From the NCBI GenBank assembly GCA_002469885.1, contig DKOI01000029.1, positions 1 to 58,693 on the forward strand: DNA of 58,693 nucleotides, read 5' to 3'. Source of the DNA: Legionellales bacterium UBA7366 (GTDB lineage: Bacteria; Pseudomonadota; Gammaproteobacteria; UBA7366). Shown one piece after another: positions 1-58,693 of the stretch; within the stretch, counting starts at the first letter, position 1; every line of letters starts with the position of its first letter. Under the pieces are notes generated by a model, which was not told the origin of the DNA, searched no databases, and saw nothing but the letters and a program-made list of their open reading frames with translations. Made by a program: the position numbers and the translations under genes.

Positions 1-389
1 CCTAAAATTTGTGATGCGCCCTCTCCGCCTGTGACACGGTTTAAGGTGATCGAATGGTTTCCGGCTTGTTGATCAAATCTCACAATTTCGTTTGCATCAA
101 CATCAAAGGTTTTCCAGTTAATAACGCCTTTGGCTTGCTGTTGTGTGACTGTCGTTAGGTTACCTGCATGATTGATATCAATGCCGCCTGTGATTATTTC
201 ATCTTGTACAGGGGCTGCATACGCAAAAGAATTGATAAGGAATGTGAGTGTGATGAATAAACCTGCGCTCGCTGAGAAGAAAGGCAGGTGAGAAGCACGC
301 GTAACGCTCAGAGGTTGAGGCACACACACGCCCGTTTTAGGCTGTGTATTGCGTTGTCTTGCTTGAAATAACCGTTTAAATAACCCCAT
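1..389 (-). CDS. 5-prime part of a second TpsA-type (filamentous-haemagglutinin family) exoprotein gene; continues beyond the left edge
   Basis: Own translation of the minus strand from ATG at 389-387. The frame is open to position 1, so it is absent from the ORF track: MGLFKRLFQARQRNTQPKTGVCVPQPLSVTRASHLPFFSASAGLFITLTFLINSFAYAAPVQDEIITGGIDINHAGNLTTVTQQQAKGVINWKTFDVDANEIVRFDQQAGNHSITLNRVTGGEGASQILG. A hydrophobic signal-like segment is followed by the INWxxF..F.Q..LNRVTGG..S.I.G signature of the TPS/haemagglutination-activity domain. It is paralogous to residues ~60-130 of the 5679-aa ORF. Confidence 0.75.
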   Translation of the reverse strand, partial: MGLFKRLFQARQRNTQPKTGVCVPQPLSVTRASHLPFFSASAGLFITLTFLINSFAYAAPVQDEIITGGIDINHAGNLTTVTQQQAKGVINWKTFDVDANEIVRFDQQAGNHSITLNRVTGGEGASQIL

Positions 390-540
390 AGCTTCTACCG
401 CTCCATACTTCTTTATATCTTTAAGTATAGTCAATAATTCAGGCTTTTCCATTTATGGGGTGAATGATTAATGCTTTTTATTTCAATGGGTTGCGGGCTT
501 TTATGGAAATGGACTGTATTTTGCTATCAATGAGTTAGGG

Positions 541-710
541 AGCGCTTCGCGCAGTTCCCGCACATCAGAAGGGCACAATAAAAACAAAGCGAACGCCTGC
601 AGGGATAAAAAAATATAATTCCCGCAGGCGCAACGCTTGCGCGTTGCTTGTGCGGGCTACATCAGAAGGACACGACACGCTTGCGCGTTGCTTGTGCGGG
701 CTAGACACGA
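541..710. repeat. Cluster of GC-rich palindromic REP/MITE-like repeat units (family A) between the two TpsA genes
   Basis: The arm CGCTTGCGCGTTGCTTGTGCGGGCTA occurs twice in direct orientation (about 634-659 and 678-703). Complementary arms are GCGAACGCCTGCAGGG and CCCGCAGGCGCAACGC. The same arm family (CGCGCTGCTTGTGCAGGCTAC / GTAGCCCGCACAAGAGAAC..GAACGCCTGCGGGG) recurs at 22171-22446. Confidence 0.7.
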
Positions 711-728
711 GATTGAGCGTTGAACTCA

Positions 729-3700
729 TCAATAAATAAACCCTGAAATCACATCATTATAAGGTCCCGGCACATAGGTCAAATTCGATTGAAGCTCATC
801 ATGAATATAAATAATCTTATTTGGCACCAAAAAGACTTTGAGTTTTTCATCCATCTCATTAAGGTGATATGGATAAAGCGGATTATAAGGCAAACCGATT
901 CGAGACAAGCCTGGGCGCGAAATGCCGAACGGTTGCGTGAAGTCAGCACTGGTGCGCATGATGGCCCATGCATCGGTTAGTCGACCGGTATTAAAACGGT
1001 TAACAACATAGACTTGATGCAATGACAATGGTGTGTAAATAGGTGCATACAAATGCGCTGTGCCACCTTCAGGTACCGCTAATGTCATCGGTGTACCAGG
1101 GCTGCTGACTTGTCCACCAAATCGTATGAAGCCACCTGATGCAGGTGCGCTCACCGTTAAATCAACCGGTGTGCTATTGGTAATCGCATCATCAAATAAT
1201 ACGGTACCTGCGCTAACTGAGCTGTCACCTACAACGTTGAGCACGCCTGGGAAATGAATGCTGTTTAAGCGCGTCACATTACCAATCTGTGCAAACAAAT
1301 CAACTGGCGTATCTGAGTTAAGCGTGAGATCACCAGGGCCATTGACCGTCGCAGGGTCCATAAAGCTTATGTTGTCATTCAATGCATTGAATACAATTTG
1401 TGTGCCATCTGCAAAAATGAGATTACCGGCGACATCAAAACTCGTATCAGAAGTTAATGTTGCGTCTGTTAAGAAATTTACATCACCTTGAATATCAACA
1501 ATAGGAACATTCAACATAGGATTTTCTAATTTTAATAAGATTCCTTCATCAGCTTCGATAATGAAAGGTTCGCCACCAGGATACGTATTAGCAATGTCTA
1601 ATGTGCCTCCGACTTTTAATAAATTCATCGCATCATTAAATCGACCCGCTTCTGATAAATGAACTGAGCTAGCTACTTGCGTTTTTACTACCTCAAACAA
1701 TCCTACAGGGAGCTCAACATGATTAACGCTGTTAACGGTTAATGTAATCGGATCGAGTGCTGTGCCAATAGGGTTGCCTGATGTGAAGATCAAATCGCCA
1801 GTGCCTGCAGCAATTGTCACCGCGCTTGTTCCCGTGTTAGCAAGAGGGCCTCCAAAGGTCACGTCACCGCCAGCTGTGTTGAAGTTGTTAATGCTATTGT
1901 CCAAATTAACATTGGAGTCAAAATCTATAGCACCACCAGTTGTTGTGATAACGTTAGGGCCTCCAACGAAATTGGTCACGCCCGCAAAATGTAGATTCCC
2001 GCCATCAGCGTTAAACGTATTACTGCCGTCAAAGCTCGCGGTGTTGTTGAATGTGACATTGACTGCGCTTGTGCTTAATACATTATTGCCATTCAGGGTA
2101 AGGTCTGAGTTAAATAACAGATCCCCTGCTTTTGTCGATAAGTTTTTGCCAGAGTTGACACTAGCAATAGTGTCAAACTGTATGTTCGCTGCTGTTGTTG
2201 TAATGTCACCGTCAACCGTGAAACTAGTGTCAGCAAGGGAATGAAAGGCAAGGCCTGAGTCGACCGTAACATCAGTGCCGGCAACGGTATACCCTAGTGT
2301 GTTAATTGCTGCAGTACTTAATAATGTGTTTGATGGCTCATTGATGCTATCAGCAAAAGACACAGCACGTACTTCGCCTTGTTTGATATCAAGATTGAAA
2401 CTAGGGATGACACCTGCATCATCATACAATTCGAAAACTGTGTTAGCAACACCGCTGCTTAAGAACAACAAAATCGCCTCGTCTCCTACGAAGTCTTTTT
2501 CACTGAATATGAGGGCGTAGTTATTGTTAGGGTCTGTTGCAGCGCTTGATACTGTCGTCACTCCCGCTTGGATAACACCGTTGCTGGCAAGGTTGACGGT
2601 TTCAGCAGGAAGATTCATATTCAAGGTGTCAAGCACACGACCGTAAATTGAAAACAAATCTTGAAATTGAAACACTGGATAATCCACACTGTTTTCAGGA
2701 TCACCTAGCATTTCCCAGATGCTGGCAAAATCAAAGCCATCAAAGGTGGATGCTTTACGCATTTGCGTATCGTCTTTTAGGCCAAGTATCAATCCGTCGC
2801 TACCAACCATATTTAGCCCGACATTCACACCCAAACCTGCATCTTTGAGTGCATAAGAGTTTTCTATATCGCCACCTGTCTTCTCACCAACGAGAGCGCC
2901 TTGACCTGCAACGACAATATCGGTTGCCGTGACATTACCCGAACTGTAGCTTGTTTTGATAAGCGATGTGCCAGTTTGCGTCCCAACAAGACCGCCAACC
3001 GCATCAAGTGCAGTCACATCGCCACGGGCATACGTATCGGTAGCGGTTGCACTGCCGCCAAGTACGCCGACTAAACCACCTACGTTATCACCGGTGCTAT
3101 ATACGTCTGCAATGCTAAAACTTTCAAATACAGCAGAATTGTTTAGGTCACCAATTAACCCCCCCGTATTATTGCCTCCGTAGACAACACCACTGCTATG
3201 TACTTGCGTAACAGTCGTGCCATTAACGGCTTGGCCGATCAGTGCGCCTGTATACGTTTCCGTAGAATCGATATCCGCATCCATTAATTCAACATTGTGG
3301 ATGCTTGCAGAATCAGTGTATCCAAAAAGCCCTGTGTTTTTGTTTGTTGTTAATATCGTTAAGCCTGTGATCGAAAAATCTTGTCCATCAAACGTGCCTT
3401 GGTAAGGATTTGATGAATCACCAATCGGTCTAAAGCCTGCGCCATCATACCAGTGCTCGGTGCCGCTTGCATCGATATTTTCAGATAATGAAATATTAGC
3501 GCCTGGATTCAAGGTTAATGATGTTGATCCTATCCCTTGTAAGCCATAGACATCTGAAATGAAGATATTTGGAAAGCTATTAAAATTGCCCCTCAAAAAG
3601 ACGGCAACATCAACATCTCCGAGTCGAAAATCTCTTGCGCTAAAGGTTTGTAGTGTTGGATTAAGCAGATCTTGCGCCCATACGCCCCTTTCTAAATAGA

Positions 3701-6700
3701 ATGTGTCTAGATCAACAGTGCTGCCTGCTAGTATCTGCTTGCCAATAAGCATGTTTAACGTCAACATGCTGTAGTCGCTTGAAATAGCTTCCTGAAAATT
3801 TAACGCAGTAGCACCAGTTGAGGTAGAGCTAAAAACGGTATCACCTCGGAAGTGGAGTGGAAAATCAAATGCTGTGGTGTTTACCAATTGCAAGTTTCCC
3901 GCAATAACGGCCTCATTTGCTAAGAAGCTAATGTCATTTGGTTTTATCACATTTCCATCGAGTACAATCGCACCAGGTCCTGCATCAATATTGAGGTTGT
4001 AAGTGTCAGCAGGCGTGCTGAGTATGTCAGCATTTAAATACACATTTCCAGTGCTTGCGTTATTGTCGAGCGTTATGTCTCCGCTGCTAAGTTCTAGCGT
4101 GTCATTAAACGCGATGCCCCTATCGCTTGTTGATATTATCGTTTCATTGGATCCCGTGCTATATTCGTTGTTGGCAATAAAGGCATTGCTCGACGTGTCG
4201 AGTGTTGAGCCAGAGACAGTATAGCCAATGCTGCTACTCATGTAGTTTTTGGTTGCGTCATTCAATAGCGCCATGTCAACGTCTGTACCGTTTTCATATC
4301 CTGCAATGATGGTATCTTGAATAAGATTGAGATCGGTGACATCAACATCATCTTCTTTTCTAAATAGCGTGTTGGCGGTAAAGCCTGTGTTGTTATCGAC
4401 AAATATTATCACTTCATCACCGGCAGCATTTTCCATTTCACGCGCGCTTAAGGCAAATGAATAACTGCCATCGCTTAAGCTCACCGTGTGGCGTGCGATA
4501 CTGCTGCCGCCACCTAACACAACACCGATGTTTTGTGCAGAAGCACTTAGAGAAGAATCATACACCTGACCGCTTATTGCATCTAAGTTACCTTCTGCAA
4601 TCAAACGTGGCGCATCAATGCCTTCTGGAATTTGCCAAATGCTTGTGAAATCCCATCCAGCGTTGGTGTAAGTTGATTTTGTTAGTGCCTCTGCGTGGGT
4701 GAGGCCCGTGCCGGCTGCGCTGGTCGCTTGTCCGGTTGTGTCGACATCCCAAAACGAATTTTTTACGGTTCCGCCAAATCCTTGACTGGATCCCATTAAG
4801 CCACCAGCATTGTTGCCTGTGATGGGACCTGCGGCATAACTGTTAATGATCGTTGCTTGAGAGCCAATAATGCCGGTCAAACCGCCTGTGTCAAAACCGG
4901 AGTTCACTTCTGCCGTATTGCTGACACTGCCTAGGGTATATGAATTGAAAACCTTGCCCGAGTTAAAAAGACCAATTAAGCCTCCCATGCTCCACGCATA
5001 GCCTGAAACGTTGGCAGTGCTGTAACTGTTTTGAATGATAGAGTCCGCGTCATCTTGCATTATACCGATTAAGCCACCTGCCCAGGCAGCGTTAGTTGCA
5101 TAGATATTCCCTGTGGAGTAACTATTTTGTACGCGGGATGCTCCGGTCATATAGCCTGCCAAAGCAGCCAATCGCTGTCCACCTTCTATATGCACAGAGG
5201 TTAAGCCAAGATCCTTAATGAGAGCGCCCTCACCAACAGCTTCAAATAAAGCCACAAAATCTCCTGAGTCCCATTTCATATACAAGCCATCAATTTCATG
5301 CTGCTGGCCATCAAGTGTTCCCAAAAACCTGTCGTTATACGACCCAATAGGCTCAAATCCTGCATACTCTGGCGTGCCTGTTGTACAACTAGAGATACAA
5401 TTCCATTCGCGTGTCACGGACGCATCGATATCTTGCGTTAATGTGTAGATGCCATCTAAGTCGAGCGTTGCTAATTGCAAGTCAACCGCATCATCAATTT
5501 CAAAATGATTATCCGATGTGCGCATTAAATTTAATTCAAGTTGCAAATGCGGCAAGCCTGCCATGATCCACGTGTTGCCGCCGTTTTCATAAAAATCGCT
5601 GCCCCAACCAGTGAATGTATTGATATTGGTGAGTTCGGCAGTGGTTATTTTATCGACGCCACCTAATGTGCCACCTCCAATTGCATTCATTACATCATTG
5701 ACACTGCTGTCAATGAATGAGTTTTGCACTTGATTTCCGCCATTAAATCCTATAAATGCACCCACATTGCTGCCGGTGCTGTTTATTTTACTGGTTGAGT
5801 AAGAATTCTCTATCGAGACGCCAATATAATTTTGTCCTACGATACCGCCTATCTGGCCTAGACCGGTTAATTCGCCCGTGGAGTAAACGTTTTTCAGCGT
5901 TGTACCGCTTGTTGCATTAGTGCCGCTGAGTGTTCCGGCAATACCGCCTAGGTTAAATTTGCCGGTAATATCGACATCGGTGTATATGTTTGAAATTGTT
6001 GGATTGAAATTACCGTTACTGATTCCAACGAGTCCGCCAGCCCAGCTTTCTGCTGAATCGATTGTACCTGAGACAGACACATCTGATATCGTTCCATTGC
6101 TCGAGCTCTCACCAACAAGTCCTCCTGTAAACCCATTAGCGATAATGTCAATGTCAACTAAGTTTACATTGGTTATCGCTAGTGCGTTCCCGGCCACCTT
6201 ACCAAACAATCCGACTGACACTTCTAAGGGTCTATTAATGGTTAAATCTGAAATGTTGTAGCCATTACCGTCTAACTGCCCTATAAATTCTGAGCCGTTA
6301 GTAAAACCAATCGGTTTAAACCCAGCACCTGCATTCCAATTCACGGTATCACTTGCATCGATATCAGCTGTTAATGTGTAGTCGGCTGACAAGTCGTTTA
6401 TCATTAATTGCAATTCAATCACATTGTTAACTAATGTATCATTAAACGCTCTCAACATTGGATAGCCTGCCATGATCCAGTCTGTTGAGAAATTCCAATT
6501 ATTGCCAGGTGTGCTTGTGATAACAGATTGTGTCATAAGACCTTCTGTATCAAGCCCCACTAATTCATTAAGACCTGGCTGTGGATTTGTTGGTGGAACA
6601 CCAATGGCATAACCAGAAGTTTCAGTATTCCAAAAAGAATGCGTGATATTACCCGTTATGTTTTGGCCAATAAATCCTGCAAAATTTAAACCTGTGCCGC

Positions 6701-9700
6701 TAACCAAACCTGTGCTGTATGCTTGGTCAAGCATGGCGCCAGAATAGGTTCCTGCAAACCCGCCAACATTGGTACTTCCATTTGAGCCAATCACATCACC
6801 TTGCGCATACACGCGTGAAAGCTTGGCGCCAGCTTTAATGTCACCTGCAAAACCGCCTGCTATGCCGAAAATGCCCCCTGTGACAGTTGACATACTAAAA
6901 CTGTTGGTCACATTATTCGTACCACTGTTAATCACACCAATAAGCCCACCTGTTCGTTGCCAGCCACCAATAACAGATCCCAAACTGTACGCTTGATCTA
7001 TGGTTGCATCCGTGCCTAAGACACCGATCACGCCACCCACATTATCTGACATACCTTGAACGCGCCCTTCTACAAAGACATTACTGATAGATGCGCCTGC
7101 AACAGGATTAACATTATTCACATCACCCACGAGAGCACCCACATTGGAATTACCGATAATATCAACATTCGTCAATCCAATATGCTGAATCTCGACAGTT
7201 GCGCCAGTTGTTGCTGAAAATAACCCGACATAATTTTCGGTTGGGCGATGAATCGTTAACCCGTCAATGAGGTGGCCTCCACCATTGAAGATACCTTGAT
7301 AAGCAGAACCACCACTCCCTATAGGCATAAACCCTTCGCCATCATTCCATGATTCGGTCACGCGGGCATCGATGTTGTTTACGACAGTATAATCATTTGT
7401 CATGGACAAGGTATTGAGGCCTTGCAAACCATACACATCAGCAATTTGGAATGGTGTCGTTGAGTTTAAGAAACGTTTAAATTCGCCCCCCGTCAAACGA
7501 AAATCGTTTGCATAAAATGTTTGAGCCGTAGGGTCAATCGACTGCTGATCCCAGGTGCCGTCTTGTAATTCAAAATACGCAAGATCAACATCGGCTTCGG
7601 CTGTAGCAGTCCCTTCGCCAGAGAAAATAAGCCCCGTGTTGAACTCTTTACTGCTAACATCATTTAAGAAATAGACGCCTCCATTGACATGCGCATCTAG
7701 TGCAAATGTTTCATCGATGACGAGTTCCTCGGTTGTCACTAAGTTGGTATTATTTGTAAACCTCAGCGTATCATCAGAATATTCCACCCTCACACCTTTC
7801 CCTTGATAATCACCCACCGCATCAGCAATGTCTGAAATGAAAAATGTGTCGCCTGGCGCCGCCCATATACCAATAATCTTAGAGATCGCAGTTGGTGGTG
7901 ACACGGCTAGCATATACGTATCAAGCAACAACGGACCGTTACTGCTAATAAGTTCTTGGCCATCAGTCACCATCACCACATTCGCTGAATCACTGCTATC
8001 ATTAAACAAGAGCAAATGACTGCCTGCTGGAACACGGTCTTCACGCATCGTAATCATGTAAGAATCATTCGTTAGGAACTCACCTTTAAAGCCAGTCAAC
8101 AGACCATCACTTAAGAGCGCGACCACATCACCTGTCGTACCATCATTGCCTGCAGTCGACACGATGCCGTATGCGTTTTCACTTATTAAGTGAGGGTAAT
8201 CATAATACTCTGTACCGCTGTCAGGTAAAATCCATTCCCAGGTGTCCGCGAAATCTAATCCTACCAACACAGCACTGTCTTTCATTTCAGCAGTCAATTC
8301 TATGCCGGTGGTGCCGGCTATTGAATTGTTATTTCCATTGGCCGCGCCTGTCATTTTAGTTGACTGTTCATCCCAGAAAAGTTTATCGAGGCTACTGCCA
8401 GACAGATACAAACCAAATAGCCCACCGGCATCAGAACTTGCTGTAACCCTACCTGTTGCAAAGCCTTCACTGACACTGCCACCGGATAACTCCCCAAACA
8501 AACCACCAACATAACTATCACCCCTAACAGCGCCTGTTGCATACACTTCTTGAATATCAGCATTTTGTACTAGACCGATTAATCCGCCTGCATAACTTGA
8601 ACTAGCGAATACATCACCAATGGCATAAGCATTCTGCACTGTCATTTCGTTTGAGGCATCAACGCTTTCTATTGCACCAACCAAACCACCAACCTGCCCA
8701 CCATCGCCCATCACTGTCGCAGCGCTATAAACGTATGCTAATGATGATTTGTATCTTAGCGCACCCGCAAGGCCACCAACGACATCATCACCACTCACCG
8801 TACCGGTCGCAAAACTATGACTTATTGCTGACATAGTCGCCTCACCCACTAAGCCACCGACACGGTCGATACCGTACACCGTACCATTAATAACCCCAAC
8901 ATTATCAATTGTTGACGCTATCACAGATCCACTTAATGCACCGACCTTATTGTTAGCTACCCCTGGCGCTGTTACAACAGGATTAATTAACTCTAGATTT
9001 GAAACATCACTAAGATGAACAAAAGAAAACAACCCTATACTTTCTAAATTGGTATTTGTTGGTCTGACAAAAAGATCACGAATTGCAAAACCCTGTCCGT
9101 CTAAACTACCGGCAAAAAGCCCAATAGGCGTAAATCCATTGTACAGACCGGACGCATAATTCCATGCTTCTGTTTGACTGGCATCAATATCATTCATAAG
9201 CACATAGTCAGAAAAAGGATCTAAGACCGTTAAAGCTAATTCATTAACGTTAGTGATGTCTGTTGTGTGTTCCATTTGCAAATGTGGTGTGCCGGCCATA
9301 ATCCACTCACCGCCTGGAAGGCCGAAAGCACTATTTTCAAAATTCCAATCAGTAAATGTGGCTTCTTGTGTCATTTGATTAGGCGTTTTACCTATAACAC
9401 CCGCACCGGCACTACCTGCTTGGCCAGAGGTCTGAATGTTCCAATAGGTATTCGTATTACTATCAAACGCTGACCAAAAACCTAGAAAACCACCCGTAGA
9501 CCCAGCGCCGGTCACGAACCCTTCTGAGTATGCATTGGTGATACCACCTTCAGAGGAACCTGCAAAACCACCGACATTATTATCACCTGTCACTGACCCT
9601 GTTGCATAAGCGTTGAATACTCGTCCATTCACTTGGATCGATCCGACCAAACCACCAGCGCCATTGGAGGCTGCTGTAACATCCCCGGTTGCAAACGATG

Positions 9701-12700
9701 TTTTAACTATCCCGCCCCCAAAAACACTTCCAACTAAACCACCAACAACAAATTCACCCGTGACATCATCTGTTGCATACGAATTTTCAATAGTCGAACC
9801 ACTGTCAATGAGGCCCGCCAATCCACCGACAAAATTGCGGCCGTTGACATTACCCTTATTGTAGGCGCTAGTTATAAGCGAGAAAACATCGGCCTGACCT
9901 ACCAAACCACCTGTATAGTTACCTCCTACAATCGTGCCACCAATTAATCCGATATTCTTGATCGTGGCATTCTGTATATACCCGAACATACCAACATTTT
10001 CAGTAGAGCTTCTATTAATAAATAAATCCCTCACTGCAAACCCACGGCCATCAAGTTGACCTGTGAATTTCGTACTGTCATTACCTATTGGATTAAATCC
10101 AGCACCACTATTCCAATATTCCGTATCACTCGCATCAATATCACGCGTTAATACATAATCCCCTTGCATATCTAAAGTCACATAACGCAACTGTTCTGCC
10201 TCAGCAATATTGTAACTGAGCGCAGATTGTAGAACAGGCGTAAGCTGGCCATCCTCATCGCCGAGATAAACCCACGTGTCTTCAATACCGCGATTGTTAT
10301 TGTTGAAGCCCCAACCCAAATTAGAGAATGTCGATTCGTCCGCGCGTTCAACTGATGTGATGCCTATAGGTGAACCTATGACTATTCCCTCGTTAAAACC
10401 AATAGGCGCATAGAAACCGCTGCTTTCAACGTCCCAAAGTACATTATTAAAATCAACGGTTGCATTCTGCGCGATATGGCCAATTAAACCTGCTGTTGAT
10501 GAATTTTCATCGTGTATAAGTGAAGTCACATTGCCCGCAGAATAACTGTCAATAATAGACAGGCGCGTTGCATCATTCGCGTTCCAATCAACGACCCCAA
10601 TCATTCCCCCGGTATTACCCCCGCCGCCACGCACGTTTGCTGTTGTATAAGAATCTTGAATCACAATATGCGCTTGCGTACTTGTCAATAAAGCAGGATT
10701 AATCGCCCCCACTAATCCGCCTGTGCCATAAAGTAGCGAGTCATTTTGCACATCCCCAGTTGAAAAAACACGATTAAGCATCATTGGGCGATTATCTAAA
10801 GAATACAGATAGCCAACCAAGCCCCCAACACGGCCATTAGAATTCGTCGCTGTCACAGAGCCTGTAGAATACACATTATCAAAAACTGTAGATCCTCCTA
10901 ACATATAACCCACGACACCCCCTAAATCTGATACACCAACAATATCAGCCGAACTCCAACTGTCGATAATTCTACCTTCTCTCATAGACCCGACTAAGCC
11001 GCCCACATTGGTACTCACACCAGCAAGACCAATAGTCCCGCCTGAAACATAACTGTTTTGAATCAAGCCATCAGTTCGAAGTGTTGTTGGACTAAAGTAA
11101 CCTGAGAGACCACCAACATACGTATTACCAATGATAGTAGGGTCTATTAACCCTACATTTTTAACGACCCCACCATTATCAAGCCGCGAAAATAACCCAA
11201 TCTCACTTTCAGAGGGCCGAGTAATGGATAAATTTGAAATAGTATAATTTTGACCGTCAAGCGTTCCGTCAAAACCTTCATTAAGAAGATTATTAATAGG
11301 ATTGAATCCTTCCCCATTATTCCAACCCGCTGTTTCAGAAGCATCAATATTATTTCTTAATGTATACTCTCCGGTGGTATCAACATTGATTAACTGCAAT
11401 TGGGTGACATTTTGAATGCCGAAAATTTTTGCCATTGTATTTTCAATTTGAAGGTGTGGATAATCATCCTCTTTCACCATGATCCAATCACCATAGACAC
11501 CCGTACTATTGTTTAGAAAACTCCAACCAGCATAAGTGCCTTCTGTTTGCATTTGAGCTGTAAAATACCCTGTTCCACCGCCTGCACTGCTTGTTTGGCC
11601 CGTTGTTGCAATATCCCAATAAGAATTCGTTACTGTCCCTGCATTATCTGTTCCGACCAAACCTCCCACATCACCCAGGCCAAGCACTTTTCCACGCGCA
11701 TACGTATTGATAATGATAGAGTCATCATTAATGCCGGCAATACCACCGGTACTTGGGGTGCTTGTATAATTTATATCACCGAATAAATCTAACCCGCCAA
11801 ACACATCACTCTTCGTATAAGCATTCATCACAGTGGAAGAATCACTATTTGAACCAACAATCCCACCACCAATTAATGCCATATAAACCTTCCCAGATGA
11901 ATGCGCATTAAGAATCATTGCCCTACGGTTTTCACCAACTAAACCACCACTATTCGTAAAACCAAACACGGTGCTGTCTGCGTAAGCATTACTAAGCCAT
12001 GAGTCTGCTTGCTCGCCCAACACACCGCCGACAAAATTTAACCCTTGCACATAATTCTCATCGACAAACACATTATGCACTCGGGTTCTATTATCGCTTG
12101 AAGCAACGAGACTACCTACATAGAATTCACCTATATAGCTTGAATCTGTCACGCCCAAATTAGAAATAGTTGCCCCGCTGGTTTTTGCAAAAAGTCCAAC
12201 GAATGACTGGTTGTTTCTATCAAACCATAAATTACTGACAGTGTAACCACGCCCGTCCAAGCTCCCTGTAAACGGTGTGCCGTCAAACACGATATCAAAA
12301 TCTGGATCTGAATCTGTAATTAAGGCAATTGGACTAAAACCATAATAGTCTGTGGCACTTTCAGGATTCCAGTGAACGGTTTCACTCGCATCGATATTAT
12401 TGGCTAAGAAATAATTACCGGTTAAATCAACATCGATCATTTGTAATTCATTCACGTTTTTAATGCCGAACGTTTGCGCTAAGGTATTTTCCATTTGAAG
12501 ACGTGGGTAACGCGCAGAGCCTGCCATATACCAATCGCCTTCCACACCCACATTGTTATTCGTGAAATCCCAGTCAACATCCGTGTAGGTTTTCTGTGTT
12601 TGCATATCGGCGGTTGATTTGCCTATAACACCAGCCCCACCGGCACTGCTTGCTTTCCCTGACGTATCAACATCCCAGAAAGAACCCGTTACAGTACCAC

Positions 12701-15700
12701 CGACACTGGATCCTATAAGCCCCCCACCATTAGCACCACCGCCTGTCACGGCACCCACTGAATAGACCTGATCAATTATGCCGCCTGAGATTTGACCTAA
12801 AAATCCACCAACCGCTCCACTATATGAGCGCACATGACCCGTTGCGTAGGCGACACTAATATCGCCTGTTGCTAGCTCGCCGCTGAGCCCACCTACGTTT
12901 AACGTGCCCGTCACATCACCCGTGGAAAATGCATTTGAAATAGAGCCATAGTTACGTCCAACCAATCCACCGACAAAGTTGTAACCTAAAATGTCCCCCG
13001 TAGCATATGAATCAGTAATGACGCCTGAAGCATTATTCACACCCACAAGACCACCGGCATGAATTCCACCAGACAAAATATCGCCCGTACTGTAAGAGTT
13101 GCTAATGTTAGCATTATTTGAACCAACTAGCCCACCATGTGAACCGCCAAGGCTACCAAGCTGTCCACGCACCATTGCAGAGGAATAAGTGTTTTCAATG
13201 ATTGAATCGACTGCTAATCCAATGAGCCCACCGACATTAGAGTAACCTGCAATATCACCACCGACTAGACCAACATTTTTAACAGTTGCGTTCGAGGTTT
13301 TACCAAAAAGCCCCGCATAATAATTTGCAAACACATCACTATCAATTCCTTTATTCACAACCAAATCATTAATTGTGTGGAACTGACCATCAAACGAACC
13401 TGAAAAATCAGCGCTGGCACTATCGCCTATTGGCTTAAAGCCTAAACCGCCATTCCATATCGAGGTTGCGCCTGCGTCAATACTATTCATCAACTGGTAA
13501 TCTGCTGTTAAGTCAATATTAACTAATTGTAATTGCGTCAACGTTCTAATGTTATTGGTATGTTGTATCTGCAAAACTGGATAAGCGTTAGATCGCAACA
13601 TGTACCATTGACCATCCACACCTGTTCGATTATTTGAAAAGTCCCAACCCGCTGTTGTAAATGTTGATTGTGTTTGAAGTTCAGTTGTTGTTTTACCTGA
13701 AACATTGGTGAGTGTGATAGAGGATTCACCTGTTGTATCAGTGTATGTTCTAGATTGATTGTTGCCTTCGAATAATCTTGCATCAAGATCGGCTGTCGTG
13801 TTTAAACTAAAGACTTCAAAGAGGAGCGCACCAATGGCATCATCGACAAAGGCTGTGTCAGTATCATAATAAGCATGCTCGATTGAAACAATATCATCAA
13901 CATCGGCATTCACAATTTCACCGATAATACCACCTGTGTTATTTGAACCAACGATTAAACCAGTGGTGTAAACATTAGTGATCTCACCTTGATAAAGTGA
14001 ACCGATTAAACCACCCACAGCATTTTCACCAATTACGTTGCCTTGCGTATAGGCATTATCAAGTGTGAAGTTGAAACCCGATGTGTTAGCAAAACCTAAC
14101 AAACCACCCACATTATCGCTCCCCCACGTGCGTGATGTGCTGTAGACTTCATCAATATCCGCATTCGCATTTACTTGACCGACCAGGCCACCAACATTAT
14201 TCACCCCTTCAACACTGCCTTCACTGTAACTGTTGCTAAGGGTTGTATCGCCAGAAATCAAACCGATTAAACCACCGACGTTATTTACACCTATAACATC
14301 ACCTGTGACAAAGAGGTTGTTAGCGCTCAAATCTTCAGTGGCTAGTCCAACCAATCTTCCGACATTTTCCCCGCCGACAACAAGCGCATTGGTGAGGCCT
14401 AGGTTGCTAATGATTGCATTCCTTGTTACACCCAATAAGCCGACATTATCAACACCACCTTGATTGATATAAAGTGAATCAACAGCATAGCCTTGTCCAT
14501 CAAATGAACCTGTAAAGGCTCTTTCGTCATTGCCTAGAGAAGCAAAACCTGCATTAAAGCTGACTCCAGGATTCCAAAAATGCGTTTCAGTCGCATCAAC
14601 GTTATCTATTAAAGAATAATCGCCATCTAGATCAACCGCCATCATTTGTAAGTCTTCGATTGTGTCGATCTCATAGGTATTGACTCCCGTTTGCATCAAC
14701 TTTAACTGCATTTGTAATTGTGGAAACCCGGCCATGATCCAGTCACCATCGTCAATGGCATCATCAGGAATACCGTTAGTTGAAAAATCCCAAGCTGCAA
14801 ACGTGTCAGGATCACGCATTTCTGCAAGAAATCTTAACGCTACATCGGTAATTGCACCGGCATTGGTATCATCACCAATCACGTCATCAGTCGTATTATC
14901 TAAAGAGAATGAATTAGAAACGGTTGCCGTGTTTTGAACTTTACCAATTAATTGACCTACGGCTGTATTACCCGTGGTCGTACCGGTGGTATACGTATTA
15001 CTAATATCATCACTTGGCGCTGAACCGTGCAAACCCACTAAACCACCTACGCTGTTATAACCATCAACATCACCGGTGGCATAAGCATTTTGAATAGTTG
15101 AATTATTCTCGCCGACTAAGCCACCGATACTGTCATCCCCTTCAACGTTACCTGTCGCAAAACTGTTTTCGATGGTTGCATAGTTAGAACCGACAAGACC
15201 ACCGTGTTCTTCACCGCTTAATGCACCATTGTTACCTGTCACGTCACCACTGGCATAACTTTCAGAGACAACCGCATCGTTATCAATAAAACCTGCGAGC
15301 CCGCCAACAGATTTGTTACCGCTTACATTACCTGTTGCATTTGATTTCGTTACAAAGCTGCCATCCAAGGCACCGACTATGCCACCCACTTGATTACCTG
15401 CCGCTACATTGCCGGAAACTGTGCCTGTTGCTGTTGACTCTGAAATCGTTGCGCCGTTAATAACAGGCGTTTCAAAGTAAGTTGCCAACCCCACTAAACC
15501 ACCAATGTTTTCGTCATACCCTTCAACAGACGCTGATGAAGATACATTGGTAATTTTAGTTTGTTGAATAGCCCCCGCAATTGACCCTACGTTTGTTTTA
15601 CCGACGATTGTTCCGCCATCCAAATTAACATTTTTAATTTCAGAATCGGCGCCTTGAACAAAACCAAACAAGCCGACGTAGTCTTCGTTATTGCGATTAA

Positions 15701-17768
15701 TGGTTAAATCACTAATCGTGTTTGAATCCCCTTCTAAAACCCCTTTAAATGATGCTGCATTATCCCCAACGGGATCGAATCCTTTATCGCTATCCCATGT
15801 GCTTGTCGCACTTGCGTCAATGTCTTTCCCTAAAGCGTAATGACCATCGAGTGCTGTACTCATTTGTTGAAGGTCATACACATCATTAATCAACATGTAG
15901 GCATTTTCATTCGTCGCATCAACGTTGCTGCTGTAGTCAGTGGCTGCTGTGAAATCTGTCGTGCCATAAAAAATATCGACATCACCCAAGGTTTTCACTT
16001 GATCGACATCATTAAACATCACCGTTCCACCGGCAACGGCTGCATTGCCGCCGGCTAACGCCGATGAGTCAACACGGTTTGATGAATCTGAATCTGCACG
16101 CAGTGTAATGTTGCTGGCTTGTGTTGCTTCGATTAAAGCGCCTAGTTCAAAAATAATGTCGTTATGCGCATAAACAAATAAATCACTGTCTGCATTACCC
16201 CATGAAATTGCCGCCGCACTTGCGAAAGTCACGTCACCATCTTCTGTGCCTGTGCTGAGAGTTTGAATGATAACATCGGTGCCTAAATCTAAACTGTCTG
16301 AAATGCTTGTTGAGTTGGATCCGTCAACAAAAAAATCTGTTGGATCTAACAACCAAGAACCGCCCTCACCGCTCACAGAGCTTGCTGTCACTGATGCGCC
16401 AGAAATATCGAGCGTTTCTTTACCGGATGTTTCAACAAAACCACCAGCACCAATAAAACCTAATGCACTCGCGCTTGCAGTTCCGTGAAATTGTGTTTCT
16501 TTATCTGCCCAAGCAACAATGGTTCCCGCATCACCTGTAACATGTGAATCTGCTTTTAGTGTCGCGCCTGATTCAACGACTGTTCTTTGTGCTGTTTGAT
16601 ATTCACCTGATCCTTGTCTATCACCGCCTAATAAAATACTACCACCACCGGATTGACCGCTGACATCAATCGACGCACTATCTTCTACATCAATAAACTG
16701 CGCGAAGACGTGCACACTACCACCGGCTTCACCTGCATCATTTCCCACGGCATCTAGAAAGCCTGAGATATTAACTGTGCTTGAATTCCCATAGACGCCA
16801 ATGTGTCCTGCAACCTCCTCGTAACTTGTCGCCCTCATGTTGCCTGACAAGTTAATAATATTATCCAACACATCAACTGCACTGCCTGTTTGAATTAGAA
16901 TCGAACCACCCTCTGCAATCACATCACCACGTTGATCAATGGCAACCATCGTATCGATAAGCGAATCCATTGAGTCATCGTACGCAGTGGGTCTGACGAG
17001 AAGTCCTTTATCAATAACAAAGTTAATTAATCCATCGCCGTAAAAATCCATTGTGTATTGCGTACCAGAACCTAAAACGACGTTCCCTAAGTTCGCGCGA
17101 ATCACACCGTAGTTAGCAACGCCTGGTGCAACCAATGCAGCAAGTCCACTTTCAGAAACTATAGTCCCTTTGTTAACAACCGAAGAAGAAATCGAAGCTT
17201 CGTAATCATCACCTGAAAATGGTTTGAATTGAACATGATTAAGGCCACTCATGAAATCATTTTGATTATGCAAATCCAGAGTTGATGCCATTACCCCTGA
17301 TACGTTCACATAACTACTGGGTCCGAAATAAATGCCATTCGGATTTAAAATCCAGACACGCCCATTGGCTGTTAGCTTTCCATAGATTTCAGAAACCGAT
17401 CCGCCAGTAACACGGTTGACAGCAATTGAATTTGAATTAGGTTGTACGAATTGCGTATGCTCACCTTCTGCAATACTAAAATCTTTCCAGTTGATCACTG
17501 CACGGTTAGAGTGTTGGAGGATTGTAGTTTTTTGTCCTTCAGCAATAATGTCAGCGCTACCTGCTGCAACCACGCCCTCTTGAGGATTGGCTGTAACAAC
17601 AGTCGAAAACAGGATTGTGGTGGTTGCTGCGATGGATAATGAAAATGACTTTACGAGTGAGCGCAGATCAGCGGTATGAAAGAACAAGGCGATTCTAGAT
17701 TGAATACGTAAGCCCTGTGTTCTCTTTGGCGTAATGCTTGACTGCTTCGAAAAATTTTCTAGCTTCAT
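729..17768 (-). CDS. Giant (5679 aa) two-partner-secretion exoprotein: N-terminal TPS domain, FHA-like beta-helix, 11 long GLUG-motif modules, unique C-terminal region
   Basis: Single uninterrupted ORF. The N-terminus has an extended signal-like region, then NPQEGVVAAGSADII..AVINWKDFSIAEGEHTQFVQPNSNSIAVNRVTGGSVSEIYGKLTANGRVWILNPNGIYF, which matches the TPS domain hallmarks INW..F, NRV.GG and NPNGI. The body contains dozens of G-G-L-[VI]-G (GLUG-type) repeats. They are organised in modules that each start with Y.L..[DN]IDAS.T..W...GF.PIG...F.G.[LF]DG.G..I..L.I.R and end with FWD[VI].TSG...S.G...M.....T....W.F.....W.M....P.LQ. Confidence 0.9.
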   Translation of the reverse strand: MKLENFSKQSSITPKRTQGLRIQSRIALFFHTADLRSLVKSFSLSIAATTTILFSTVVTANPQEGVVAAGSADIIAEGQKTTILQHSNRAVINWKDFSIAEGEHTQFVQPNSNSIAVNRVTGGSVSEIYGKLTANGRVWILNPNGIYFGPSSYVNVSGVMASTLDLHNQNDFMSGLNHVQFKPFSGDDYEASISSSVVNKGTIVSESGLAALVAPGVANYGVIRANLGNVVLGSGTQYTMDFYGDGLINFVIDKGLLVRPTAYDDSMDSLIDTMVAIDQRGDVIAEGGSILIQTGSAVDVLDNIINLSGNMRATSYEEVAGHIGVYGNSSTVNISGFLDAVGNDAGEAGGSVHVFAQFIDVEDSASIDVSGQSGGGSILLGGDRQGSGEYQTAQRTVVESGATLKADSHVTGDAGTIVAWADKETQFHGTASASALGFIGAGGFVETSGKETLDISGASVTASSVSGEGGSWLLDPTDFFVDGSNSTSISDSLDLGTDVIIQTLSTGTEDGDVTFASAAAISWGNADSDLFVYAHNDIIFELGALIEATQASNITLRADSDSSNRVDSSALAGGNAAVAGGTVMFNDVDQVKTLGDVDIFYGTTDFTAATDYSSNVDATNENAYMLINDVYDLQQMSTALDGHYALGKDIDASATSTWDSDKGFDPVGDNAASFKGVLEGDSNTISDLTINRNNEDYVGLFGFVQGADSEIKNVNLDGGTIVGKTNVGSIAGAIQQTKITNVSSSASVEGYDENIGGLVGLATYFETPVINGATISESTATGTVSGNVAAGNQVGGIVGALDGSFVTKSNATGNVSGNKSVGGLAGFIDNDAVVSESYASGDVTGNNGALSGEEHGGLVGSNYATIENSFATGNVEGDDSIGGLVGENNSTIQNAYATGDVDGYNSVGGLVGLHGSAPSDDISNTYTTGTTTGNTAVGQLIGKVQNTATVSNSFSLDNTTDDVIGDDTNAGAITDVALRFLAEMRDPDTFAAWDFSTNGIPDDAIDDGDWIMAGFPQLQMQLKLMQTGVNTYEIDTIEDLQMMAVDLDGDYSLIDNVDATETHFWNPGVSFNAGFASLGNDERAFTGSFDGQGYAVDSLYINQGGVDNVGLLGVTRNAIISNLGLTNALVVGGENVGRLVGLATEDLSANNLFVTGDVIGVNNVGGLIGLISGDTTLSNSYSEGSVEGVNNVGGLVGQVNANADIDEVYSTSRTWGSDNVGGLLGFANTSGFNFTLDNAYTQGNVIGENAVGGLIGSLYQGEITNVYTTGLIVGSNNTGGIIGEIVNADVDDIVSIEHAYYDTDTAFVDDAIGALLFEVFSLNTTADLDARLFEGNNQSRTYTDTTGESSITLTNVSGKTTTELQTQSTFTTAGWDFSNNRTGVDGQWYMLRSNAYPVLQIQHTNNIRTLTQLQLVNIDLTADYQLMNSIDAGATSIWNGGLGFKPIGDSASADFSGSFDGQFHTINDLVVNKGIDSDVFANYYAGLFGKTSNATVKNVGLVGGDIAGYSNVGGLIGLAVDSIIENTYSSAMVRGQLGSLGGSHGGLVGSNNANISNSYSTGDILSGGIHAGGLVGVNNASGVITDSYATGDILGYNFVGGLVGRNYGSISNAFSTGDVTGTLNVGGLSGELATGDISVAYATGHVRSYSGAVGGFLGQISGGIIDQVYSVGAVTGGGANGGGLIGSSVGGTVTGSFWDVDTSGKASSAGGAGVIGKSTADMQTQKTYTDVDWDFTNNNVGVEGDWYMAGSARYPRLQMENTLAQTFGIKNVNELQMIDVDLTGNYFLANNIDASETVHWNPESATDYYGFSPIALITDSDPDFDIVFDGTPFTGSLDGRGYTVSNLWFDRNNQSFVGLFAKTSGATISNLGVTDSSYIGEFYVGSLVASSDNRTRVHNVFVDENYVQGLNFVGGVLGEQADSWLSNAYADSTVFGFTNSGGLVGENRRAMILNAHSSGKVYMALIGGGIVGSNSDSSTVMNAYTKSDVFGGLDLFGDINYTSTPSTGGIAGINDDSIIINTYARGKVLGLGDVGGLVGTDNAGTVTNSYWDIATTGQTSSAGGGTGYFTAQMQTEGTYAGWSFLNNSTGVYGDWIMVKEDDYPHLQIENTMAKIFGIQNVTQLQLINVDTTGEYTLRNNIDASETAGWNNGEGFNPINNLLNEGFDGTLDGQNYTISNLSITRPSESEIGLFSRLDNGGVVKNVGLIDPTIIGNTYVGGLSGYFSPTTLRTDGLIQNSYVSGGTIGLAGVSTNVGGLVGSMREGRIIDSWSSADIVGVSDLGGVVGYMLGGSTVFDNVYSTGSVTATNSNGRVGGLVGYLYSLDNRPMMLNRVFSTGDVQNDSLLYGTGGLVGAINPALLTSTQAHIVIQDSYTTANVRGGGGNTGGMIGVVDWNANDATRLSIIDSYSAGNVTSLIHDENSSTAGLIGHIAQNATVDFNNVLWDVESSGFYAPIGFNEGIVIGSPIGITSVERADESTFSNLGWGFNNNNRGIEDTWVYLGDEDGQLTPVLQSALSYNIAEAEQLRYVTLDMQGDYVLTRDIDASDTEYWNSGAGFNPIGNDSTKFTGQLDGRGFAVRDLFINRSSTENVGMFGYIQNATIKNIGLIGGTIVGGNYTGGLVGQADVFSLITSAYNKGNVNGRNFVGGLAGLIDSGSTIENSYATDDVTGEFVVGGLVGSVFGGGIVKTSFATGDVTAASNGAGGLVGSIQVNGRVFNAYATGSVTGDNNVGGFAGSSEGGITNAYSEGFVTGAGSTGGFLGFWSAFDSNTNTYWNIQTSGQAGSAGAGVIGKTPNQMTQEATFTDWNFENSAFGLPGGEWIMAGTPHLQMEHTTDITNVNELALTVLDPFSDYVLMNDIDASQTEAWNYASGLYNGFTPIGLFAGSLDGQGFAIRDLFVRPTNTNLESIGLFSFVHLSDVSNLELINPVVTAPGVANNKVGALSGSVIASTIDNVGVINGTVYGIDRVGGLVGEATMSAISHSFATGTVSGDDVVGGLAGALRYKSSLAYVYSAATVMGDGGQVGGLVGAIESVDASNEMTVQNAYAIGDVFASSSYAGGLIGLVQNADIQEVYATGAVRGDSYVGGLFGELSGGSVSEGFATGRVTASSDAGGLFGLYLSGSSLDKLFWDEQSTKMTGAANGNNNSIAGTTGIELTAEMKDSAVLVGLDFADTWEWILPDSGTEYYDYPHLISENAYGIVSTAGNDGTTGDVVALLSDGLLTGFKGEFLTNDSYMITMREDRVPAGSHLLLFNDSSDSANVVMVTDGQELISSNGPLLLDTYMLAVSPPTAISKIIGIWAAPGDTFFISDIADAVGDYQGKGVRVEYSDDTLRFTNNTNLVTTEELVIDETFALDAHVNGGVYFLNDVSSKEFNTGLIFSGEGTATAEADVDLAYFELQDGTWDQQSIDPTAQTFYANDFRLTGGEFKRFLNSTTPFQIADVYGLQGLNTLSMTNDYTVVNNIDARVTESWNDGEGFMPIGSGGSAYQGIFNGGGHLIDGLTIHRPTENYVGLFSATTGATVEIQHIGLTNVDIIGNSNVGALVGDVNNVNPVAGASISNVFVEGRVQGMSDNVGGVIGVLGTDATIDQAYSLGSVIGGWQRTGGLIGVINSGTNNVTNSFSMSTVTGGIFGIAGGFAGDIKAGAKLSRVYAQGDVIGSNGSTNVGGFAGTYSGAMLDQAYSTGLVSGTGLNFAGFIGQNITGNITHSFWNTETSGYAIGVPPTNPQPGLNELVGLDTEGLMTQSVITSTPGNNWNFSTDWIMAGYPMLRAFNDTLVNNVIELQLMINDLSADYTLTADIDASDTVNWNAGAGFKPIGFTNGSEFIGQLDGNGYNISDLTINRPLEVSVGLFGKVAGNALAITNVNLVDIDIIANGFTGGLVGESSSNGTISDVSVSGTIDSAESWAGGLVGISNGNFNPTISNIYTDVDITGKFNLGGIAGTLSGTNATSGTTLKNVYSTGELTGLGQIGGIVGQNYIGVSIENSYSTSKINSTGSNVGAFIGFNGGNQVQNSFIDSSVNDVMNAIGGGTLGGVDKITTAELTNINTFTGWGSDFYENGGNTWIMAGLPHLQLELNLMRTSDNHFEIDDAVDLQLATLDLDGIYTLTQDIDASVTREWNCISSCTTGTPEYAGFEPIGSYNDRFLGTLDGQQHEIDGLYMKWDSGDFVALFEAVGEGALIKDLGLTSVHIEGGQRLAALAGYMTGASRVQNSYSTGNIYATNAAWAGGLIGIMQDDADSIIQNSYSTANVSGYAWSMGGLIGLFNSGKVFNSYTLGSVSNTAEVNSGFDTGGLTGIIGSQATIINSYAAGPITGNNAGGLMGSSQGFGGTVKNSFWDVDTTGQATSAAGTGLTHAEALTKSTYTNAGWDFTSIWQIPEGIDAPRLIAEGNLDAISGQVYDSSLSASAQNIGVVLGGGSSIARHTVSLSDGSYSFALSAREMENAAGDEVIIFVDNNTGFTANTLFRKEDDVDVTDLNLIQDTIIAGYENGTDVDMALLNDATKNYMSSSIGYTVSGSTLDTSSNAFIANNEYSTGSNETIISTSDRGIAFNDTLELSSGDITLDNNASTGNVYLNADILSTPADTYNLNIDAGPGAIVLDGNVIKPNDISFLANEAVIAGNLQLVNTTAFDFPLHFRGDTVFSSTSTGATALNFQEAISSDYSMLTLNMLIGKQILAGSTVDLDTFYLERGVWAQDLLNPTLQTFSARDFRLGDVDVAVFLRGNFNSFPNIFISDVYGLQGIGSTSLTLNPGANISLSENIDASGTEHWYDGAGFRPIGDSSNPYQGTFDGQDFSITGLTILTTNKNTGLFGYTDSASIHNVELMDADIDSTETYTGALIGQAVNGTTVTQVHSSGVVYGGNNTGGLIGDLNNSAVFESFSIADVYSTGDNVGGLVGVLGGSATATDTYARGDVTALDAVGGLVGTQTGTSLIKTSYSSGNVTATDIVVAGQGALVGEKTGGDIENSYALKDAGLGVNVGLNMVGSDGLILGLKDDTQMRKASTFDGFDFASIWEMLGDPENSVDYPVFQFQDLFSIYGRVLDTLNMNLPAETVNLASNGVIQAGVTTVSSAATDPNNNYALIFSEKDFVGDEAILLFLSSGVANTVFELYDDAGVIPSFNLDIKQGEVRAVSFADSINEPSNTLLSTAAINTLGYTVAGTDVTVDSGLAFHSLADTSFTVDGDITTTAANIQFDTIASVNSGKNLSTKAGDLLFNSDLTLNGNNVLSTSAVNVTFNNTASFDGSNTFNADGGNLHFAGVTNFVGGPNVITTTGGAIDFDSNVNLDNSINNFNTAGGDVTFGGPLANTGTSAVTIAAGTGDLIFTSGNPIGTALDPITLTVNSVNHVELPVGLFEVVKTQVASSVHLSEAGRFNDAMNLLKVGGTLDIANTYPGGEPFIIEADEGILLKLENPMLNVPIVDIQGDVNFLTDATLTSDTSFDVAGNLIFADGTQIVFNALNDNISFMDPATVNGPGDLTLNSDTPVDLFAQIGNVTRLNSIHFPGVLNVVGDSSVSAGTVLFDDAITNSTPVDLTVSAPASGGFIRFGGQVSSPGTPMTLAVPEGGTAHLYAPIYTPLSLHQVYVVNRFNTGRLTDAWAIMRTSADFTQPFGISRPGLSRIGLPYNPLYPYHLNEMDEKLKVFLVPNKIIYIHDELQSNLTYVPGPYNDVISGFIY
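2660..15900 (-). repeat. Eleven diverged tandem coding modules (roughly 300-450 aa each) inside the giant exoprotein gene (approximate bounds)
   Basis: I counted 11 occurrences of the module-start motif: GKDIDASATSTW, IDNVDATETHFW, MNSIDAGATSIW, ANNIDASETVHW, RNNIDASETAGW, TRDIDASDTEYW, MNDIDASQTEAW, VNNIDARVTESW, TADIDASDTVNW, TQDIDASVTREW, SENIDASGTEHW. The repeats are diverged at protein level, and I saw no long identical DNA repeats. Confidence 0.8.
16780..17590 (-). other. Region encoding the TPS (haemagglutination activity) secretion domain of the giant exoprotein (approximate bounds)
   Basis: Corresponds to residues ~60-330 of the 5679-aa ORF, covering the motifs INWKDF, NRVTGG and ILNPNGIYF and the following beta-helix coils. 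Boundaries are estimated by eye. Confidence 0.6.
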
Positions 17769-18871
17769 ACTCTATCCACTTTGACTTAATCTATATGACA
17801 TCTTTATTAGTGAACTCTTTTTAAGCTTAGTCCAAATATTATGATTACACCGGCGAGCTAATTTGATTCGTGAATCTATTCAACCTGTTAAGGCGTAAAA
17901 TATATTTTCGTATGATTTGCCAATGTATTAACAGCAAAAAACGACGATAGGTGCCTGAATATGGTTTTTTATTGGACTTCTGAGTTATTCTTGAACGTTA
18001 TCGGTTTGGGAAAGCCTGTTTCAGAAATAATACGAAATTTGACGGAGTTGTTTTGAGAGGCTAATGCGACAGAAAAAATACACTATTTTCAAGATGAGAG
18101 TTTAATAAGTTATTAATCCGTGACTTAGCGCATTGTTGAACAAAATACAAACTGGCAAGCGAGCTTTGGAATAAGAAAAAATGGATAATTCAGTAGGAAT
18201 TCGTGAATTTTAGGCACATATAATAGCAAAAAAACCCTATATTGGAACTTTTATAGGACAATCGAATCATTTAAAAAGCAAAAAACCGTTTTTGCCAGCT
18301 TAGCCAGCAAATATTTGTGTATTTTATTGACTGGACAACGCCCGAATTAAGCTGTGTAAGGCATTGTTTTTGGGTGCGAAAAAAAGCACCAAAAACAAAC
18401 AGAAAATAACCTTTTTAGATTTTATTTTCGATGAAAATACTCGTTCATATTTTTATCATTCCATATTATAGAAAAATATCGACAGGAAAAACGAGACAAT
18501 TATGAACAGTGAAAAACTCTTTAAATCCCCCAAATCCGAAACCTCATCAACTTATCAAAAGCACCTGTGGAACGCACATAAAACCGCCCCAGGGAGTTTT
18601 ATGGCTATATATGTATCCTCACTTCAAATGCGCACGTCAACAATTTATAGACCAGCCATACAAATAAACTCCCGTCAAAACAAGATTATAACCTATGAAT
18701 TTCAGAGACTTATGAACCTCGAATTTGCACAGTGAAAAAAACTGTTAATACTCAGTGAGTTCGGATAGGAATTGACTTGAATGCAATAAAGTTTAAAACG
18801 TGCCTTAAATCAATTAACTAGCTGTATATTCACTTCGAAACATCATACTCAAGCTTATTATCGATGGAGCA

Positions 18872-18887
18872 TGTTTCACGTGAAACT
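18872..18887. promoter_or_regulatory. parS: parS-like ParB binding site (TGTTTCACGTGAAACT, 15/16 to the palindromic consensus)
   Basis: Direct read of the sequence. The consensus is TGTTNCACGTGAAACA. Confidence 0.75.
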
Positions 18888-18900
18888 TTAAAACGATTCC

Positions 18901-18916
18901 TGTTCCACGTGGAACG
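18901..18916. promoter_or_regulatory. parS: parS-like ParB binding site (TGTTCCACGTGGAACG, degenerate)
   Basis: Direct read. The core GTTCCACGTGGAAC is a perfect 14-bp palindrome, and the site lies 13 bp from the previous one. Confidence 0.65.
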
Positions 18917-19452
18917 CTCAATCACACTCTCACGCCCTGCTCTATTTATGAACAAAAAAGCGCACTAAAAACTGAACCACACACCGAAAAAGAAACAAAT
19001 CGATAAGCGCAAAACGGTAACTTTACTCAAAAAAACGAAGGATGAGACCGACCTGGGACTATACAATATTTACCCCTTCATCATCACGAAAAAACTCTAA
19101 AAAAAAGTCTTTTGCGCTAGATTGAATATCGTTTTTTTAGTAATTATCGTTAGTAAATTTTGACCAAATCATGACCCTGTGAAAATATAACGAAAGCTGA
19201 AAATAATCAATTCTAGACCTTACAAATACATCGGATCTTTTTAAAAATTTCCAAATTAATCATGGGACGAAAGAAGAACAGTCTTTCTTCCGCCTAAATG
19301 CGAGACTGCCTAAATAAAGCCCGCTGAAAAATATCATGGGAAAAACATCTTTTCGATATTGTTTTTTGTTGAAAATGAACAGAAGGACATTAATGGTCAA
19401 AAATCTTTCTGAATCAATTCAAAGCAAGAATATAAGTCGATTAAGTGCTACA

Positions 19453-19478
19453 TTATCCACATATTTTTTGGTGGATAA
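19453..19478. promoter_or_regulatory. Inverted pair of DnaA boxes: TTATCCACA (perfect), tatttttt spacer, GGTGGATAA (complement TTATCCACC, 1 mismatch)
   Basis: Direct read. The consensus DnaA box is TTATCCACA. A further 1-mismatch box, TGTGGCTAA, lies at about 20451-20459. Confidence 0.6.
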
Positions 19479-19723
19479 ACGATGCAACACAGTTTTGAAT
19501 AACGCTAGACGCTATAAAAATTTAGATAATTAAATCTCGCCGATTAACAATCATACAATCGATAGATATCTTTAAAAGAAACCTTTAGAACATAAGCAAA
19601 AAAAGAGCCCATCTGGTGATGTCAATCATTAGAGGCTTGGCTGTTGAAATTCTAGATATATTCGACATTATGCAGCAGCTATTCTTAGTACACCAACCCT
19701 AGCTATACGCATTCAAATAATAA

Positions 19724-19739
19724 TGTTTCACGTGGAACA
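19724..19739. promoter_or_regulatory. parS: parS site TGTTTCACGTGGAACA (complement TGTTCCACGTGAAACA, exact consensus)
   Basis: Direct read. Flanking A/T extend it to the 18-mer ATGTTTCACGTGGAACAT. Confidence 0.85.
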
Positions 19740-19792
19740 TTTCAGACCTGTTTATTTTCGTAACATCGGGAAAAAGGGCGTTTTTAAGCAAA

Positions 19793-19808
19793 TGTTTCAC
19801 GTGGAACA
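19793..19808. promoter_or_regulatory. parS: parS site TGTTTCACGTGGAACA (exact consensus)
   Basis: Direct read. Same 18-mer as at 19723-19740, 53 bp downstream of that site. Confidence 0.85.
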
Positions 19809-20765
19809 TGATAAAAACAGTAAGCTATTGAATATTGACTGCTAAAAACCCGATAGCACTACTAAAATTTGTAATTAATGCCCTAAAAATGTAATTGAAG
19901 TTGGAATAGATGCAAGCGCATATTGGTAGGAGCTGGGAACAGATCTTGAAGACTCATAACAAATCCGTCCAGCTAATTAAGAAGAGCTAAAAAATAAAAG
20001 GGCGCTAACACCGCAATGGAATCATTTATCTTGTATTTATTAAACAGAACAAAGACTAAAAGTTACTGTTATTTATGTAGCAAGCGACCTTAAGAACCAT
20101 CGAAATATCTACAGCCTAGCGTCAAACACCTCTTCTTATTAACTAAAGTGAAGAAAATCTCAAAAAAAACAAGAAATTTTTTCACATCAAACACATGACG
20201 TTTAGTTTGGCAAAGATACCTGATCAGGTCTAAAGGCACCTGGAAATTACTCTTAGTAATGCGAATAATCTTCGAGTCATCTAACTGAAATATTCGATAT
20301 TAATTTCCCTGTGAATAGGCAGCATTTTAAGAAGAAAAAAACGATGTAAGCAGTCCCTTAAAAAGAAAATTTAATATCGTTTTTTAAATGAATATCGATA
20401 GGGCGAATCTTAGTGAAGTACGCTTAAAAACTCAAAACTCCGGAAACTTTTGTGGCTAATTTTAGCGCCCTAATATATAACGATAATCATTAAATTATCG
20501 GTAGTGTTTCTTGATGAATTAAAAAATAAGAATAATTCATCATGTGATGACCTTAATTTAGCTGTGCGCAAATTTGAACATTCGATTCTCGCTGGGATTA
20601 CCGAAATTTTAAATTAAATAAAACACGAAAGCTCGAGGCAAAAGCGAGAAAAGGCTTCTGAGTCTGAAGCCTCGTGCTCAACCAGCTGGAATTTTCGTGA
20701 TATTCGAATTTTTTTAAAGGGTATTCTGAGTACCCAGACCCTTCTAAGTCCCTTATCAACATAGA

Positions 20766-20781
20766 TGTTTCACGTGGAACA
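20766..20781. promoter_or_regulatory. parS: parS site TGTTTCACGTGGAACA (exact consensus)
   Basis: Direct read. Same 18-mer ATGTTTCACGTGGAACAT. Confidence 0.85.
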
Positions 20782-20836
20782 TTTAGCCTTTGCCTAACAC
20801 CTCCAACTTGCCTGTTCTTGGAGATTTTAAGTGACA

Positions 20837-20852
20837 TGTTTCACGTGGAACA
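20837..20852. promoter_or_regulatory. parS: parS site TGTTTCACGTGGAACA (exact consensus), 16 nt downstream of the recF stop codon
   Basis: Direct read. Same 18-mer, 55 bp from the previous site. Confidence 0.85.
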
Positions 20853-20868
20853 TGTAAAAACTATTAAG

Positions 20869-21942
20869 CTATTGAATATTCCCAGCCCTTATCTTAAGGA
20901 GCTTGCTAGGGAGTGTATTTAGATGGGGTAAAATTGTTTTTGCGTCTGTACAAGTGATAAAAAGCTGGCTTTGCTGGTCGGAAAGCAACTGTAGCACTTT
21001 TCCTTGGTTTAAGTAATCTAGCTCTGCCACTAAGTCATCTAGAAGGTAAATACAACTTTTTTGCTTAACGGATTTAAACAACAGTCCCTGTGCAATTTTC
21101 ATTGCACAGATGAATAGCTTTTGCTGACCACGTGAAAGAACTTCCTTAGCAGGGTGTTTACCCACTTTAATCTTAAGATCCGCATGATGTGGCCCGAACT
21201 GGGTATAGCCAAGTGATGCATCCCTGATAAAACCATCTGTAAGAGCGTCTTCGTATGACTTATCTGCAGGCCAACCTGAATAGTAACGTATGTCGAGGTT
21301 AGGGAGATCAATTAACTCCGGTAAGATCTTATATAAGGTTTCACAGAACAGCTCTATATAGCTTTTGCGTGCGGCATCAATCCTTAAACCGTTCTCTATG
21401 ACTTCCGCATTCCAAGACAGTATCTCGTCACGCTTGCACTGTGTCCTCAATGCCATGTTGCGTTGCTTCACACATCTTGAATAATTCTTCCATACATTCA
21501 CAAAATTATGTTCCACGTGAAACACTCCCCAGTCAACGAAGCTCCGTCGCAAACCTGGCCCACCTTCAAGCAAACTAAAGCTATGTGGTTCCAACAACTG
21601 TAATGGCAACACCTCAGCAAGCTTTGATGCTGAATAAACATCCTCACCGGCAATACGCATACGACTGCGCCCATTAGCAGAGCGCTCAACACCTACCGGT
21701 TTGTTTTGTTGCTCAACGTCAAGCACATTAGCAAACAGAGAGAACGCGTCAGCATTGTGTGAAACAATTCTATTGATGATATGTGTTCTAAAGGACTTCC
21801 CTAAACCCAAGAAGTGGATTGCTTCTAGAAAGCTTGTCTTCCCACTACCGTTTTCTCCCTGAATGATGTTGACGTTACTTAACTCTGTAGAGACTGATTC
21901 TAAGTTTCTAAAGGTATTTATATTAAGCTGTGTAATAGACAT
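20869..21942 (-). CDS. recF: DNA replication and repair protein RecF
   Basis: 357 aa. N-terminus MSITQLNINTFRNLESV, Walker A GENGSGKTSFLEAI, and a C-terminal LLDD.. Walker B/signature region. Located directly downstream of dnaN. Confidence 0.95.
   Translation of the reverse strand: MSITQLNINTFRNLESVSTELSNVNIIQGENGSGKTSFLEAIHFLGLGKSFRTHIINRIVSHNADAFSLFANVLDVEQQNKPVGVERSANGRSRMRIAGEDVYSASKLAEVLPLQLLEPHSFSLLEGGPGLRRSFVDWGVFHVEHNFVNVWKNYSRCVKQRNMALRTQCKRDEILSWNAEVIENGLRIDAARKSYIELFCETLYKILPELIDLPNLDIRYYSGWPADKSYEDALTDGFIRDASLGYTQFGPHHADLKIKVGKHPAKEVLSRGQQKLFICAMKIAQGLLFKSVKQKSCIYLLDDLVAELDYLNQGKVLQLLSDQQSQLFITCTDAKTILPHLNTLPSKLLKIRAGNIQ
21509..21524. promoter_or_regulatory. parS: parS site TGTTCCACGTGAAACA (exact consensus, opposite orientation) embedded in the recF coding sequence
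   Basis: Direct read. On the coding (minus) strand it reads GTG TTT CAC GTG GAA CAT, encoding V-F-H-V-E-H of the RecF segment DWGVFHVEHNF. Confidence 0.8.
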
Positions 21943-22170
21943 AGGTAGGGGGTTAAACTCTTAAATTAATAACGAGACGCCTGGACTAATATACCTTCGC
22001 TAGAGGAGTATTTCTATAGTGTTTTCTAACCACAGTATGACAAACGCTTTTTCCACAAAAAAAACATGTTATTTGCTAGAAATCCCTCTCCAATTTCTTT
22101 CCACTCAAACCGTGCAACTAAATGCGATTGCTTTTCATAACCAGAATGATGCCATACTTGATGTTGTAGC

Positions 22171-22295
22171 GCTGCGCATTTCCTGCAGGCGCATCGCCTT
22201 CGCGCTGCTTGTGCAGGCTACATTAGAAGAAAAACACCAAGAACGATGAGGCATGTCGTAGCCCGCATAAGAGAACAACGTGAACGCCTGCGGGG
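22171..22295. repeat. MITE/REP-like element, family A, copy 1 (about 125 bp with ~40-bp imperfect terminal inverted repeats)
   Basis: The left arm CCTGCAGGCGCATCGCCTTCGCGCTGCTTGTGCAGGCTAC pairs with the right arm GTAGCCCGCATAAGAGAACAACGTGAACGCCTGCGGGG. Confidence 0.75.
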
Positions 22296-22320
22296 TTCAA
22301 ATCAACACATGAGTTGATTC

Positions 22321-22446
22321 GCTTCGCGCATTTCCTGCAGGCGCATCGCCTTCGCGCTGCTTGTGCAGGCTACATTAGAAGAAAAACACTCTGAACGATA
22401 GACTTGTCGTAGCCCGCACAAGAGAACGAAGTGAACGCCTGCGGGG
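22321..22446. repeat. MITE/REP-like element, family A, copy 2 (tandem to copy 1, near-identical)
   Basis: GCTTCGCGCATTTCCTGCAGGCGCATCGCCTTCGCGCTGCTTGTGCAGGCTACATTAGAAGAAAAACAC...GTCGTAGCCCGCACAAGAGAACGAAGTGAACGCCTGCGGGG. The left ~75 bp are identical to copy 1. Confidence 0.8.
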
Positions 22447-22470
22447 CTTCAATAAAAAAATGCTCTGGAA

Positions 22471-22546
22471 GTCCGGGAGATTCCCGAAGGCGATAAAGAT
22501 ATTTAATTATATAGATCCTGGATCAAGTCCGGGACAACGGGGATTC
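22471..22546. repeat. Small palindromic TCCGGG-type repeat (family B-like)
   Basis: GTCCGGGAGATTCCCGAAGG...AGTCCGGGACAACGGGGATTC. Motifs are related to the elements at 27977-28031 and 57491-57550. Weaker case than family A. Confidence 0.4.
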
Positions 22547-22564
22547 TAATAGCAAAAAAATCAA

Positions 22565-23680
22565 TTAAAGACGCATTGGCATGATGACGTATAACGCCTC
22601 TAGCGTATCATCCGTAATGTCTGCTTCTACTAATACACTGCTGTTTGCATCGGTGAATGAGACGCGCACAAGCGGTGATGACACGGCACCTAAAACGTCT
22701 TGCAGGTAAGTGACGTTAAAGCCCACTTCCAAAGCGGAGCGTGGGTAATCGATTGTTAACTCTTCTTCGGCAGTTTCTTTTTCTGAGTTATGCGCGAAGA
22801 TTTTTAATGTGTTGTTGTCGAAGACAAGTCGAACACCGCGGTATTTATCATGCGATAGAATTGCAACGCGGGTGAGTGCTTGTTTTAAGTCGTTGCGATC
22901 GACGAGTACGCAGTGAGCAGATTTTCTTGGAATCACACGTTGGAAATCTGGGAAGCGGCCTTCGATTAATTTTGATGTGAAGGTGAATGCATCAGAGGTG
23001 ACACGAATGTGGTGTTCGCCGATGTGCACTGTCACTTCTTTGTCGGTGTGTGCAAGCAAGCGCATAAGCTCCAGTATGCCTTTACGCGGCACGATCACTT
23101 GAAGGTCTTTATCTACAGACACTTGTGGTGCAGGGCATTTACAAAGTGCTAGGCGGTGGCCATCGGTTGCGACCATTTGAAGTGCGCCGTTATTCACATG
23201 AAAAAGAATGCCGTTCAAGTAGTAGCGCACGTCTTGCTGTGCCATAGCAAAATGTGTTTTTTCAATTAATTGTTTGAGTGCAGTTTCAGGCAGAGTAAAC
23301 GTATTTTCTGCAGCTTCATTTTCAACGGCAGGAAAATCCTCTGCCGATAAGGTTGCGAGCACGAAGCGGCTACGGCCTGATTTTACGAGAAGTCGATCTT
23401 TATCGAGCGTTAGTTTTACTGCACCGTTTTCAGGTAATGATTTACAAATATCAACAAGCTTTCGCGCAGGCACGGTGATGCGCCCGGTTTGTGTCACGTT
23501 TTCAACGGAGACACGGCCAATGAGCTCGACCTCTAAATCGGTCGCCGTGAGCGCCAGCTCTTGCTCACCTAAAGACAATAAAACATTTGATAGAATGGGC
23601 AAGGTTTGTTTTTTTTCAACCGCACCGCTAATTAACTGCAGTGGATTTAATAAGGTTTCACGTTGTATTGTAAATTCCAT
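22565..23680 (-). CDS. dnaN: DNA polymerase III beta sliding clamp
   Basis: 371 aa. MEFTIQRETLLNPLQLISGAVEKKQTLPILSNVLL is a typical DnaN N-terminus, and the C-terminus ends ...YVIMPMRL. Located downstream of dnaA. Confidence 0.97.
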   Translation of the reverse strand: MEFTIQRETLLNPLQLISGAVEKKQTLPILSNVLLSLGEQELALTATDLEVELIGRVSVENVTQTGRITVPARKLVDICKSLPENGAVKLTLDKDRLLVKSGRSRFVLATLSAEDFPAVENEAAENTFTLPETALKQLIEKTHFAMAQQDVRYYLNGILFHVNNGALQMVATDGHRLALCKCPAPQVSVDKDLQVIVPRKGILELMRLLAHTDKEVTVHIGEHHIRVTSDAFTFTSKLIEGRFPDFQRVIPRKSAHCVLVDRNDLKQALTRVAILSHDKYRGVRLVFDNNTLKIFAHNSEKETAEEELTIDYPRSALEVGFNVTYLQDVLGAVSSPLVRVSFTDANSSVLVEADITDDTLEALYVIMPMRL

Positions 23681-23697
23681 AATGATAATCCTTTTGG

Positions 23698-25077
23698 TTA
23701 GGTTGACAACGTTCTTAATAAATTTTTGTAATCTTCTGCAATGTCTGTTGTTGTTTCAATTAAGTCTTTAATTTTACGGCAGGCATGCAAAACGGTTGTA
23801 TGATCGCGGCCGCCAAATGAATCTGCAATTTCTGGCAAGCTGTGACTTGTTAATTCTTTTGCGAGTGCCATCGCCATTTGGCGAGGGCGGGCGATAGAGC
23901 GGTTACGTCTTTTTGAGAGCAAGTCTGCGACTTTAATTTTGTAATATTCCGCTACGGTTTTTTGGATATTGTCGATCGTCACGAGGCGATCTTGCAACGT
24001 AAGAAGATCACGCAGCGCTTCTTTAACGAAGTCTAGTGTAATATCTTTTCCGGTGAAGTGTGCATTCGCAATGACACGCTTGAGTGCACCTTCGAGTTCA
24101 CGCACGTTTGAGCGAATACGTTTAGCGATAAAGAAAGCGACTTCATAAGGCAGTTCAATTCTAGACTGTTCTGCTTTATTCATTAAGATAGCCACACGGG
24201 TTTCGAGTTCTGGCGGCTCAATCGCAACGGTAAGCCCCCAACCGAATCGAGATTTAAGGCGTTCTTCTAGCCCATTAATCTCTTTGGGATAACGATCACA
24301 ACTCAAGATAATTTGTTGACGACCTTCTAGAAGAGCGTTGAAGGTATGGAAAAATTCTTCTTGAGAGCGCTCTTTACCTGCAAAGAATTGAATATCATCA
24401 ATTAACAGGGCATCTACGGAGCGGTAATGGCGTTTAAATTGATCCATGCGATTAGATTGAAGCGCTTTGACCATTTCTGCAACAAAGCGCTCGGAGTGCA
24501 AATAGAGTACGCGTGCATTGGGGTTACTTGCTTCAATCGTATTACCGACTGCGTGCATTAAATGGGTTTTACCCAATCCAACGCCACCGTACAGGAATAC
24601 GGGGTTATAAGCATCTGCTGGATTTTCTGCCACCTGTTGTGCGGCTGCGCGGGCTAATTGATTCGACTTACCTTCCACGAAGGTATCGAATGTGAGGTTT
24701 GGATTAATATTACTACGATGCGGAGTAACTGTCGTATCACGCGGTGTGGCGTAACCATAATTTGATGTTGCGGGTGCGCGCGCCGGTTGCGCTTTAGCAA
24801 TCGGTGCTTGGGCTTCTTTTGCACTACCAACGCTTAAATGTACGCTAGGAACTGCATCATCTTGAAACAAATCAGCGAGTATATCGTTTATACGCGTTAG
24901 AAATTTATCTTTTACCCAATCCAAGACGAAGCGATTCGGTGCTAAAAGATATAACTTGTTATCTTTATACTCAACTTGTAAAGGGCGTATCCATGTGTTG
25001 ATTTGTTGTGCGGGAAATTCTGCTTGGAGATGGCTTAAGCATTCTTCCCATACGGTGACAGTTGCGGTTGCAGACAC
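23698..25077 (-). CDS. dnaA: Chromosomal replication initiator DnaA (start revised to GTG at 25077)
   Basis: AAA+ Walker [14 protein letters not shown] and C-terminal DNA-binding region [15 protein letters not shown]. The track ORF starts at a TTG 51 codons upstream and reads through hydrophobic junk. The GTG at 25077-25075 is preceded by AGGAG with 8-nt spacing and gives [34 protein letters not shown], a typical DnaA N-terminus (459 aa). Confidence 0.95.
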
Positions 25078-25156
25078 AGATAAAACTCCTAAGCAAAAGA
25101 AAAAATAACACGGGTGGGTTAGGGTACCAAAAAACCATGGGCGAAGGGAAGTAGGC

Positions 25157-25177
25157 TTTTCCACAATTTTATCCACA
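25157..25177. promoter_or_regulatory. Two tandem DnaA boxes (TTTTCCACA and TTATCCACA) in the dnaA/polA divergent promoter region
   Basis: Direct read: TTTTCCACA at 25157-25165 and a perfect TTATCCACA at 25169-25177, 80-100 bp upstream of the revised dnaA start. Consistent with dnaA autoregulation. Confidence 0.7.
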
Positions 25178-25262
25178 GCGAATGTCATAGAAGAGCCTAT
25201 TATTTTGCAAAGAAAATGCATACAATTCAAAGCAATTTTAATGGCTTAAGGTAACAAATTCT

Positions 25263-27950
25263 ATGACAACTTCATCTGACGCACCTTTTATATTAGTTGA
25301 TGGCTCCTCTTATCTTTTCCGCGCATATCATGCACTACCACCATTAATGAATTCTAAAGGTCAGCCTATGGGCGCCGTGTACGGTGTTGTGAATATGATT
25401 AATAAATTAGTCACGGATTATCCTACGGACAATATTGTTATTGTGTTTGATGCCAAAGGAAAAACCTTCCGCAATGATTTGTATGAATTATACAAAGCGA
25501 ACAGGCCACCCATGCCTGATGATTTACGTGGTCAGATTCAACCGCTGCATGAAATTATTGAAGCGATGGGTTACCCCATTCTCGTGATTGATTATGTCGA
25601 GGCTGATGATGTGATTGGCACCTTAGCAAGGCAAGCGGCCAAAGCCGGCATGAATACATTAATCTCAACGGGCGATAAAGATATGGCTCAGTTGGTTGAT
25701 GAGCATGTGACCTTGATCAACACGATGACAAATCAAATAATGGACGATGACTTTGTTGAAGTTAAGTTTGGTGTGAAGCCGAATCAGATCATCGATTTTC
25801 TTGCGATGACAGGGGATACGGCCGACAACATTCCTGGCGTGCCTGGATTGGGTCCAAAGACCGCGTCAAAATTATTAAAAGAGCATGGCGATTTAGATAC
25901 GATCATTGAAAATGCTGAAAGCATAAAAGGAAAGATGGGCGAGCGTTTTCGTGAAGCAATTCCGCAGCTTCCACTTTATAAAGAATTAGTCACTATTAAA
26001 GAAGACGTAAGCTTAAGTCAAATGCCTGAAGCATTAATCAGAAACTCACCTGATCGTGAAACCTTAGTTGAGTTATGCACGCAATATGAATTCAAGCGTT
26101 GGTTAAAAGAGTTTTCAGAAGAGGTGCCCATTCCTGTAAAAAAGTCGGCATATTCGACTATTCTATCTAAGAAAGAATGGTCGACGTGGTTAGGCAAATT
26201 ACAAAAAGCAAAAACGTTTGCGTTTGACACGGAGACAACTAGCCTTAACTACATGCAAGCTAAAATTGTGGGTTTATCTTTTTGCATTAAAGAAGGTGAG
26301 GCTGCTTATTTACCGTTAGCGCACGACTATGAAGGCGCACGTGAACAGCTTGACTTAGACACTGTTTTAAATGATTTAAAGCCGTTGTTAGAAGATCCCA
26401 GCAAAAAGATTATCGCTCAGAATTTAAAGTATGACAAAGAAGTCTTAGCAAATTACGACATCAGTTTGTCCTCTACGGGTTTTGATACAATGCTAGAATC
26501 TTACGTATTAAACAGCACAGCGACACGTCACGACATGGACTCCCTTGCCAAGCATTATCTAAATACGCAAACCGTTTCATATGAAGAGGTTGCAGGCAAA
26601 GGGGTTAAGCAGGTTACTTTTAATCACGTACCCATCGACATAGCCTCAGATTATGCCGCAGAAGATGCTGACGTCACGTTTCAATTGCATGCCGTGCTTT
26701 GGAAGGCGCTCGAGGAAGAAAAATCTTTGAAACACGTCTTTGAAAATATTGAGATGCCGTTGGTTCCAGTGCTGGCACGCATAGAGCGCACGGGCGTTTT
26801 AATTGATACAAAGCGCTTGAAGAAGCAAAGCGATGATATTGCCAAGACATTAGAAACATTAGCAGGCAAAGCGTTTGATATTGCAGGCAAAGAATTTAAT
26901 TTAAATTCGCCCAAGCAGTTACAAGAAATTTTGTACGAGGAATTGAAACTCCCTGTATTGAAAAAAACGCCGAAAGGTCAGCCTTCAACGGCAGAACCTG
27001 TGCTGCAAGAATTGGCATTTGATTATCCCTTACCTGAAATCATTTTGTCGTACCGAAGCTTAAGTAAATTGAAATCAACTTACACTGACACCTTGCCTGA
27101 ACAGATCGATGAGACAACAGGGCGTGTACACACGTCATACCATCAAGCGGTAACGGCCACTGGGCGTTTATCATCAAGCACGCCTAACTTACAAAACATT
27201 CCTGTAAGGACAGAAGAAGGGCGCCGCATTCGCAAAGCCTTTATCGTCCCTGAAGGTTATAAAATGTTAGCGGCGGATTATTCCCAAATTGAATTACGTA
27301 TCATGGCACACTTGTCAAAAGACAAAGGGCTTATTCATGCGTTTGAGAATAATCTTGATATTCACAAGGCGACAGCCGCAGAAGTCTTCAGCACACCGCT
27401 GGAAGATGTGACCACTGACCAACGTCGCAGTGCGAAAGCCATTAACTTTGGTTTAATCTACGGTATGTCTGCCTTTGGATTATCAAAGCAGCTTGGCATT
27501 GATCGTTCATCCGCGCAGACATACATCGATTTATATTTCTCACGTTATCCTGGCGTGAGTGACTATATGGAAAAAACCATTGCTTTGGCGCACGAACAAG
27601 GATTTGTCGAAACTTTATTTGGCAGACGTTTATATTTGCCTGAGATTAATGCGCGCAACATTCAACGTCAAAAAGCATCAGAGCGCACTGCGATTAACGC
27701 GCCACTCCAGGGCACAGCCGCTGACATGATTAAACAAGCCATGATTCGTATGGATTCGTGGTTACAAGAGACGACGCTCGATGCTCGCATGTTAATGCAA
27801 GTGCACGATGAATTAGTATTTGAAGTTGCCGAAAAAGATATTGATGCGTGCTCTAAAGAAGTCATTGCGCATATGACATCAGGTTTTGACTTAGCTGTCC
27901 CTATCATAGTGGATGTGGGCGTGGGTGAAAATTGGGATGAAGCGCACTAG
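25263..27950 (+). CDS. polA: DNA polymerase I
   Basis: 895 aa. 5-prime nuclease N-terminus ILVDGSSYLFRAYHALP, a 3-5 exonuclease region FDTETTSL, and polymerase motifs DYSQIELRIMAH and QVHDELVFE. Confidence 0.97.
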   Translation: MTTSSDAPFILVDGSSYLFRAYHALPPLMNSKGQPMGAVYGVVNMINKLVTDYPTDNIVIVFDAKGKTFRNDLYELYKANRPPMPDDLRGQIQPLHEIIEAMGYPILVIDYVEADDVIGTLARQAAKAGMNTLISTGDKDMAQLVDEHVTLINTMTNQIMDDDFVEVKFGVKPNQIIDFLAMTGDTADNIPGVPGLGPKTASKLLKEHGDLDTIIENAESIKGKMGERFREAIPQLPLYKELVTIKEDVSLSQMPEALIRNSPDRETLVELCTQYEFKRWLKEFSEEVPIPVKKSAYSTILSKKEWSTWLGKLQKAKTFAFDTETTSLNYMQAKIVGLSFCIKEGEAAYLPLAHDYEGAREQLDLDTVLNDLKPLLEDPSKKIIAQNLKYDKEVLANYDISLSSTGFDTMLESYVLNSTATRHDMDSLAKHYLNTQTVSYEEVAGKGVKQVTFNHVPIDIASDYAAEDADVTFQLHAVLWKALEEEKSLKHVFENIEMPLVPVLARIERTGVLIDTKRLKKQSDDIAKTLETLAGKAFDIAGKEFNLNSPKQLQEILYEELKLPVLKKTPKGQPSTAEPVLQELAFDYPLPEIILSYRSLSKLKSTYTDTLPEQIDETTGRVHTSYHQAVTATGRLSSSTPNLQNIPVRTEEGRRIRKAFIVPEGYKMLAADYSQIELRIMAHLSKDKGLIHAFENNLDIHKATAAEVFSTPLEDVTTDQRRSAKAINFGLIYGMSAFGLSKQLGIDRSSAQTYIDLYFSRYPGVSDYMEKTIALAHEQGFVETLFGRRLYLPEINARNIQRQKASERTAINAPLQGTAADMIKQAMIRMDSWLQETTLDARMLMQVHDELVFEVAEKDIDACSKEVIAHMTSGFDLAVPIIVDVGVGENWDEAH

Positions 27951-27976
27951 CATCGGCTTCATGAACTCACTGACTC

Positions 27977-28031
27977 CGTCATTCCGGATATTGCCTCGCG
28001 GTAAGTCGCTCGTAGCAATTCCGGAAAGACG
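27977..28031. repeat. Small palindromic repeat (family B): CGTCATTCCGGA ... TTCCGGAAAGACG, between convergent polA and tag
   Basis: Inverted arms read directly. The arm CGTCTTTCCGG recurs at 57534-57544. It may also act as a bidirectional terminator-like hairpin. Confidence 0.55.
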
Positions 28032-28061
28032 CGGCGTTCGTCATCTTCATCAACCAAGGCC

Positions 28062-36978: not shown

Positions 36979-38859
36979 ATGAAAAAATTAATTAGCCTCG
37001 ACGGTGTCAACTTAAGCTTTGGCTTGCACCCACTACTAGATAACGCAAACTTGACCATACACAAAGGCGAACGCCTATGTTTAATTGGTCGTAACGGCGC
37101 AGGAAAGTCTTCTCTATTAAAACTCATTGAAGGCGAAGTTTTACCTGACAGTGGTAGCGTATGGCGACACCCCTCACTCAAGCTAACACGCTTACCGCAA
37201 GAATTACCGAAAGACGTTGAATGTACAGTCTATGAATATGTGTCAAAAGGATTAAGCACCGCAGGTGAACTGCTCGCAAATTACCATGCGGTAATTCATC
37301 GCATGGAAACATCCGTGACAGACGAAGACATGGCGTTACTTGAAAAATATCAACATGAAATTGATGCCTGCGATGGTTGGGGATTTGATCAAGCCATCCA
37401 AACAACACTCACTCGACTGGAATTAGACCCCGACATTAATGTCAACGCACTATCAGGCGGCTGGCAACGTCGAGCAGCCCTTGCAAGAGCGCTCGTCATT
37501 TCACCTGACCTGCTCTTACTCGACGAGCCAACTAACCACTTAGATATTGAAGCGATCACTTGGCTAGAAGAAACACTCATTAACATCGGCGTTGGTATCG
37601 TCTTTATTACTCACGACAGGTCATTACTCAAAAAACTGGCCACACGCATCATTGAATTAGACCGAGGCAACTTAACCTCATGGCCTGGCAATTATGAAAA
37701 CTATCTCATACGCAAGGAAGAGCGCTTAGCGAACGAGGAAAAAGAAAACGCCCTTTTTGATAAGCGTCTAGCAGAAGAAGAGGTCTGGATTCGTCAAGGC
37801 ATTAAAGCGAGACGAACACGGAACGAAGGTCGTGTTCGAGCCTTAAAAGCATTACGTAACGAGCGAAGTGAACGACGTGAACTGCAAGGTAATGTCAAAC
37901 TTCATAAGCATAGCTTAGAAAAATCCGGGAAATTGGTGCTTGAAGCTAAAAATATTTCTCACGGATTTGATGATAAACAATTAATTAAAAATTTTTCAAC
38001 CAAAATTCTGCGCGGCGATCGCATTGGATTAATTGGTCCAAACGGCGTTGGGAAAAGCACATTGCTGAATATACTACTCGGTAAACTTACGCCTGATGAG
38101 GGTGACGTAAAACACGGAACCAAACTGGACATCGCTTATTACGACCAACTCCGTGAGCGTTTAGATCCCAACAAAACGGTAATTGATAATGTGGCTGAAG
38201 GTGCGACTGAAATTGAAGTTAATGGAAAAAAACGCCACATCATCAGCTACCTAGGTGATTTCCTTTTCACCCCAGAACGCGCACGTACAAGAGTGGAAGG
38301 TTTATCAGGCGGTGAGTGTAATCGCTTATTGCTCGCACGCCTATTAACAAAACCGGCTAATGTATTAGTGATGGATGAGCCAACCAATGACTTGGATGTC
38401 GAGACGCTCGAATTATTAGAAGAGCTGCTCAGCAATTACGACGGCACCTTGTTACTCGTCAGTCACGACAGGGCATTCCTCGATAACGTTGTCACAAGCA
38501 CATTTGTCTTTGAAGGCAATGGCGTTGTCGATGAATTTATTGGTGGATATGAAGACTGGTTGTGGCAACGCAAAAAAACTAAAGAAAAAGCCGTCGTTAA
38601 AAAAGCGGCAGAGAAAGTGGTAAAAAAAACAGACTCCAACAAGCTTTCCTTCAAAGAGAAAACTGAACTTGAAGCTTTACCCAAAACGATTGAATCATTG
38701 GAAGAAGCGCTATCAAACTTACAAAGCAAAGTATCAGAGCAATCATTTTATGACAATGATCAAGACACGATTGATAACACATTAAAATCACTCTCTGAGG
38801 CTGAAGAAACGCTAAGCCAAACTTATGAACGCTGGGAAACACTTGAGGCTAGAAAGTGA
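36979..38859 (+). CDS. uup: ABC-F family ATPase (Uup-like), two NBDs plus C-terminal coiled coil
   Basis: 626 aa. Two Walker A motifs (GRNGAGKSS, GPNGVGKST), two signatures (LSGGWQRR, LSGGECNR), and no TM segments. Confidence 0.85.
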   Translation: MKKLISLDGVNLSFGLHPLLDNANLTIHKGERLCLIGRNGAGKSSLLKLIEGEVLPDSGSVWRHPSLKLTRLPQELPKDVECTVYEYVSKGLSTAGELLANYHAVIHRMETSVTDEDMALLEKYQHEIDACDGWGFDQAIQTTLTRLELDPDINVNALSGGWQRRAALARALVISPDLLLLDEPTNHLDIEAITWLEETLINIGVGIVFITHDRSLLKKLATRIIELDRGNLTSWPGNYENYLIRKEERLANEEKENALFDKRLAEEEVWIRQGIKARRTRNEGRVRALKALRNERSERRELQGNVKLHKHSLEKSGKLVLEAKNISHGFDDKQLIKNFSTKILRGDRIGLIGPNGVGKSTLLNILLGKLTPDEGDVKHGTKLDIAYYDQLRERLDPNKTVIDNVAEGATEIEVNGKKRHIISYLGDFLFTPERARTRVEGLSGGECNRLLLARLLTKPANVLVMDEPTNDLDVETLELLEELLSNYDGTLLLVSHDRAFLDNVVTSTFVFEGNGVVDEFIGGYEDWLWQRKKTKEKAVVKKAAEKVVKKTDSNKLSFKEKTELEALPKTIESLEEALSNLQSKVSEQSFYDNDQDTIDNTLKSLSEAEETLSQTYERWETLEARK

Positions 38860-39803
38860 CGCGTGATGCTTTCAAGCCACACCCGCTATTAAGCAATCGG
38901 CATGTTCAAACCATTTGGGGCGTCGTCTTTCGACAACAAAAGAAACCGACAACAACATTTGAACGATTAGAATTAACTGACGGCGACTTTGTTGATCTTG
39001 AATGGATAAAAGGAGAAGGACCACTTGTTATCATCCTTCACGGTCTTGAAGGTTCCAGTGACTCCCATTATGCCAAGGGCATGTTAAACACCATTCAACG
39101 TTTAGACTGGCAAGCTGTCATCATGCACTTTCGAAACTGCAGTCAAACGCCGAACCGCTTAACGCGCAGTTATCATGCGGGTGAAACCGGTGACATCGAT
39201 TTTTTGTACCACAGCATTAAACAGCGCATGCCTAACACACCCTTGTTCGTCATCGGTTATTCGCTAGGGGGAAATGTATTAGTCAAATGGCTTGCAGAAA
39301 AATCGCCAGACATCATCGCTGCTTGCGCTGTCTCTGTTCCTTTTGATCTCCAAAAATCTGTTGGACAACTCCAGAAGGGATTCTCAAAAATTTATGACAA
39401 AAAATTATTGTATAGCTTAAAAAGATCGCATAAACGAAAAGATAAAACCTCACTCAAAGAAGTAAAGACGATTTATGACTTTGATGACAAGGTCACATCC
39501 AAAGTCCATGGCTTTAAAAATGCCGAAGCGTATTATCAGCAGAATCATTCGCTACAATTTCTGCCAGAGGTCACAACACCTTTACTGATTATCCAAGCTG
39601 AAGATGACCCATTTCATCCGCCAACTCTCGCTTTGGATAATCTAAACCCAAACACTTTGCTAGAATTCTCACCTCACGGCGGGCATGTCGGCTTTATCAC
39701 GGGATCACTTTTTGGAAAGCCTGAATATTGGCTAGAAAAACGAATCCCTGAGTATTTTTCAAACGAGATCAAACGTTTGCACTCATCCAGCTCTCCAAAA
39801 TAA
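38856..39803 (+). CDS. Alpha/beta-fold hydrolase, YheT-like
   Basis: 315 aa. HGLEGSSDSHYAKGM and the nucleophile elbow GYSLGGN. The GTG start overlaps the uup stop (GTGA). Confidence 0.8.
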   Translation: MTRDAFKPHPLLSNRHVQTIWGVVFRQQKKPTTTFERLELTDGDFVDLEWIKGEGPLVIILHGLEGSSDSHYAKGMLNTIQRLDWQAVIMHFRNCSQTPNRLTRSYHAGETGDIDFLYHSIKQRMPNTPLFVIGYSLGGNVLVKWLAEKSPDIIAACAVSVPFDLQKSVGQLQKGFSKIYDKKLLYSLKRSHKRKDKTSLKEVKTIYDFDDKVTSKVHGFKNAEAYYQQNHSLQFLPEVTTPLLIIQAEDDPFHPPTLALDNLNPNTLLEFSPHGGHVGFITGSLFGKPEYWLEKRIPEYFSNEIKRLHSSSSPK

Positions 39804-40185
39804 CCTGAGCGGCAACGGAATCTATGGCCGCACCTTTTAGGCCTTTGTATCCACCTTGTTCAAAAACAGCCTCTCTTGCCGCGACTGTGGATAAACGCTC
39901 ATCGACCTCATGCACCATTAAGCCTGTTTTTTCGCCTAGTGCTTGCGCAAAATCGCGCGCTGATATCGTCACAGACTGCTCAGTGCCGTCCATATTATAA
40001 GGTATACCCACAACCAAAGCCTTTGGAGACCATTGCTTTATCAACTTTAATACCTCCTCCCAATTAGGCACACCCATTTTGGCATTTATCGTGTCGATAG
40101 GCTTCGCTGTTCTTGTCACATCTTGACCTACCGCCACACCAATACGCCTCATCCCAAAATCAAACCCGATATACACATTTGTCAT
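39769..40185 (-). CDS. ruvX: Putative pre-16S rRNA nuclease / Holliday-junction-resolvase-like protein YqgF
   Basis: 138 aa. IGFDFGMRRIGVAVGQ N-terminal RNase H-fold motif. Confidence 0.9.
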   Translation of the reverse strand: MTNVYIGFDFGMRRIGVAVGQDVTRTAKPIDTINAKMGVPNWEEVLKLIKQWSPKALVVGIPYNMDGTEQSVTISARDFAQALGEKTGLMVHEVDERLSTVAAREAVFEQGGYKGLKGAAIDSVAAQVILESWMSANV

Positions 40186-40306
40186 AATATTCTGCCCGTT
40201 ATAATTTGTATTGTAACCACTATATGGTTTCTATAGAATTTCAGTATGCACAAGGATAATTAGCAACCTCGGCAACTGACACCAGCATTATGCTACACTG
40301 TGCAAA

Positions 40307-41953
40307 TTGATAGCAATGATGGAAGCAAAATTAACGATGAAAATATTTCTCTCCCCCAAAAAAGATAACCGATTTACCGCAATCATAATCAGCCTCATCT
40401 TTAGCTGCATCGTATTGATTCACAATCAACCAACCAACGGCGACGCTGCTGTTTATTTTCGGTCATCCATCGCATACAGTGAAGGCGGCATTAGCGCAGC
40501 AATCTATTATTATGCCTGGCCTTTCTTTTCAATTGTGCTTCACTATGTCTCAAGGCTCACCAGCTTATCATTATTGAACTCAGGCCTACTTATCAACACT
40601 GTGTTATGCGCTTTGCTTGTTTGGGGGTTTATCACAATTATCAAGGAACTAGGTGGTAACTATCAAACGCAGCTAATCGCTGCTGTGGTTATTCTACTTT
40701 ACCCCTACATCAATCATTTTCGCGATAATATATTGCGTGACATGGGCTACTGGACATTTTACATCTTAGCCTTCCTCTATTTACTCCGCTTTAGTGCGGC
40801 GCACCGCTGGCGCTACGCAATACTTTGGAATATCGCAATCGCTCTCGCCACATTATTCCGCATAGAAGGAATTCTTTTTGCAGCTTTTGCGCCGTTGTTT
40901 ATATTGTTCAAGCCCACATTGCGACTACCAGCACGCATCGGAAATTGCCTCAAAATTTATATGATACCGATTGCAATCGTTATTGCTGGCTTAATCACGC
41001 TCTACTCAATAGGCACACTTGATTTTCTCCAGGGCTCTCGTGTTTCTGAACTACTCAAACAAATTCAAGGCGGTGGTTCAAAAATTTTAAGTGCGTTAGA
41101 GCTGGCGTCAACTCAGGCTTCAACCTACGTTCTTGACTTTTATTCCAGACACAATGGCTTGGTGTTTGTATTGGGGGGGCTTCTTGGGATTTTATGCAAT
41201 CAAATAGTCGTAAACCTAGGGCCTGTTTATGCAATCTTAACACTGCACGGATTCCTAGGGCGCCGCACTGCATTCACATGGGATGGTAAAGCTATCATCG
41301 TAAGCTTCGCAACCATTAATCTATTGCTATTCGCGTGGTTTATGACTCAACATCTCTTTATTTCAAAACGATACACAACCGCCTTTTCCCTACTATTGCT
41401 TTTATTTGTTGTATACAGCATCTCCGGTATAATTGAAAATTATCAACGAAAACGCAGCATGGGCAAAGGTGCCCTCATGCTCCTTTTGATACTTGCATTG
41501 TGCTACAACTTCATTGGGAGCTTAGGGCATTTTGGCACTAACAAAACATACCTTGTTGAAGCCGGACAATGGCTAAAAGCACATTCATCGAGTAAGCACC
41601 CAATATATTCAAACTCCGCTCAAATTCTTCTATACGCCGGGCGAACAGGAAACAAGGCATGGGATATTGACACGAACAAAATCAATTTAACAGATCCAGA
41701 ATTTCTCGGTAATCCTGAAAAGATAGAAACCAACATTGTCATCAACAAACACCTTTTTAGAGGACAAACAGAAAAAATGATTAACGTCCTCTTAAAATCA
41801 TCGACGCCATATGATTATATTGTATTGGAGCTAAGTAGGCACCGTAGCAATAAGATCGCTGACGAACTCGAAGAAAAACTTGATGTTGAAAGAATGAAAG
41901 TGTTCAGCAACAAGAAAGGGGACCGTGTTTACATATACAAGGCAGTAGATTAA
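40307..41953 (+). CDS. Polytopic inner-membrane protein, possibly a GT-C-fold glycosyltransferase (ArnT/PMT_2-like)
   Basis: 548 aa. About 11-12 hydrophobic segments fill the first ~400 aa, followed by a soluble C-terminal domain. The family assignment is my impression only. An alternative start is MKIFLSP. Confidence 0.7.
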   Translation: MIAMMEAKLTMKIFLSPKKDNRFTAIIISLIFSCIVLIHNQPTNGDAAVYFRSSIAYSEGGISAAIYYYAWPFFSIVLHYVSRLTSLSLLNSGLLINTVLCALLVWGFITIIKELGGNYQTQLIAAVVILLYPYINHFRDNILRDMGYWTFYILAFLYLLRFSAAHRWRYAILWNIAIALATLFRIEGILFAAFAPLFILFKPTLRLPARIGNCLKIYMIPIAIVIAGLITLYSIGTLDFLQGSRVSELLKQIQGGGSKILSALELASTQASTYVLDFYSRHNGLVFVLGGLLGILCNQIVVNLGPVYAILTLHGFLGRRTAFTWDGKAIIVSFATINLLLFAWFMTQHLFISKRYTTAFSLLLLLFVVYSISGIIENYQRKRSMGKGALMLLLILALCYNFIGSLGHFGTNKTYLVEAGQWLKAHSSSKHPIYSNSAQILLYAGRTGNKAWDIDTNKINLTDPEFLGNPEKIETNIVINKHLFRGQTEKMINVLLKSSTPYDYIVLELSRHRSNKIADELEEKLDVERMKVFSNKKGDRVYIYKAVD

Positions 41954-41955
41954 TT

Positions 41956-42471
41956 ATGAAAAAGATATGCATCTTACTTTTCATGCTTTCCACCTGCGCG
42001 TGCGCGTCTAAAAAAGAAGTCGCAGTAAAACCACCGCCTTCTAATTTGATAACGACCGCAATCGATGAAAACTCTTCCCAATATGATGCAAATGCCTACT
42101 CGAACTACAGCCTCAGAGTCAATATTGATGGCGGCCATGTCAACTTTAACAATATTGATGGTTTTGCTGACTTTGACCCAGTAGCATTTTCAATAAAAAA
42201 TGGCGAGAAGAAATCCATTCAAATCACCAAGTCTGGCGATAACTTTTTCAGATCAAGGACCACTTTGTCAATCTACTATAAAGATGGCATGCTGGCAGTT
42301 GATACAAAACCCAGTCCATTTGTTTTAAACCCGAACTCTACACCTGCTCGGGAACTACTCTTTAACCCGCATTGGTTAAGCGGTGATAAATATTCAAATA
42401 TCAACACGCAAGGTGAAGCTGGATTAGAGCAAGCCAATATTACTGTCAAACTCATACCAAAGGTAGCTTAA
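41956..42471 (+). CDS. Putative lipoprotein of unknown function
   Basis: 171 aa. MKKICILLFMLSTCACASKK is a signal peptide with a lipobox-like Cys. Tightly packed between its neighbours (2-3 nt gaps). Confidence 0.7.
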   Translation: MKKICILLFMLSTCACASKKEVAVKPPPSNLITTAIDENSSQYDANAYSNYSLRVNIDGGHVNFNNIDGFADFDPVAFSIKNGEKKSIQITKSGDNFFRSRTTLSIYYKDGMLAVDTKPSPFVLNPNSTPARELLFNPHWLSGDKYSNINTQGEAGLEQANITVKLIPKVA

Positions 42472-42474
42472 TCA

Positions 42475-43923
42475 ATGTTAATGAAAAAAACGCGGGTAAT
42501 TTGTGTTCTTCTATTAGGCTTCACGTTTTCAATTGCTAATGCAACAAACAAAACGTTTACGAGCAATCAAAAGAAAGCTATTGCGAGCAAAATAAAATTT
42601 TATATCAACAAAGCCAACCCTTCAATCAACGTGGGTATTGAGGTGCGAAATCCTAAAGATGGCGCGATCATATTCCAACGCAATAGCAAACGCATCTATA
42701 CGCCAGCGAGCACATTAAAGGTATTAACAGGCATTACCGCGCTCGACTTCTTAGGCGCTAAATATCGATTTACCACCAAGTTACTAAACAACGGAAAGAT
42801 CAAGTCTCCGAACCTTGAAGGCAGTGTTACTATACAATTTAGCGGTGACCCAACGCTTACCATCAAAAATATTAACGCACTTTTTGCCAGCTTACATAAA
42901 AAAGGCGTGACCACGATTACCGGCAACCTCTATGTAGATAACACAGCCTTCGGTGATATTAATTCGGGCCCAGGCTGGATGTGGGATGAGCTTCGTTTCT
43001 GTTACGCAGCGCCCATTAACGCTGTGATCGTTAACCACAACTGCATGCCTTTTCAAATTTATCCGAACAAAAAAATCGGTTCGCCCGCCCGCGTCAGCAT
43101 GGGATCAAGCTATCACTTTTTTGATATTGACAACAAAGTTAAAACCGTTAAAAGTTCACAGCAGTCGAGCTGCCCTCTAGAGATGAAAATTGACGACAGA
43201 AATAAAATCACCATGAGCGGCTGCTTGGCGCCTGGAAAATACCACACAAGTTTAGAAGCGGCTGTGACCAATGTCGACAATTATATTATAGACTTACTAA
43301 AAGAATCCTTAGTGAAAAATAATATTAAATTAAAAGGTCATATTGCAATGCGCAAAGCTAGCAAGAAAGCACAACTTATCGCATCGCACCAATCGAAACC
43401 TTTATCTGAATTACTAAAACCTATGCTGAAAGATTCTGACAATGTGATCGCTAATTCTTTGTATAAAAAGATAGGGCAACGCTATTATCACCATCCTGCT
43501 ACGTGGTCTGAGTCACAAAAAGCCGAACTCGCGCTTCTAAAAAAATACACGCAAATGCCGGTGTCTAATGTCACAGCTGTCGATGGTGCAGGCTTATCGC
43601 GCTACAACCAGCTCACGCCTAACGCCGTCATTAAAACACTGGTCGCTATGTATCGCAGTAAAAACTATACGACGTTTTATAATGCGCTACCGATTTCTGG
43701 AATTGACGGTACATTAAGAAACCGGATGGGCAGTAAGTCTATGATTCGAAAAGTGCATGCCAAGACTGGCTCTATGACAGCTGTGAAAACAATCGCAGGT
43801 TATGTTAAAACAGCACATCATGGCACCTTGGCCTTTGCGATACTTGTTAATGGCTATTCGGGTTCAAGTTATCCATATCGTCAGCTGCAGGACAATATTA
43901 TTACTTACCTGTCAACTTTGTAG
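42475..43923 (+). CDS. dacB: D-alanyl-D-alanine carboxypeptidase/endopeptidase (PBP4 family)
   Basis: 482 aa. Signal peptide, SxxK (PASTLK), SxN (DSDN) and KTG (AKTGSM) motifs. Confidence 0.9.
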   Translation: MLMKKTRVICVLLLGFTFSIANATNKTFTSNQKKAIASKIKFYINKANPSINVGIEVRNPKDGAIIFQRNSKRIYTPASTLKVLTGITALDFLGAKYRFTTKLLNNGKIKSPNLEGSVTIQFSGDPTLTIKNINALFASLHKKGVTTITGNLYVDNTAFGDINSGPGWMWDELRFCYAAPINAVIVNHNCMPFQIYPNKKIGSPARVSMGSSYHFFDIDNKVKTVKSSQQSSCPLEMKIDDRNKITMSGCLAPGKYHTSLEAAVTNVDNYIIDLLKESLVKNNIKLKGHIAMRKASKKAQLIASHQSKPLSELLKPMLKDSDNVIANSLYKKIGQRYYHHPATWSESQKAELALLKKYTQMPVSNVTAVDGAGLSRYNQLTPNAVIKTLVAMYRSKNYTTFYNALPISGIDGTLRNRMGSKSMIRKVHAKTGSMTAVKTIAGYVKTAHHGTLAFAILVNGYSGSSYPYRQLQDNIITYLSTL

Positions 43924-43933
43924 AGCACAACTT

Positions 43934-46138
43934 ATGAAAACACAACACGTCTCAATCATGGGAATGAGCTGCGCAGGCTGTGTTAAGCATGTCGAAAAAG
44001 CCATTCATGCTGTTATCGGCGTTAAAGACGCTAAAGTTAATTTTGCGAGTAAAAGCGCTACGATCACTGGCGATGTGAATACGCAAGACATCATTCACGC
44101 TATAAAAAAAGCAGGCTTCGATGCCGCAGTTCCGACGGATGAGCCCATCAGTAATGATAGTGAACACACGTTATTTATTCATCGCTTAAAACAATCCATC
44201 GTTGCAGGCGTTGTTGGCATACCCCTTTTTATCGATATGCTTTATCCTTGGTTACCGACAGCCAACACGGCAGGGCGTCAATGGCCTCTGATCTTAACCG
44301 GTGTAATAACCTTTATCGTTATGTGGTTTAGTGGACGACACATTTACGCGAGCTTTTGGAAATCAATCAAATCATTTCAAGGCAATATGAATACACTGGT
44401 CGGCATGGGCACCGGTGCTGCTTGGGCCTACTCAATGATTGTCGTGACCTTCCCCAGCATCATACCGACACTGGCACGTCATATTTATTTTGACACTGCC
44501 GTCTTGCTCTTGGCATTCATTAACTTAGGGAGCGCGTTAGAAATTCGCGCACGCGGTAAAACATCGCAGGCCATTAAGCGCCTCATCGGATTAAAACCCA
44601 AAACAGCCCGCGTGGTCACAACCAATGGCGAGACTATTGAAAAACGATTAAGTGACATTCAACTCGGTGACATCATTCAATTACTACCTGGCGCACAAGT
44701 GGCTGTGGATGGCATTGTCATAGAGCATGAATCATTAATTGATGAATCCATGTTAACGGGTGAACCTATGCCTGTGCAAAAACGAAAAGGCGATAAAATT
44801 TTTTCAGGGACTGTGAATCAAACCGGCAGCATTCTATATGAAGCAACCCGGATCGGCAGTGATACGGCGCTATCGCGTATCATCACGCTTGTTGAAAAAG
44901 CGCAAAACTCAAAACCCGCTGTGGGTCGACTCGCGGATAAAATCGCTAGCTACTTTGTGCCTTCCGTTTTATGTGTTGCCATTATCACAGGCATTGCCTG
45001 GAGCGTGTTTGGTCCCGAGCCAAAGTCAGCTTACATACTCACAACCGTCATTGCTGTGCTTGTGATTGCGTGTCCTTGCGCATTGGGCTTAGCAACGCCC
45101 ATGTCGATTATGGTGGGTGTTGGCAAAGCCGCAGAGTTTGGATTATTAATTCGCGGAAGCGATGCGCTACAAGTGGCTAACAAACTCGATACTATTGTGC
45201 TTGATAAAACGGGTACAATTACAGAAGGGAAACCTCGCCTAACAGACATTCATAGTCTGACGAATAATGCCAGCACTGTCTTACAACTCGCTGCAAGTCT
45301 AGAGGCACTCTCAGAACATCCTTTAGGCCAAGCCATTCTTCAATACGCTGAGAATGAAAATGTGCCTCTAGTAAACGTCTCGCACTTTGAAGCACTATCG
45401 GGTTTTGGTGTGTCAGGCACAATCAACGGATCACGCGTTGTCATTGGGAATCAAGCGCTCATGGAGAAGGAGAGTGTTCAAACAAATCCTCTACGCGAGC
45501 GTTACCGATCAACGGTCTCACAAGGCAAGACAGTCGTGTTTATTGCCAAAGACGGTGAACTCAAAGGATTACTCGCTATCGCAGATACAATTAAAAATGA
45601 TGCGCGGTCCGTTATTGAAAAACTCCAAAAGAGAAACTTAAACGTCATCATGTTAACAGGCGACAACGAAGCCGCTGCCAATGCCATTGCAAAATCTGTA
45701 GGAATTAGCCAGGTCATCGCTAACGTGTTGCCCAACGATAAAATGAATGTCATTACGACACTCCAAGAAGAAGGTCATTGCGTTGCGATGGTTGGCGACG
45801 GGATTAACGATGCAGCGGCGTTAACACAAGCGAATATGGGCATTGCGATGGGCGGTGGAACCGATGTTGCCATTGAAGCGGCTGACATTGCCCTCATGTC
45901 CGGGGCTTTGCAAGGAGTGGAAGATGCCATTTCAATTTCTACGTCCGTGATGAGAAACATCAAACAAAACCTCTTCTTTGCCTTTGTCTTCAACACACTC
46001 GGCATTCCAATCGCTGCGGGTGTTTTATTCCCCTTCACGGGCCTTCTATTAAGCCCAGTGATTGCCGGCGCTGCAATGGCAATGTCTTCTGTGACGGTTG
46101 TCACCAACGCAGGGCGGTTGCGATTTTTAAATAAGTAG
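43934..46138 (+). CDS. copA: Copper-translocating P1B-type ATPase (start revised to ATG at 43934)
   Basis: MKTQHVSIMGMSCAGCVKHVEKAI is the HMA domain with CxxC. The membrane motif is CPC (ACPCALGLATP). Also DKTGTITEG, GDGINDA. The upstream 44 codons of the track ORF overlap dacB and are not protein-like. Confidence 0.93.
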   Translation: MKTQHVSIMGMSCAGCVKHVEKAIHAVIGVKDAKVNFASKSATITGDVNTQDIIHAIKKAGFDAAVPTDEPISNDSEHTLFIHRLKQSIVAGVVGIPLFIDMLYPWLPTANTAGRQWPLILTGVITFIVMWFSGRHIYASFWKSIKSFQGNMNTLVGMGTGAAWAYSMIVVTFPSIIPTLARHIYFDTAVLLLAFINLGSALEIRARGKTSQAIKRLIGLKPKTARVVTTNGETIEKRLSDIQLGDIIQLLPGAQVAVDGIVIEHESLIDESMLTGEPMPVQKRKGDKIFSGTVNQTGSILYEATRIGSDTALSRIITLVEKAQNSKPAVGRLADKIASYFVPSVLCVAIITGIAWSVFGPEPKSAYILTTVIAVLVIACPCALGLATPMSIMVGVGKAAEFGLLIRGSDALQVANKLDTIVLDKTGTITEGKPRLTDIHSLTNNASTVLQLAASLEALSEHPLGQAILQYAENENVPLVNVSHFEALSGFGVSGTINGSRVVIGNQALMEKESVQTNPLRERYRSTVSQGKTVVFIAKDGELKGLLAIADTIKNDARSVIEKLQKRNLNVIMLTGDNEAAANAIAKSVGISQVIANVLPNDKMNVITTLQEEGHCVAMVGDGINDAAALTQANMGIAMGGGTDVAIEAADIALMSGALQGVEDAISISTSVMRNIKQNLFFAFVFNTLGIPIAAGVLFPFTGLLLSPVIAGAAMAMSSVTVVTNAGRLRFLNK

Positions 46139-46156
46139 GGGGGTTCTCCCCTCAGT

Positions 46157-47392
46157 TTAGCTTTTACTTAACGACACAAGATGTTTAATCGTCATGCCTT
46201 GCACGATGATAGAAAACACTACGACGGCATAGGTCATCGGCAAAATAATAGCACGGACAGGTCCTGGCGGAATGGCGAGCGACAACGCCAGTGCTAGGCC
46301 ACCGCGTAATCCTCCCCAGGTTAAAATCCCGATTGTGTGAGGATTGTATTTACGTTTGCGTTTAAACAAGCCCATTGGCACACCAACGCTGACAAAGCGC
46401 ACAAGCAATACCAAAGGAATCGCTAATAAGCCAATCACGAGCTCTCTTGCGCTGATATGAATTAATAGAATTTCAAGTCCAACTAACAGGAACAAAATAG
46501 AGTTAAGCACTTCATCGATAAGCTCCCAAAACACATGTAAGTTTTCACGCGTCACTGCTGGCAAGTTAGATTTTTTCAGTTTATTGCCAATCATAATCCC
46601 AGAAACAACCATAGCCAATGGGCCAGAAATCTCTAAGCTTTGTGCAAACACATACGCACCGGTTGTAATGGCCAAGGTAATGAAAACTGCCATTTTATAA
46701 TCATCTAGCGGCATAATGAGTTTTGAGCCGAAATATCCCAACACCAAGCCATAAAGAATACCACCCAAGGCTTCGCGGCAAAACAACATCATCACATCGA
46801 TGAAAGACATATCGCTGCTGATAAACGCCAAATTATAAACCGTCAAGAAGATAACAACGCCCACACCATCATTAAACAGTGATTCACCAGAGAGTTTAAT
46901 CTCGAGCCTTTTAGGCGCGCCGACTTTTTTAAATATGGCTAAAACGGCAATCGGATCGGTCGGTGAAATCAAAGCGCCGAACAACATGCAGTAAACAAAC
47001 GATAAATGCATCTCTAAGAAATCTAATAAATAATAAGTGGCGCCAGCGACAAGAAAGGTTGAAACGACTGTGCCCACGGTTGCCAGTGCGCCAATCTCCC
47101 ATTTATTCTCTTTCATTTCATTAAAATCAATATTCAATGCGCCCGCAAATAACAAGAAGCCCAACATGCCATTGATTAACAGGTTATAAAAATCAATCTT
47201 ACTCATCATTTCGCGGAAAGTTGATTCGATATAATGAACACCAAAATGTCCAAGGATCAGCAGAACAATAGAGAGGACTAAGGCCGACATGGTTGTGGCA
47301 ATGGCTGGCTGGACTTTTAGAAAACGATAATTCAAATACCCGAATGCAATGCTGAGTGTCAGAATGATGGACATCATTGTAAACGCTGTCAT
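46157..47392 (-). CDS. Cation/proton antiporter, CPA1 (NhaP-type Na+/H+ exchanger) family
   Basis: 411 aa and fully hydrophobic. It contains ISPTDPIAV and ESLFNDGVGVV motifs typical of CPA1 exchangers. Confidence 0.85.
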   Translation of the reverse strand: MTAFTMMSIILTLSIAFGYLNYRFLKVQPAIATTMSALVLSIVLLILGHFGVHYIESTFREMMSKIDFYNLLINGMLGFLLFAGALNIDFNEMKENKWEIGALATVGTVVSTFLVAGATYYLLDFLEMHLSFVYCMLFGALISPTDPIAVLAIFKKVGAPKRLEIKLSGESLFNDGVGVVIFLTVYNLAFISSDMSFIDVMMLFCREALGGILYGLVLGYFGSKLIMPLDDYKMAVFITLAITTGAYVFAQSLEISGPLAMVVSGIMIGNKLKKSNLPAVTRENLHVFWELIDEVLNSILFLLVGLEILLIHISARELVIGLLAIPLVLLVRFVSVGVPMGLFKRKRKYNPHTIGILTWGGLRGGLALALSLAIPPGPVRAIILPMTYAVVVFSIIVQGMTIKHLVSLSKS

Positions 47393-47403
47393 AGTTTAAC
47401 CTC

Positions 47404-49011
47404 TTAAATAAAACCGACTAATAATGTTAACGCACCTGTGCCTGCAAACCAAGTTGCAATGCTGGGTGTGATTTGAGGCACAACAGCCCCGACGGACACG
47501 CCCAATAAAACCAAGGCAACTGCAACCCATGCAGGTTTGACTTTAGTGCTTTCCACTTTAGGTGCAGGCGCAATCATTGTAGGCGCTTGATCTTTTTCCA
47601 GGAAGCGATGAACCAAGCCTGGCAGCTCAGGTAGCATCTCTAGCCATTGCGATTTGTTTTCAAACATTTTACACAAAATAGCACGTGGACCAATTTGGTC
47701 TTTCATCCAATTCTCAAGGAAGGGTTTCGCCGTTGTCCATAAATCCAAGTCGGGATATAATTGGCGGCCTAAGCCTTCAACGTTAAGTAATGTTTTTTGT
47801 AATAACATTAACTGCGGTTGAACAGGCATGTTAAAACGTCCTGCCGTTTTAAATAAACTCATCAATAAGCGACCAAATGAAATATCTTTAATAGGCTTCT
47901 CAAAAATAGGTTCGCACACTGCGCGAATTGCACTTTCAAATTGGTCAGGTCTCGTATCACGCGGCACCCACCCCGATTCCACGTGCAAAGTGGCAACACG
48001 ATGATAATCACGATTAAAAAAGGCTAGCAGGTTTTCTGCCAAATACCGTTTATCAAAATCTGTCAACGTTCCCATAATCCCAAAATCTACGCCTACATAT
48101 TTTGGGTCGCTTGGGTGTTCACGCGATACGAAAATGTTGCCAGGATGCATATCAGCATGAAAGAAACTGTCGCGAAAGACTTGCGTGAAAAATATCTCAA
48201 CACCACGCTCTGCCAGCTTCTTCATGTCTGTCTCTTGCGCACGTAGTGCGTCCACGTCAGAAATTTGAATGCCTGAAATTTTTTCCATCACCATGACATT
48301 AGGACGACAATAGTCCCAAAATATTTTAGGCACGTATAACAAATCAGAGTTTTCAAAATTACGGCGCAACTGCGACGCATTCGCCGCTTCATGCATTAAG
48401 TCTTGCTCGCAACTTAAGATGTCAGAAAACTCATCAACCACTTCAGTCGGGCGAAGGCGCTCGCCAAAGCTCGCGTAGGTTTTTGTTAACTTAGCCAAGG
48501 TGTAAAGCAATGCAATATCGCCTTCGATACGTTTTTTAATGCCTGGTCGTAATACTTTGACAACCACTTCTTCACCACTGTGCAAAGTGGCCAAATGAAT
48601 TTGCGCCATCGAAGCTGATGCAAAAGACGCTATTTCAAATTGTGCAAACAATTCATCTGTTGTTTTCCCAAATGCTTTCTCGATAATTGCCTTTGCTTGC
48701 TTGGCTGGAAACGGTGGCACTTGATCTTGCAACTGCGCAAGCTCGAGCGCAATATCAAGTGGTAATAAATCTTTTCGGGTTGATAGCACTTGTCCGAATT
48801 TAACAAAGATAGGCCCTAGAGTGATCAACGCCAAGCGAATGCGTTTTCCCCTAGCCATATGTTTATATGAAAACCAATACCACGGATTAATAAAACGCAA
48901 CAACCTCAAGGGTTTTAAATAAAAGGGTAAAGGCAAGAACTCGCCCAAACCATATCGCAATAAAACCAAATAAATCGTCATTAAGCGAAAAGGCTGTGTA
49001 ATAATTTTCAT
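47404..49011 (-). CDS. ubiB: Ubiquinone biosynthesis regulatory kinase-like protein UbiB
   Basis: 535 aa. ABC1/ADCK kinase-like motifs (FASASMAQIH, HADMHPGNIF, DFGIMG) and a C-terminal TM pair. Downstream of ubiE-ubiJ. Confidence 0.92.
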   Translation of the reverse strand: MKIITQPFRLMTIYLVLLRYGLGEFLPLPFYLKPLRLLRFINPWYWFSYKHMARGKRIRLALITLGPIFVKFGQVLSTRKDLLPLDIALELAQLQDQVPPFPAKQAKAIIEKAFGKTTDELFAQFEIASFASASMAQIHLATLHSGEEVVVKVLRPGIKKRIEGDIALLYTLAKLTKTYASFGERLRPTEVVDEFSDILSCEQDLMHEAANASQLRRNFENSDLLYVPKIFWDYCRPNVMVMEKISGIQISDVDALRAQETDMKKLAERGVEIFFTQVFRDSFFHADMHPGNIFVSREHPSDPKYVGVDFGIMGTLTDFDKRYLAENLLAFFNRDYHRVATLHVESGWVPRDTRPDQFESAIRAVCEPIFEKPIKDISFGRLLMSLFKTAGRFNMPVQPQLMLLQKTLLNVEGLGRQLYPDLDLWTTAKPFLENWMKDQIGPRAILCKMFENKSQWLEMLPELPGLVHRFLEKDQAPTMIAPAPKVESTKVKPAWVAVALVLLGVSVGAVVPQITPSIATWFAGTGALTLLVGFI

Positions 49012-49016
49012 GATAT

Positions 49017-49619
49017 CTACTCGTTACATTTTTTCTTTAATTGTGCAACACGCACGGCTAAACGCTCCGTTTGCATCGCGGTACTGTCTACCGATTCACA
49101 GAATCGTGCAACACACTCGGGCACGGCTAACACTTGCGCTTCTTCTTGCAAAAATTCAACCGTATTTAAGCGCAGTGTTTTAGCGACGTCTTTTAACACG
49201 CCCGTAAATTCACGCACAAAGCGAGAGGCATGGTGCGCAAATACATCACCGGTTAATGTGGATAACTGTTCTTCCCAATCAATCTCTAATGATGAAAATA
49301 ATTGCTGCACATCTTGAGCAACGCGCACCTTACCTTCTATTCTTACATTATCATCTAACAATCGATTCTCGTTAGACGCAAACAGTTTCGCAAGGTCTAC
49401 GGGCGATGCAATCAAGGTCACATCAGGCTGAGCATCATATTCAGCTTCAACGAGCACCTCGCTTTGGGTGAAATGGAAATATACACGCTTGTCAGTGCCG
49501 CTTAAATCAAAACAAAGAACATTACCCACTAGCGGCGTTAAATCCGCTTGCGGATCTAACGCAATATAGCGATTGAGTACACGGGAAAATAATGTCAATG
49601 TCATGGGATTAATCAACAT
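49017..49619 (-). CDS. ubiJ: Ubiquinone biosynthesis accessory factor UbiJ (SCP2-domain protein)
   Basis: 200 aa. Assigned from its position between ubiE and ubiB (the conserved ubiE-ubiJ-ubiB arrangement) and an N-terminal SCP2-like region. The ATG overlaps the ubiE stop (TAATG). Confidence 0.75.
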   Translation of the reverse strand: MLINPMTLTLFSRVLNRYIALDPQADLTPLVGNVLCFDLSGTDKRVYFHFTQSEVLVEAEYDAQPDVTLIASPVDLAKLFASNENRLLDDNVRIEGKVRVAQDVQQLFSSLEIDWEEQLSTLTGDVFAHHASRFVREFTGVLKDVAKTLRLNTVEFLQEEAQVLAVPECVARFCESVDSTAMQTERLAVRVAQLKKKCNE

Positions 49620-50380
49620 TAGAATTTATACCCTCGGTGAATAGCGACAATGCCGCCAGTTAAGTTTGTGACTTCAGTACGTTCGAATCCTGCTTCATCC
49701 ATCATGTTTTTCAATGTTGCTTGGTCAGGGTGCATGCGAATGGACTCTGCGAGGTAACGATAACTTTCTTCATCATTGGCAATCACTTTCCCCATCAAAG
49801 GCAAAAGTTTAAAAGAATAAATATCATAAATTGATGAAAGGCCTGGAACGACGGGTTTTGAAAATTCTAAAATGAGTGCCCGACCGCCGGGTTTTAATAC
49901 ACAGTACATAGAACGCAAAGCTGCAGATTTATCAGTTACGTTTCGAAGACCAAAAGCAATCGTAATACAATCAAAATGATTATCAGGAAACGGCAACGCC
50001 TCAGCGCTAGCTTGCACATATTTCACATTGCCAACGATGCCCTCATCAAGCAAGCGGGCGCGGCCACACAACATCATCTCTGCATTAATGTCTGCAAGAA
50101 TCACTTGGCCTTTGTCGCCCACTCGTTTTGAAAATTGTCGCGTCAGATCACCTGTGCCACCTGCCAAATCAAGCACATTTTGCCCAGATCGGATAGAACA
50201 CATATCAATGGCAACCCGCTTCCACAGTCGATGCACGCCCAATGACATCACGTCGTTCATAAGATCATATCGACTTGCAACACTGCTAAACACTTTTCCA
50301 ACAAGCCCTACTTTCTCATTCACAGGCACTTCTTGATATCCAAAGTGGGTTTTATCCGTTGACGTTTTATCGGTGGCCAT
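49619..50380 (-). CDS. ubiE: Demethylmenaquinone/ubiquinone C-methyltransferase
   Basis: 253 aa. [23 protein letters not shown] motif [11 protein letters not shown], and C-terminal [12 protein letters not shown]. Confidence 0.95.
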
Positions 50381-50431
50381 AATTTGCTCTCGAGTTTCTC
50401 GCTAGCCCGTAATGTACCACAAACCATAAAA

Positions 50432-50830
50432 TTATGCTGCTGTAGGAATCGTTTTTACATACCTTATCAAGGCATCTCTCAACACATCTTCTATTAACGG
50501 TTTTTTTAAGATTGCATTGATTCGTGCATGTCGACACTCCTTCCCAATCCCTTTTATGGGCATACGCGAAACAGCAATAATGGGAATGTTGGCCAGATAA
50601 TCAAATCGTTCTCGTATGGTCGTGGCGACGGTCAATCCATCGACATCTGGCAGCGTCATCTCAATAATCACGGCGCTGTGCCGACTGTTTAACTTCCTTA
50701 AGCCCTCTCGCCCAAGCGTCACTAAATCAAACTCCATATTAATATACGATAATTGCATTCTATAGAGTCGGTTAATACTTGTTTCGTGATCAATAATAAG
50801 CACCCGTTCTGAATTAAATTGCCTTGTCAT
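50432..50830 (-). CDS. Stand-alone receiver-domain protein with atypical active site (Glu at the phospho-acceptor position)
   Basis: 132 aa. CheY-like pattern: LIIDHE (acidic pair D-H instead of D-D), AVIIEMTLPDVDG (E where the phospho-Asp is expected), IIAVS (Thr/Ser), ILKKPL (Lys-Pro). Confidence 0.8.
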   Translation of the reverse strand: MTRQFNSERVLIIDHETSINRLYRMQLSYINMEFDLVTLGREGLRKLNSRHSAVIIEMTLPDVDGLTVATTIRERFDYLANIPIIAVSRMPIKGIGKECRHARINAILKKPLIEDVLRDALIRYVKTIPTAA

Positions 50831-50906
50831 GTTATTTACTCCTCGTTGTCATTGATTTTATTCGATTTCGTGCCCACTATGCCGTGCGGGCACATTCCTT
50901 CAACCC

Positions 50907-51242
50907 CTACAAATATGTGCTCAACAAACCCAACTTTAAGCCCTCAAACACGGCTTGCGTCATGTTATTGCACGATAACTTGCGGAGAATGCGCTTTTTG
51001 TAGCCATCTACTGTACCTTTCTTAATGCCCAATAATGTCGCCAGCTCAAGCGATGACTTACCTTTTGCAGACCAATACAAACAAACTTGTTCTTGTTTGG
51101 TCAGTTGCTTATCAAAGCCCAAAGGTAGGCGCACCACTAAGCTGTCTACCACAGCATGCATAATTGCTCTTTGTTCATTGCTCGGACACTTTATCTCTAA
51201 TAAAGCTAAGATGGCCTCAGCAAGACCCTCATGAATTGTCAT
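50907..51242 (-). CDS. Small LuxR/GerE-family HTH transcription regulator without receiver domain
   Basis: 111 aa. LTKQEQVCLYWSAKGKSSLELATLLGIKKGTVDGYKKRILRKL is a typical GerE-type HTH. Confidence 0.8.
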   Translation of the reverse strand: MTIHEGLAEAILALLEIKCPSNEQRAIMHAVVDSLVVRLPLGFDKQLTKQEQVCLYWSAKGKSSLELATLLGIKKGTVDGYKKRILRKLSCNNMTQAVFEGLKLGLLSTYL

Positions 51243-51468
51243 TTCACACCTCGTTTCGTTATTAAATGGTAAAATGGTTTTTTATTTTTTTTATACTTGT
51301 TATCCTATTGTTAGGTATCAAGGCGTAATTGCGACTCACTTTCTCGATGACCCAACAACCATTTAACCAAAAAAAGGTTAATTGGTAAAACCGCAGATCT
51401 CCCATTAATGGGCAGACAATCTCTTAACAAAGCCCTACATTATTAGAGGGTGTAACAAGGATGTTATA

Positions 51469-52131
51469 ATGGAAACACTTGCAGACAATGCCGTCTCATC
51501 GCAAAAATACCGTGCTATACGCATTCAAAGCATTCGCAAAGCACTTGGACTCTCAAGACAACAATTTCATAAACTTTTTGGCATACCGATTGGCACCTTG
51601 CAGCACTGGGAAAACGTGAATGATACCTGCGGATTGTCCGAGAAGGGTGCTCGCAAACTCTCAGAAGCCTTACGCACCTGGCATATTCGCATCAACCCTG
51701 AATGGCTATTGCACGGCTTAGGCGCGAAACCCATTTTACCTGCCAAGTTTCAAACGCTGCCATCCACCTCAGCCGCATCACGTGATTTAAACAGCACGAT
51801 TGAAAAAGAGCTCACTTATTTTTATAAACTGCATAATGATGCAATCGACATCGCCATGCCTGATGACAGCATGTCGCCAAACTTATTAGAAAACGATCAC
51901 CTTGCAGGCATTAAGCACCTCGGTGCTGACATGTGTTTGACGATTGGGAAAGACTGCATTGTTGTCACACAAGATAATGACATGCTGGTCCGCTTAGTCT
52001 GCGCAGGTGATGTACCAGGCTTATACACACTAAAAGCGCGAAACTTTCAAACCCAAGCGCAGAAGCCTATTCTATATGACATTAAACTCTTGAGCGCTGC
52101 GCCCATCATGTGGATCAGGCGAATACCTTAA
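51469..52131 (+). CDS. CI/LexA-like repressor: N-terminal XRE-type HTH plus C-terminal S24 peptidase-like domain
   Basis: 220 aa. The HTH is IRKALGLSRQQFHKLFGIPIGTLQHWEN. The S24-like region is AMPDDSMSPNLLENDHLAGIK...GKDCIVVTQDNDMLVRLV. Confidence 0.75.
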   Translation: METLADNAVSSQKYRAIRIQSIRKALGLSRQQFHKLFGIPIGTLQHWENVNDTCGLSEKGARKLSEALRTWHIRINPEWLLHGLGAKPILPAKFQTLPSTSAASRDLNSTIEKELTYFYKLHNDAIDIAMPDDSMSPNLLENDHLAGIKHLGADMCLTIGKDCIVVTQDNDMLVRLVCAGDVPGLYTLKARNFQTQAQKPILYDIKLLSAAPIMWIRRIP

Positions 52132-52889
52132 GCAAGAAAGCCATCAATTAATTGTCTTGCAATACTGATGTCAGGCGGCAAATCGGGCAAGTGGTCTTTG
52201 GTAAACCAGGCAGCTTCTTCAATTTCAACGCCATCAATTAAAATGTCGCCAGACTTGTGTGTCGCATAAAACCCTAACATTAATGAATGAGGGAACGGCC
52301 AAGGCTGCGAACCGACATAGACCACGTTCTCAATTTCAATACCGACTTCTTCCAGCACTTCACGATGCACCGTTTCTTCTATCGTTTCGCCCGGTTCAAC
52401 AAACCCCGCTAAGGCACTAAAGCGGCCCGAAGGGAAATGAGGCGAGCGCGCCAGCAGCAACTCCTCGCCTCGTGTCACCAGCACAATAATAGAAGGGGAG
52501 ATGCGGGGGTAACAAGCATGACCACACGCAACACACACCTTAGAAAGCTCATTATTTTTTTCTTGCGTTTGCTCACCGCACTGCCCACAGTATTGATGTG
52601 TATTATTCCAGTGCACTCGCTGATAAGCCTTACCAATCACTTTAGAATGCTCAGGACCAAGCAACATGAAAGCAGGGCGGCGTTCTTCAAAAAAGAAAAC
52701 CTCAGGCAAGTTCACCTTTTCAATAGCATTCGCAACGAAAACATTATCAACATAAAATTCATAATCAAAGTTAAACGAAATATGCGATAACTCTGAACGA
52801 GAAGGCAATCGCGCATTATCACCTTCACGGCGCAACAAAACGTTTCCGTCAAAAAAAACAATCGCACAATCATCGAGCTTATCAATCAT
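52128..52889 (-). CDS. nudC: NADH pyrophosphatase (Nudix hydrolase NudC)
   Basis: 253 aa. Zinc ribbon CGQCGEQT...CVACGHACYPR, then the Nudix box GFVEPGETIEETVHREVLEEVG, and the downstream SQPWPFP motif. Confidence 0.9.
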   Translation of the reverse strand: MIDKLDDCAIVFFDGNVLLRREGDNARLPSRSELSHISFNFDYEFYVDNVFVANAIEKVNLPEVFFFEERRPAFMLLGPEHSKVIGKAYQRVHWNNTHQYCGQCGEQTQEKNNELSKVCVACGHACYPRISPSIIVLVTRGEELLLARSPHFPSGRFSALAGFVEPGETIEETVHREVLEEVGIEIENVVYVGSQPWPFPHSLMLGFYATHKSGDILIDGVEIEEAAWFTKDHLPDLPPDISIARQLIDGFLA

Positions 52890-52969
52890 GATTACATCCT
52901 CCTATCAAGATACATTCAGAGTATCATAAATTAACTTTATGCGTATTCGTGCTAGGAATTAGTACGCAA

Positions 52970-52991
52970 CTTAAGGAAACCTTAAGGTTTC
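52970..52991 (+). promoter_or_regulatory. Tandem 11-bp direct repeat CTTAAGGaaac CTTAAGGtttc (TTAA-N7-TTAA), PmrA/OmpR-family-type site in -35 position
   Basis: Direct read. A possible -10 TAACAT at 53008-53013 lies 18 bp downstream. It sits 85 bp upstream of the 1468-aa ORF start. Confidence 0.45.
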
Positions 52992-53075
52992 AAACAATGT
53001 TCTTTGCTAACATCTACAACCAAATATGAAGCTCAATTATGAGCAATACAATAAATATAATACAGGGAGGCAACA

Positions 53076-56000
53076 ATGCATACTCAAAATGGTAAAGATC
53101 TGAATGTTGATAGTGGCATCATTCTAGAAGAAGGCGAAGAAGCCCTAGACCCAAGTCTAAACGCGCAAGCGCGCCCCGCACCTGCTGAAATGCTTGACAC
53201 CAGCCAGTCTGTTTTATTAACACAGAGCTCAACGCTCACTGCAGTTGAAAGCAAAAAAAAATCTGTTGAGCCAAAAAAAGAAGGGCCCAAATTAACAATT
53301 ACCGAAGAATCATCAGAGTCTAAAGAAGGCCCAGAAAAGAAATCAAAAGCGCTGCCAAAATCAGCTCCAATGGAGACTGATGTATTCCATTCTCTTACCT
53401 TTAATGATATAGAAGAACACAAACTTTCCCATCAAGAAATCTCTTGGCTATACCGATTAGCCAATGAAAACCGACCAAACAGAATCTTGCAACCTTTTGT
53501 CTCAAGCACAGGCCGCAGCCGTGAAAAAGGAATTGCTGAAGAAAAAACAGCTCGAGAGGCTCTAAACAAAAAAGGAATCAGCGATCATATCATTGGACTC
53601 GCTTTTCAAGGAACTCCAATTAAGCACTTAAATGAGTATCTGGATATAACCCGAACTAAATTCATGGCAGCTGAAGCAAAGGATAAACAAGCTATCGCCT
53701 TGAGTCTCGTCAACATCACTGTGCCATTTTTCATGAAGGCTAAAAAAACTGAGTTGCCAAAAGAGAACGAGGCCCTACTAAGCTATATCGACCTCATACT
53801 TTTCATGGCACTGGAGGCTGGAGTTGATATTGAACACTCCGCCTTAACCTTTCTAACCTCCACGAGAGGGGATTTCCTATTCAATGATATAACTCAACGC
53901 ATTGAAACATTCTTAGAAAAACGTGAGGCGCGTATACGCACGCACATGGATAAACATAAAGAAAATCCAGAAAGCGTCTTTTTACGCCCACTTGACTCCT
54001 TCATGAGTAACGTGAATAATCGACTTAATACAAAACTTAAAACTGAATATCAAGATCTAGAAAAAACACAAAGTAAAAACATCGCTACGCGTGAAGCCAC
54101 GGCAAAAGCAGCCAAAGAGAATTCTTACCTCGAAGCATTGTCTGAACAAAAAACAGATGCATTCCTTAAAGATGCACACGTATTAATTGTTGGACCTGCA
54201 ATACGCAAAAATTATCGAAAAACTAGAGCCGAGATTCTGCATTTAGCCAAAGTCGAAAAAGTTGATGGCGCTCCAGAGGAAGACAGAACATTAGAAGCTG
54301 CCCTTGAATCACTTTCAACAAAACTCTCTACCGCACCGCATGAAGCGAAAGCCATTGCAGAGAACCTAGGTCGCTTTGATCATTTCATACTGTCAATGCA
54401 AAAAATAGAGCTCAGCGTGACGGAGGCCGACCAAAAGAAACCAGCTCGATCTATGAAAACGCGCGATGAAGAATCTATATCTCCTATTTTTAAACCTAAA
54501 CTCGACGCTTTTAACGCACTCAAACGTCAATACCACAAGCTGCTATTAGATTTAGCATCGCACGGCGCTAACCTAAGCCCTAAGCAAAAAACATTTATCA
54601 CTGAAGGGCATTTCCTATCAGACAAGCCACAATCAAATAATTTTATGATGCGCGCGAAGGACAAAGAAGCGTATGACAACCAACGAGCCTATTATCAAGA
54701 GCTGGCACAATTAAAAGACATTCCACAACATTTTCCACAAAAAACACTGGCACCCAGCGAGTGGATCTCACTTCCTGACCCAGCGGCTGAAGCGGCGAAA
54801 GCGGCATTAAGGAATATCGTGTTTGTGCCATGGATGTTTAGCAACCCAAGTGATGACGAAATGCACGCAGCGTCCAAAATCCTATTGCGGATTGCAAAAA
54901 CCGGCGTCACAATCCCCAAAGAATTACGCTTACCTGCAAAGGCGCTAAATTATATCGAGGGCGGTATTGGCTTAGGGAAAGACAAAGTATCCAATGAGGC
55001 CTCTTTGCGAGATATTGCCGCGCTCTCAATACTAAATTTAGTCCCAGGCGATACAGAAACTATCAGTCTTTCCAAGCGTTTAAATTTTATTATTGCACAC
55101 ATCACATCACTCCCGTATACGCCCGCTGTTGTGCGCTTTATCCATAATATGTTGGCATTTACCTTAGTCGATAACAATTCAATTGATGTTCAGCACGATC
55201 AAAAAAGCGATGACGTATATTGTGATTACAAACCACCCAAAAACAAACCCGAAGACACCTCCCATCCGCTAGCAACCCTGTTATATCAAAAACAACATTT
55301 CTTCCAATCCACCTCTCCCAGGAAACATGCTGGCGCACTGAGATTGATTAAACATGTCATGGTGGAAGAAAAAGTTAAACAGATGCAGAAGAAAAAAGCG
55401 GCTAAGGTGCTTCACGAACGACGTCAAGCATTTCGAAACCTATTTAATGAACACATGGGTCATCCTCCTCAACATTTAGCAGCGTGGGGTCAACTGCTAC
55501 GCGGAGAAGTACCGATCGACAGCATATCAGTTCAAGACAAAAGTTTTATCGACTTTTTAAATGAACGACTACAAGATCCCGTCATGGATGCCAATGTGAA
55601 AGGAGCGTTCCCTGACACTTCGCTTTCTTTAAATGAAATAAAATTGTTCCATATTATCCCAAATATACAGCGCGTATTAACGCACTCATGCACAGCATTT
55701 AAAGCTGAATTAGCCGAAATGCAAACAAGCTTGAAAGCAACGGTTAGAGAAGAATCCGCCGCAAAGCAAGCTCACGCTTTAGAAAAGATACGTATTACGA
55801 ATGAGGTCCTACCTCGTTTGAAACTCCTGGAAAAGGATAAAAATTTAAAAGGGGAGGCAAAGAAAATGGAAATTGATGGTCGCCCTATAGGGATGTTGGG
55901 TGTTCTGAAAAACCAAAATGGTGCAACGGCGGAATCAATCATGCCAAAAGAGTACCCAGCACTCATGGGATTTGTTAGCGCATTTTTGGCTATTGAAAAT

Positions 56001-58693: not shown

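What the first reader, a model, noticed from the sequence alone, without database searches (positions are those of the whole stretch)
17769..20868. 3.1-kb coding desert replaces gyrB downstream of recF (broken dnaA-dnaN-recF-gyrB synteny)
No ORF longer than 79 aa exists on either strand between the recF stop (20869) and the start of the giant exoprotein gene (17768). The three ORFs in the track (77, 65 and 79 aa) have no convincing ribosome-binding sites, and one runs straight through two parS sites. By eye the stretch is markedly more AT-rich than the flanking genes. I did not compute base composition. In most gammaproteobacteria gyrB follows recF directly. Here it is absent from the whole window. 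A 3-kb noncoding block is very unusual in a compact bacterial genome. It must be doing something: acting as a centromere (see the parS finding), serving as an origin, providing a long regulatory or 5-prime UTR region for the 17-kb adhesin gene, encoding ncRNAs, or representing a fully decayed insertion.
Basis: partly seen in the sequence, partly recalled or inferred. Interest (0 to 1): 0.7.

Follow-up and report, generated by a model that had tools for sequence, protein, structure and literature searches.

The report
Gene-free parS centromere array after recF
A 3.1-kb stretch with no genes, next to the replication genes of an uncultured marine bacterium, carries six copies of the DNA signal gripped by the chromosome-partition protein ParB, so it is most likely an enlarged bacterial centromere, a known kind of element in an unusually roomy, gene-free form.

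Summary
Window 17769-20868 has no ORF above 79 aa and is 34% GC against 44% elsewhere. It is five times longer than any other spacer in the window. It sits where relatives carry gyrB. It is identical in at least 15 independent metagenome contigs, so it is not an assembly artefact.

No trace of a gene was found. That covers gyrB remnants, Pfam domains in six frames, Rfam families, tRNAs and similarity to plasmids or phages. The small ORFs score like spurious ORFs.

The desert carries six canonical parS sites in three pairs about 0.9-1.0 kb apart, plus a seventh inside recF. Only 0.13 sites are expected by chance for the whole window. One pair-module is a diverged duplicate of the recF-proximal one. 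Its flanks are 63% identical, yet all 36 parS bases are identical. Distant relatives keep a single parS at the 3' end of recF. A sister species (RecF 87%) keeps the pair, its 71-bp spacing and a few short boxes in otherwise unalignable, ORF-free DNA.

Best reading: an ancestral recF-end centromere site expanded into a gene-free ParB loading zone after gyrB was displaced. An origin, an ncRNA and a decayed gene are not supported. ParB binding is inferred, not shown.

The parts
17769..20868 (.). Gene-free, AT-rich spacer (the 'desert') between the giant TpsA gene and recF
   Evidence: No ORF above 79 aa. GC 34.1% against 43.6% elsewhere. No Pfam hit in any of six frames. No Rfam or tRNA match. 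ORF codon-usage scores are -0.07 to +0.08, against 0.26+-0.10 for real genes. No period-3 signal.
18872..18887 (.). parS site 1a (TGTTTCACGTGAAACT), distal pair
   Evidence: The 14-nt core is a perfect palindrome. It lies 29 bp start-to-start from site 1b.
18901..18916 (.). parS site 1b (TGTTCCACGTGGAACG)
19724..19739 (.). parS site 2a (TGTTTCACGTGGAACA), middle pair
   Evidence: Part of the identical 18-mer ATGTTTCACGTGGAACAT shared by four sites.
19793..19808 (.). parS site 2b, 69 bp from 2a
20766..20781 (.). parS site 3a, recF-proximal pair
   Evidence: The sister species L018 has a degenerate counterpart (TGTTCCACATGGAACA) at the same 71-bp spacing.
20837..20852 (.). parS site 3b, 17 nt after the recF stop; the ancestral recF-end site
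   Evidence: The same site is present in L018. Relatives L001-L006 (RecF 39-42%) have a parS in the last ~30 nt of recF, and L007 has one just past the aligned part of recF.
21509..21524 (.). parS site inside recF, encoding the VFHVEH stretch; outside the desert but part of the same cluster
   Evidence: Conserved in L018 and L019.
19645..19836 (-). Duplicated parS-pair module (copy), including a copy of the last codons and stop of recF (AATATTCAATAG)
   Evidence: Aligns with 20687-20880. Identity is 63% outside parS, and 36 of 36 parS bases are identical.
20687..20880 (-). Source parS-pair module at the 3' end of recF
20720..20733 (-). Conserved box GTACTCAGAATACC, about 32 nt after the second parS of the pair
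   Evidence: An identical 14-mer sits at the colinear place in L018. A degenerate copy (GTACTAAGAATAGC) lies at 19678-19691 in the duplicated module.
20369..20401 (-). 33-nt motif CTAWCGATAWT..AAAAAACGATATT, copy A
   Evidence: 82% identical to copy B. A colinear copy is present in L018. All three exact AAAAAACGAT in the window lie in the desert.
19121..19153 (-). 33-nt motif, copy B
20640..20673 (-). Probable intrinsic terminator of the dnaA-dnaN-recF transcript: an 8-bp GC-rich stem followed by a U-rich tail
   Evidence: Fold of -25.4 kcal/mol for the 91-nt stretch, z = -2.4. It missed the strict scanner.
18291..18311 (-). Terminator-like hairpin about 520 nt upstream of the giant gene
   Evidence: The fold is weak, z = -0.9.
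19453..19478 (.). Inverted pair of DnaA-box-like 9-mers (TTATCCACA / TTATCCACC) 8 nt apart
   Evidence: As a hairpin, z = -3.0. The pair is isolated, not part of a box cluster.
20869..21942 (-). recF, last gene of the dnaA-dnaN-recF block
729..17768 (-). Giant (5679 aa) two-partner-secretion exoprotein gene bounding the desert
   Evidence: Homologues of its N-terminus carry PF05860, but the best is only 45% identical.

Best explanation
The desert is an expanded chromosomal centromere region. In this lineage a single ancestral parS site at the 3' end of recF has grown into seven sites: three pairs in the spacer and one inside recF. At least part of that growth came from duplicating a ~200-bp 'parS-pair' module. 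ParB dimers would load at these sites, which lie 0.7-1.0 kb apart, and slide outward. That would form one continuous ParB domain of roughly 4-5 kb, from the promoter region of the giant gene to recF, which ParA (and probably SMC) then uses to segregate the dnaA-proximal part of the chromosome. The spacer arose when gyrB was displaced from its place after recF. Most of the DNA between the sites is free to drift. It may be tolerated or favoured as transcription-poor ground for ParB. Shown: the sites, their duplication, their conservation, and the absence of genes. Inferred: ParB binding, spreading and any benefit of the empty DNA.
For: Six sites in the desert and one in recF match TGTTTCACGTGRAACA within 2 mismatches; an eighth place within 2 mismatches (13689, inside the giant gene) has a broken CACGTG core and is not counted. 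0.13 matches are expected for the whole window, and 0 of 100 shuffles reach the observed count. The sites form three pairs (29, 69 and 71 bp) at about 0.9-1.0 kb intervals. Module 19645-19836 duplicates 20687-20880, including the recF stop. Identity is 63% outside parS but 36/36 within, P~7e-8, which indicates selection on the sites. Relatives with RecF 39-42% identical each have a single parS at or just past the recF 3' end. The RecF-49% relative has three sites. The RecF-87% sister keeps the recF-internal site, the recF-end site and a second site at the same 71-bp spacing, in DNA that blastn cannot otherwise align. The gene-free state recurs: at least 720 bp in the 87% relative and 846 bp without a called gene in the 69% relative. 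All alternatives tested came back negative. Literature: P. aeruginosa parS1 and parS2 lie in recF, and ParB represses promoters beside intergenic parS (PMC5521831). Caulobacter clusters its five strongest parS sites (seven in all) within 5 kb, ParB covers about 2 kb per site, and new sites are tolerated next to the native cluster (PMC5815017).
Against: No parA or parB gene lies in the window or in the 17.8 kb of scaffold to its right, so ParB in this genome is assumed, not seen. oriC was not located, so origin proximity rests only on the adjacent dnaA. Six 16-bp sites need about 100 bp, not 3.1 kb, and nothing shows that the spacer DNA itself is selected. Only one informative relative with DNA was available, covering 720 bp. 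The second site of the sister's pair has a central CACATG, which may bind poorly. Conserved non-parS boxes (GTACTCAGAATACC and the CGAT..AAAAAACGATA motif) are not explained by ParB.
Confidence: 0.6

Rival explanations
1. Neutral leftover: a rearrangement or the insertion of the TpsA adhesin island separated recF from gyrB and left or brought in junk DNA. The parS sites work, but the 3 kb has no role and simply has not been deleted yet.
For: Outside parS and a few boxes the sister species is unalignable. GC (34%) matches ordinary spacers in this genome. The giant gene has no close homologue, best 45%, which fits recent acquisition. Synteny after recF is also broken differently in the RecF-49% relative, where parC/parE follow recF.
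Against: A gene-free stretch after recF is seen in three lineages, with RecF 100%, 87% and 69% identical. Bacterial deletion bias should erase useless DNA over that divergence. parS pairs were duplicated and then maintained inside the spacer. Colinear conserved boxes exist. The rest of the window is compact, about 89% coding with the next-longest spacers 638, 622 and 486 bp, the first of which holds a called GerE-family gene.
Confidence: 0.2
2. Long regulatory region of the giant TpsA gene: binding sites for silencers or activators, possibly including ParB spreading from the distal pair, control expression of a costly 17-kb adhesin gene.
For: The distal parS pair is 1.1 kb upstream of the start codon. 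ParB represses promoters next to intergenic parS in P. aeruginosa (PMC5521831). The stretch is rich in A-tracts, 15.8 runs per kb against 4.7. Repeated short motifs of unknown binder are present.
Against: Promoter-like matches are fewer than in shuffles, 7 against 11.6. A terminator-like hairpin at 18291-18311 limits any leader to about 520 nt. The conserved boxes found so far lie at the recF end, not the adhesin end. No relative with this adhesin was found to test conservation.
Confidence: 0.1
3. Relocated replication origin (oriC), or part of a bipartite origin, next to the dnaA operon.
For: The region is AT-rich and adjacent to dnaA-dnaN-recF. It has a perfect and a near-perfect DnaA box as an inverted pair at 19453-19478, plus two more one-mismatch boxes within 1.3 kb. 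parS clusters normally lie near origins.
Against: Only two matches to TTWTNCACA fall in 3.1 kb, and there is no dense box cluster. No repeated AT-rich 13-mer-type element was found. Cumulative GC skew shows no minimum here and keeps falling to the right end of the window. An origin here would put dnaA-dnaN-recF head-on to the rightward fork. The dnaA-polA spacer has its own two adjacent boxes.
Confidence: 0.07
4. Unrecognised genes: novel small proteins or novel non-coding RNAs fill the region.
For: Gene callers call the 77-, 79- and 46-aa ORFs. The strands differ in composition, with 35 A-runs against 14 T-runs on the + strand. Two terminator-like hairpins lie on the - strand.
Against: The ORFs score like spurious ORFs. 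They have no Pfam hit. For the 77-aa ORF, HMMER against 1.84 billion representatives finds only itself plus two repeat-protein artefacts, and a read-through variant exists. The start of the 79-aa ORF is absent in L018. Rfam gives nothing above noise.
Confidence: 0.08

Closest known systems
Origin-proximal chromosomal parS clusters bound by ParB (Caulobacter crescentus parS1-7; Pseudomonas aeruginosa parS1-4)
   Same: Canonical 16-bp parS palindromes. Several sites lie within a few kb, next to dnaA/recF. In P. aeruginosa two sites lie inside recF (PMC5521831). Caulobacter has its five strongest sites (seven in all) within 5 kb (PMC5815017).
   Different: Here six of seven sites lie in a 3.1-kb stretch with no genes. 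They come in pairs at about 1-kb intervals. One pair is a recognisable duplicate of another. gyrB, the usual neighbour, is gone. ParB binding is untested.
Plasmid centromeres made of repeated sites in non-coding DNA (F sopC, R1 parC, P1 parS) - from general knowledge
   Same: A dedicated non-coding stretch built of repeated partition-protein binding sites that arose by duplication.
   Different: Those are short (0.1-0.5 kb) tight tandem arrays beside their own parAB genes. This one is chromosomal, sparse (sites about 1 kb apart), uses the chromosomal parS consensus, and has no parAB in view.
Canonical dnaA-dnaN-recF-gyrB block of Gammaproteobacteria
   Same: dnaA-dnaN-recF order and orientation are kept. 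polA lies divergent from dnaA, as in the nearest MAGs.
   Different: gyrB is missing from the window and is replaced by the desert plus TpsA genes. A RecF-49% relative has convergent parC/parE there instead.
Bacterial oriC
   Same: AT-rich non-coding DNA near dnaA with some DnaA-box matches.
   Different: No dense box cluster, no repeated unwinding element, and no skew switch.

Membership tests
Chromosomal ParABS centromere (parS cluster) | Sites match the 16-bp parS consensus TGTTNCACGTGAAACA | tested here: met
   Seven sites within 2 mismatches of TGTTTCACGTGRAACA; four match the pattern exactly and a fifth (in recF) matches it exactly on the other strand. 0.13 matches expected by chance.
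Chromosomal ParABS centromere (parS cluster) | Sites are conserved in position among relatives or under purifying selection | tested here: met
   The recF-end site is present in L001-L007, L018 and L019. 36/36 parS bases are identical between duplicated modules whose flanks are 63% identical.
Chromosomal ParABS centromere (parS cluster) | Location in the origin-proximal part of the chromosome | tested here: inconclusive
   The cluster is adjacent to dnaA-dnaN-recF. oriC itself was not located, and GC skew in the window is uninformative.
Chromosomal ParABS centromere (parS cluster) | Genome encodes ParB (and ParA) that binds the sites | not testable with these tools
   No parA or parB in the window or the adjacent 17.8 kb. 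The rest of the genome could not be queried, and binding needs an experiment.
oriC | Dense cluster of DnaA boxes | tested here: not met
   Two TTWTNCACA matches and four boxes with at most one mismatch are spread over 1.3 kb.
oriC | AT-rich unwinding element with repeated 12-13-mers | tested here: not met
   No tandem or closely spaced short repeats in the desert.
oriC | Switch of cumulative GC skew | tested here: inconclusive
   No minimum at the desert. Skew falls again from 28 kb to the window end. The signal is dominated by one 17-kb gene.
Pseudogene / decayed mobile element | Residual protein or DNA similarity to genes, IS elements, phages or plasmids | tested here: not met
   tblastn with relatives' GyrB and with all window proteins. 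Six-frame Pfam at E<=1. blastn against plasmids and phages. All negative.
Known structured RNA families (Rfam 15) and tRNA/tmRNA | Covariance-model match at or near the gathering score | tested here: not met
   No match at gathering score. The only match at E<=1 is 19.6 bits against a 50-bit cut-off.
Small protein-coding genes | Coding statistics and homologues | tested here: not met
   Codon-usage scores fall in the spurious range. No Pfam hit. No true homologue of the 77-aa ORF among 1.84 billion representatives. The 79-aa ORF is not conserved in L018. The 65-aa ORF was tested only by Pfam and codon score.

The most novel reading that the evidence does not exclude
The desert is a 'regional' bacterial centromere: a dedicated, heritable, transcription-poor platform. 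Paired parS sites at about 1-kb intervals, together with the conserved non-parS boxes (GTACTCAGAATACC and the CGAT-N11-AAAAAACGATA motif) bound by a second, unknown factor, would build a larger partition or SMC-loading complex than ordinary gene-embedded parS sites allow. The empty DNA would itself be selected, because transcription would sweep ParB clamps away.
Probability: 0.12. Interest if true: 0.65.

Novelty: new member of a known kind. Interest (0 to 1): 0.35.

Why it matters
How bacterial centromere regions grow from one parS site to many is an open question, raised explicitly in PMC5815017. This locus shows the steps in natural sequence. Distant relatives have one site at the recF end, an intermediate relative has three, and this genome has seven. 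One of those additions is a still-recognisable module duplication whose parS bases were preserved while its flanks drifted. It also offers a natural case for testing whether ParB domains and genes exclude each other, and whether ParB spreading silences a neighbouring giant adhesin gene. For annotation, it is a warning that a long 'empty' spacer beside dnaA-recF need not be an origin or a misassembly.

Tried and rejected
1. gyrB or other pseudogene remnants. I ran tblastn with relatives' GyrB and 27 other neighbour proteins, tblastn with all window proteins, and six-frame Pfam at E<=1. Nothing was found.

2. Mobile-element origin. blastn (word size 11) against 72,556 plasmids and 50,697 phages gave no match.

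3. Known RNAs. Rfam at gathering score and at E<=1, plus ARAGORN, gave nothing.

4. Small proteins. Pfam, codon-usage score, exact cluster look-up and a full HMMER search of the 77-aa ORF gave only self and repeat artefacts.

5. Origin. DnaA-box scans, repeat scans and skew gave no origin-like cluster.

6. Curved DNA or coding periodicity. There is no 10-11-bp or 3-bp periodicity of AA/TT.

7. More relatives of the desert.
- The GTDB scan gave only RecF at or below 42% identity.
- The protein search gave one usable sister contig, L018.
- The 69% relative has no DNA on hand.
- The 98% hit is the same strain with a homopolymer error.
- The giant-protein N-terminus has no close homologue.

8. Metagenome DNA scans. 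A scan for the parS-pair-plus-box module gave 0 hits. A scan for the 23-nt CGAT..AAAAAACGATA motif gave 10 hits, all unrelated contexts without parS, so they are chance matches.

9. Population variation as a test of constraint. Contigs are 99.8-100% identical, with too few SNPs to use.
Full report
**Observation.**
- The stretch 17769-20868 lies between the start of a 5679-aa gene (729-17768, minus strand) and the stop of recF (20869-21942, minus strand).
- On either strand the longest ORFs are 79, 77 and 65 aa.
- GC is 34.1% against 43.6% for the rest of the window. The window's short spacers range from 33 to 45%, so the composition is that of ordinary non-coding DNA in this genome rather than of foreign DNA.
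- At 3100 bp it is five times longer than the next spacers (638, 622 and 486 bp), in a window that is about 89% coding.
- The same sequence, at 99.8-100% identity, occurs on at least 15 contigs from independent ENA, Logan and JGI assemblies. One of them is labelled a marine metagenome. The desert is therefore not an assembly artefact.

**Broken synteny.**
- The nearest genomes in the GTDB scan are uncultured Coxiellaceae and Gammaproteobacteria MAGs, with RecF 39-42%, DnaA 71% and PolA about 60% identical. The loci whose genes were listed are ordered dnaA-dnaN-recF and then an 805-813-aa ORF, and in L003 and L004 polA lies on the opposite strand upstream of dnaA.
- Pfam identifies that ORF as GyrB.
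- Other relatives at 46-47% RecF identity also carry a gene directly after recF. In one it is an annotated gyrB.
- tblastn with two of these GyrB proteins finds nothing in the desert at E<=10, and no gyrB anywhere in the window.
- A RecF-49% relative has convergent parC/parE after recF.
- The closest relatives look like the window. The RecF-87% contig L018 has at least 720 bp without an ORF above 59 aa after recF. The RecF-69% contig has 846 bp without a called gene.
- A gene-free stretch after recF is therefore a feature of this small clade and not of one strain.

**What the desert is not.**
- Six-frame translations have no Pfam match at E<=1.
- No protein of the window or of the relatives' neighbourhoods leaves a remnant.
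- There is no DNA similarity to plasmids or phages.
- There is no Rfam family or tRNA.
- Promoter-like matches are fewer than in shuffles.
- The small ORFs have codon-usage scores of -0.07 to +0.08. Real 70-codon fragments score 0.26+-0.10 and spurious ORFs inside genes score -0.10+-0.12.
- The small ORFs have no Pfam domain.
- A full HMMER search of the 77-aa ORF against 1.84 billion representatives returns only itself and two tandem-repeat proteins whose scores are sums of many weak repeats.
- The 79-aa ORF starts inside a parS site, and its start is not conserved in L018.
- There is no 3-bp or 10-11-bp periodicity.

**What the desert carries.**
- A search for TGTTTCACGTGRAACA with up to 2 mismatches gives eight places in the window. 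Six are in the desert: 18872, 18901, 19724, 19793, 20766 and 20837. One is in recF at 21509. One, with a broken core, is in the giant gene. The whole window is expected to hold 0.13.
- The six desert sites form three pairs, 29, 69 and 71 bp start-to-start. The pair centres are 872 and 1043 bp apart, and the recF site lies a further ~700 bp on.
- Four sites share the identical 18-mer ATGTTTCACGTGGAACAT.
- The middle pair sits in a module (19645-19836) that aligns with the recF-proximal module (20687-20880). The match includes a copy of the last recF codons and the stop (AATATTCAATAG), so the module was copied from the recF end.
- Outside the two 18-mers the copies are 63% identical. Inside them 36 of 36 bases are identical, P about 7e-8 at the flank rate. 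That is the signature of selection (or conversion) acting on the parS sites after duplication.

**Comparative evidence.**
- Loci L001-L006 each have exactly one parS within 11-21 kb, and it lies in the last ~30 nt of recF. L007 has one just past the aligned part of recF.
- L019 (RecF 49%) has three: one inside recF, one at the recF end and one in the spacer before parC.
- L018 (RecF 87%) aligns with the window at 82% through recF. blastn loses the alignment immediately after the first downstream parS.
- A global alignment and shared-word analysis of L018 against the window nevertheless shows colinear islands:
  - the recF-end parS;
  - a second site 71 bp on (TGTTCCACATGGAACA);
  - the 14-mer GTACTCAGAATACC about 32 nt later, also present in degenerate form in the window's duplicated module at 19678-19691;
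  - AATTTAATGATT;
  - a ~30-nt motif, CTnnCGATwwTnAtTwAAAAAACGATA, that occurs twice in the window (20369-20401 and 19121-19153, minus strand).
- Shared 12-mers number 41 against 0.9 expected. Most are parS, but at least 7 are not.
- All three exact AAAAAACGAT in the window lie in the desert.
- I could not assign these boxes to a known binding protein. A metagenome scan for the 23-nt core returned only ten unrelated, parS-free contexts, about what chance predicts.

**Transcription signals.**
- On the recF strand an 8-bp GC-rich hairpin followed by UUUUCUCGCUUUU lies at 20640-20673, about 200 nt after the recF stop (z = -2.4). The recF transcript therefore probably runs through the proximal parS pair and the GTACTCAGAATACC box and ends there.
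- A second, weaker terminator-like hairpin lies at 18291-18311, about 520 nt upstream of the giant gene. Any leader of that gene is therefore short, and the 3 kb is not one long 5' UTR.

**Origin hypothesis.**
- The desert has one perfect and one near-perfect DnaA box as an inverted pair (19453-19478), plus two further one-mismatch boxes within 1.3 kb.
- Only two sites match the relaxed consensus TTWTNCACA.
- There is no repeated AT-rich element.
- Cumulative GC skew shows no minimum here and resumes falling from 28 kb to the end of the window.
- The 197-bp dnaA-polA spacer has two adjacent boxes of its own.
- I rate an origin in the desert as unlikely but not excluded.

**Mechanism proposed.**
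- What follows from established knowledge of ParABS (marked as such): ParB dimers load at parS as clamps and spread over neighbouring DNA. In Caulobacter this is about 2 kb per site, and clustering raises the local ParB concentration (PMC5815017).
- Inference for this locus: sites every 0.7-1.0 kb from 18.9 to 21.5 kb would give one continuous ParB domain. It would cover the desert, recF and the promoter region of the giant gene.
- In P. aeruginosa, ParB bound at intergenic parS represses adjacent promoters, and two sites lie inside recF (PMC5521831). Some repression of the adhesin gene is therefore plausible.
- Whether the empty DNA is selected as transcription-free ground for ParB, or merely tolerated, cannot be decided from sequence. 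For selection: its persistence in three lineages and the compactness of the rest of the window. Against: the rapid drift of most of its sequence.

**Comparison and novelty.**
- The element works like, and by its sequence features belongs with, origin-region chromosomal parS clusters. The consensus, the clustering and the conservation were tested and met. ParB itself and origin proximity could not be tested.
- The unusual features are the gene-free setting, the paired sites at kilobase intervals, the traceable duplication, the displaced gyrB and the extra conserved boxes.
- I file it as a new member of a known kind. It has moderate interest as a natural record of centromere expansion.

**Limits.**
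- Only one relative with usable DNA overlaps the desert, and only for 720 bp.
- Population data are nearly clonal.
- No expression or binding data exist.

Noticed in passing
window 21943-22564 (recF-dnaN spacer), 22174-22452; also 619-703: A GC-rich 152-bp unit is repeated 1.8 times in the 622-bp spacer between dnaN and recF (92% identity). A partial copy lies between the two TpsA genes. One metagenome assembly (L011) has about 100 extra bases inside the array, so copy number may vary. It looks like a small dispersed REP/MITE-like repeat.
   Followed up: partly
window 23698-25230 and 25066-25262: The listed dnaA ORF is over-extended at its 5' end. Alignment with relatives puts the start near 25062. 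The resulting 197-bp dnaA-polA spacer holds two adjacent DnaA boxes (25157 TTTTCCACA and 25169 TTATCCACA). In relatives L003 and L004 polA also lies on the opposite strand upstream of dnaA, directly adjacent in L004.
   Followed up: partly
window 1-~450 (minus strand): A second two-partner-secretion exoprotein gene (TPS-domain N-terminus: ...VINWKTFDVDANEIVRFDQQAGNHSITLNRVTGG...) starts downstream of the giant gene and runs off the left end. No TpsB transporter gene is visible in the window.
   Followed up: no
window 10869-31942 and loci L010-L017, L033-L040: Contigs from many independent metagenomes (ENA, Logan, JGI; at least one labelled marine) are 99.8-100% identical to the window over 2-21 kb. 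This is an almost clonal, widely sampled population, or possibly a recurrent contaminant.
   Followed up: partly
window 53076-57482, 40307-41953, 41956-42471, 51469-52131: Four sizeable ORFs (1468, 548, 171 and 220 aa) have no Pfam domain at E<=1e-5.
   Followed up: no
window 18502-18735: The 77-aa ORF is called as a gene in several public assemblies. One variant (P0242, 88 aa) reads through its stop. No homologue exists outside this strain.
   Followed up: yes
window 17769-20868, + strand: The strands differ markedly in homopolymer runs: 35 runs of A5+ against 14 of T5+ on the + strand, and AT skew of +0.13 to +0.20. This is unexplained. It could reflect past or present transcription or a replication-strand bias.
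   Followed up: no
L019 (RecF 49% relative), 1262-5667: In this relative recF is followed by convergent parC and parE (topoisomerase IV) instead of gyrB, with a parS site in the 240-bp spacer. This is a second, independent break of recF-gyrB synteny in the group.
   Followed up: partly

What the first reader, a model, noticed from the sequence alone, without database searches (positions are those of the whole stretch)
18872..21524. Seven ParB-binding parS sites in 2.65 kb: three tight pairs in noncoding DNA plus one inside recF
There are five exact copies of TGTTTCACGTGGAACA or its complement TGTTCCACGTGAAACA. They lie at 19724-19739, 19793-19808, 20766-20781 and 20837-20852, and inverted at 21509-21524 within recF, where the site encodes V-F-H-V-E-H. 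Two near copies lie at 18872-18887 (TGTTTCACGTGAAACT) and 18901-18916 (TGTTCCACGTGGAACG). This is the canonical chromosomal centromere site TGTTNCACGTGAAACA bound by Spo0J/ParB. Origin-proximal parS sites are expected. In characterised chromosomes, however, they are usually few and scattered over many kb, often inside genes. Here six of them form three doublets (13, 53 and 55 bp between 16-mers) spaced 0.85 and 1.04 kb apart inside ORF-free DNA. That looks like a dedicated, possibly amplified, centromere locus adjacent to dnaA-dnaN-recF. The four intergenic exact copies all share the extended 18-mer ATGTTTCACGTGGAACAT and the same orientation. This argues for duplication or selection rather than chance.
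Basis: partly seen in the sequence, partly recalled or inferred. Interest (0 to 1): 0.85.

Follow-up and report, generated by a model that had tools for sequence, protein, structure and literature searches.

The report
Expanded parS centromere cluster beside recF
Seven copies of the standard bacterial chromosome "centromere" site (parS) sit within 2.65 kb next to dnaA-dnaN-recF in an uncultured marine gammaproteobacterium; this is a genuine but fairly ordinary origin-region centromere, enlarged by duplicating a site that relatives carry inside or at the end of recF.

Summary
There are five exact and two one-mismatch matches to TGTTNCACGTGNAACA at the stated coordinates, against 0.33 expected by chance. 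None occurs elsewhere in the window, apart from one 2-mismatch chance-level hit.

Six sites lie as three pairs in a 3.1 kb AT-rich stretch with no coding potential, between recF and a giant secreted-adhesin gene. The seventh encodes VFHVEH inside recF. Six independent assemblies give the same locus.

All 13 relatives examined (12 distinct RecF proteins, 40-87% identical to the window's) carry one to three perfect parS sites in or next to recF. In P. aeruginosa, parS1 and parS2 are reported within recF. So recF-linked parS is ancestral and known.

This lineage expanded it. Pair 2 is a diverged copy of recF 3' end + pair 3. The closest relative keeps the unit stop-16-parS-55-parS-31-15mer with identical spacing but unalignable spacers.

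Dense parS arrays and doublets are common elsewhere.

No ParB gene could be found in the reachable DNA.

Verdict: real ParB-loading centromere cluster, a new member of a known kind, modest interest.

The parts
18872..18887 (.). parS-like site, 1 mismatch at position 16 (TGTTTCACGTGAAACT); pair 1, left member
18901..18916 (.). parS-like site, 1 mismatch at position 16 (TGTTCCACGTGGAACG); pair 1, right member, 29 bp start-to-start from its partner
19678..19692 (-). degenerate copy (12/15) of the conserved 15-mer, 31 nt from parS 19724
19724..19739 (.). exact parS; pair 2
19793..19808 (.). exact parS; pair 2, 69 bp start-to-start from 19724
19825..19901 (-). non-coding remnant of a recF 3' end, including CTATTGAATATT (= NIQ-stop). 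It is 61-62% identical to the live recF 3' end and to that of L016, and marks pair 2 as a segmental duplicate.
20720..20734 (-). conserved 15-mer GGTACTCAGAATACC (recF-sense), 31 nt beyond the second parS of pair 3. It is 14/15 identical in relative L016 at the same distance. Its function is unknown.
20766..20781 (.). exact parS; pair 3
20837..20852 (.). exact parS; pair 3, 71 bp from 20766 and 16 nt after the recF stop codon
21509..21524 (.). exact parS inside recF, encoding VFHVEH (aa 140-145)
17769..20868 (.). 3.1 kb AT-rich (33-35% GC against about 44% in flanking genes) stretch with no coding potential. It holds the six intergenic sites. Its left 1.1 kb is also the upstream region of the giant tpsA-like gene.
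20869..21942 (-). recF (357 aa)
22565..23680 (-). dnaN
23698..25188 (-). dnaA (496 aa as called in public assemblies; the longest ORF runs to 25230)

Best explanation
This is the chromosomal centromere of a ParABS segregation system: an array of seven ParB-loading parS sites beside dnaA-dnaN-recF. By analogy with studied systems (inferred), CTP-bound ParB dimers load at each 16-bp palindrome and close into sliding clamps. They spread over the gene-free 3 kb and its neighbours to form one partition complex. ParA then moves that complex, and it probably also loads SMC. The array arose by expansion of an ancestral recF-embedded site. RecF has two peptides, DWGVFHVEH in the middle and KMFHVEHG at the C-terminus, whose codons can spell parS. 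Relatives use one or both. In this lineage the C-terminal coding copy was lost (the peptide is now LLKIRAG). A doublet sits 16 nt after the stop, and a segment of at least 350 bp (recF 3' end + doublet + flank) was duplicated about 1 kb further out. Shown: the sites, their confinement to this stretch, conservation in relatives, and the duplication. Inferred: ParB binding, spreading, and the role in segregation.
For: Seven sites are found against 0.33 expected, and none elsewhere in the window or in the 9 kb to its right. The neighbours are dnaA, dnaN and recF. All 13 relatives examined (12 distinct RecF proteins, 40-87% identical to the window's) have one to three perfect parS sites in or just after recF, at the same two codon positions. 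In L016 (recF 82% nt identical) the mid-recF site and the post-stop doublet are kept, while the DNA between and beyond them is unalignable. This is the signature of purifying selection on the sites. Pair 2 with its recF 3' remnant aligns to pair 3 and to L016 (E 1.6e-18 and 3e-12). The literature reports parS1/parS2 inside recF in P. aeruginosa (PMC5521831). It also reports tight clusters and a 42-bp doublet in Caulobacter (PMC5815017 and PMC10387095). There is no similarity to any plasmid or phage record.
Against: No parA or parB gene lies in the 58.7 kb window or the reachable right flank. The 28 kb to the left on the source scaffold could not be fetched. oriC was not located: the window has no DnaA-box cluster and no GC-skew turn, so origin proximity rests only on linkage to dnaA. 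Pair 1 has a mismatch in each site and a different spacing (29 bp), so it may bind weakly. There are no binding data for this uncultured organism.
Confidence: 0.8

Rival explanations
1. The intergenic sites act mainly as ParB operators. ParB bound and spread from the doublets would silence neighbouring promoters, such as that of the giant TpsA-type adhesin gene or read-through from recF, rather than serving segregation.
For: In P. aeruginosa the intergenic parS3/parS4 repress adjacent promoters, whereas the intragenic recF sites do not at native ParB levels (PMC5521831). The 3.1 kb stretch is the upstream region of the 5679-aa TPS/GLUG protein gene.
Against: Pair 1, the nearest pair, is still 1.1 kb from the adhesin start codon. 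Pairs 2 and 3 have no gene to regulate other than recF's 3' end. Seven sites are more than an operator needs. This role would add to segregation rather than replace it.
Confidence: 0.1
2. The 3.1 kb non-coding stretch is, or contains, the replication origin, and the parS sites are embedded in oriC.
For: A palindromic DnaA-box pair, TTATCCAC-N10-GTGGATAA, lies at 19453-19478. The region is AT-rich. The dnaA upstream spacer is only about 74 bp, so oriC must lie somewhere other than directly upstream of dnaA. Unrelated locus L054 has 15 parS sites in the ORF-free DNA upstream of dnaA.
Against: The stretch holds only two good DnaA boxes, plus two boxes with 1 mismatch several hundred bp or more away. 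No repeated AT-rich 13-mers were seen. Cumulative GC skew shows no minimum here.
Confidence: 0.07
3. The 16-mers are a generic dispersed repeat, the target of another regulator (CACGTG core), or a leftover partition site of an integrated plasmid or phage, unrelated to chromosome segregation.
For: The sequence is a short palindrome, and the ParB gene has not been seen.
Against: There are no further copies in 58.7 kb plus 9 kb. The match to the canonical parS is exact. Orthologous sites are conserved in the relatives' recF. No mobile-element genes are nearby. There is no match to 72,556 plasmid or 50,697 phage records.
Confidence: 0.03

Closest known systems
Pseudomonas aeruginosa parS1-4 cluster (parS1 and parS2 inside recF; parS3 and parS4 intergenic, all close to oriC)
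   Same: Both are gammaproteobacterial and use the same 16-bp palindrome. Both have sites embedded in recF of the dnaA-dnaN-recF operon plus nearby intergenic sites. In P. aeruginosa the cluster is necessary and sufficient for segregation (PMC5521831).
   Different: P. aeruginosa has four sites (spread over about 15 kb, from my own recall), two of them intragenic, with no gene-free island. Here seven sites lie in 2.65 kb, six of them in a 3.1 kb non-coding stretch arranged as doublets, and gyrB no longer follows recF.
Caulobacter crescentus parS1-7 cluster
   Same: It has five strong sites within 5 kb, including two only 42 bp apart. Clustering is proposed to raise local ParB density because each site supports about 2 kb of spreading. 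New sites are tolerated only near the existing cluster (PMC5815017, PMC10387095).
   Different: The Caulobacter sites lie near parAB and mostly within essential or high-fitness-cost genes. Here they sit in non-coding DNA next to recF.
Dense parS arrays in uncultured bacteria found here (L054, L126, L138, L074)
   Same: These are exact canonical parS sites at very high density. L054 has 15 in 1 kb of ORF-free DNA upstream of dnaA-dnaN. L126 has 14 in 0.85 kb. L074 has 7 across mnmE-gidA-gidB-parB.
   Different: The taxa are unrelated. Their sites sit 33-140 bp apart in one tight block, not in doublets 1 kb apart. None of these loci shows a link to recF.
Plasmid centromeres made of tandem iterons (F sopC, P1 parS)
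   Same: They also use multiple closely spaced ParB-family binding sites in non-coding DNA.
   Different: The site sequences differ, the repeats are strictly tandem, and they lie directly beside their own parAB operon. None of that is seen here (own knowledge for the plasmid systems; for this locus).

Membership tests
Chromosomal ParABS centromere (Spo0J/ParB-type parS) | 16-bp palindrome matching TGTTNCACGTGAAACA | tested here: met
   Five exact and two 1-mismatch matches.
Chromosomal ParABS centromere (Spo0J/ParB-type parS) | Sites far more frequent than chance and confined to one region, not dispersed | tested here: met
   Eight hits against 0.33 expected. All good hits lie within 2.65 kb, and none lies in the 9 kb beyond the window. 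The whole genome was not available.
Chromosomal ParABS centromere (Spo0J/ParB-type parS) | Location in the origin-proximal domain | tested here: inconclusive
   The sites lie directly beside dnaA-dnaN-recF. However, oriC could not be placed from DnaA boxes or skew.
Chromosomal ParABS centromere (Spo0J/ParB-type parS) | Sites conserved at orthologous positions in relatives while flanks diverge | tested here: met
   All 13 relatives examined keep parS in or after recF. L016 keeps the doublet while its spacers are at random-level identity.
Chromosomal ParABS centromere (Spo0J/ParB-type parS) | Cognate ParB (and ParA) encoded in the same genome | not testable with these tools
   None is present in the window or right flank.
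Chromosomal ParABS centromere (Spo0J/ParB-type parS) | ParB binds, loads with CTP and spreads from the sites | not testable with these tools
   This requires ChIP-seq, DAP-seq or in vitro loading assays.
Bacterial oriC | Cluster of several DnaA boxes next to an AT-rich unwinding element | tested here: not met
   There is only one inverted pair of boxes, at 19453-19478, and no box cluster anywhere in the window. No tandem AT-rich repeats were found.
Plasmid/phage iteron-type partition site | Tandem iterons adjacent to a parAB operon on a mobile element | tested here: not met
   There is no tandem array in the stretch, no par genes or mobile-element genes nearby, and no plasmid or phage similarity.

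The most novel reading that the evidence does not exclude
The recF-proximal unit (stop-16-parS-55-parS-31-GGTACTCAGAATACC) may be a composite centromere module. Its internal distances are held exactly while the spacer sequence turns over faster than synonymous sites. The module would position two ParB loading sites and a third, unknown DNA-binding factor. Duplication of this module would then be how the lineage moved its centromere out of the recF coding sequence into a dedicated gene-free island.
Probability: 0.15. Interest if true: 0.5.

Novelty: new member of a known kind. Interest (0 to 1): 0.3.

Why it matters
The locus is a clear natural example of how a bacterial centromere region can grow, a question raised explicitly for Caulobacter (PMC5815017). 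A parS that relatives carry in or at the end of a housekeeping gene has been copied, together with the gene's 3' end, into adjacent non-coding DNA. The copies remain perfect while everything around them decays. The locus also adds a Legionellales-like marine lineage to the organisms with recF-linked parS. It does not change the current picture of ParABS function.

Tried and rejected
- **Pseudogene remnants in the 3.1 kb stretch:** I scanned six-frame translations, with stops masked, against Pfam at E<=1. Nothing was found.
- **Structured RNA:** I ran Rfam at gathering thresholds and at E<=1. The only hit was a chance-level match at 19.6 bits.
- **oriC in the stretch:** I checked DnaA-box, tandem-repeat and skew evidence. 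Support is insufficient.
- **Promoter and terminator scan of 17.6-22.7 kb:** there were fewer consensus matches than in shuffles.
- **Mobile-element origin:** there is no plasmid or phage similarity.
- **ParB gene:** I walked 9 kb to the right of the window and found only metabolic genes. The left 28 kb of the scaffold cannot be fetched, because the only handle is a 5679-aa protein above the look-up limit.
- **P0003 (the 69%-identity RecF relative):** its contig has no DNA on hand.
- **Universal preferred doublet spacing:** the distance histogram from 252 adjacent site pairs in metagenome loci shows no peak near 70 bp.
- **The 15-mer as a hairpin, terminator, or SlmA/LexA/IHF-type site:** no convincing fit. 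This rests on my own comparison with consensus sequences recalled from memory.
- **The 15-mer elsewhere:** it is absent from the rest of the window and from 1.04 Mb of fetched loci.
Full report
**Observation**

- Five are exact: 19724, 19793, 20766, 20837 and 21509.
- Two have one mismatch at position 16: 18872 and 18901.
- One further 2-mismatch hit lies at 13689, inside a giant gene.

Dinucleotide-preserving shuffles give 0.33 matches on average and never more than 2. The spacings are as stated: 13, 53 and 55 nt between members of a pair, and pairs 852 and 1042 bp apart. The locus is 99.8-100% identical in six independent assemblies from different samples, so it is not an assembly artefact.

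**Surroundings**

- recF (20869-21942), dnaN (22565-23680) and dnaA (23698-25188) lie on the minus strand. polA diverges from dnaA.
- To the left, a 5679-aa ORF (729-17768, minus strand) has a TPS secretion domain and GLUG repeats. It is a two-partner-secretion exoprotein.
- Between it and recF lie 3.1 kb (17769-20868) at 33-35% GC, against about 44% in the flanking genes.
  - This stretch has 59-78 stop codons per frame.
  - Masked six-frame translations give no Pfam hit at E<=1.
  - There is no Rfam family.
  - There is no plasmid or phage similarity.
- No ParA or ParB is encoded in the window or in the next 9 kb to the right.

**Organism**

RecF is 40-49% identical to MAGs labelled Coxiellaceae or Gammaproteobacteria. 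A small neighbouring gene hits the Pfam family named CBU_0585_lpg0581. The source samples look marine, judging from their names. I read this as an uncultured Legionellales-like gammaproteobacterium.

**Comparison with relatives**

All 13 relatives examined (12 distinct RecF proteins) have perfect parS sites in or beside recF, and nowhere else within up to 10 kb on each side, or to the contig end.
- L001-L007, L142 and L143 (RecF 39-45% identical) have one site, encoding (K/R)MFHVEHG (KMFHVKHG in L007) at the RecF C-terminus.
- L141 (46%) has one site at the mid-gene position.
- L017-L019 (49%; three contigs that carry the same RecF protein) have three sites: mid-gene (DWGLFHVEH), C-terminal (QLFHVEQG) and one intergenic, 177 nt after the stop.
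- L016 (87% aa, 82% nt) has the mid-gene site plus a doublet starting 16 nt after the stop.

Relatives that lack the mid-gene site have a different peptide there (FY...), so the peptide and the site go together. Where gene order can be read (L003, L004, L142, L143), recF is followed by an ORF of about 810 aa, confirmed as gyrB in L142 and L143 and inferred from size and position in L003 and L004. In the window that synteny is broken exactly where the 3.1 kb stretch sits. The literature describes P. aeruginosa parS1 and parS2 as lying within recF, and parS3 and parS4 as intergenic (PMC5521831). A recF-linked parS is therefore an old and already described gammaproteobacterial feature.

**How the cluster grew**

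The window's RecF C-terminus reads KLLKIRAGNIQ. This aligns with KMFHVEHGxx of relatives but no longer spells parS. Instead a doublet follows the stop codon.

Window 19645-19836 aligns to 20687-20880 (68%, E 1.6e-18). L016's recF 3' end plus doublet aligns to window 19897-19675 (63%, E 3e-12). The 77 nt at 19825-19901 are 61-62% identical to both live recF 3' ends, including CTATTGAATATT = NIQ-stop.

Pair 2 is therefore a segmental duplicate, at least 350 bp long, of recF 3' end + pair 3. On the recF-sense strand the shared 18-mer of the intergenic copies reads ATG TTC CAC GTG AAA CAT = MFHVKH. This is the C-terminal peptide seen in L007, which fits descent from the coding copy. That last point is an inference.

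Pair 1 has a different spacing (29 bp) and a mismatch in each site. Its origin is unresolved.

**A conserved architecture**

Three copies of the unit exist: window pair 3, window pair 2 and L016. They share the layout stop-16-parS-55/53/55-parS-31/31/31-15mer. The 15-mer is GGTACTCAGAATACC at window 20720-20734. It is 14/15 identical in L016 and 12/15 in the pair 2 copy.

The spacers themselves are at random-level identity: 17/55 and 9/31 ungapped between the window and L016, and not significant against shuffles. Yet recF four-fold degenerate sites are 61% identical.

So spacing appears to be constrained while sequence is not, and the spacer sequence turns over faster than synonymous sites. 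I cannot explain that. The 15-mer occurs nowhere else in the window or in 1.04 Mb of fetched loci, and it does not form a conserved hairpin. A third DNA-binding factor is possible but untested.

**How unusual is it?**

Within those loci:
- Six have at least 7 sites in a 2.65 kb span.
- L054 has 15 exact sites in 1 kb of ORF-free DNA just upstream of dnaA-dnaN.
- L126 has 14 sites in 0.85 kb.
- L074 has 7 sites across mnmE-gidA-gidB-parB.
- Doublet distances show no preferred value.

Caulobacter has five strong sites within 5 kb, two of them 42 bp apart. There, clustering is proposed to raise local ParB density, and new sites are tolerated only near the old cluster (PMC5815017, PMC10387095). 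Density, doublets and gene-free placement are therefore all recurrent themes, not singular to this locus.

**Mechanism**

- **Shown:** canonical sites, confined to this region, conserved under selection, and amplified by duplication.
- **Inferred from established ParABS biology:** ParB-CTP clamps load at the seven sites and slide over the untranscribed 3 kb and its neighbours. They bridge into one partition complex that ParA segregates and that recruits SMC.
- **Speculation:** a stretch free of genes and transcription would offer few roadblocks to sliding.

ParB-mediated silencing of the adjacent adhesin gene or of recF is a possible side effect (PMC5521831). An origin function for the stretch has weak support: one palindromic DnaA-box pair at 19453-19478, no box cluster and no skew turn.

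**Verdict**

It is a new member of a known kind. The evolutionary route is neat: a coding-embedded site was copied into a non-coding island. The fixed-spacing module with an extra 15-mer is a small open question. Interest is about 0.3.

Noticed in passing
window 22174-22452 (recF-dnaN spacer): This is a GC-rich 152-bp unit repeated 1.8 times in tandem (92% identity). Each unit is a long imperfect inverted repeat (fold z about -2.1 on either strand). Assembly L011 differs here by about 100 bp, which suggests copy-number variation. There is no Rfam match. A 76-aa ORF is called across the region on the opposite strand in public assemblies.
   Followed up: partly
window 19453-19478: An isolated palindromic pair of DnaA boxes, TTATCCAC-N10-GTGGATAA, lies in the middle of the non-coding stretch. 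Two more boxes (25157 and 25169) sit at the very start of dnaA.
   Followed up: partly
window 19121-19153, 20369-20401, 20478-20503: A 33-nt element is repeated at 82% identity, 1248 bp apart, with an inverted partner. The shared core is AATWATCGNTAG. The heptamer AATATCG occurs 6 times in the stretch against 0.6 expected. Its function is unknown, and it may belong to the same old duplication as pairs 2 and 3.
   Followed up: partly
window 20735-20836 versus L016 1666-1767: Spacer DNA inside the doublet unit is at random-level identity between the two species (about 30%), although recF four-fold sites are 61% identical. The spacer lengths are nevertheless identical. Sequence turnover faster than synonymous sites, at fixed length, is unexplained.
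   Followed up: partly
window 729-17768 (minus strand): This is a 5679-aa ORF with an N-terminal TPS secretion domain and GLUG repeats, that is, a giant two-partner-secretion exoprotein. No TpsB-like transporter gene lies upstream of it, where the 3.1 kb non-coding stretch sits instead.
   Followed up: partly
window 20869 onward, compared with L003, L004, L142, L143: Relatives have polA-(gene)-dnaA-dnaN-recF followed by an ORF of about 810 aa, confirmed as gyrB in L142 and L143. In the window gyrB is missing after recF, so a rearrangement breakpoint coincides with the parS island.
   Followed up: partly
L054 1044-2027; L126 1306-2172; L138 23-1717: Unrelated metagenome contigs carry 13-15 canonical parS sites within 1-2 kb. 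L054 has all 15 exact, in ORF-free DNA directly upstream of dnaA-dnaN in a 35% GC organism. Such parS islands may be an under-described recurrent feature.
   Followed up: partly

What the first reader, a model, noticed from the sequence alone, without database searches (positions are those of the whole stretch)
19723..20880. The parS-doublet module is duplicated together with the last codons of recF
Segment 19792-19836 is ATGTTTCACGTGGAACATGATAAAAACAGTAAGCTATTGAATATT. Segment 20836-20880 is ATGTTTCACGTGGAACATGTAAAAACTATTAAGCTATTGAATATT. They form a ~45-bp direct repeat, roughly 90 percent identical by eye. The second copy covers the recF stop codon and its last three codons (N-I-Q-stop). The first copy therefore carries an orphan duplicate of the recF 3-prime end about 1.04 kb away from the gene. 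The upstream halves of the two doublets (19723-19791 versus 20765-20835) also keep residual similarity: the same 18-mer, then TTCAGACC/TTAGCC, then ...TTTTAAG before the second 18-mer. This is a footprint of tandem duplication of a ~1-kb unit, or of a site-specific insertion next to recF. It suggests the parS array grew by amplification.
Basis: seen in the sequence. Interest (0 to 1): 0.6.

Follow-up and report, generated by a model that had tools for sequence, protein, structure and literature searches.

The report
Duplicated parS centromere module behind recF
A roughly 190-bp piece of DNA holding two chromosome-partition (parS) sites and the last codons of recF occurs twice, 1 kb apart; this is an old local duplication that enlarged this bacterium's centromere, an ordinary way for such site clusters to grow.

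Summary
The 45-bp repeat matches in 43 of 46 aligned columns. It is the best-kept end of a 192/194-bp direct repeat (19645-19836 vs 20687-20880, 68-71% identical, E about 1e-17). Similarity in the flanks is significant with parS removed. The copy next to recF contains N-I-Q-stop. The distal copy carries the same 16-mer as an orphan, and the 60-120 nt before it weakly resemble the recF 3' coding sequence (p about 0.01).

The two copies share descent. They form a second centromere module in a 3.1-kb gene-free stretch of an uncultured marine gammaproteobacterium. Relatives, like Pseudomonas aeruginosa, carry this parS inside the last recF codons (K-MFHVEH-G). This lineage lost that site and gained doublets outside the gene.

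The duplication is neither recent nor ongoing. Nine public contigs are 100% identical here, and the five that span the whole desert all show the same 3100-bp spacing. A ~1-kb tandem unit is neither shown nor excluded, because the 850 bp between the copies has no detectable homolog. Nothing supports a mobile element or an attachment site.

Two short boxes outside parS are conserved in both copies and in an 87%-RecF relative; their role is unknown. Interest is low to moderate.

The parts
20869..21942 (-). recF (357 aa). The stop TAG is at 20869-20871. The C-terminus is ...KLLKIRAGNIQ*.
   Evidence: TIGR00611 RecF, E 3e-102; translation. The C-terminus aligns with K-MFHVEH-G of relatives.
20865..20880 (-). 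'Tail' box of copy B: AATATTCAATAGCTTA on the recF strand. It comprises codons N-I-Q, the stop codon and 4 nt.
   Evidence: Exact 16-mer shared with 19821-19836. AATATTCAATA is invariant in A, B and relative L045.
20836..20853 (.). parS-b of copy B (ATGTTTCACGTGGAACAT). It lies 15 nt after the recF stop codon (the 16-bp core 17 nt after it), in frame with recF.
   Evidence: Perfect match to TGTTNCACGTGNAACA; frame checked.
20765..20782 (.). parS-a of copy B, 71 bp start to start from parS-b.
20687..20764 (.). Distal flank of copy B. It contains the box GTACTCAGAATA (20722-20733, recF strand).
   Evidence: Flank-only alignment to 19645-19722: 0 of 2000 shuffles reach the score. The box is invariant in A, B and L045 and found almost nowhere else in the genome.
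20640..20673 (-). Intrinsic-terminator-like hairpin (GAGGCUUC-N7-GAAGCCUU followed by a U-rich run). This is the probable end of the recF transcript, just beyond module B.
   Evidence: Fold. The simple terminator scan did not call it, so this is inferred.
19821..19836 (-). Orphan recF tail of copy A, the same 16-mer, with no gene attached.
19837..19920 (-). Possible decayed remnant of recF 3' coding sequence adjoining the orphan tail.
   Evidence: Anchored comparison with the last 60-120 nt of recF gives p = 0.007-0.03 against random segment pairs. Identity on the expected diagonal is 0.40-0.52, against a background of 0.26. The same register is found with the L045 recF. Weak.
19792..19809 (.). 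parS-b of copy A.
19723..19740 (.). parS-a of copy A, 69 bp start to start from parS-b.
19645..19722 (.). Distal flank of copy A. It contains the box GTACTAAGAATA (19680-19691, recF strand).
19600..19640 (-). Weak hairpin followed by U7 after copy A. It may be a decayed copy of the terminator.
   Evidence: -7.8 kcal/mol, no better than shuffles. Inference only.
21508..21525 (.). Ancestral parS inside recF, encoded by codons V-F-H-V-E-H. It is not part of the duplication.
   Evidence: Relatives have a site at the same place. P. aeruginosa parS1/parS2 lie inside recF (PMC5521831).
18871..18917 (.). Third parS doublet: two sites with one mismatch each, 29 bp apart. It has no demonstrable homology to copies A and B outside parS.

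Best explanation
Copy A (19645-19836, probably extending to about 19920) is a paralog of the module that lies directly behind recF (copy B, 20687-20880). A local DNA duplication copied four things to a position 1042-1044 bp further from the gene: the 3' end of recF, the two parS sites behind it, a short distal flank, and probably the terminator.

The geometry fits a tandem duplication of a ~1.04-kb unit whose gene-side breakpoint lay about 60-120 nt inside recF. The copies have the same orientation, and an orphan tail is preceded by a recF-like remnant. I rate that sub-model about as likely as a shorter copy of about 0.3 kb landing 0.85 kb away.

After the duplication the unconstrained parts decayed. 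Three elements stayed intact: the four parS 18-mers (identical, same orientation), the 16-nt tail box and the GTACTNAGAATA box. Each module therefore most likely works as a pair of loading sites for the CTP-dependent ParB clamp. Together with the site inside recF and a third doublet, they form a seven-site origin-proximal centromere.

Shown: the homology, its extent, the stability across samples, and the ancestral in-gene position of parS. Inferred: the direction B to A, the mechanism of duplication, ParB binding, and selection on the two boxes.
For: Homology and uniqueness:
- The repeat has E about 1e-17, and flank-only tests give 0 of 2000 shuffles on each outer flank.
- The module occurs only twice in the genome.
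- All perfect parS sites in the 2.07-Mb assembly lie in this 2.65-kb stretch.

Direction B to A:
- The tail AAT-ATT-CAA-TAG encodes the conserved RecF end G-N-I-Q in both the window and the 87%-identical relative. The residues G-x-[IVM] are ancestral RecF positions, so the orphan derives from recF.
- A weak recF-coding remnant sits in the expected register next to the orphan.

Lineage history:
- Relative L045 keeps module B with the same layout: NIQ-stop, parS doublet 71 bp apart, and the box.
- More distant relatives carry parS inside the last recF codons, 624 nt from the internal site, as in P. aeruginosa. In the window that codon position reads LLKIRAG, so the in-gene parS is lost.

Age:
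- A-B identity is 71%, B-L045 58% and A-L045 60%. Four-fold degenerate sites of recF are 61% identical between the two species.
- The duplication is therefore about as old as, or somewhat younger than, that species split. It is not recent.

Stability:
- Nine public contigs are 100% identical over 17700-22000 where they overlap. The five that span the whole desert all have a 3100-bp gap.

Generality:
- With parS masked, 13 of 56 testable metagenomic parS clusters show flank similarity between neighbouring sites. This is a crude test on loci selected for having a doublet.
Against: - No homology is detectable between the two intervals that a 1-kb tandem duplication would have copied. The global alignment gives z about 1-1.8; only one 33-nt block, 19121-19153 vs 20369-20401, is 82% identical.
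- The recF-coding remnant is only 40-52% identical, lower than the 62-65% of the module flanks. Either the flanks are constrained or the remnant is not real.
- A and B are more alike than the orthologs B and L045. Gene conversion between the copies could produce this and would blur any dating.
- No canonical chromosomal ParB was found in the 91%-complete assembly. The only ParB-like gene is a divergent, plasmid-type parAB on another contig at 61 bits. rsmG, the usual neighbour of parAB, is also missing, so the locus probably lies in an assembly gap. ParB binding here is therefore unproven.
- Copy A could not be examined in any relative: the L045 contig ends 719 bp after recF.
Confidence: 0.78

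Rival explanations
1. Recent or ongoing tandem amplification of a ~1-kb unit, with a copy number that varies in the population.
For: The copies are in direct orientation and 1042-1044 bp apart. The three doublets are spaced 852 and 1042 bp apart.
Against: The copies are only 68-71% identical. The intervening intervals show no significant similarity. The third doublet has no flank homology. Contigs from at least five samples cover both modules, the five that span the desert all have the same 3100-bp spacing, and none has a single difference.
Confidence: 0.04
2. Site-specific integration of a ~1-kb element into the 3' end of recF. As with islands in tRNA genes, the element would bring a copy of the gene's end, and the repeat would be attL/attR.
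For: An exact 16-nt core overlaps the stop codon of the target gene and recurs at the far side of a gene-free ~1-kb insert.
Against: - There is no integrase or any conserved ORF between the repeats.
- There is no tRNA.
- The region has no phage or plasmid similarity and no other copy in the genome.
- The similarity runs about 180 bp to one side of the core, including two parS sites. That is not expected of attL/attR, which share only the core.
- The relative L045 already has the module directly behind recF.
Confidence: 0.05
3. The module is a small non-autonomous mobile element (MITE-like) that carries two parS sites and landed twice.
For: The unit is discrete, about 190 bp. RNAalifold paired the tail box with the distal box (TATTC/GAATA plus GG/CC), which looks like terminal inverted repeats.
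Against: The inverted repeat is not better than chance in any of the three copies (p = 0.19-0.65). There are only two copies in the genome. One 'terminus' consists of conserved RecF codons. No target-site duplication is evident.
Confidence: 0.03
4. Concerted evolution. The duplication is much older than it looks, and gene conversion seeded at the identical parS 18-mers keeps parts of A and B alike.
For: A-B identity (71%) exceeds that of the orthologs B-L045 (58%). Identity is highest right next to parS-b, at 43 of 46 columns. All four parS 18-mers are identical and in the same orientation.
Against: The 11 nt between parS-b and the perfectly conserved 16-mer differ at three positions, counting an indel. 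A single conversion tract would not leave such a patchy pattern. This modifies the main explanation rather than replacing it.
Confidence: 0.2

Closest known systems
Pseudomonas aeruginosa origin-proximal parS1-parS4 cluster (parS1 and parS2 inside recF, parS3/4 intergenic)
   Same: It uses the same 16-bp ParB site and lies in the same neighbourhood (dnaA-dnaN-recF). One site sits inside recF at the V-F-H-V-E-H codons, and further sites lie just beyond the gene (PMC5521831).
   Different: Here the second in-gene site, at the C-terminal codons, has been lost. Paired sites outside the gene replace it, one pair of which has been duplicated together with the recF tail. gyrB no longer follows recF; it is on contig C40.
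Multi-site chromosomal centromeres in general (1 to more than 20 parS near the origin; Livny et al. 2007 as cited in PMC7333895)
   Same: Canonical parS sites are clustered close to the replication genes. The number of sites varies between lineages.
   Different: Here the flanks still show how one step of the growth happened. [quoted passage not shown]
Direct repeats of a gene's 3' end at the borders of integrated islands (tRNA- or gene-end-targeting integrases)
   Same: An exact short repeat covers the stop codon of an intact gene and recurs as an orphan about 1 kb away.
   Different: There is no integrase or cargo. Homology extends about 180 bp on one side only, and the repeat includes functional parS sites.
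Plasmid P1 parS, a composite centromere in which an IHF site lies between ParB boxes (from my own knowledge; not tested here)
   Same: This is only an analogy for the novel reading. Conserved non-parS boxes flank the ParB sites, and the tail box ATTCAATAGCTTA matches the IHF consensus WATCAANNNNTTR at 8 of 9 specified positions, as judged by eye from the sequence.
   Different: The ParB family and site type differ. The IHF-like match was noticed after the fact and is of low information content. No binding data exist.

Membership tests
Chromosomal parS (ParB/Spo0J binding site) | 16-bp palindrome matching tGTTNCACGTGNAACa | tested here: met
   Five perfect sites and two one-mismatch sites, against 0.33 expected in the window. 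These are the only perfect sites in the assembly.
Chromosomal parS (ParB/Spo0J binding site) | Origin-proximal location | tested here: met
   The sites lie within 5 kb of dnaA-dnaN-recF. The position of oriC itself is not established.
Chromosomal parS (ParB/Spo0J binding site) | Cognate canonical ParB encoded in the genome | tested here: inconclusive
   The only ParB-like gene is divergent and plasmid-type (TIGR00180, 61 bits) and sits next to a RepA-like ParA on C103. rsmG is also absent from the 91%-complete assembly, so the usual gidAB-parAB locus is probably unassembled.
Chromosomal parS (ParB/Spo0J binding site) | ParB binding and spreading or sliding from the site | not testable with these tools
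   This needs ChIP-seq or in-vitro binding.
Local (tandem or segmental) duplication | Two copies in direct orientation with homology outside the functional motif | tested here: met
   Flank-only tests: 0 of 2000 shuffles on both outer flanks.
Local (tandem or segmental) duplication | The whole interval between the copies is also duplicated (required for a true 1-kb tandem unit) | tested here: inconclusive
   Intervals 19920-20640 and 18917-19598 align with z about 1-1.8. Neutral sequence is expected to be saturated, given the 61% identity at four-fold sites to the nearest relative.
Local (tandem or segmental) duplication | Copy-number polymorphism between strains or samples (expected for a recent amplification) | tested here: not met
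   All spanning contigs have the same 3100-bp spacing and are 100% identical.
Integrated element with att duplication | Recombinase or cargo genes between the repeats | tested here: not met
   No ORF gives a Pfam hit and no ORF is conserved. There are no phage or plasmid matches and no tRNA.
Integrated element with att duplication | Similarity confined to a short identical core | tested here: not met
   The similarity runs about 190 bp at 68-71% identity.
MITE-like repeat | Terminal inverted repeats and many genomic copies | tested here: not met
   The inverted repeat is not above chance, and there are only two copies.

The most novel reading that the evidence does not exclude
The duplicated unit may be a composite centromere module rather than just two parS sites. 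Two further short boxes are kept in both paralogs and in a relative whose neutral sites are about 40% diverged. One is AATATTCAATAGCTTA, which overlaps the recF stop codon and is perfectly kept even in the orphan copy, where it encodes nothing. The other is GTACTNAGAATA, about 35 nt beyond the distal parS. Under this reading they are binding sites for a second, unidentified DNA-binding factor (an IHF-like bender is one candidate) that shapes or insulates the ParB complex, and the module was duplicated and retained as a functional whole.
Probability: 0.15. Interest if true: 0.55.

Novelty: new member of a known kind. Interest (0 to 1): 0.25.

Why it matters
Why the number of parS sites differs so much between bacteria, and what makes them cluster, are stated open questions in the field (PMC7333895). 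This locus preserves a readable footprint of one step. The centromere site first moved from inside recF to just behind it, and then the recF-end-plus-doublet segment was copied about 1 kb away. A crude survey here suggests that such footprints are frequent: 13 of 56 metagenomic parS clusters showed them. Local duplication is thus probably a routine way for centromere arrays to grow. The finding is a clean, datable example rather than a new mechanism. The only element that could lead further is the pair of conserved non-parS boxes.

Tried and rejected
1. recF pseudogene between the copies. tblastn of RecF and a nucleotide alignment of 19837-20686 against recF gave nothing. Only the 60-120 nt next to the orphan tail give a weak anchored signal.
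2. Homology between the two inter-doublet intervals. Not significant.
3. A third, inverted copy at doublet 1. The BLAST hit at 72% identity rests on parS itself. Flank-only tests were negative except for one uncorrected p = 0.008 match in a non-equivalent position.
4. An inverted recF-like 28-mer at 19912-19939 (71% identical). I judged it chance, because its score of 12 is about the expected maximum for this search space.
5. An inverted-repeat bracket or long-range hairpin joining the two boxes. Not above chance.
6. Conserved small ORFs in the module. The 79-aa ORF 20598-20837 (minus strand) and the 40-aa ORF 19723-19845 (plus strand) are not conserved between A, B and L045, and have no Pfam hit.
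7. Rfam. No family matched; the best hit had E 0.57.
8. Phage and plasmid similarity. None.
9. Finding copy A in the 87% relative. The L045 contig ends too early. A search with the N-terminus of the neighbouring giant protein found no close homolog, the best being 52% identical. The 69% relative's contig has no retrievable DNA.
10. A metagenome scan for parS doublets. It returned at least 120 loci, none related to this module beyond parS.
12. A duplicated recF tail next to the extra parS of the 49% relative (L047). No flank homology.
Full report
**Setting.** The window is a whole 58.7-kb contig (C76) of a 2.07-Mb, 137-contig, 91%-complete metagenome-assembled genome with 43% GC. The gene order on the minus strand is as follows:
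- a 5679-aa giant ORF at 729-17768;
- a 3100-bp stretch without genes at 17769-20868;
- recF at 20869-21942, dnaN at 22565-23680 and dnaA at 23698-25230;
- polA runs divergently from 25263.

The nearest RecF proteins in reference genomes are 39-43% identical and come from uncultured Coxiellaceae-like or unclassified Gammaproteobacteria. No genome of the same order is held. gyrB, which follows recF in these relatives, sits on another contig here, C40:26516-28939.

**The observation.** Both 45-nt strings are at the stated coordinates. They align with 43 identical columns of 46. The last 16 nt, TAAGCTATTGAATATT, are identical and occur nowhere else in the window or the assembly. The recF stop codon is 20869-20871 and the last three codons (N-I-Q) are 20872-20880, so the recF-side copy does cover them.

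A sensitive self-comparison shows that the repeat is four times longer than reported. It spans 19645-19836 vs 20687-20880, at 68% identity over 204 columns, E 1.4e-18. It is still E 4e-17 against the whole assembly, where it is the only such pair. Tests with the parS 18-mers excluded gave these results:
- The 78-nt distal flank is far above chance: score 13 against -17.8 +/- 4.5, with 0 of 2000 shuffles reaching it.
- The 27-nt recF-side flank is also far above chance: score 18 against -4.0 +/- 3.1, 0 of 2000.
- The spacer between the two parS sites is not significant: 416 of 2000.

The homology is real.

**What the sites are.** The pattern TGTTNCACGTGNAACA occurs five times perfectly and twice with one mismatch between 18872 and 21524, against 0.33 expected in the window. 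These are the only perfect sites in the assembly. They form three pairs, 29, 69 and 71 bp apart, plus one site inside recF. This is the canonical ParB centromere site.

One caveat applies. The only ParB-like gene in the assembly is a divergent one at 61 bits, next to a plasmid-type ParA on contig C103. rsmG, the usual neighbour of chromosomal parAB, is also missing. The canonical locus therefore probably lies in the unassembled 9%, but ParB binding is an inference.

**The ancestral state.** In 26 of the 36 recF loci from other members of the class, perfect parS sites lie in or at recF. Typically one is about 400 nt into the gene and one is in its last codons, 624 nt further on. The C-terminal site is encoded as K-M-F-H-V-E-H-G. 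In Pseudomonas aeruginosa, parS1 and parS2 likewise lie inside recF (PMC5521831).

In the window the internal site is kept, at 21509 on the V-F-H-V-E-H codons. The C-terminal motif now reads K-L-L-K-I-R-A-G, with no parS left. The protein alignment shows a graded loss across the relatives:

| RecF identity to window | C-terminal motif |
|---|---|
| 87% | KVMHIEAG |
| 69% | KVLKMEQG |
| 49% | QLFHVEQG |

In place of the lost site, a parS lies 17 nt after the stop codon. It happens to be in frame (…NIQ*LNSFYMFHVKHVT*). This lineage thus moved its second recF site out of the gene. That is the background on which the duplication happened.

**Comparison with the nearest relative.** A 2.35-kb Logan contig (L045, run DRR337520) encodes a RecF 87% identical in protein and 83% in DNA. 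Behind its recF it has the same layout: …G-N-I-Q-stop, a parS 16 nt later, and a second parS 71 bp on (with one mismatch). About 35 nt further lies GTACTCAGAATACC. A three-way alignment of copy B, copy A and L045 leaves four invariant blocks: AATATTCAATA, the two parS sites, and GTACT-AGAATA. Both non-parS blocks are essentially unique to the two modules in the genome. The contig ends 719 bp after recF, so it cannot show whether this relative has a copy A.

**Age.** Over the module, A and B are 71% identical (score 48), B and L045 58% (score 11), and A and L045 60% (score 22). Four-fold degenerate sites of recF are 61% identical between the two species. The two paralogs are thus somewhat closer to each other than the orthologs are. 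Either the duplication is about as old as, or younger than, the species split, or gene conversion has kept the copies alike. Either way it is old, not a recent amplification.

**How much was copied.** The 850 bp between the copies shows no similarity to recF at the protein or DNA level. An anchored test gives a different answer. It compares the 60-120 nt that precede the orphan tail with the last 60-120 nt of recF, in the register fixed by the tail. The result is p = 0.007-0.03 against random segment pairs. Identity on that diagonal is 0.40-0.52, against a background of 0.26 +/- 0.07. The same register is found independently with the L045 recF.

On the other side, module B is followed on the recF strand by a good terminator-like hairpin at 20640-20673. 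Module A is followed by a weak hairpin with a U7 run. The copied segment was therefore probably about 300 bp or more, running from inside the recF 3' end to the terminator.

This geometry is what a tandem duplication of a 1044-bp unit would leave. That model also predicts homology between 19920-20640 and 18917-19598. The global alignment there is not significant, at z 1-1.8. One 33-nt block, 19121-19153 vs 20369-20401, is 82% identical and collinear. Because neutral DNA here is close to saturation, the tandem 1-kb model can be neither shown nor excluded. The third doublet has no flank homology with the others.

**Stability.** The exact RecF sequence is found on 12 public contigs. Nine were retrieved, from at least five different samples; one sample is labelled marine metagenome. 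All are 100% identical to the window wherever they overlap 17700-22000. The five that span the whole gene-free stretch all have exactly 3100 bp between recF and the giant gene. There is no copy-number variation and no assembly problem.

**Rivals.**
- Integrated element with att repeats. This fits the exact 16-nt core over a stop codon. Against it, there is no recombinase, conserved ORF, tRNA or phage or plasmid similarity, and the homology runs 180 bp to one side.
- MITE. RNAalifold paired the two boxes, which suggested this. The inverted repeat is not above chance, there are only two copies, and one 'end' consists of conserved RecF codons.
- Gene conversion. This remains a plausible modifier of the main explanation.

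**The unexplained part.** The orphan 16-mer is perfectly conserved although it encodes nothing. Meanwhile the 11 nt between it and parS differ at three positions, and the neighbouring recF-derived sequence has decayed to about 45% identity. At a background identity of about 55-60%, a run of 16 somewhere in the module has a probability of roughly 0.01-0.05 (my estimate from the alignment). Together with the GTACTNAGAATA box, this may mark binding sites for another factor. The tail matches the IHF consensus at 8 of 9 specified positions, but I noticed that after the fact. It is a lead only.

**Context and verdict.** parS pairs 45-75 bp apart are common: at least 120 metagenomic loci in a capped scan, with no preferred 69-71-bp spacing. 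In a crude test with parS masked, 13 of 56 testable clusters showed flank similarity between neighbouring sites. Earlier notes of this scan describe similar local duplications next to recF in other genomes; I did not check them.

The finding is a real and well-preserved, but ordinary, footprint of how a bacterial centromere cluster grows. It bears on a question that a review lists as open (PMC7333895). It does not reveal a new kind of element.

Noticed in passing
window 20884-20905 (recF codons 347-354) and 20824-20871: The C-terminal in-gene parS of gammaproteobacterial recF (K-MFHVEH-G) has been lost here; the codons now read KLLKIRAG. A perfect parS lies 17 nt after the TAG stop and is in frame, so reading through the stop would give ...NIQ-x-LNSFYMFHVKHVT*. 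The 87% and 69% relatives show intermediate C-termini, KVMHIEAG and KVLKMEQG.
   Followed up: partly
window 21943-22564, especially 22174-22452: The recF-dnaN spacer holds two tandem copies of a ~152-bp GC-rich repeat (92% matches). The repeat recurs on more than 25 other contigs of the assembly and at 619-681 of this window. It looks like a dispersed MITE- or REP-like family.
   Followed up: partly
window 19121-19153 and 20369-20401; also 20478-20503 (inverted): A 33-nt block (ATTGAATATCGTTTTTTTAGTAATTATCGTTAG) recurs at 82% identity once in each inter-doublet interval. The 8-mers AAAAACGA and AATATCGA are about 20-fold enriched in the 3.1-kb desert. Similar AAAAAACGATA strings occur downstream of recF in relative L045. 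This may be a binding motif for an unknown factor.
   Followed up: partly
window 19453-19478, 20451-20459, 25157-25177: A perfect DnaA box faces a one-mismatch box across 8 nt between the parS doublets. Two more boxes lie just upstream of dnaA. The dnaA-polA gap is too short for a usual oriC, so the origin may lie in the gene-free stretch. GC skew over the contig gives no clear answer.
   Followed up: no
genome contig C103:10942-12900 (locus L035): The only ParB homolog in the assembly is a divergent 342-aa protein (TIGR00180, 61 bits) next to a RepA/ParA-type ATPase, which suggests a plasmid-like partition pair. rsmG is absent from the assembly, so the canonical gidAB-parAB locus is probably unassembled.
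   Followed up: partly
genome contig C40:26516-28939: gyrB has left the dnaA-dnaN-recF cluster and sits elsewhere behind unrelated divergent genes. In the 49% relative (L047), recF is followed by convergent parC/parE-like genes and one extra intergenic parS.
   Followed up: partly
loci L170-L178: Contigs from at least five public samples (ENA and Logan; one labelled marine metagenome) are 100% identical to the window over up to 4.3 kb of mostly non-coding DNA. The same clone is therefore present in all of them.
   Followed up: partly
loci L141 (about 2500-3800) and L121 (about 980-1320): Some metagenomic contigs carry very dense parS arrays built from repeated units. L141 has at least 16 sites in 1.3 kb. 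L121 has units of about 85 bp that are nearly identical outside parS.
   Followed up: no
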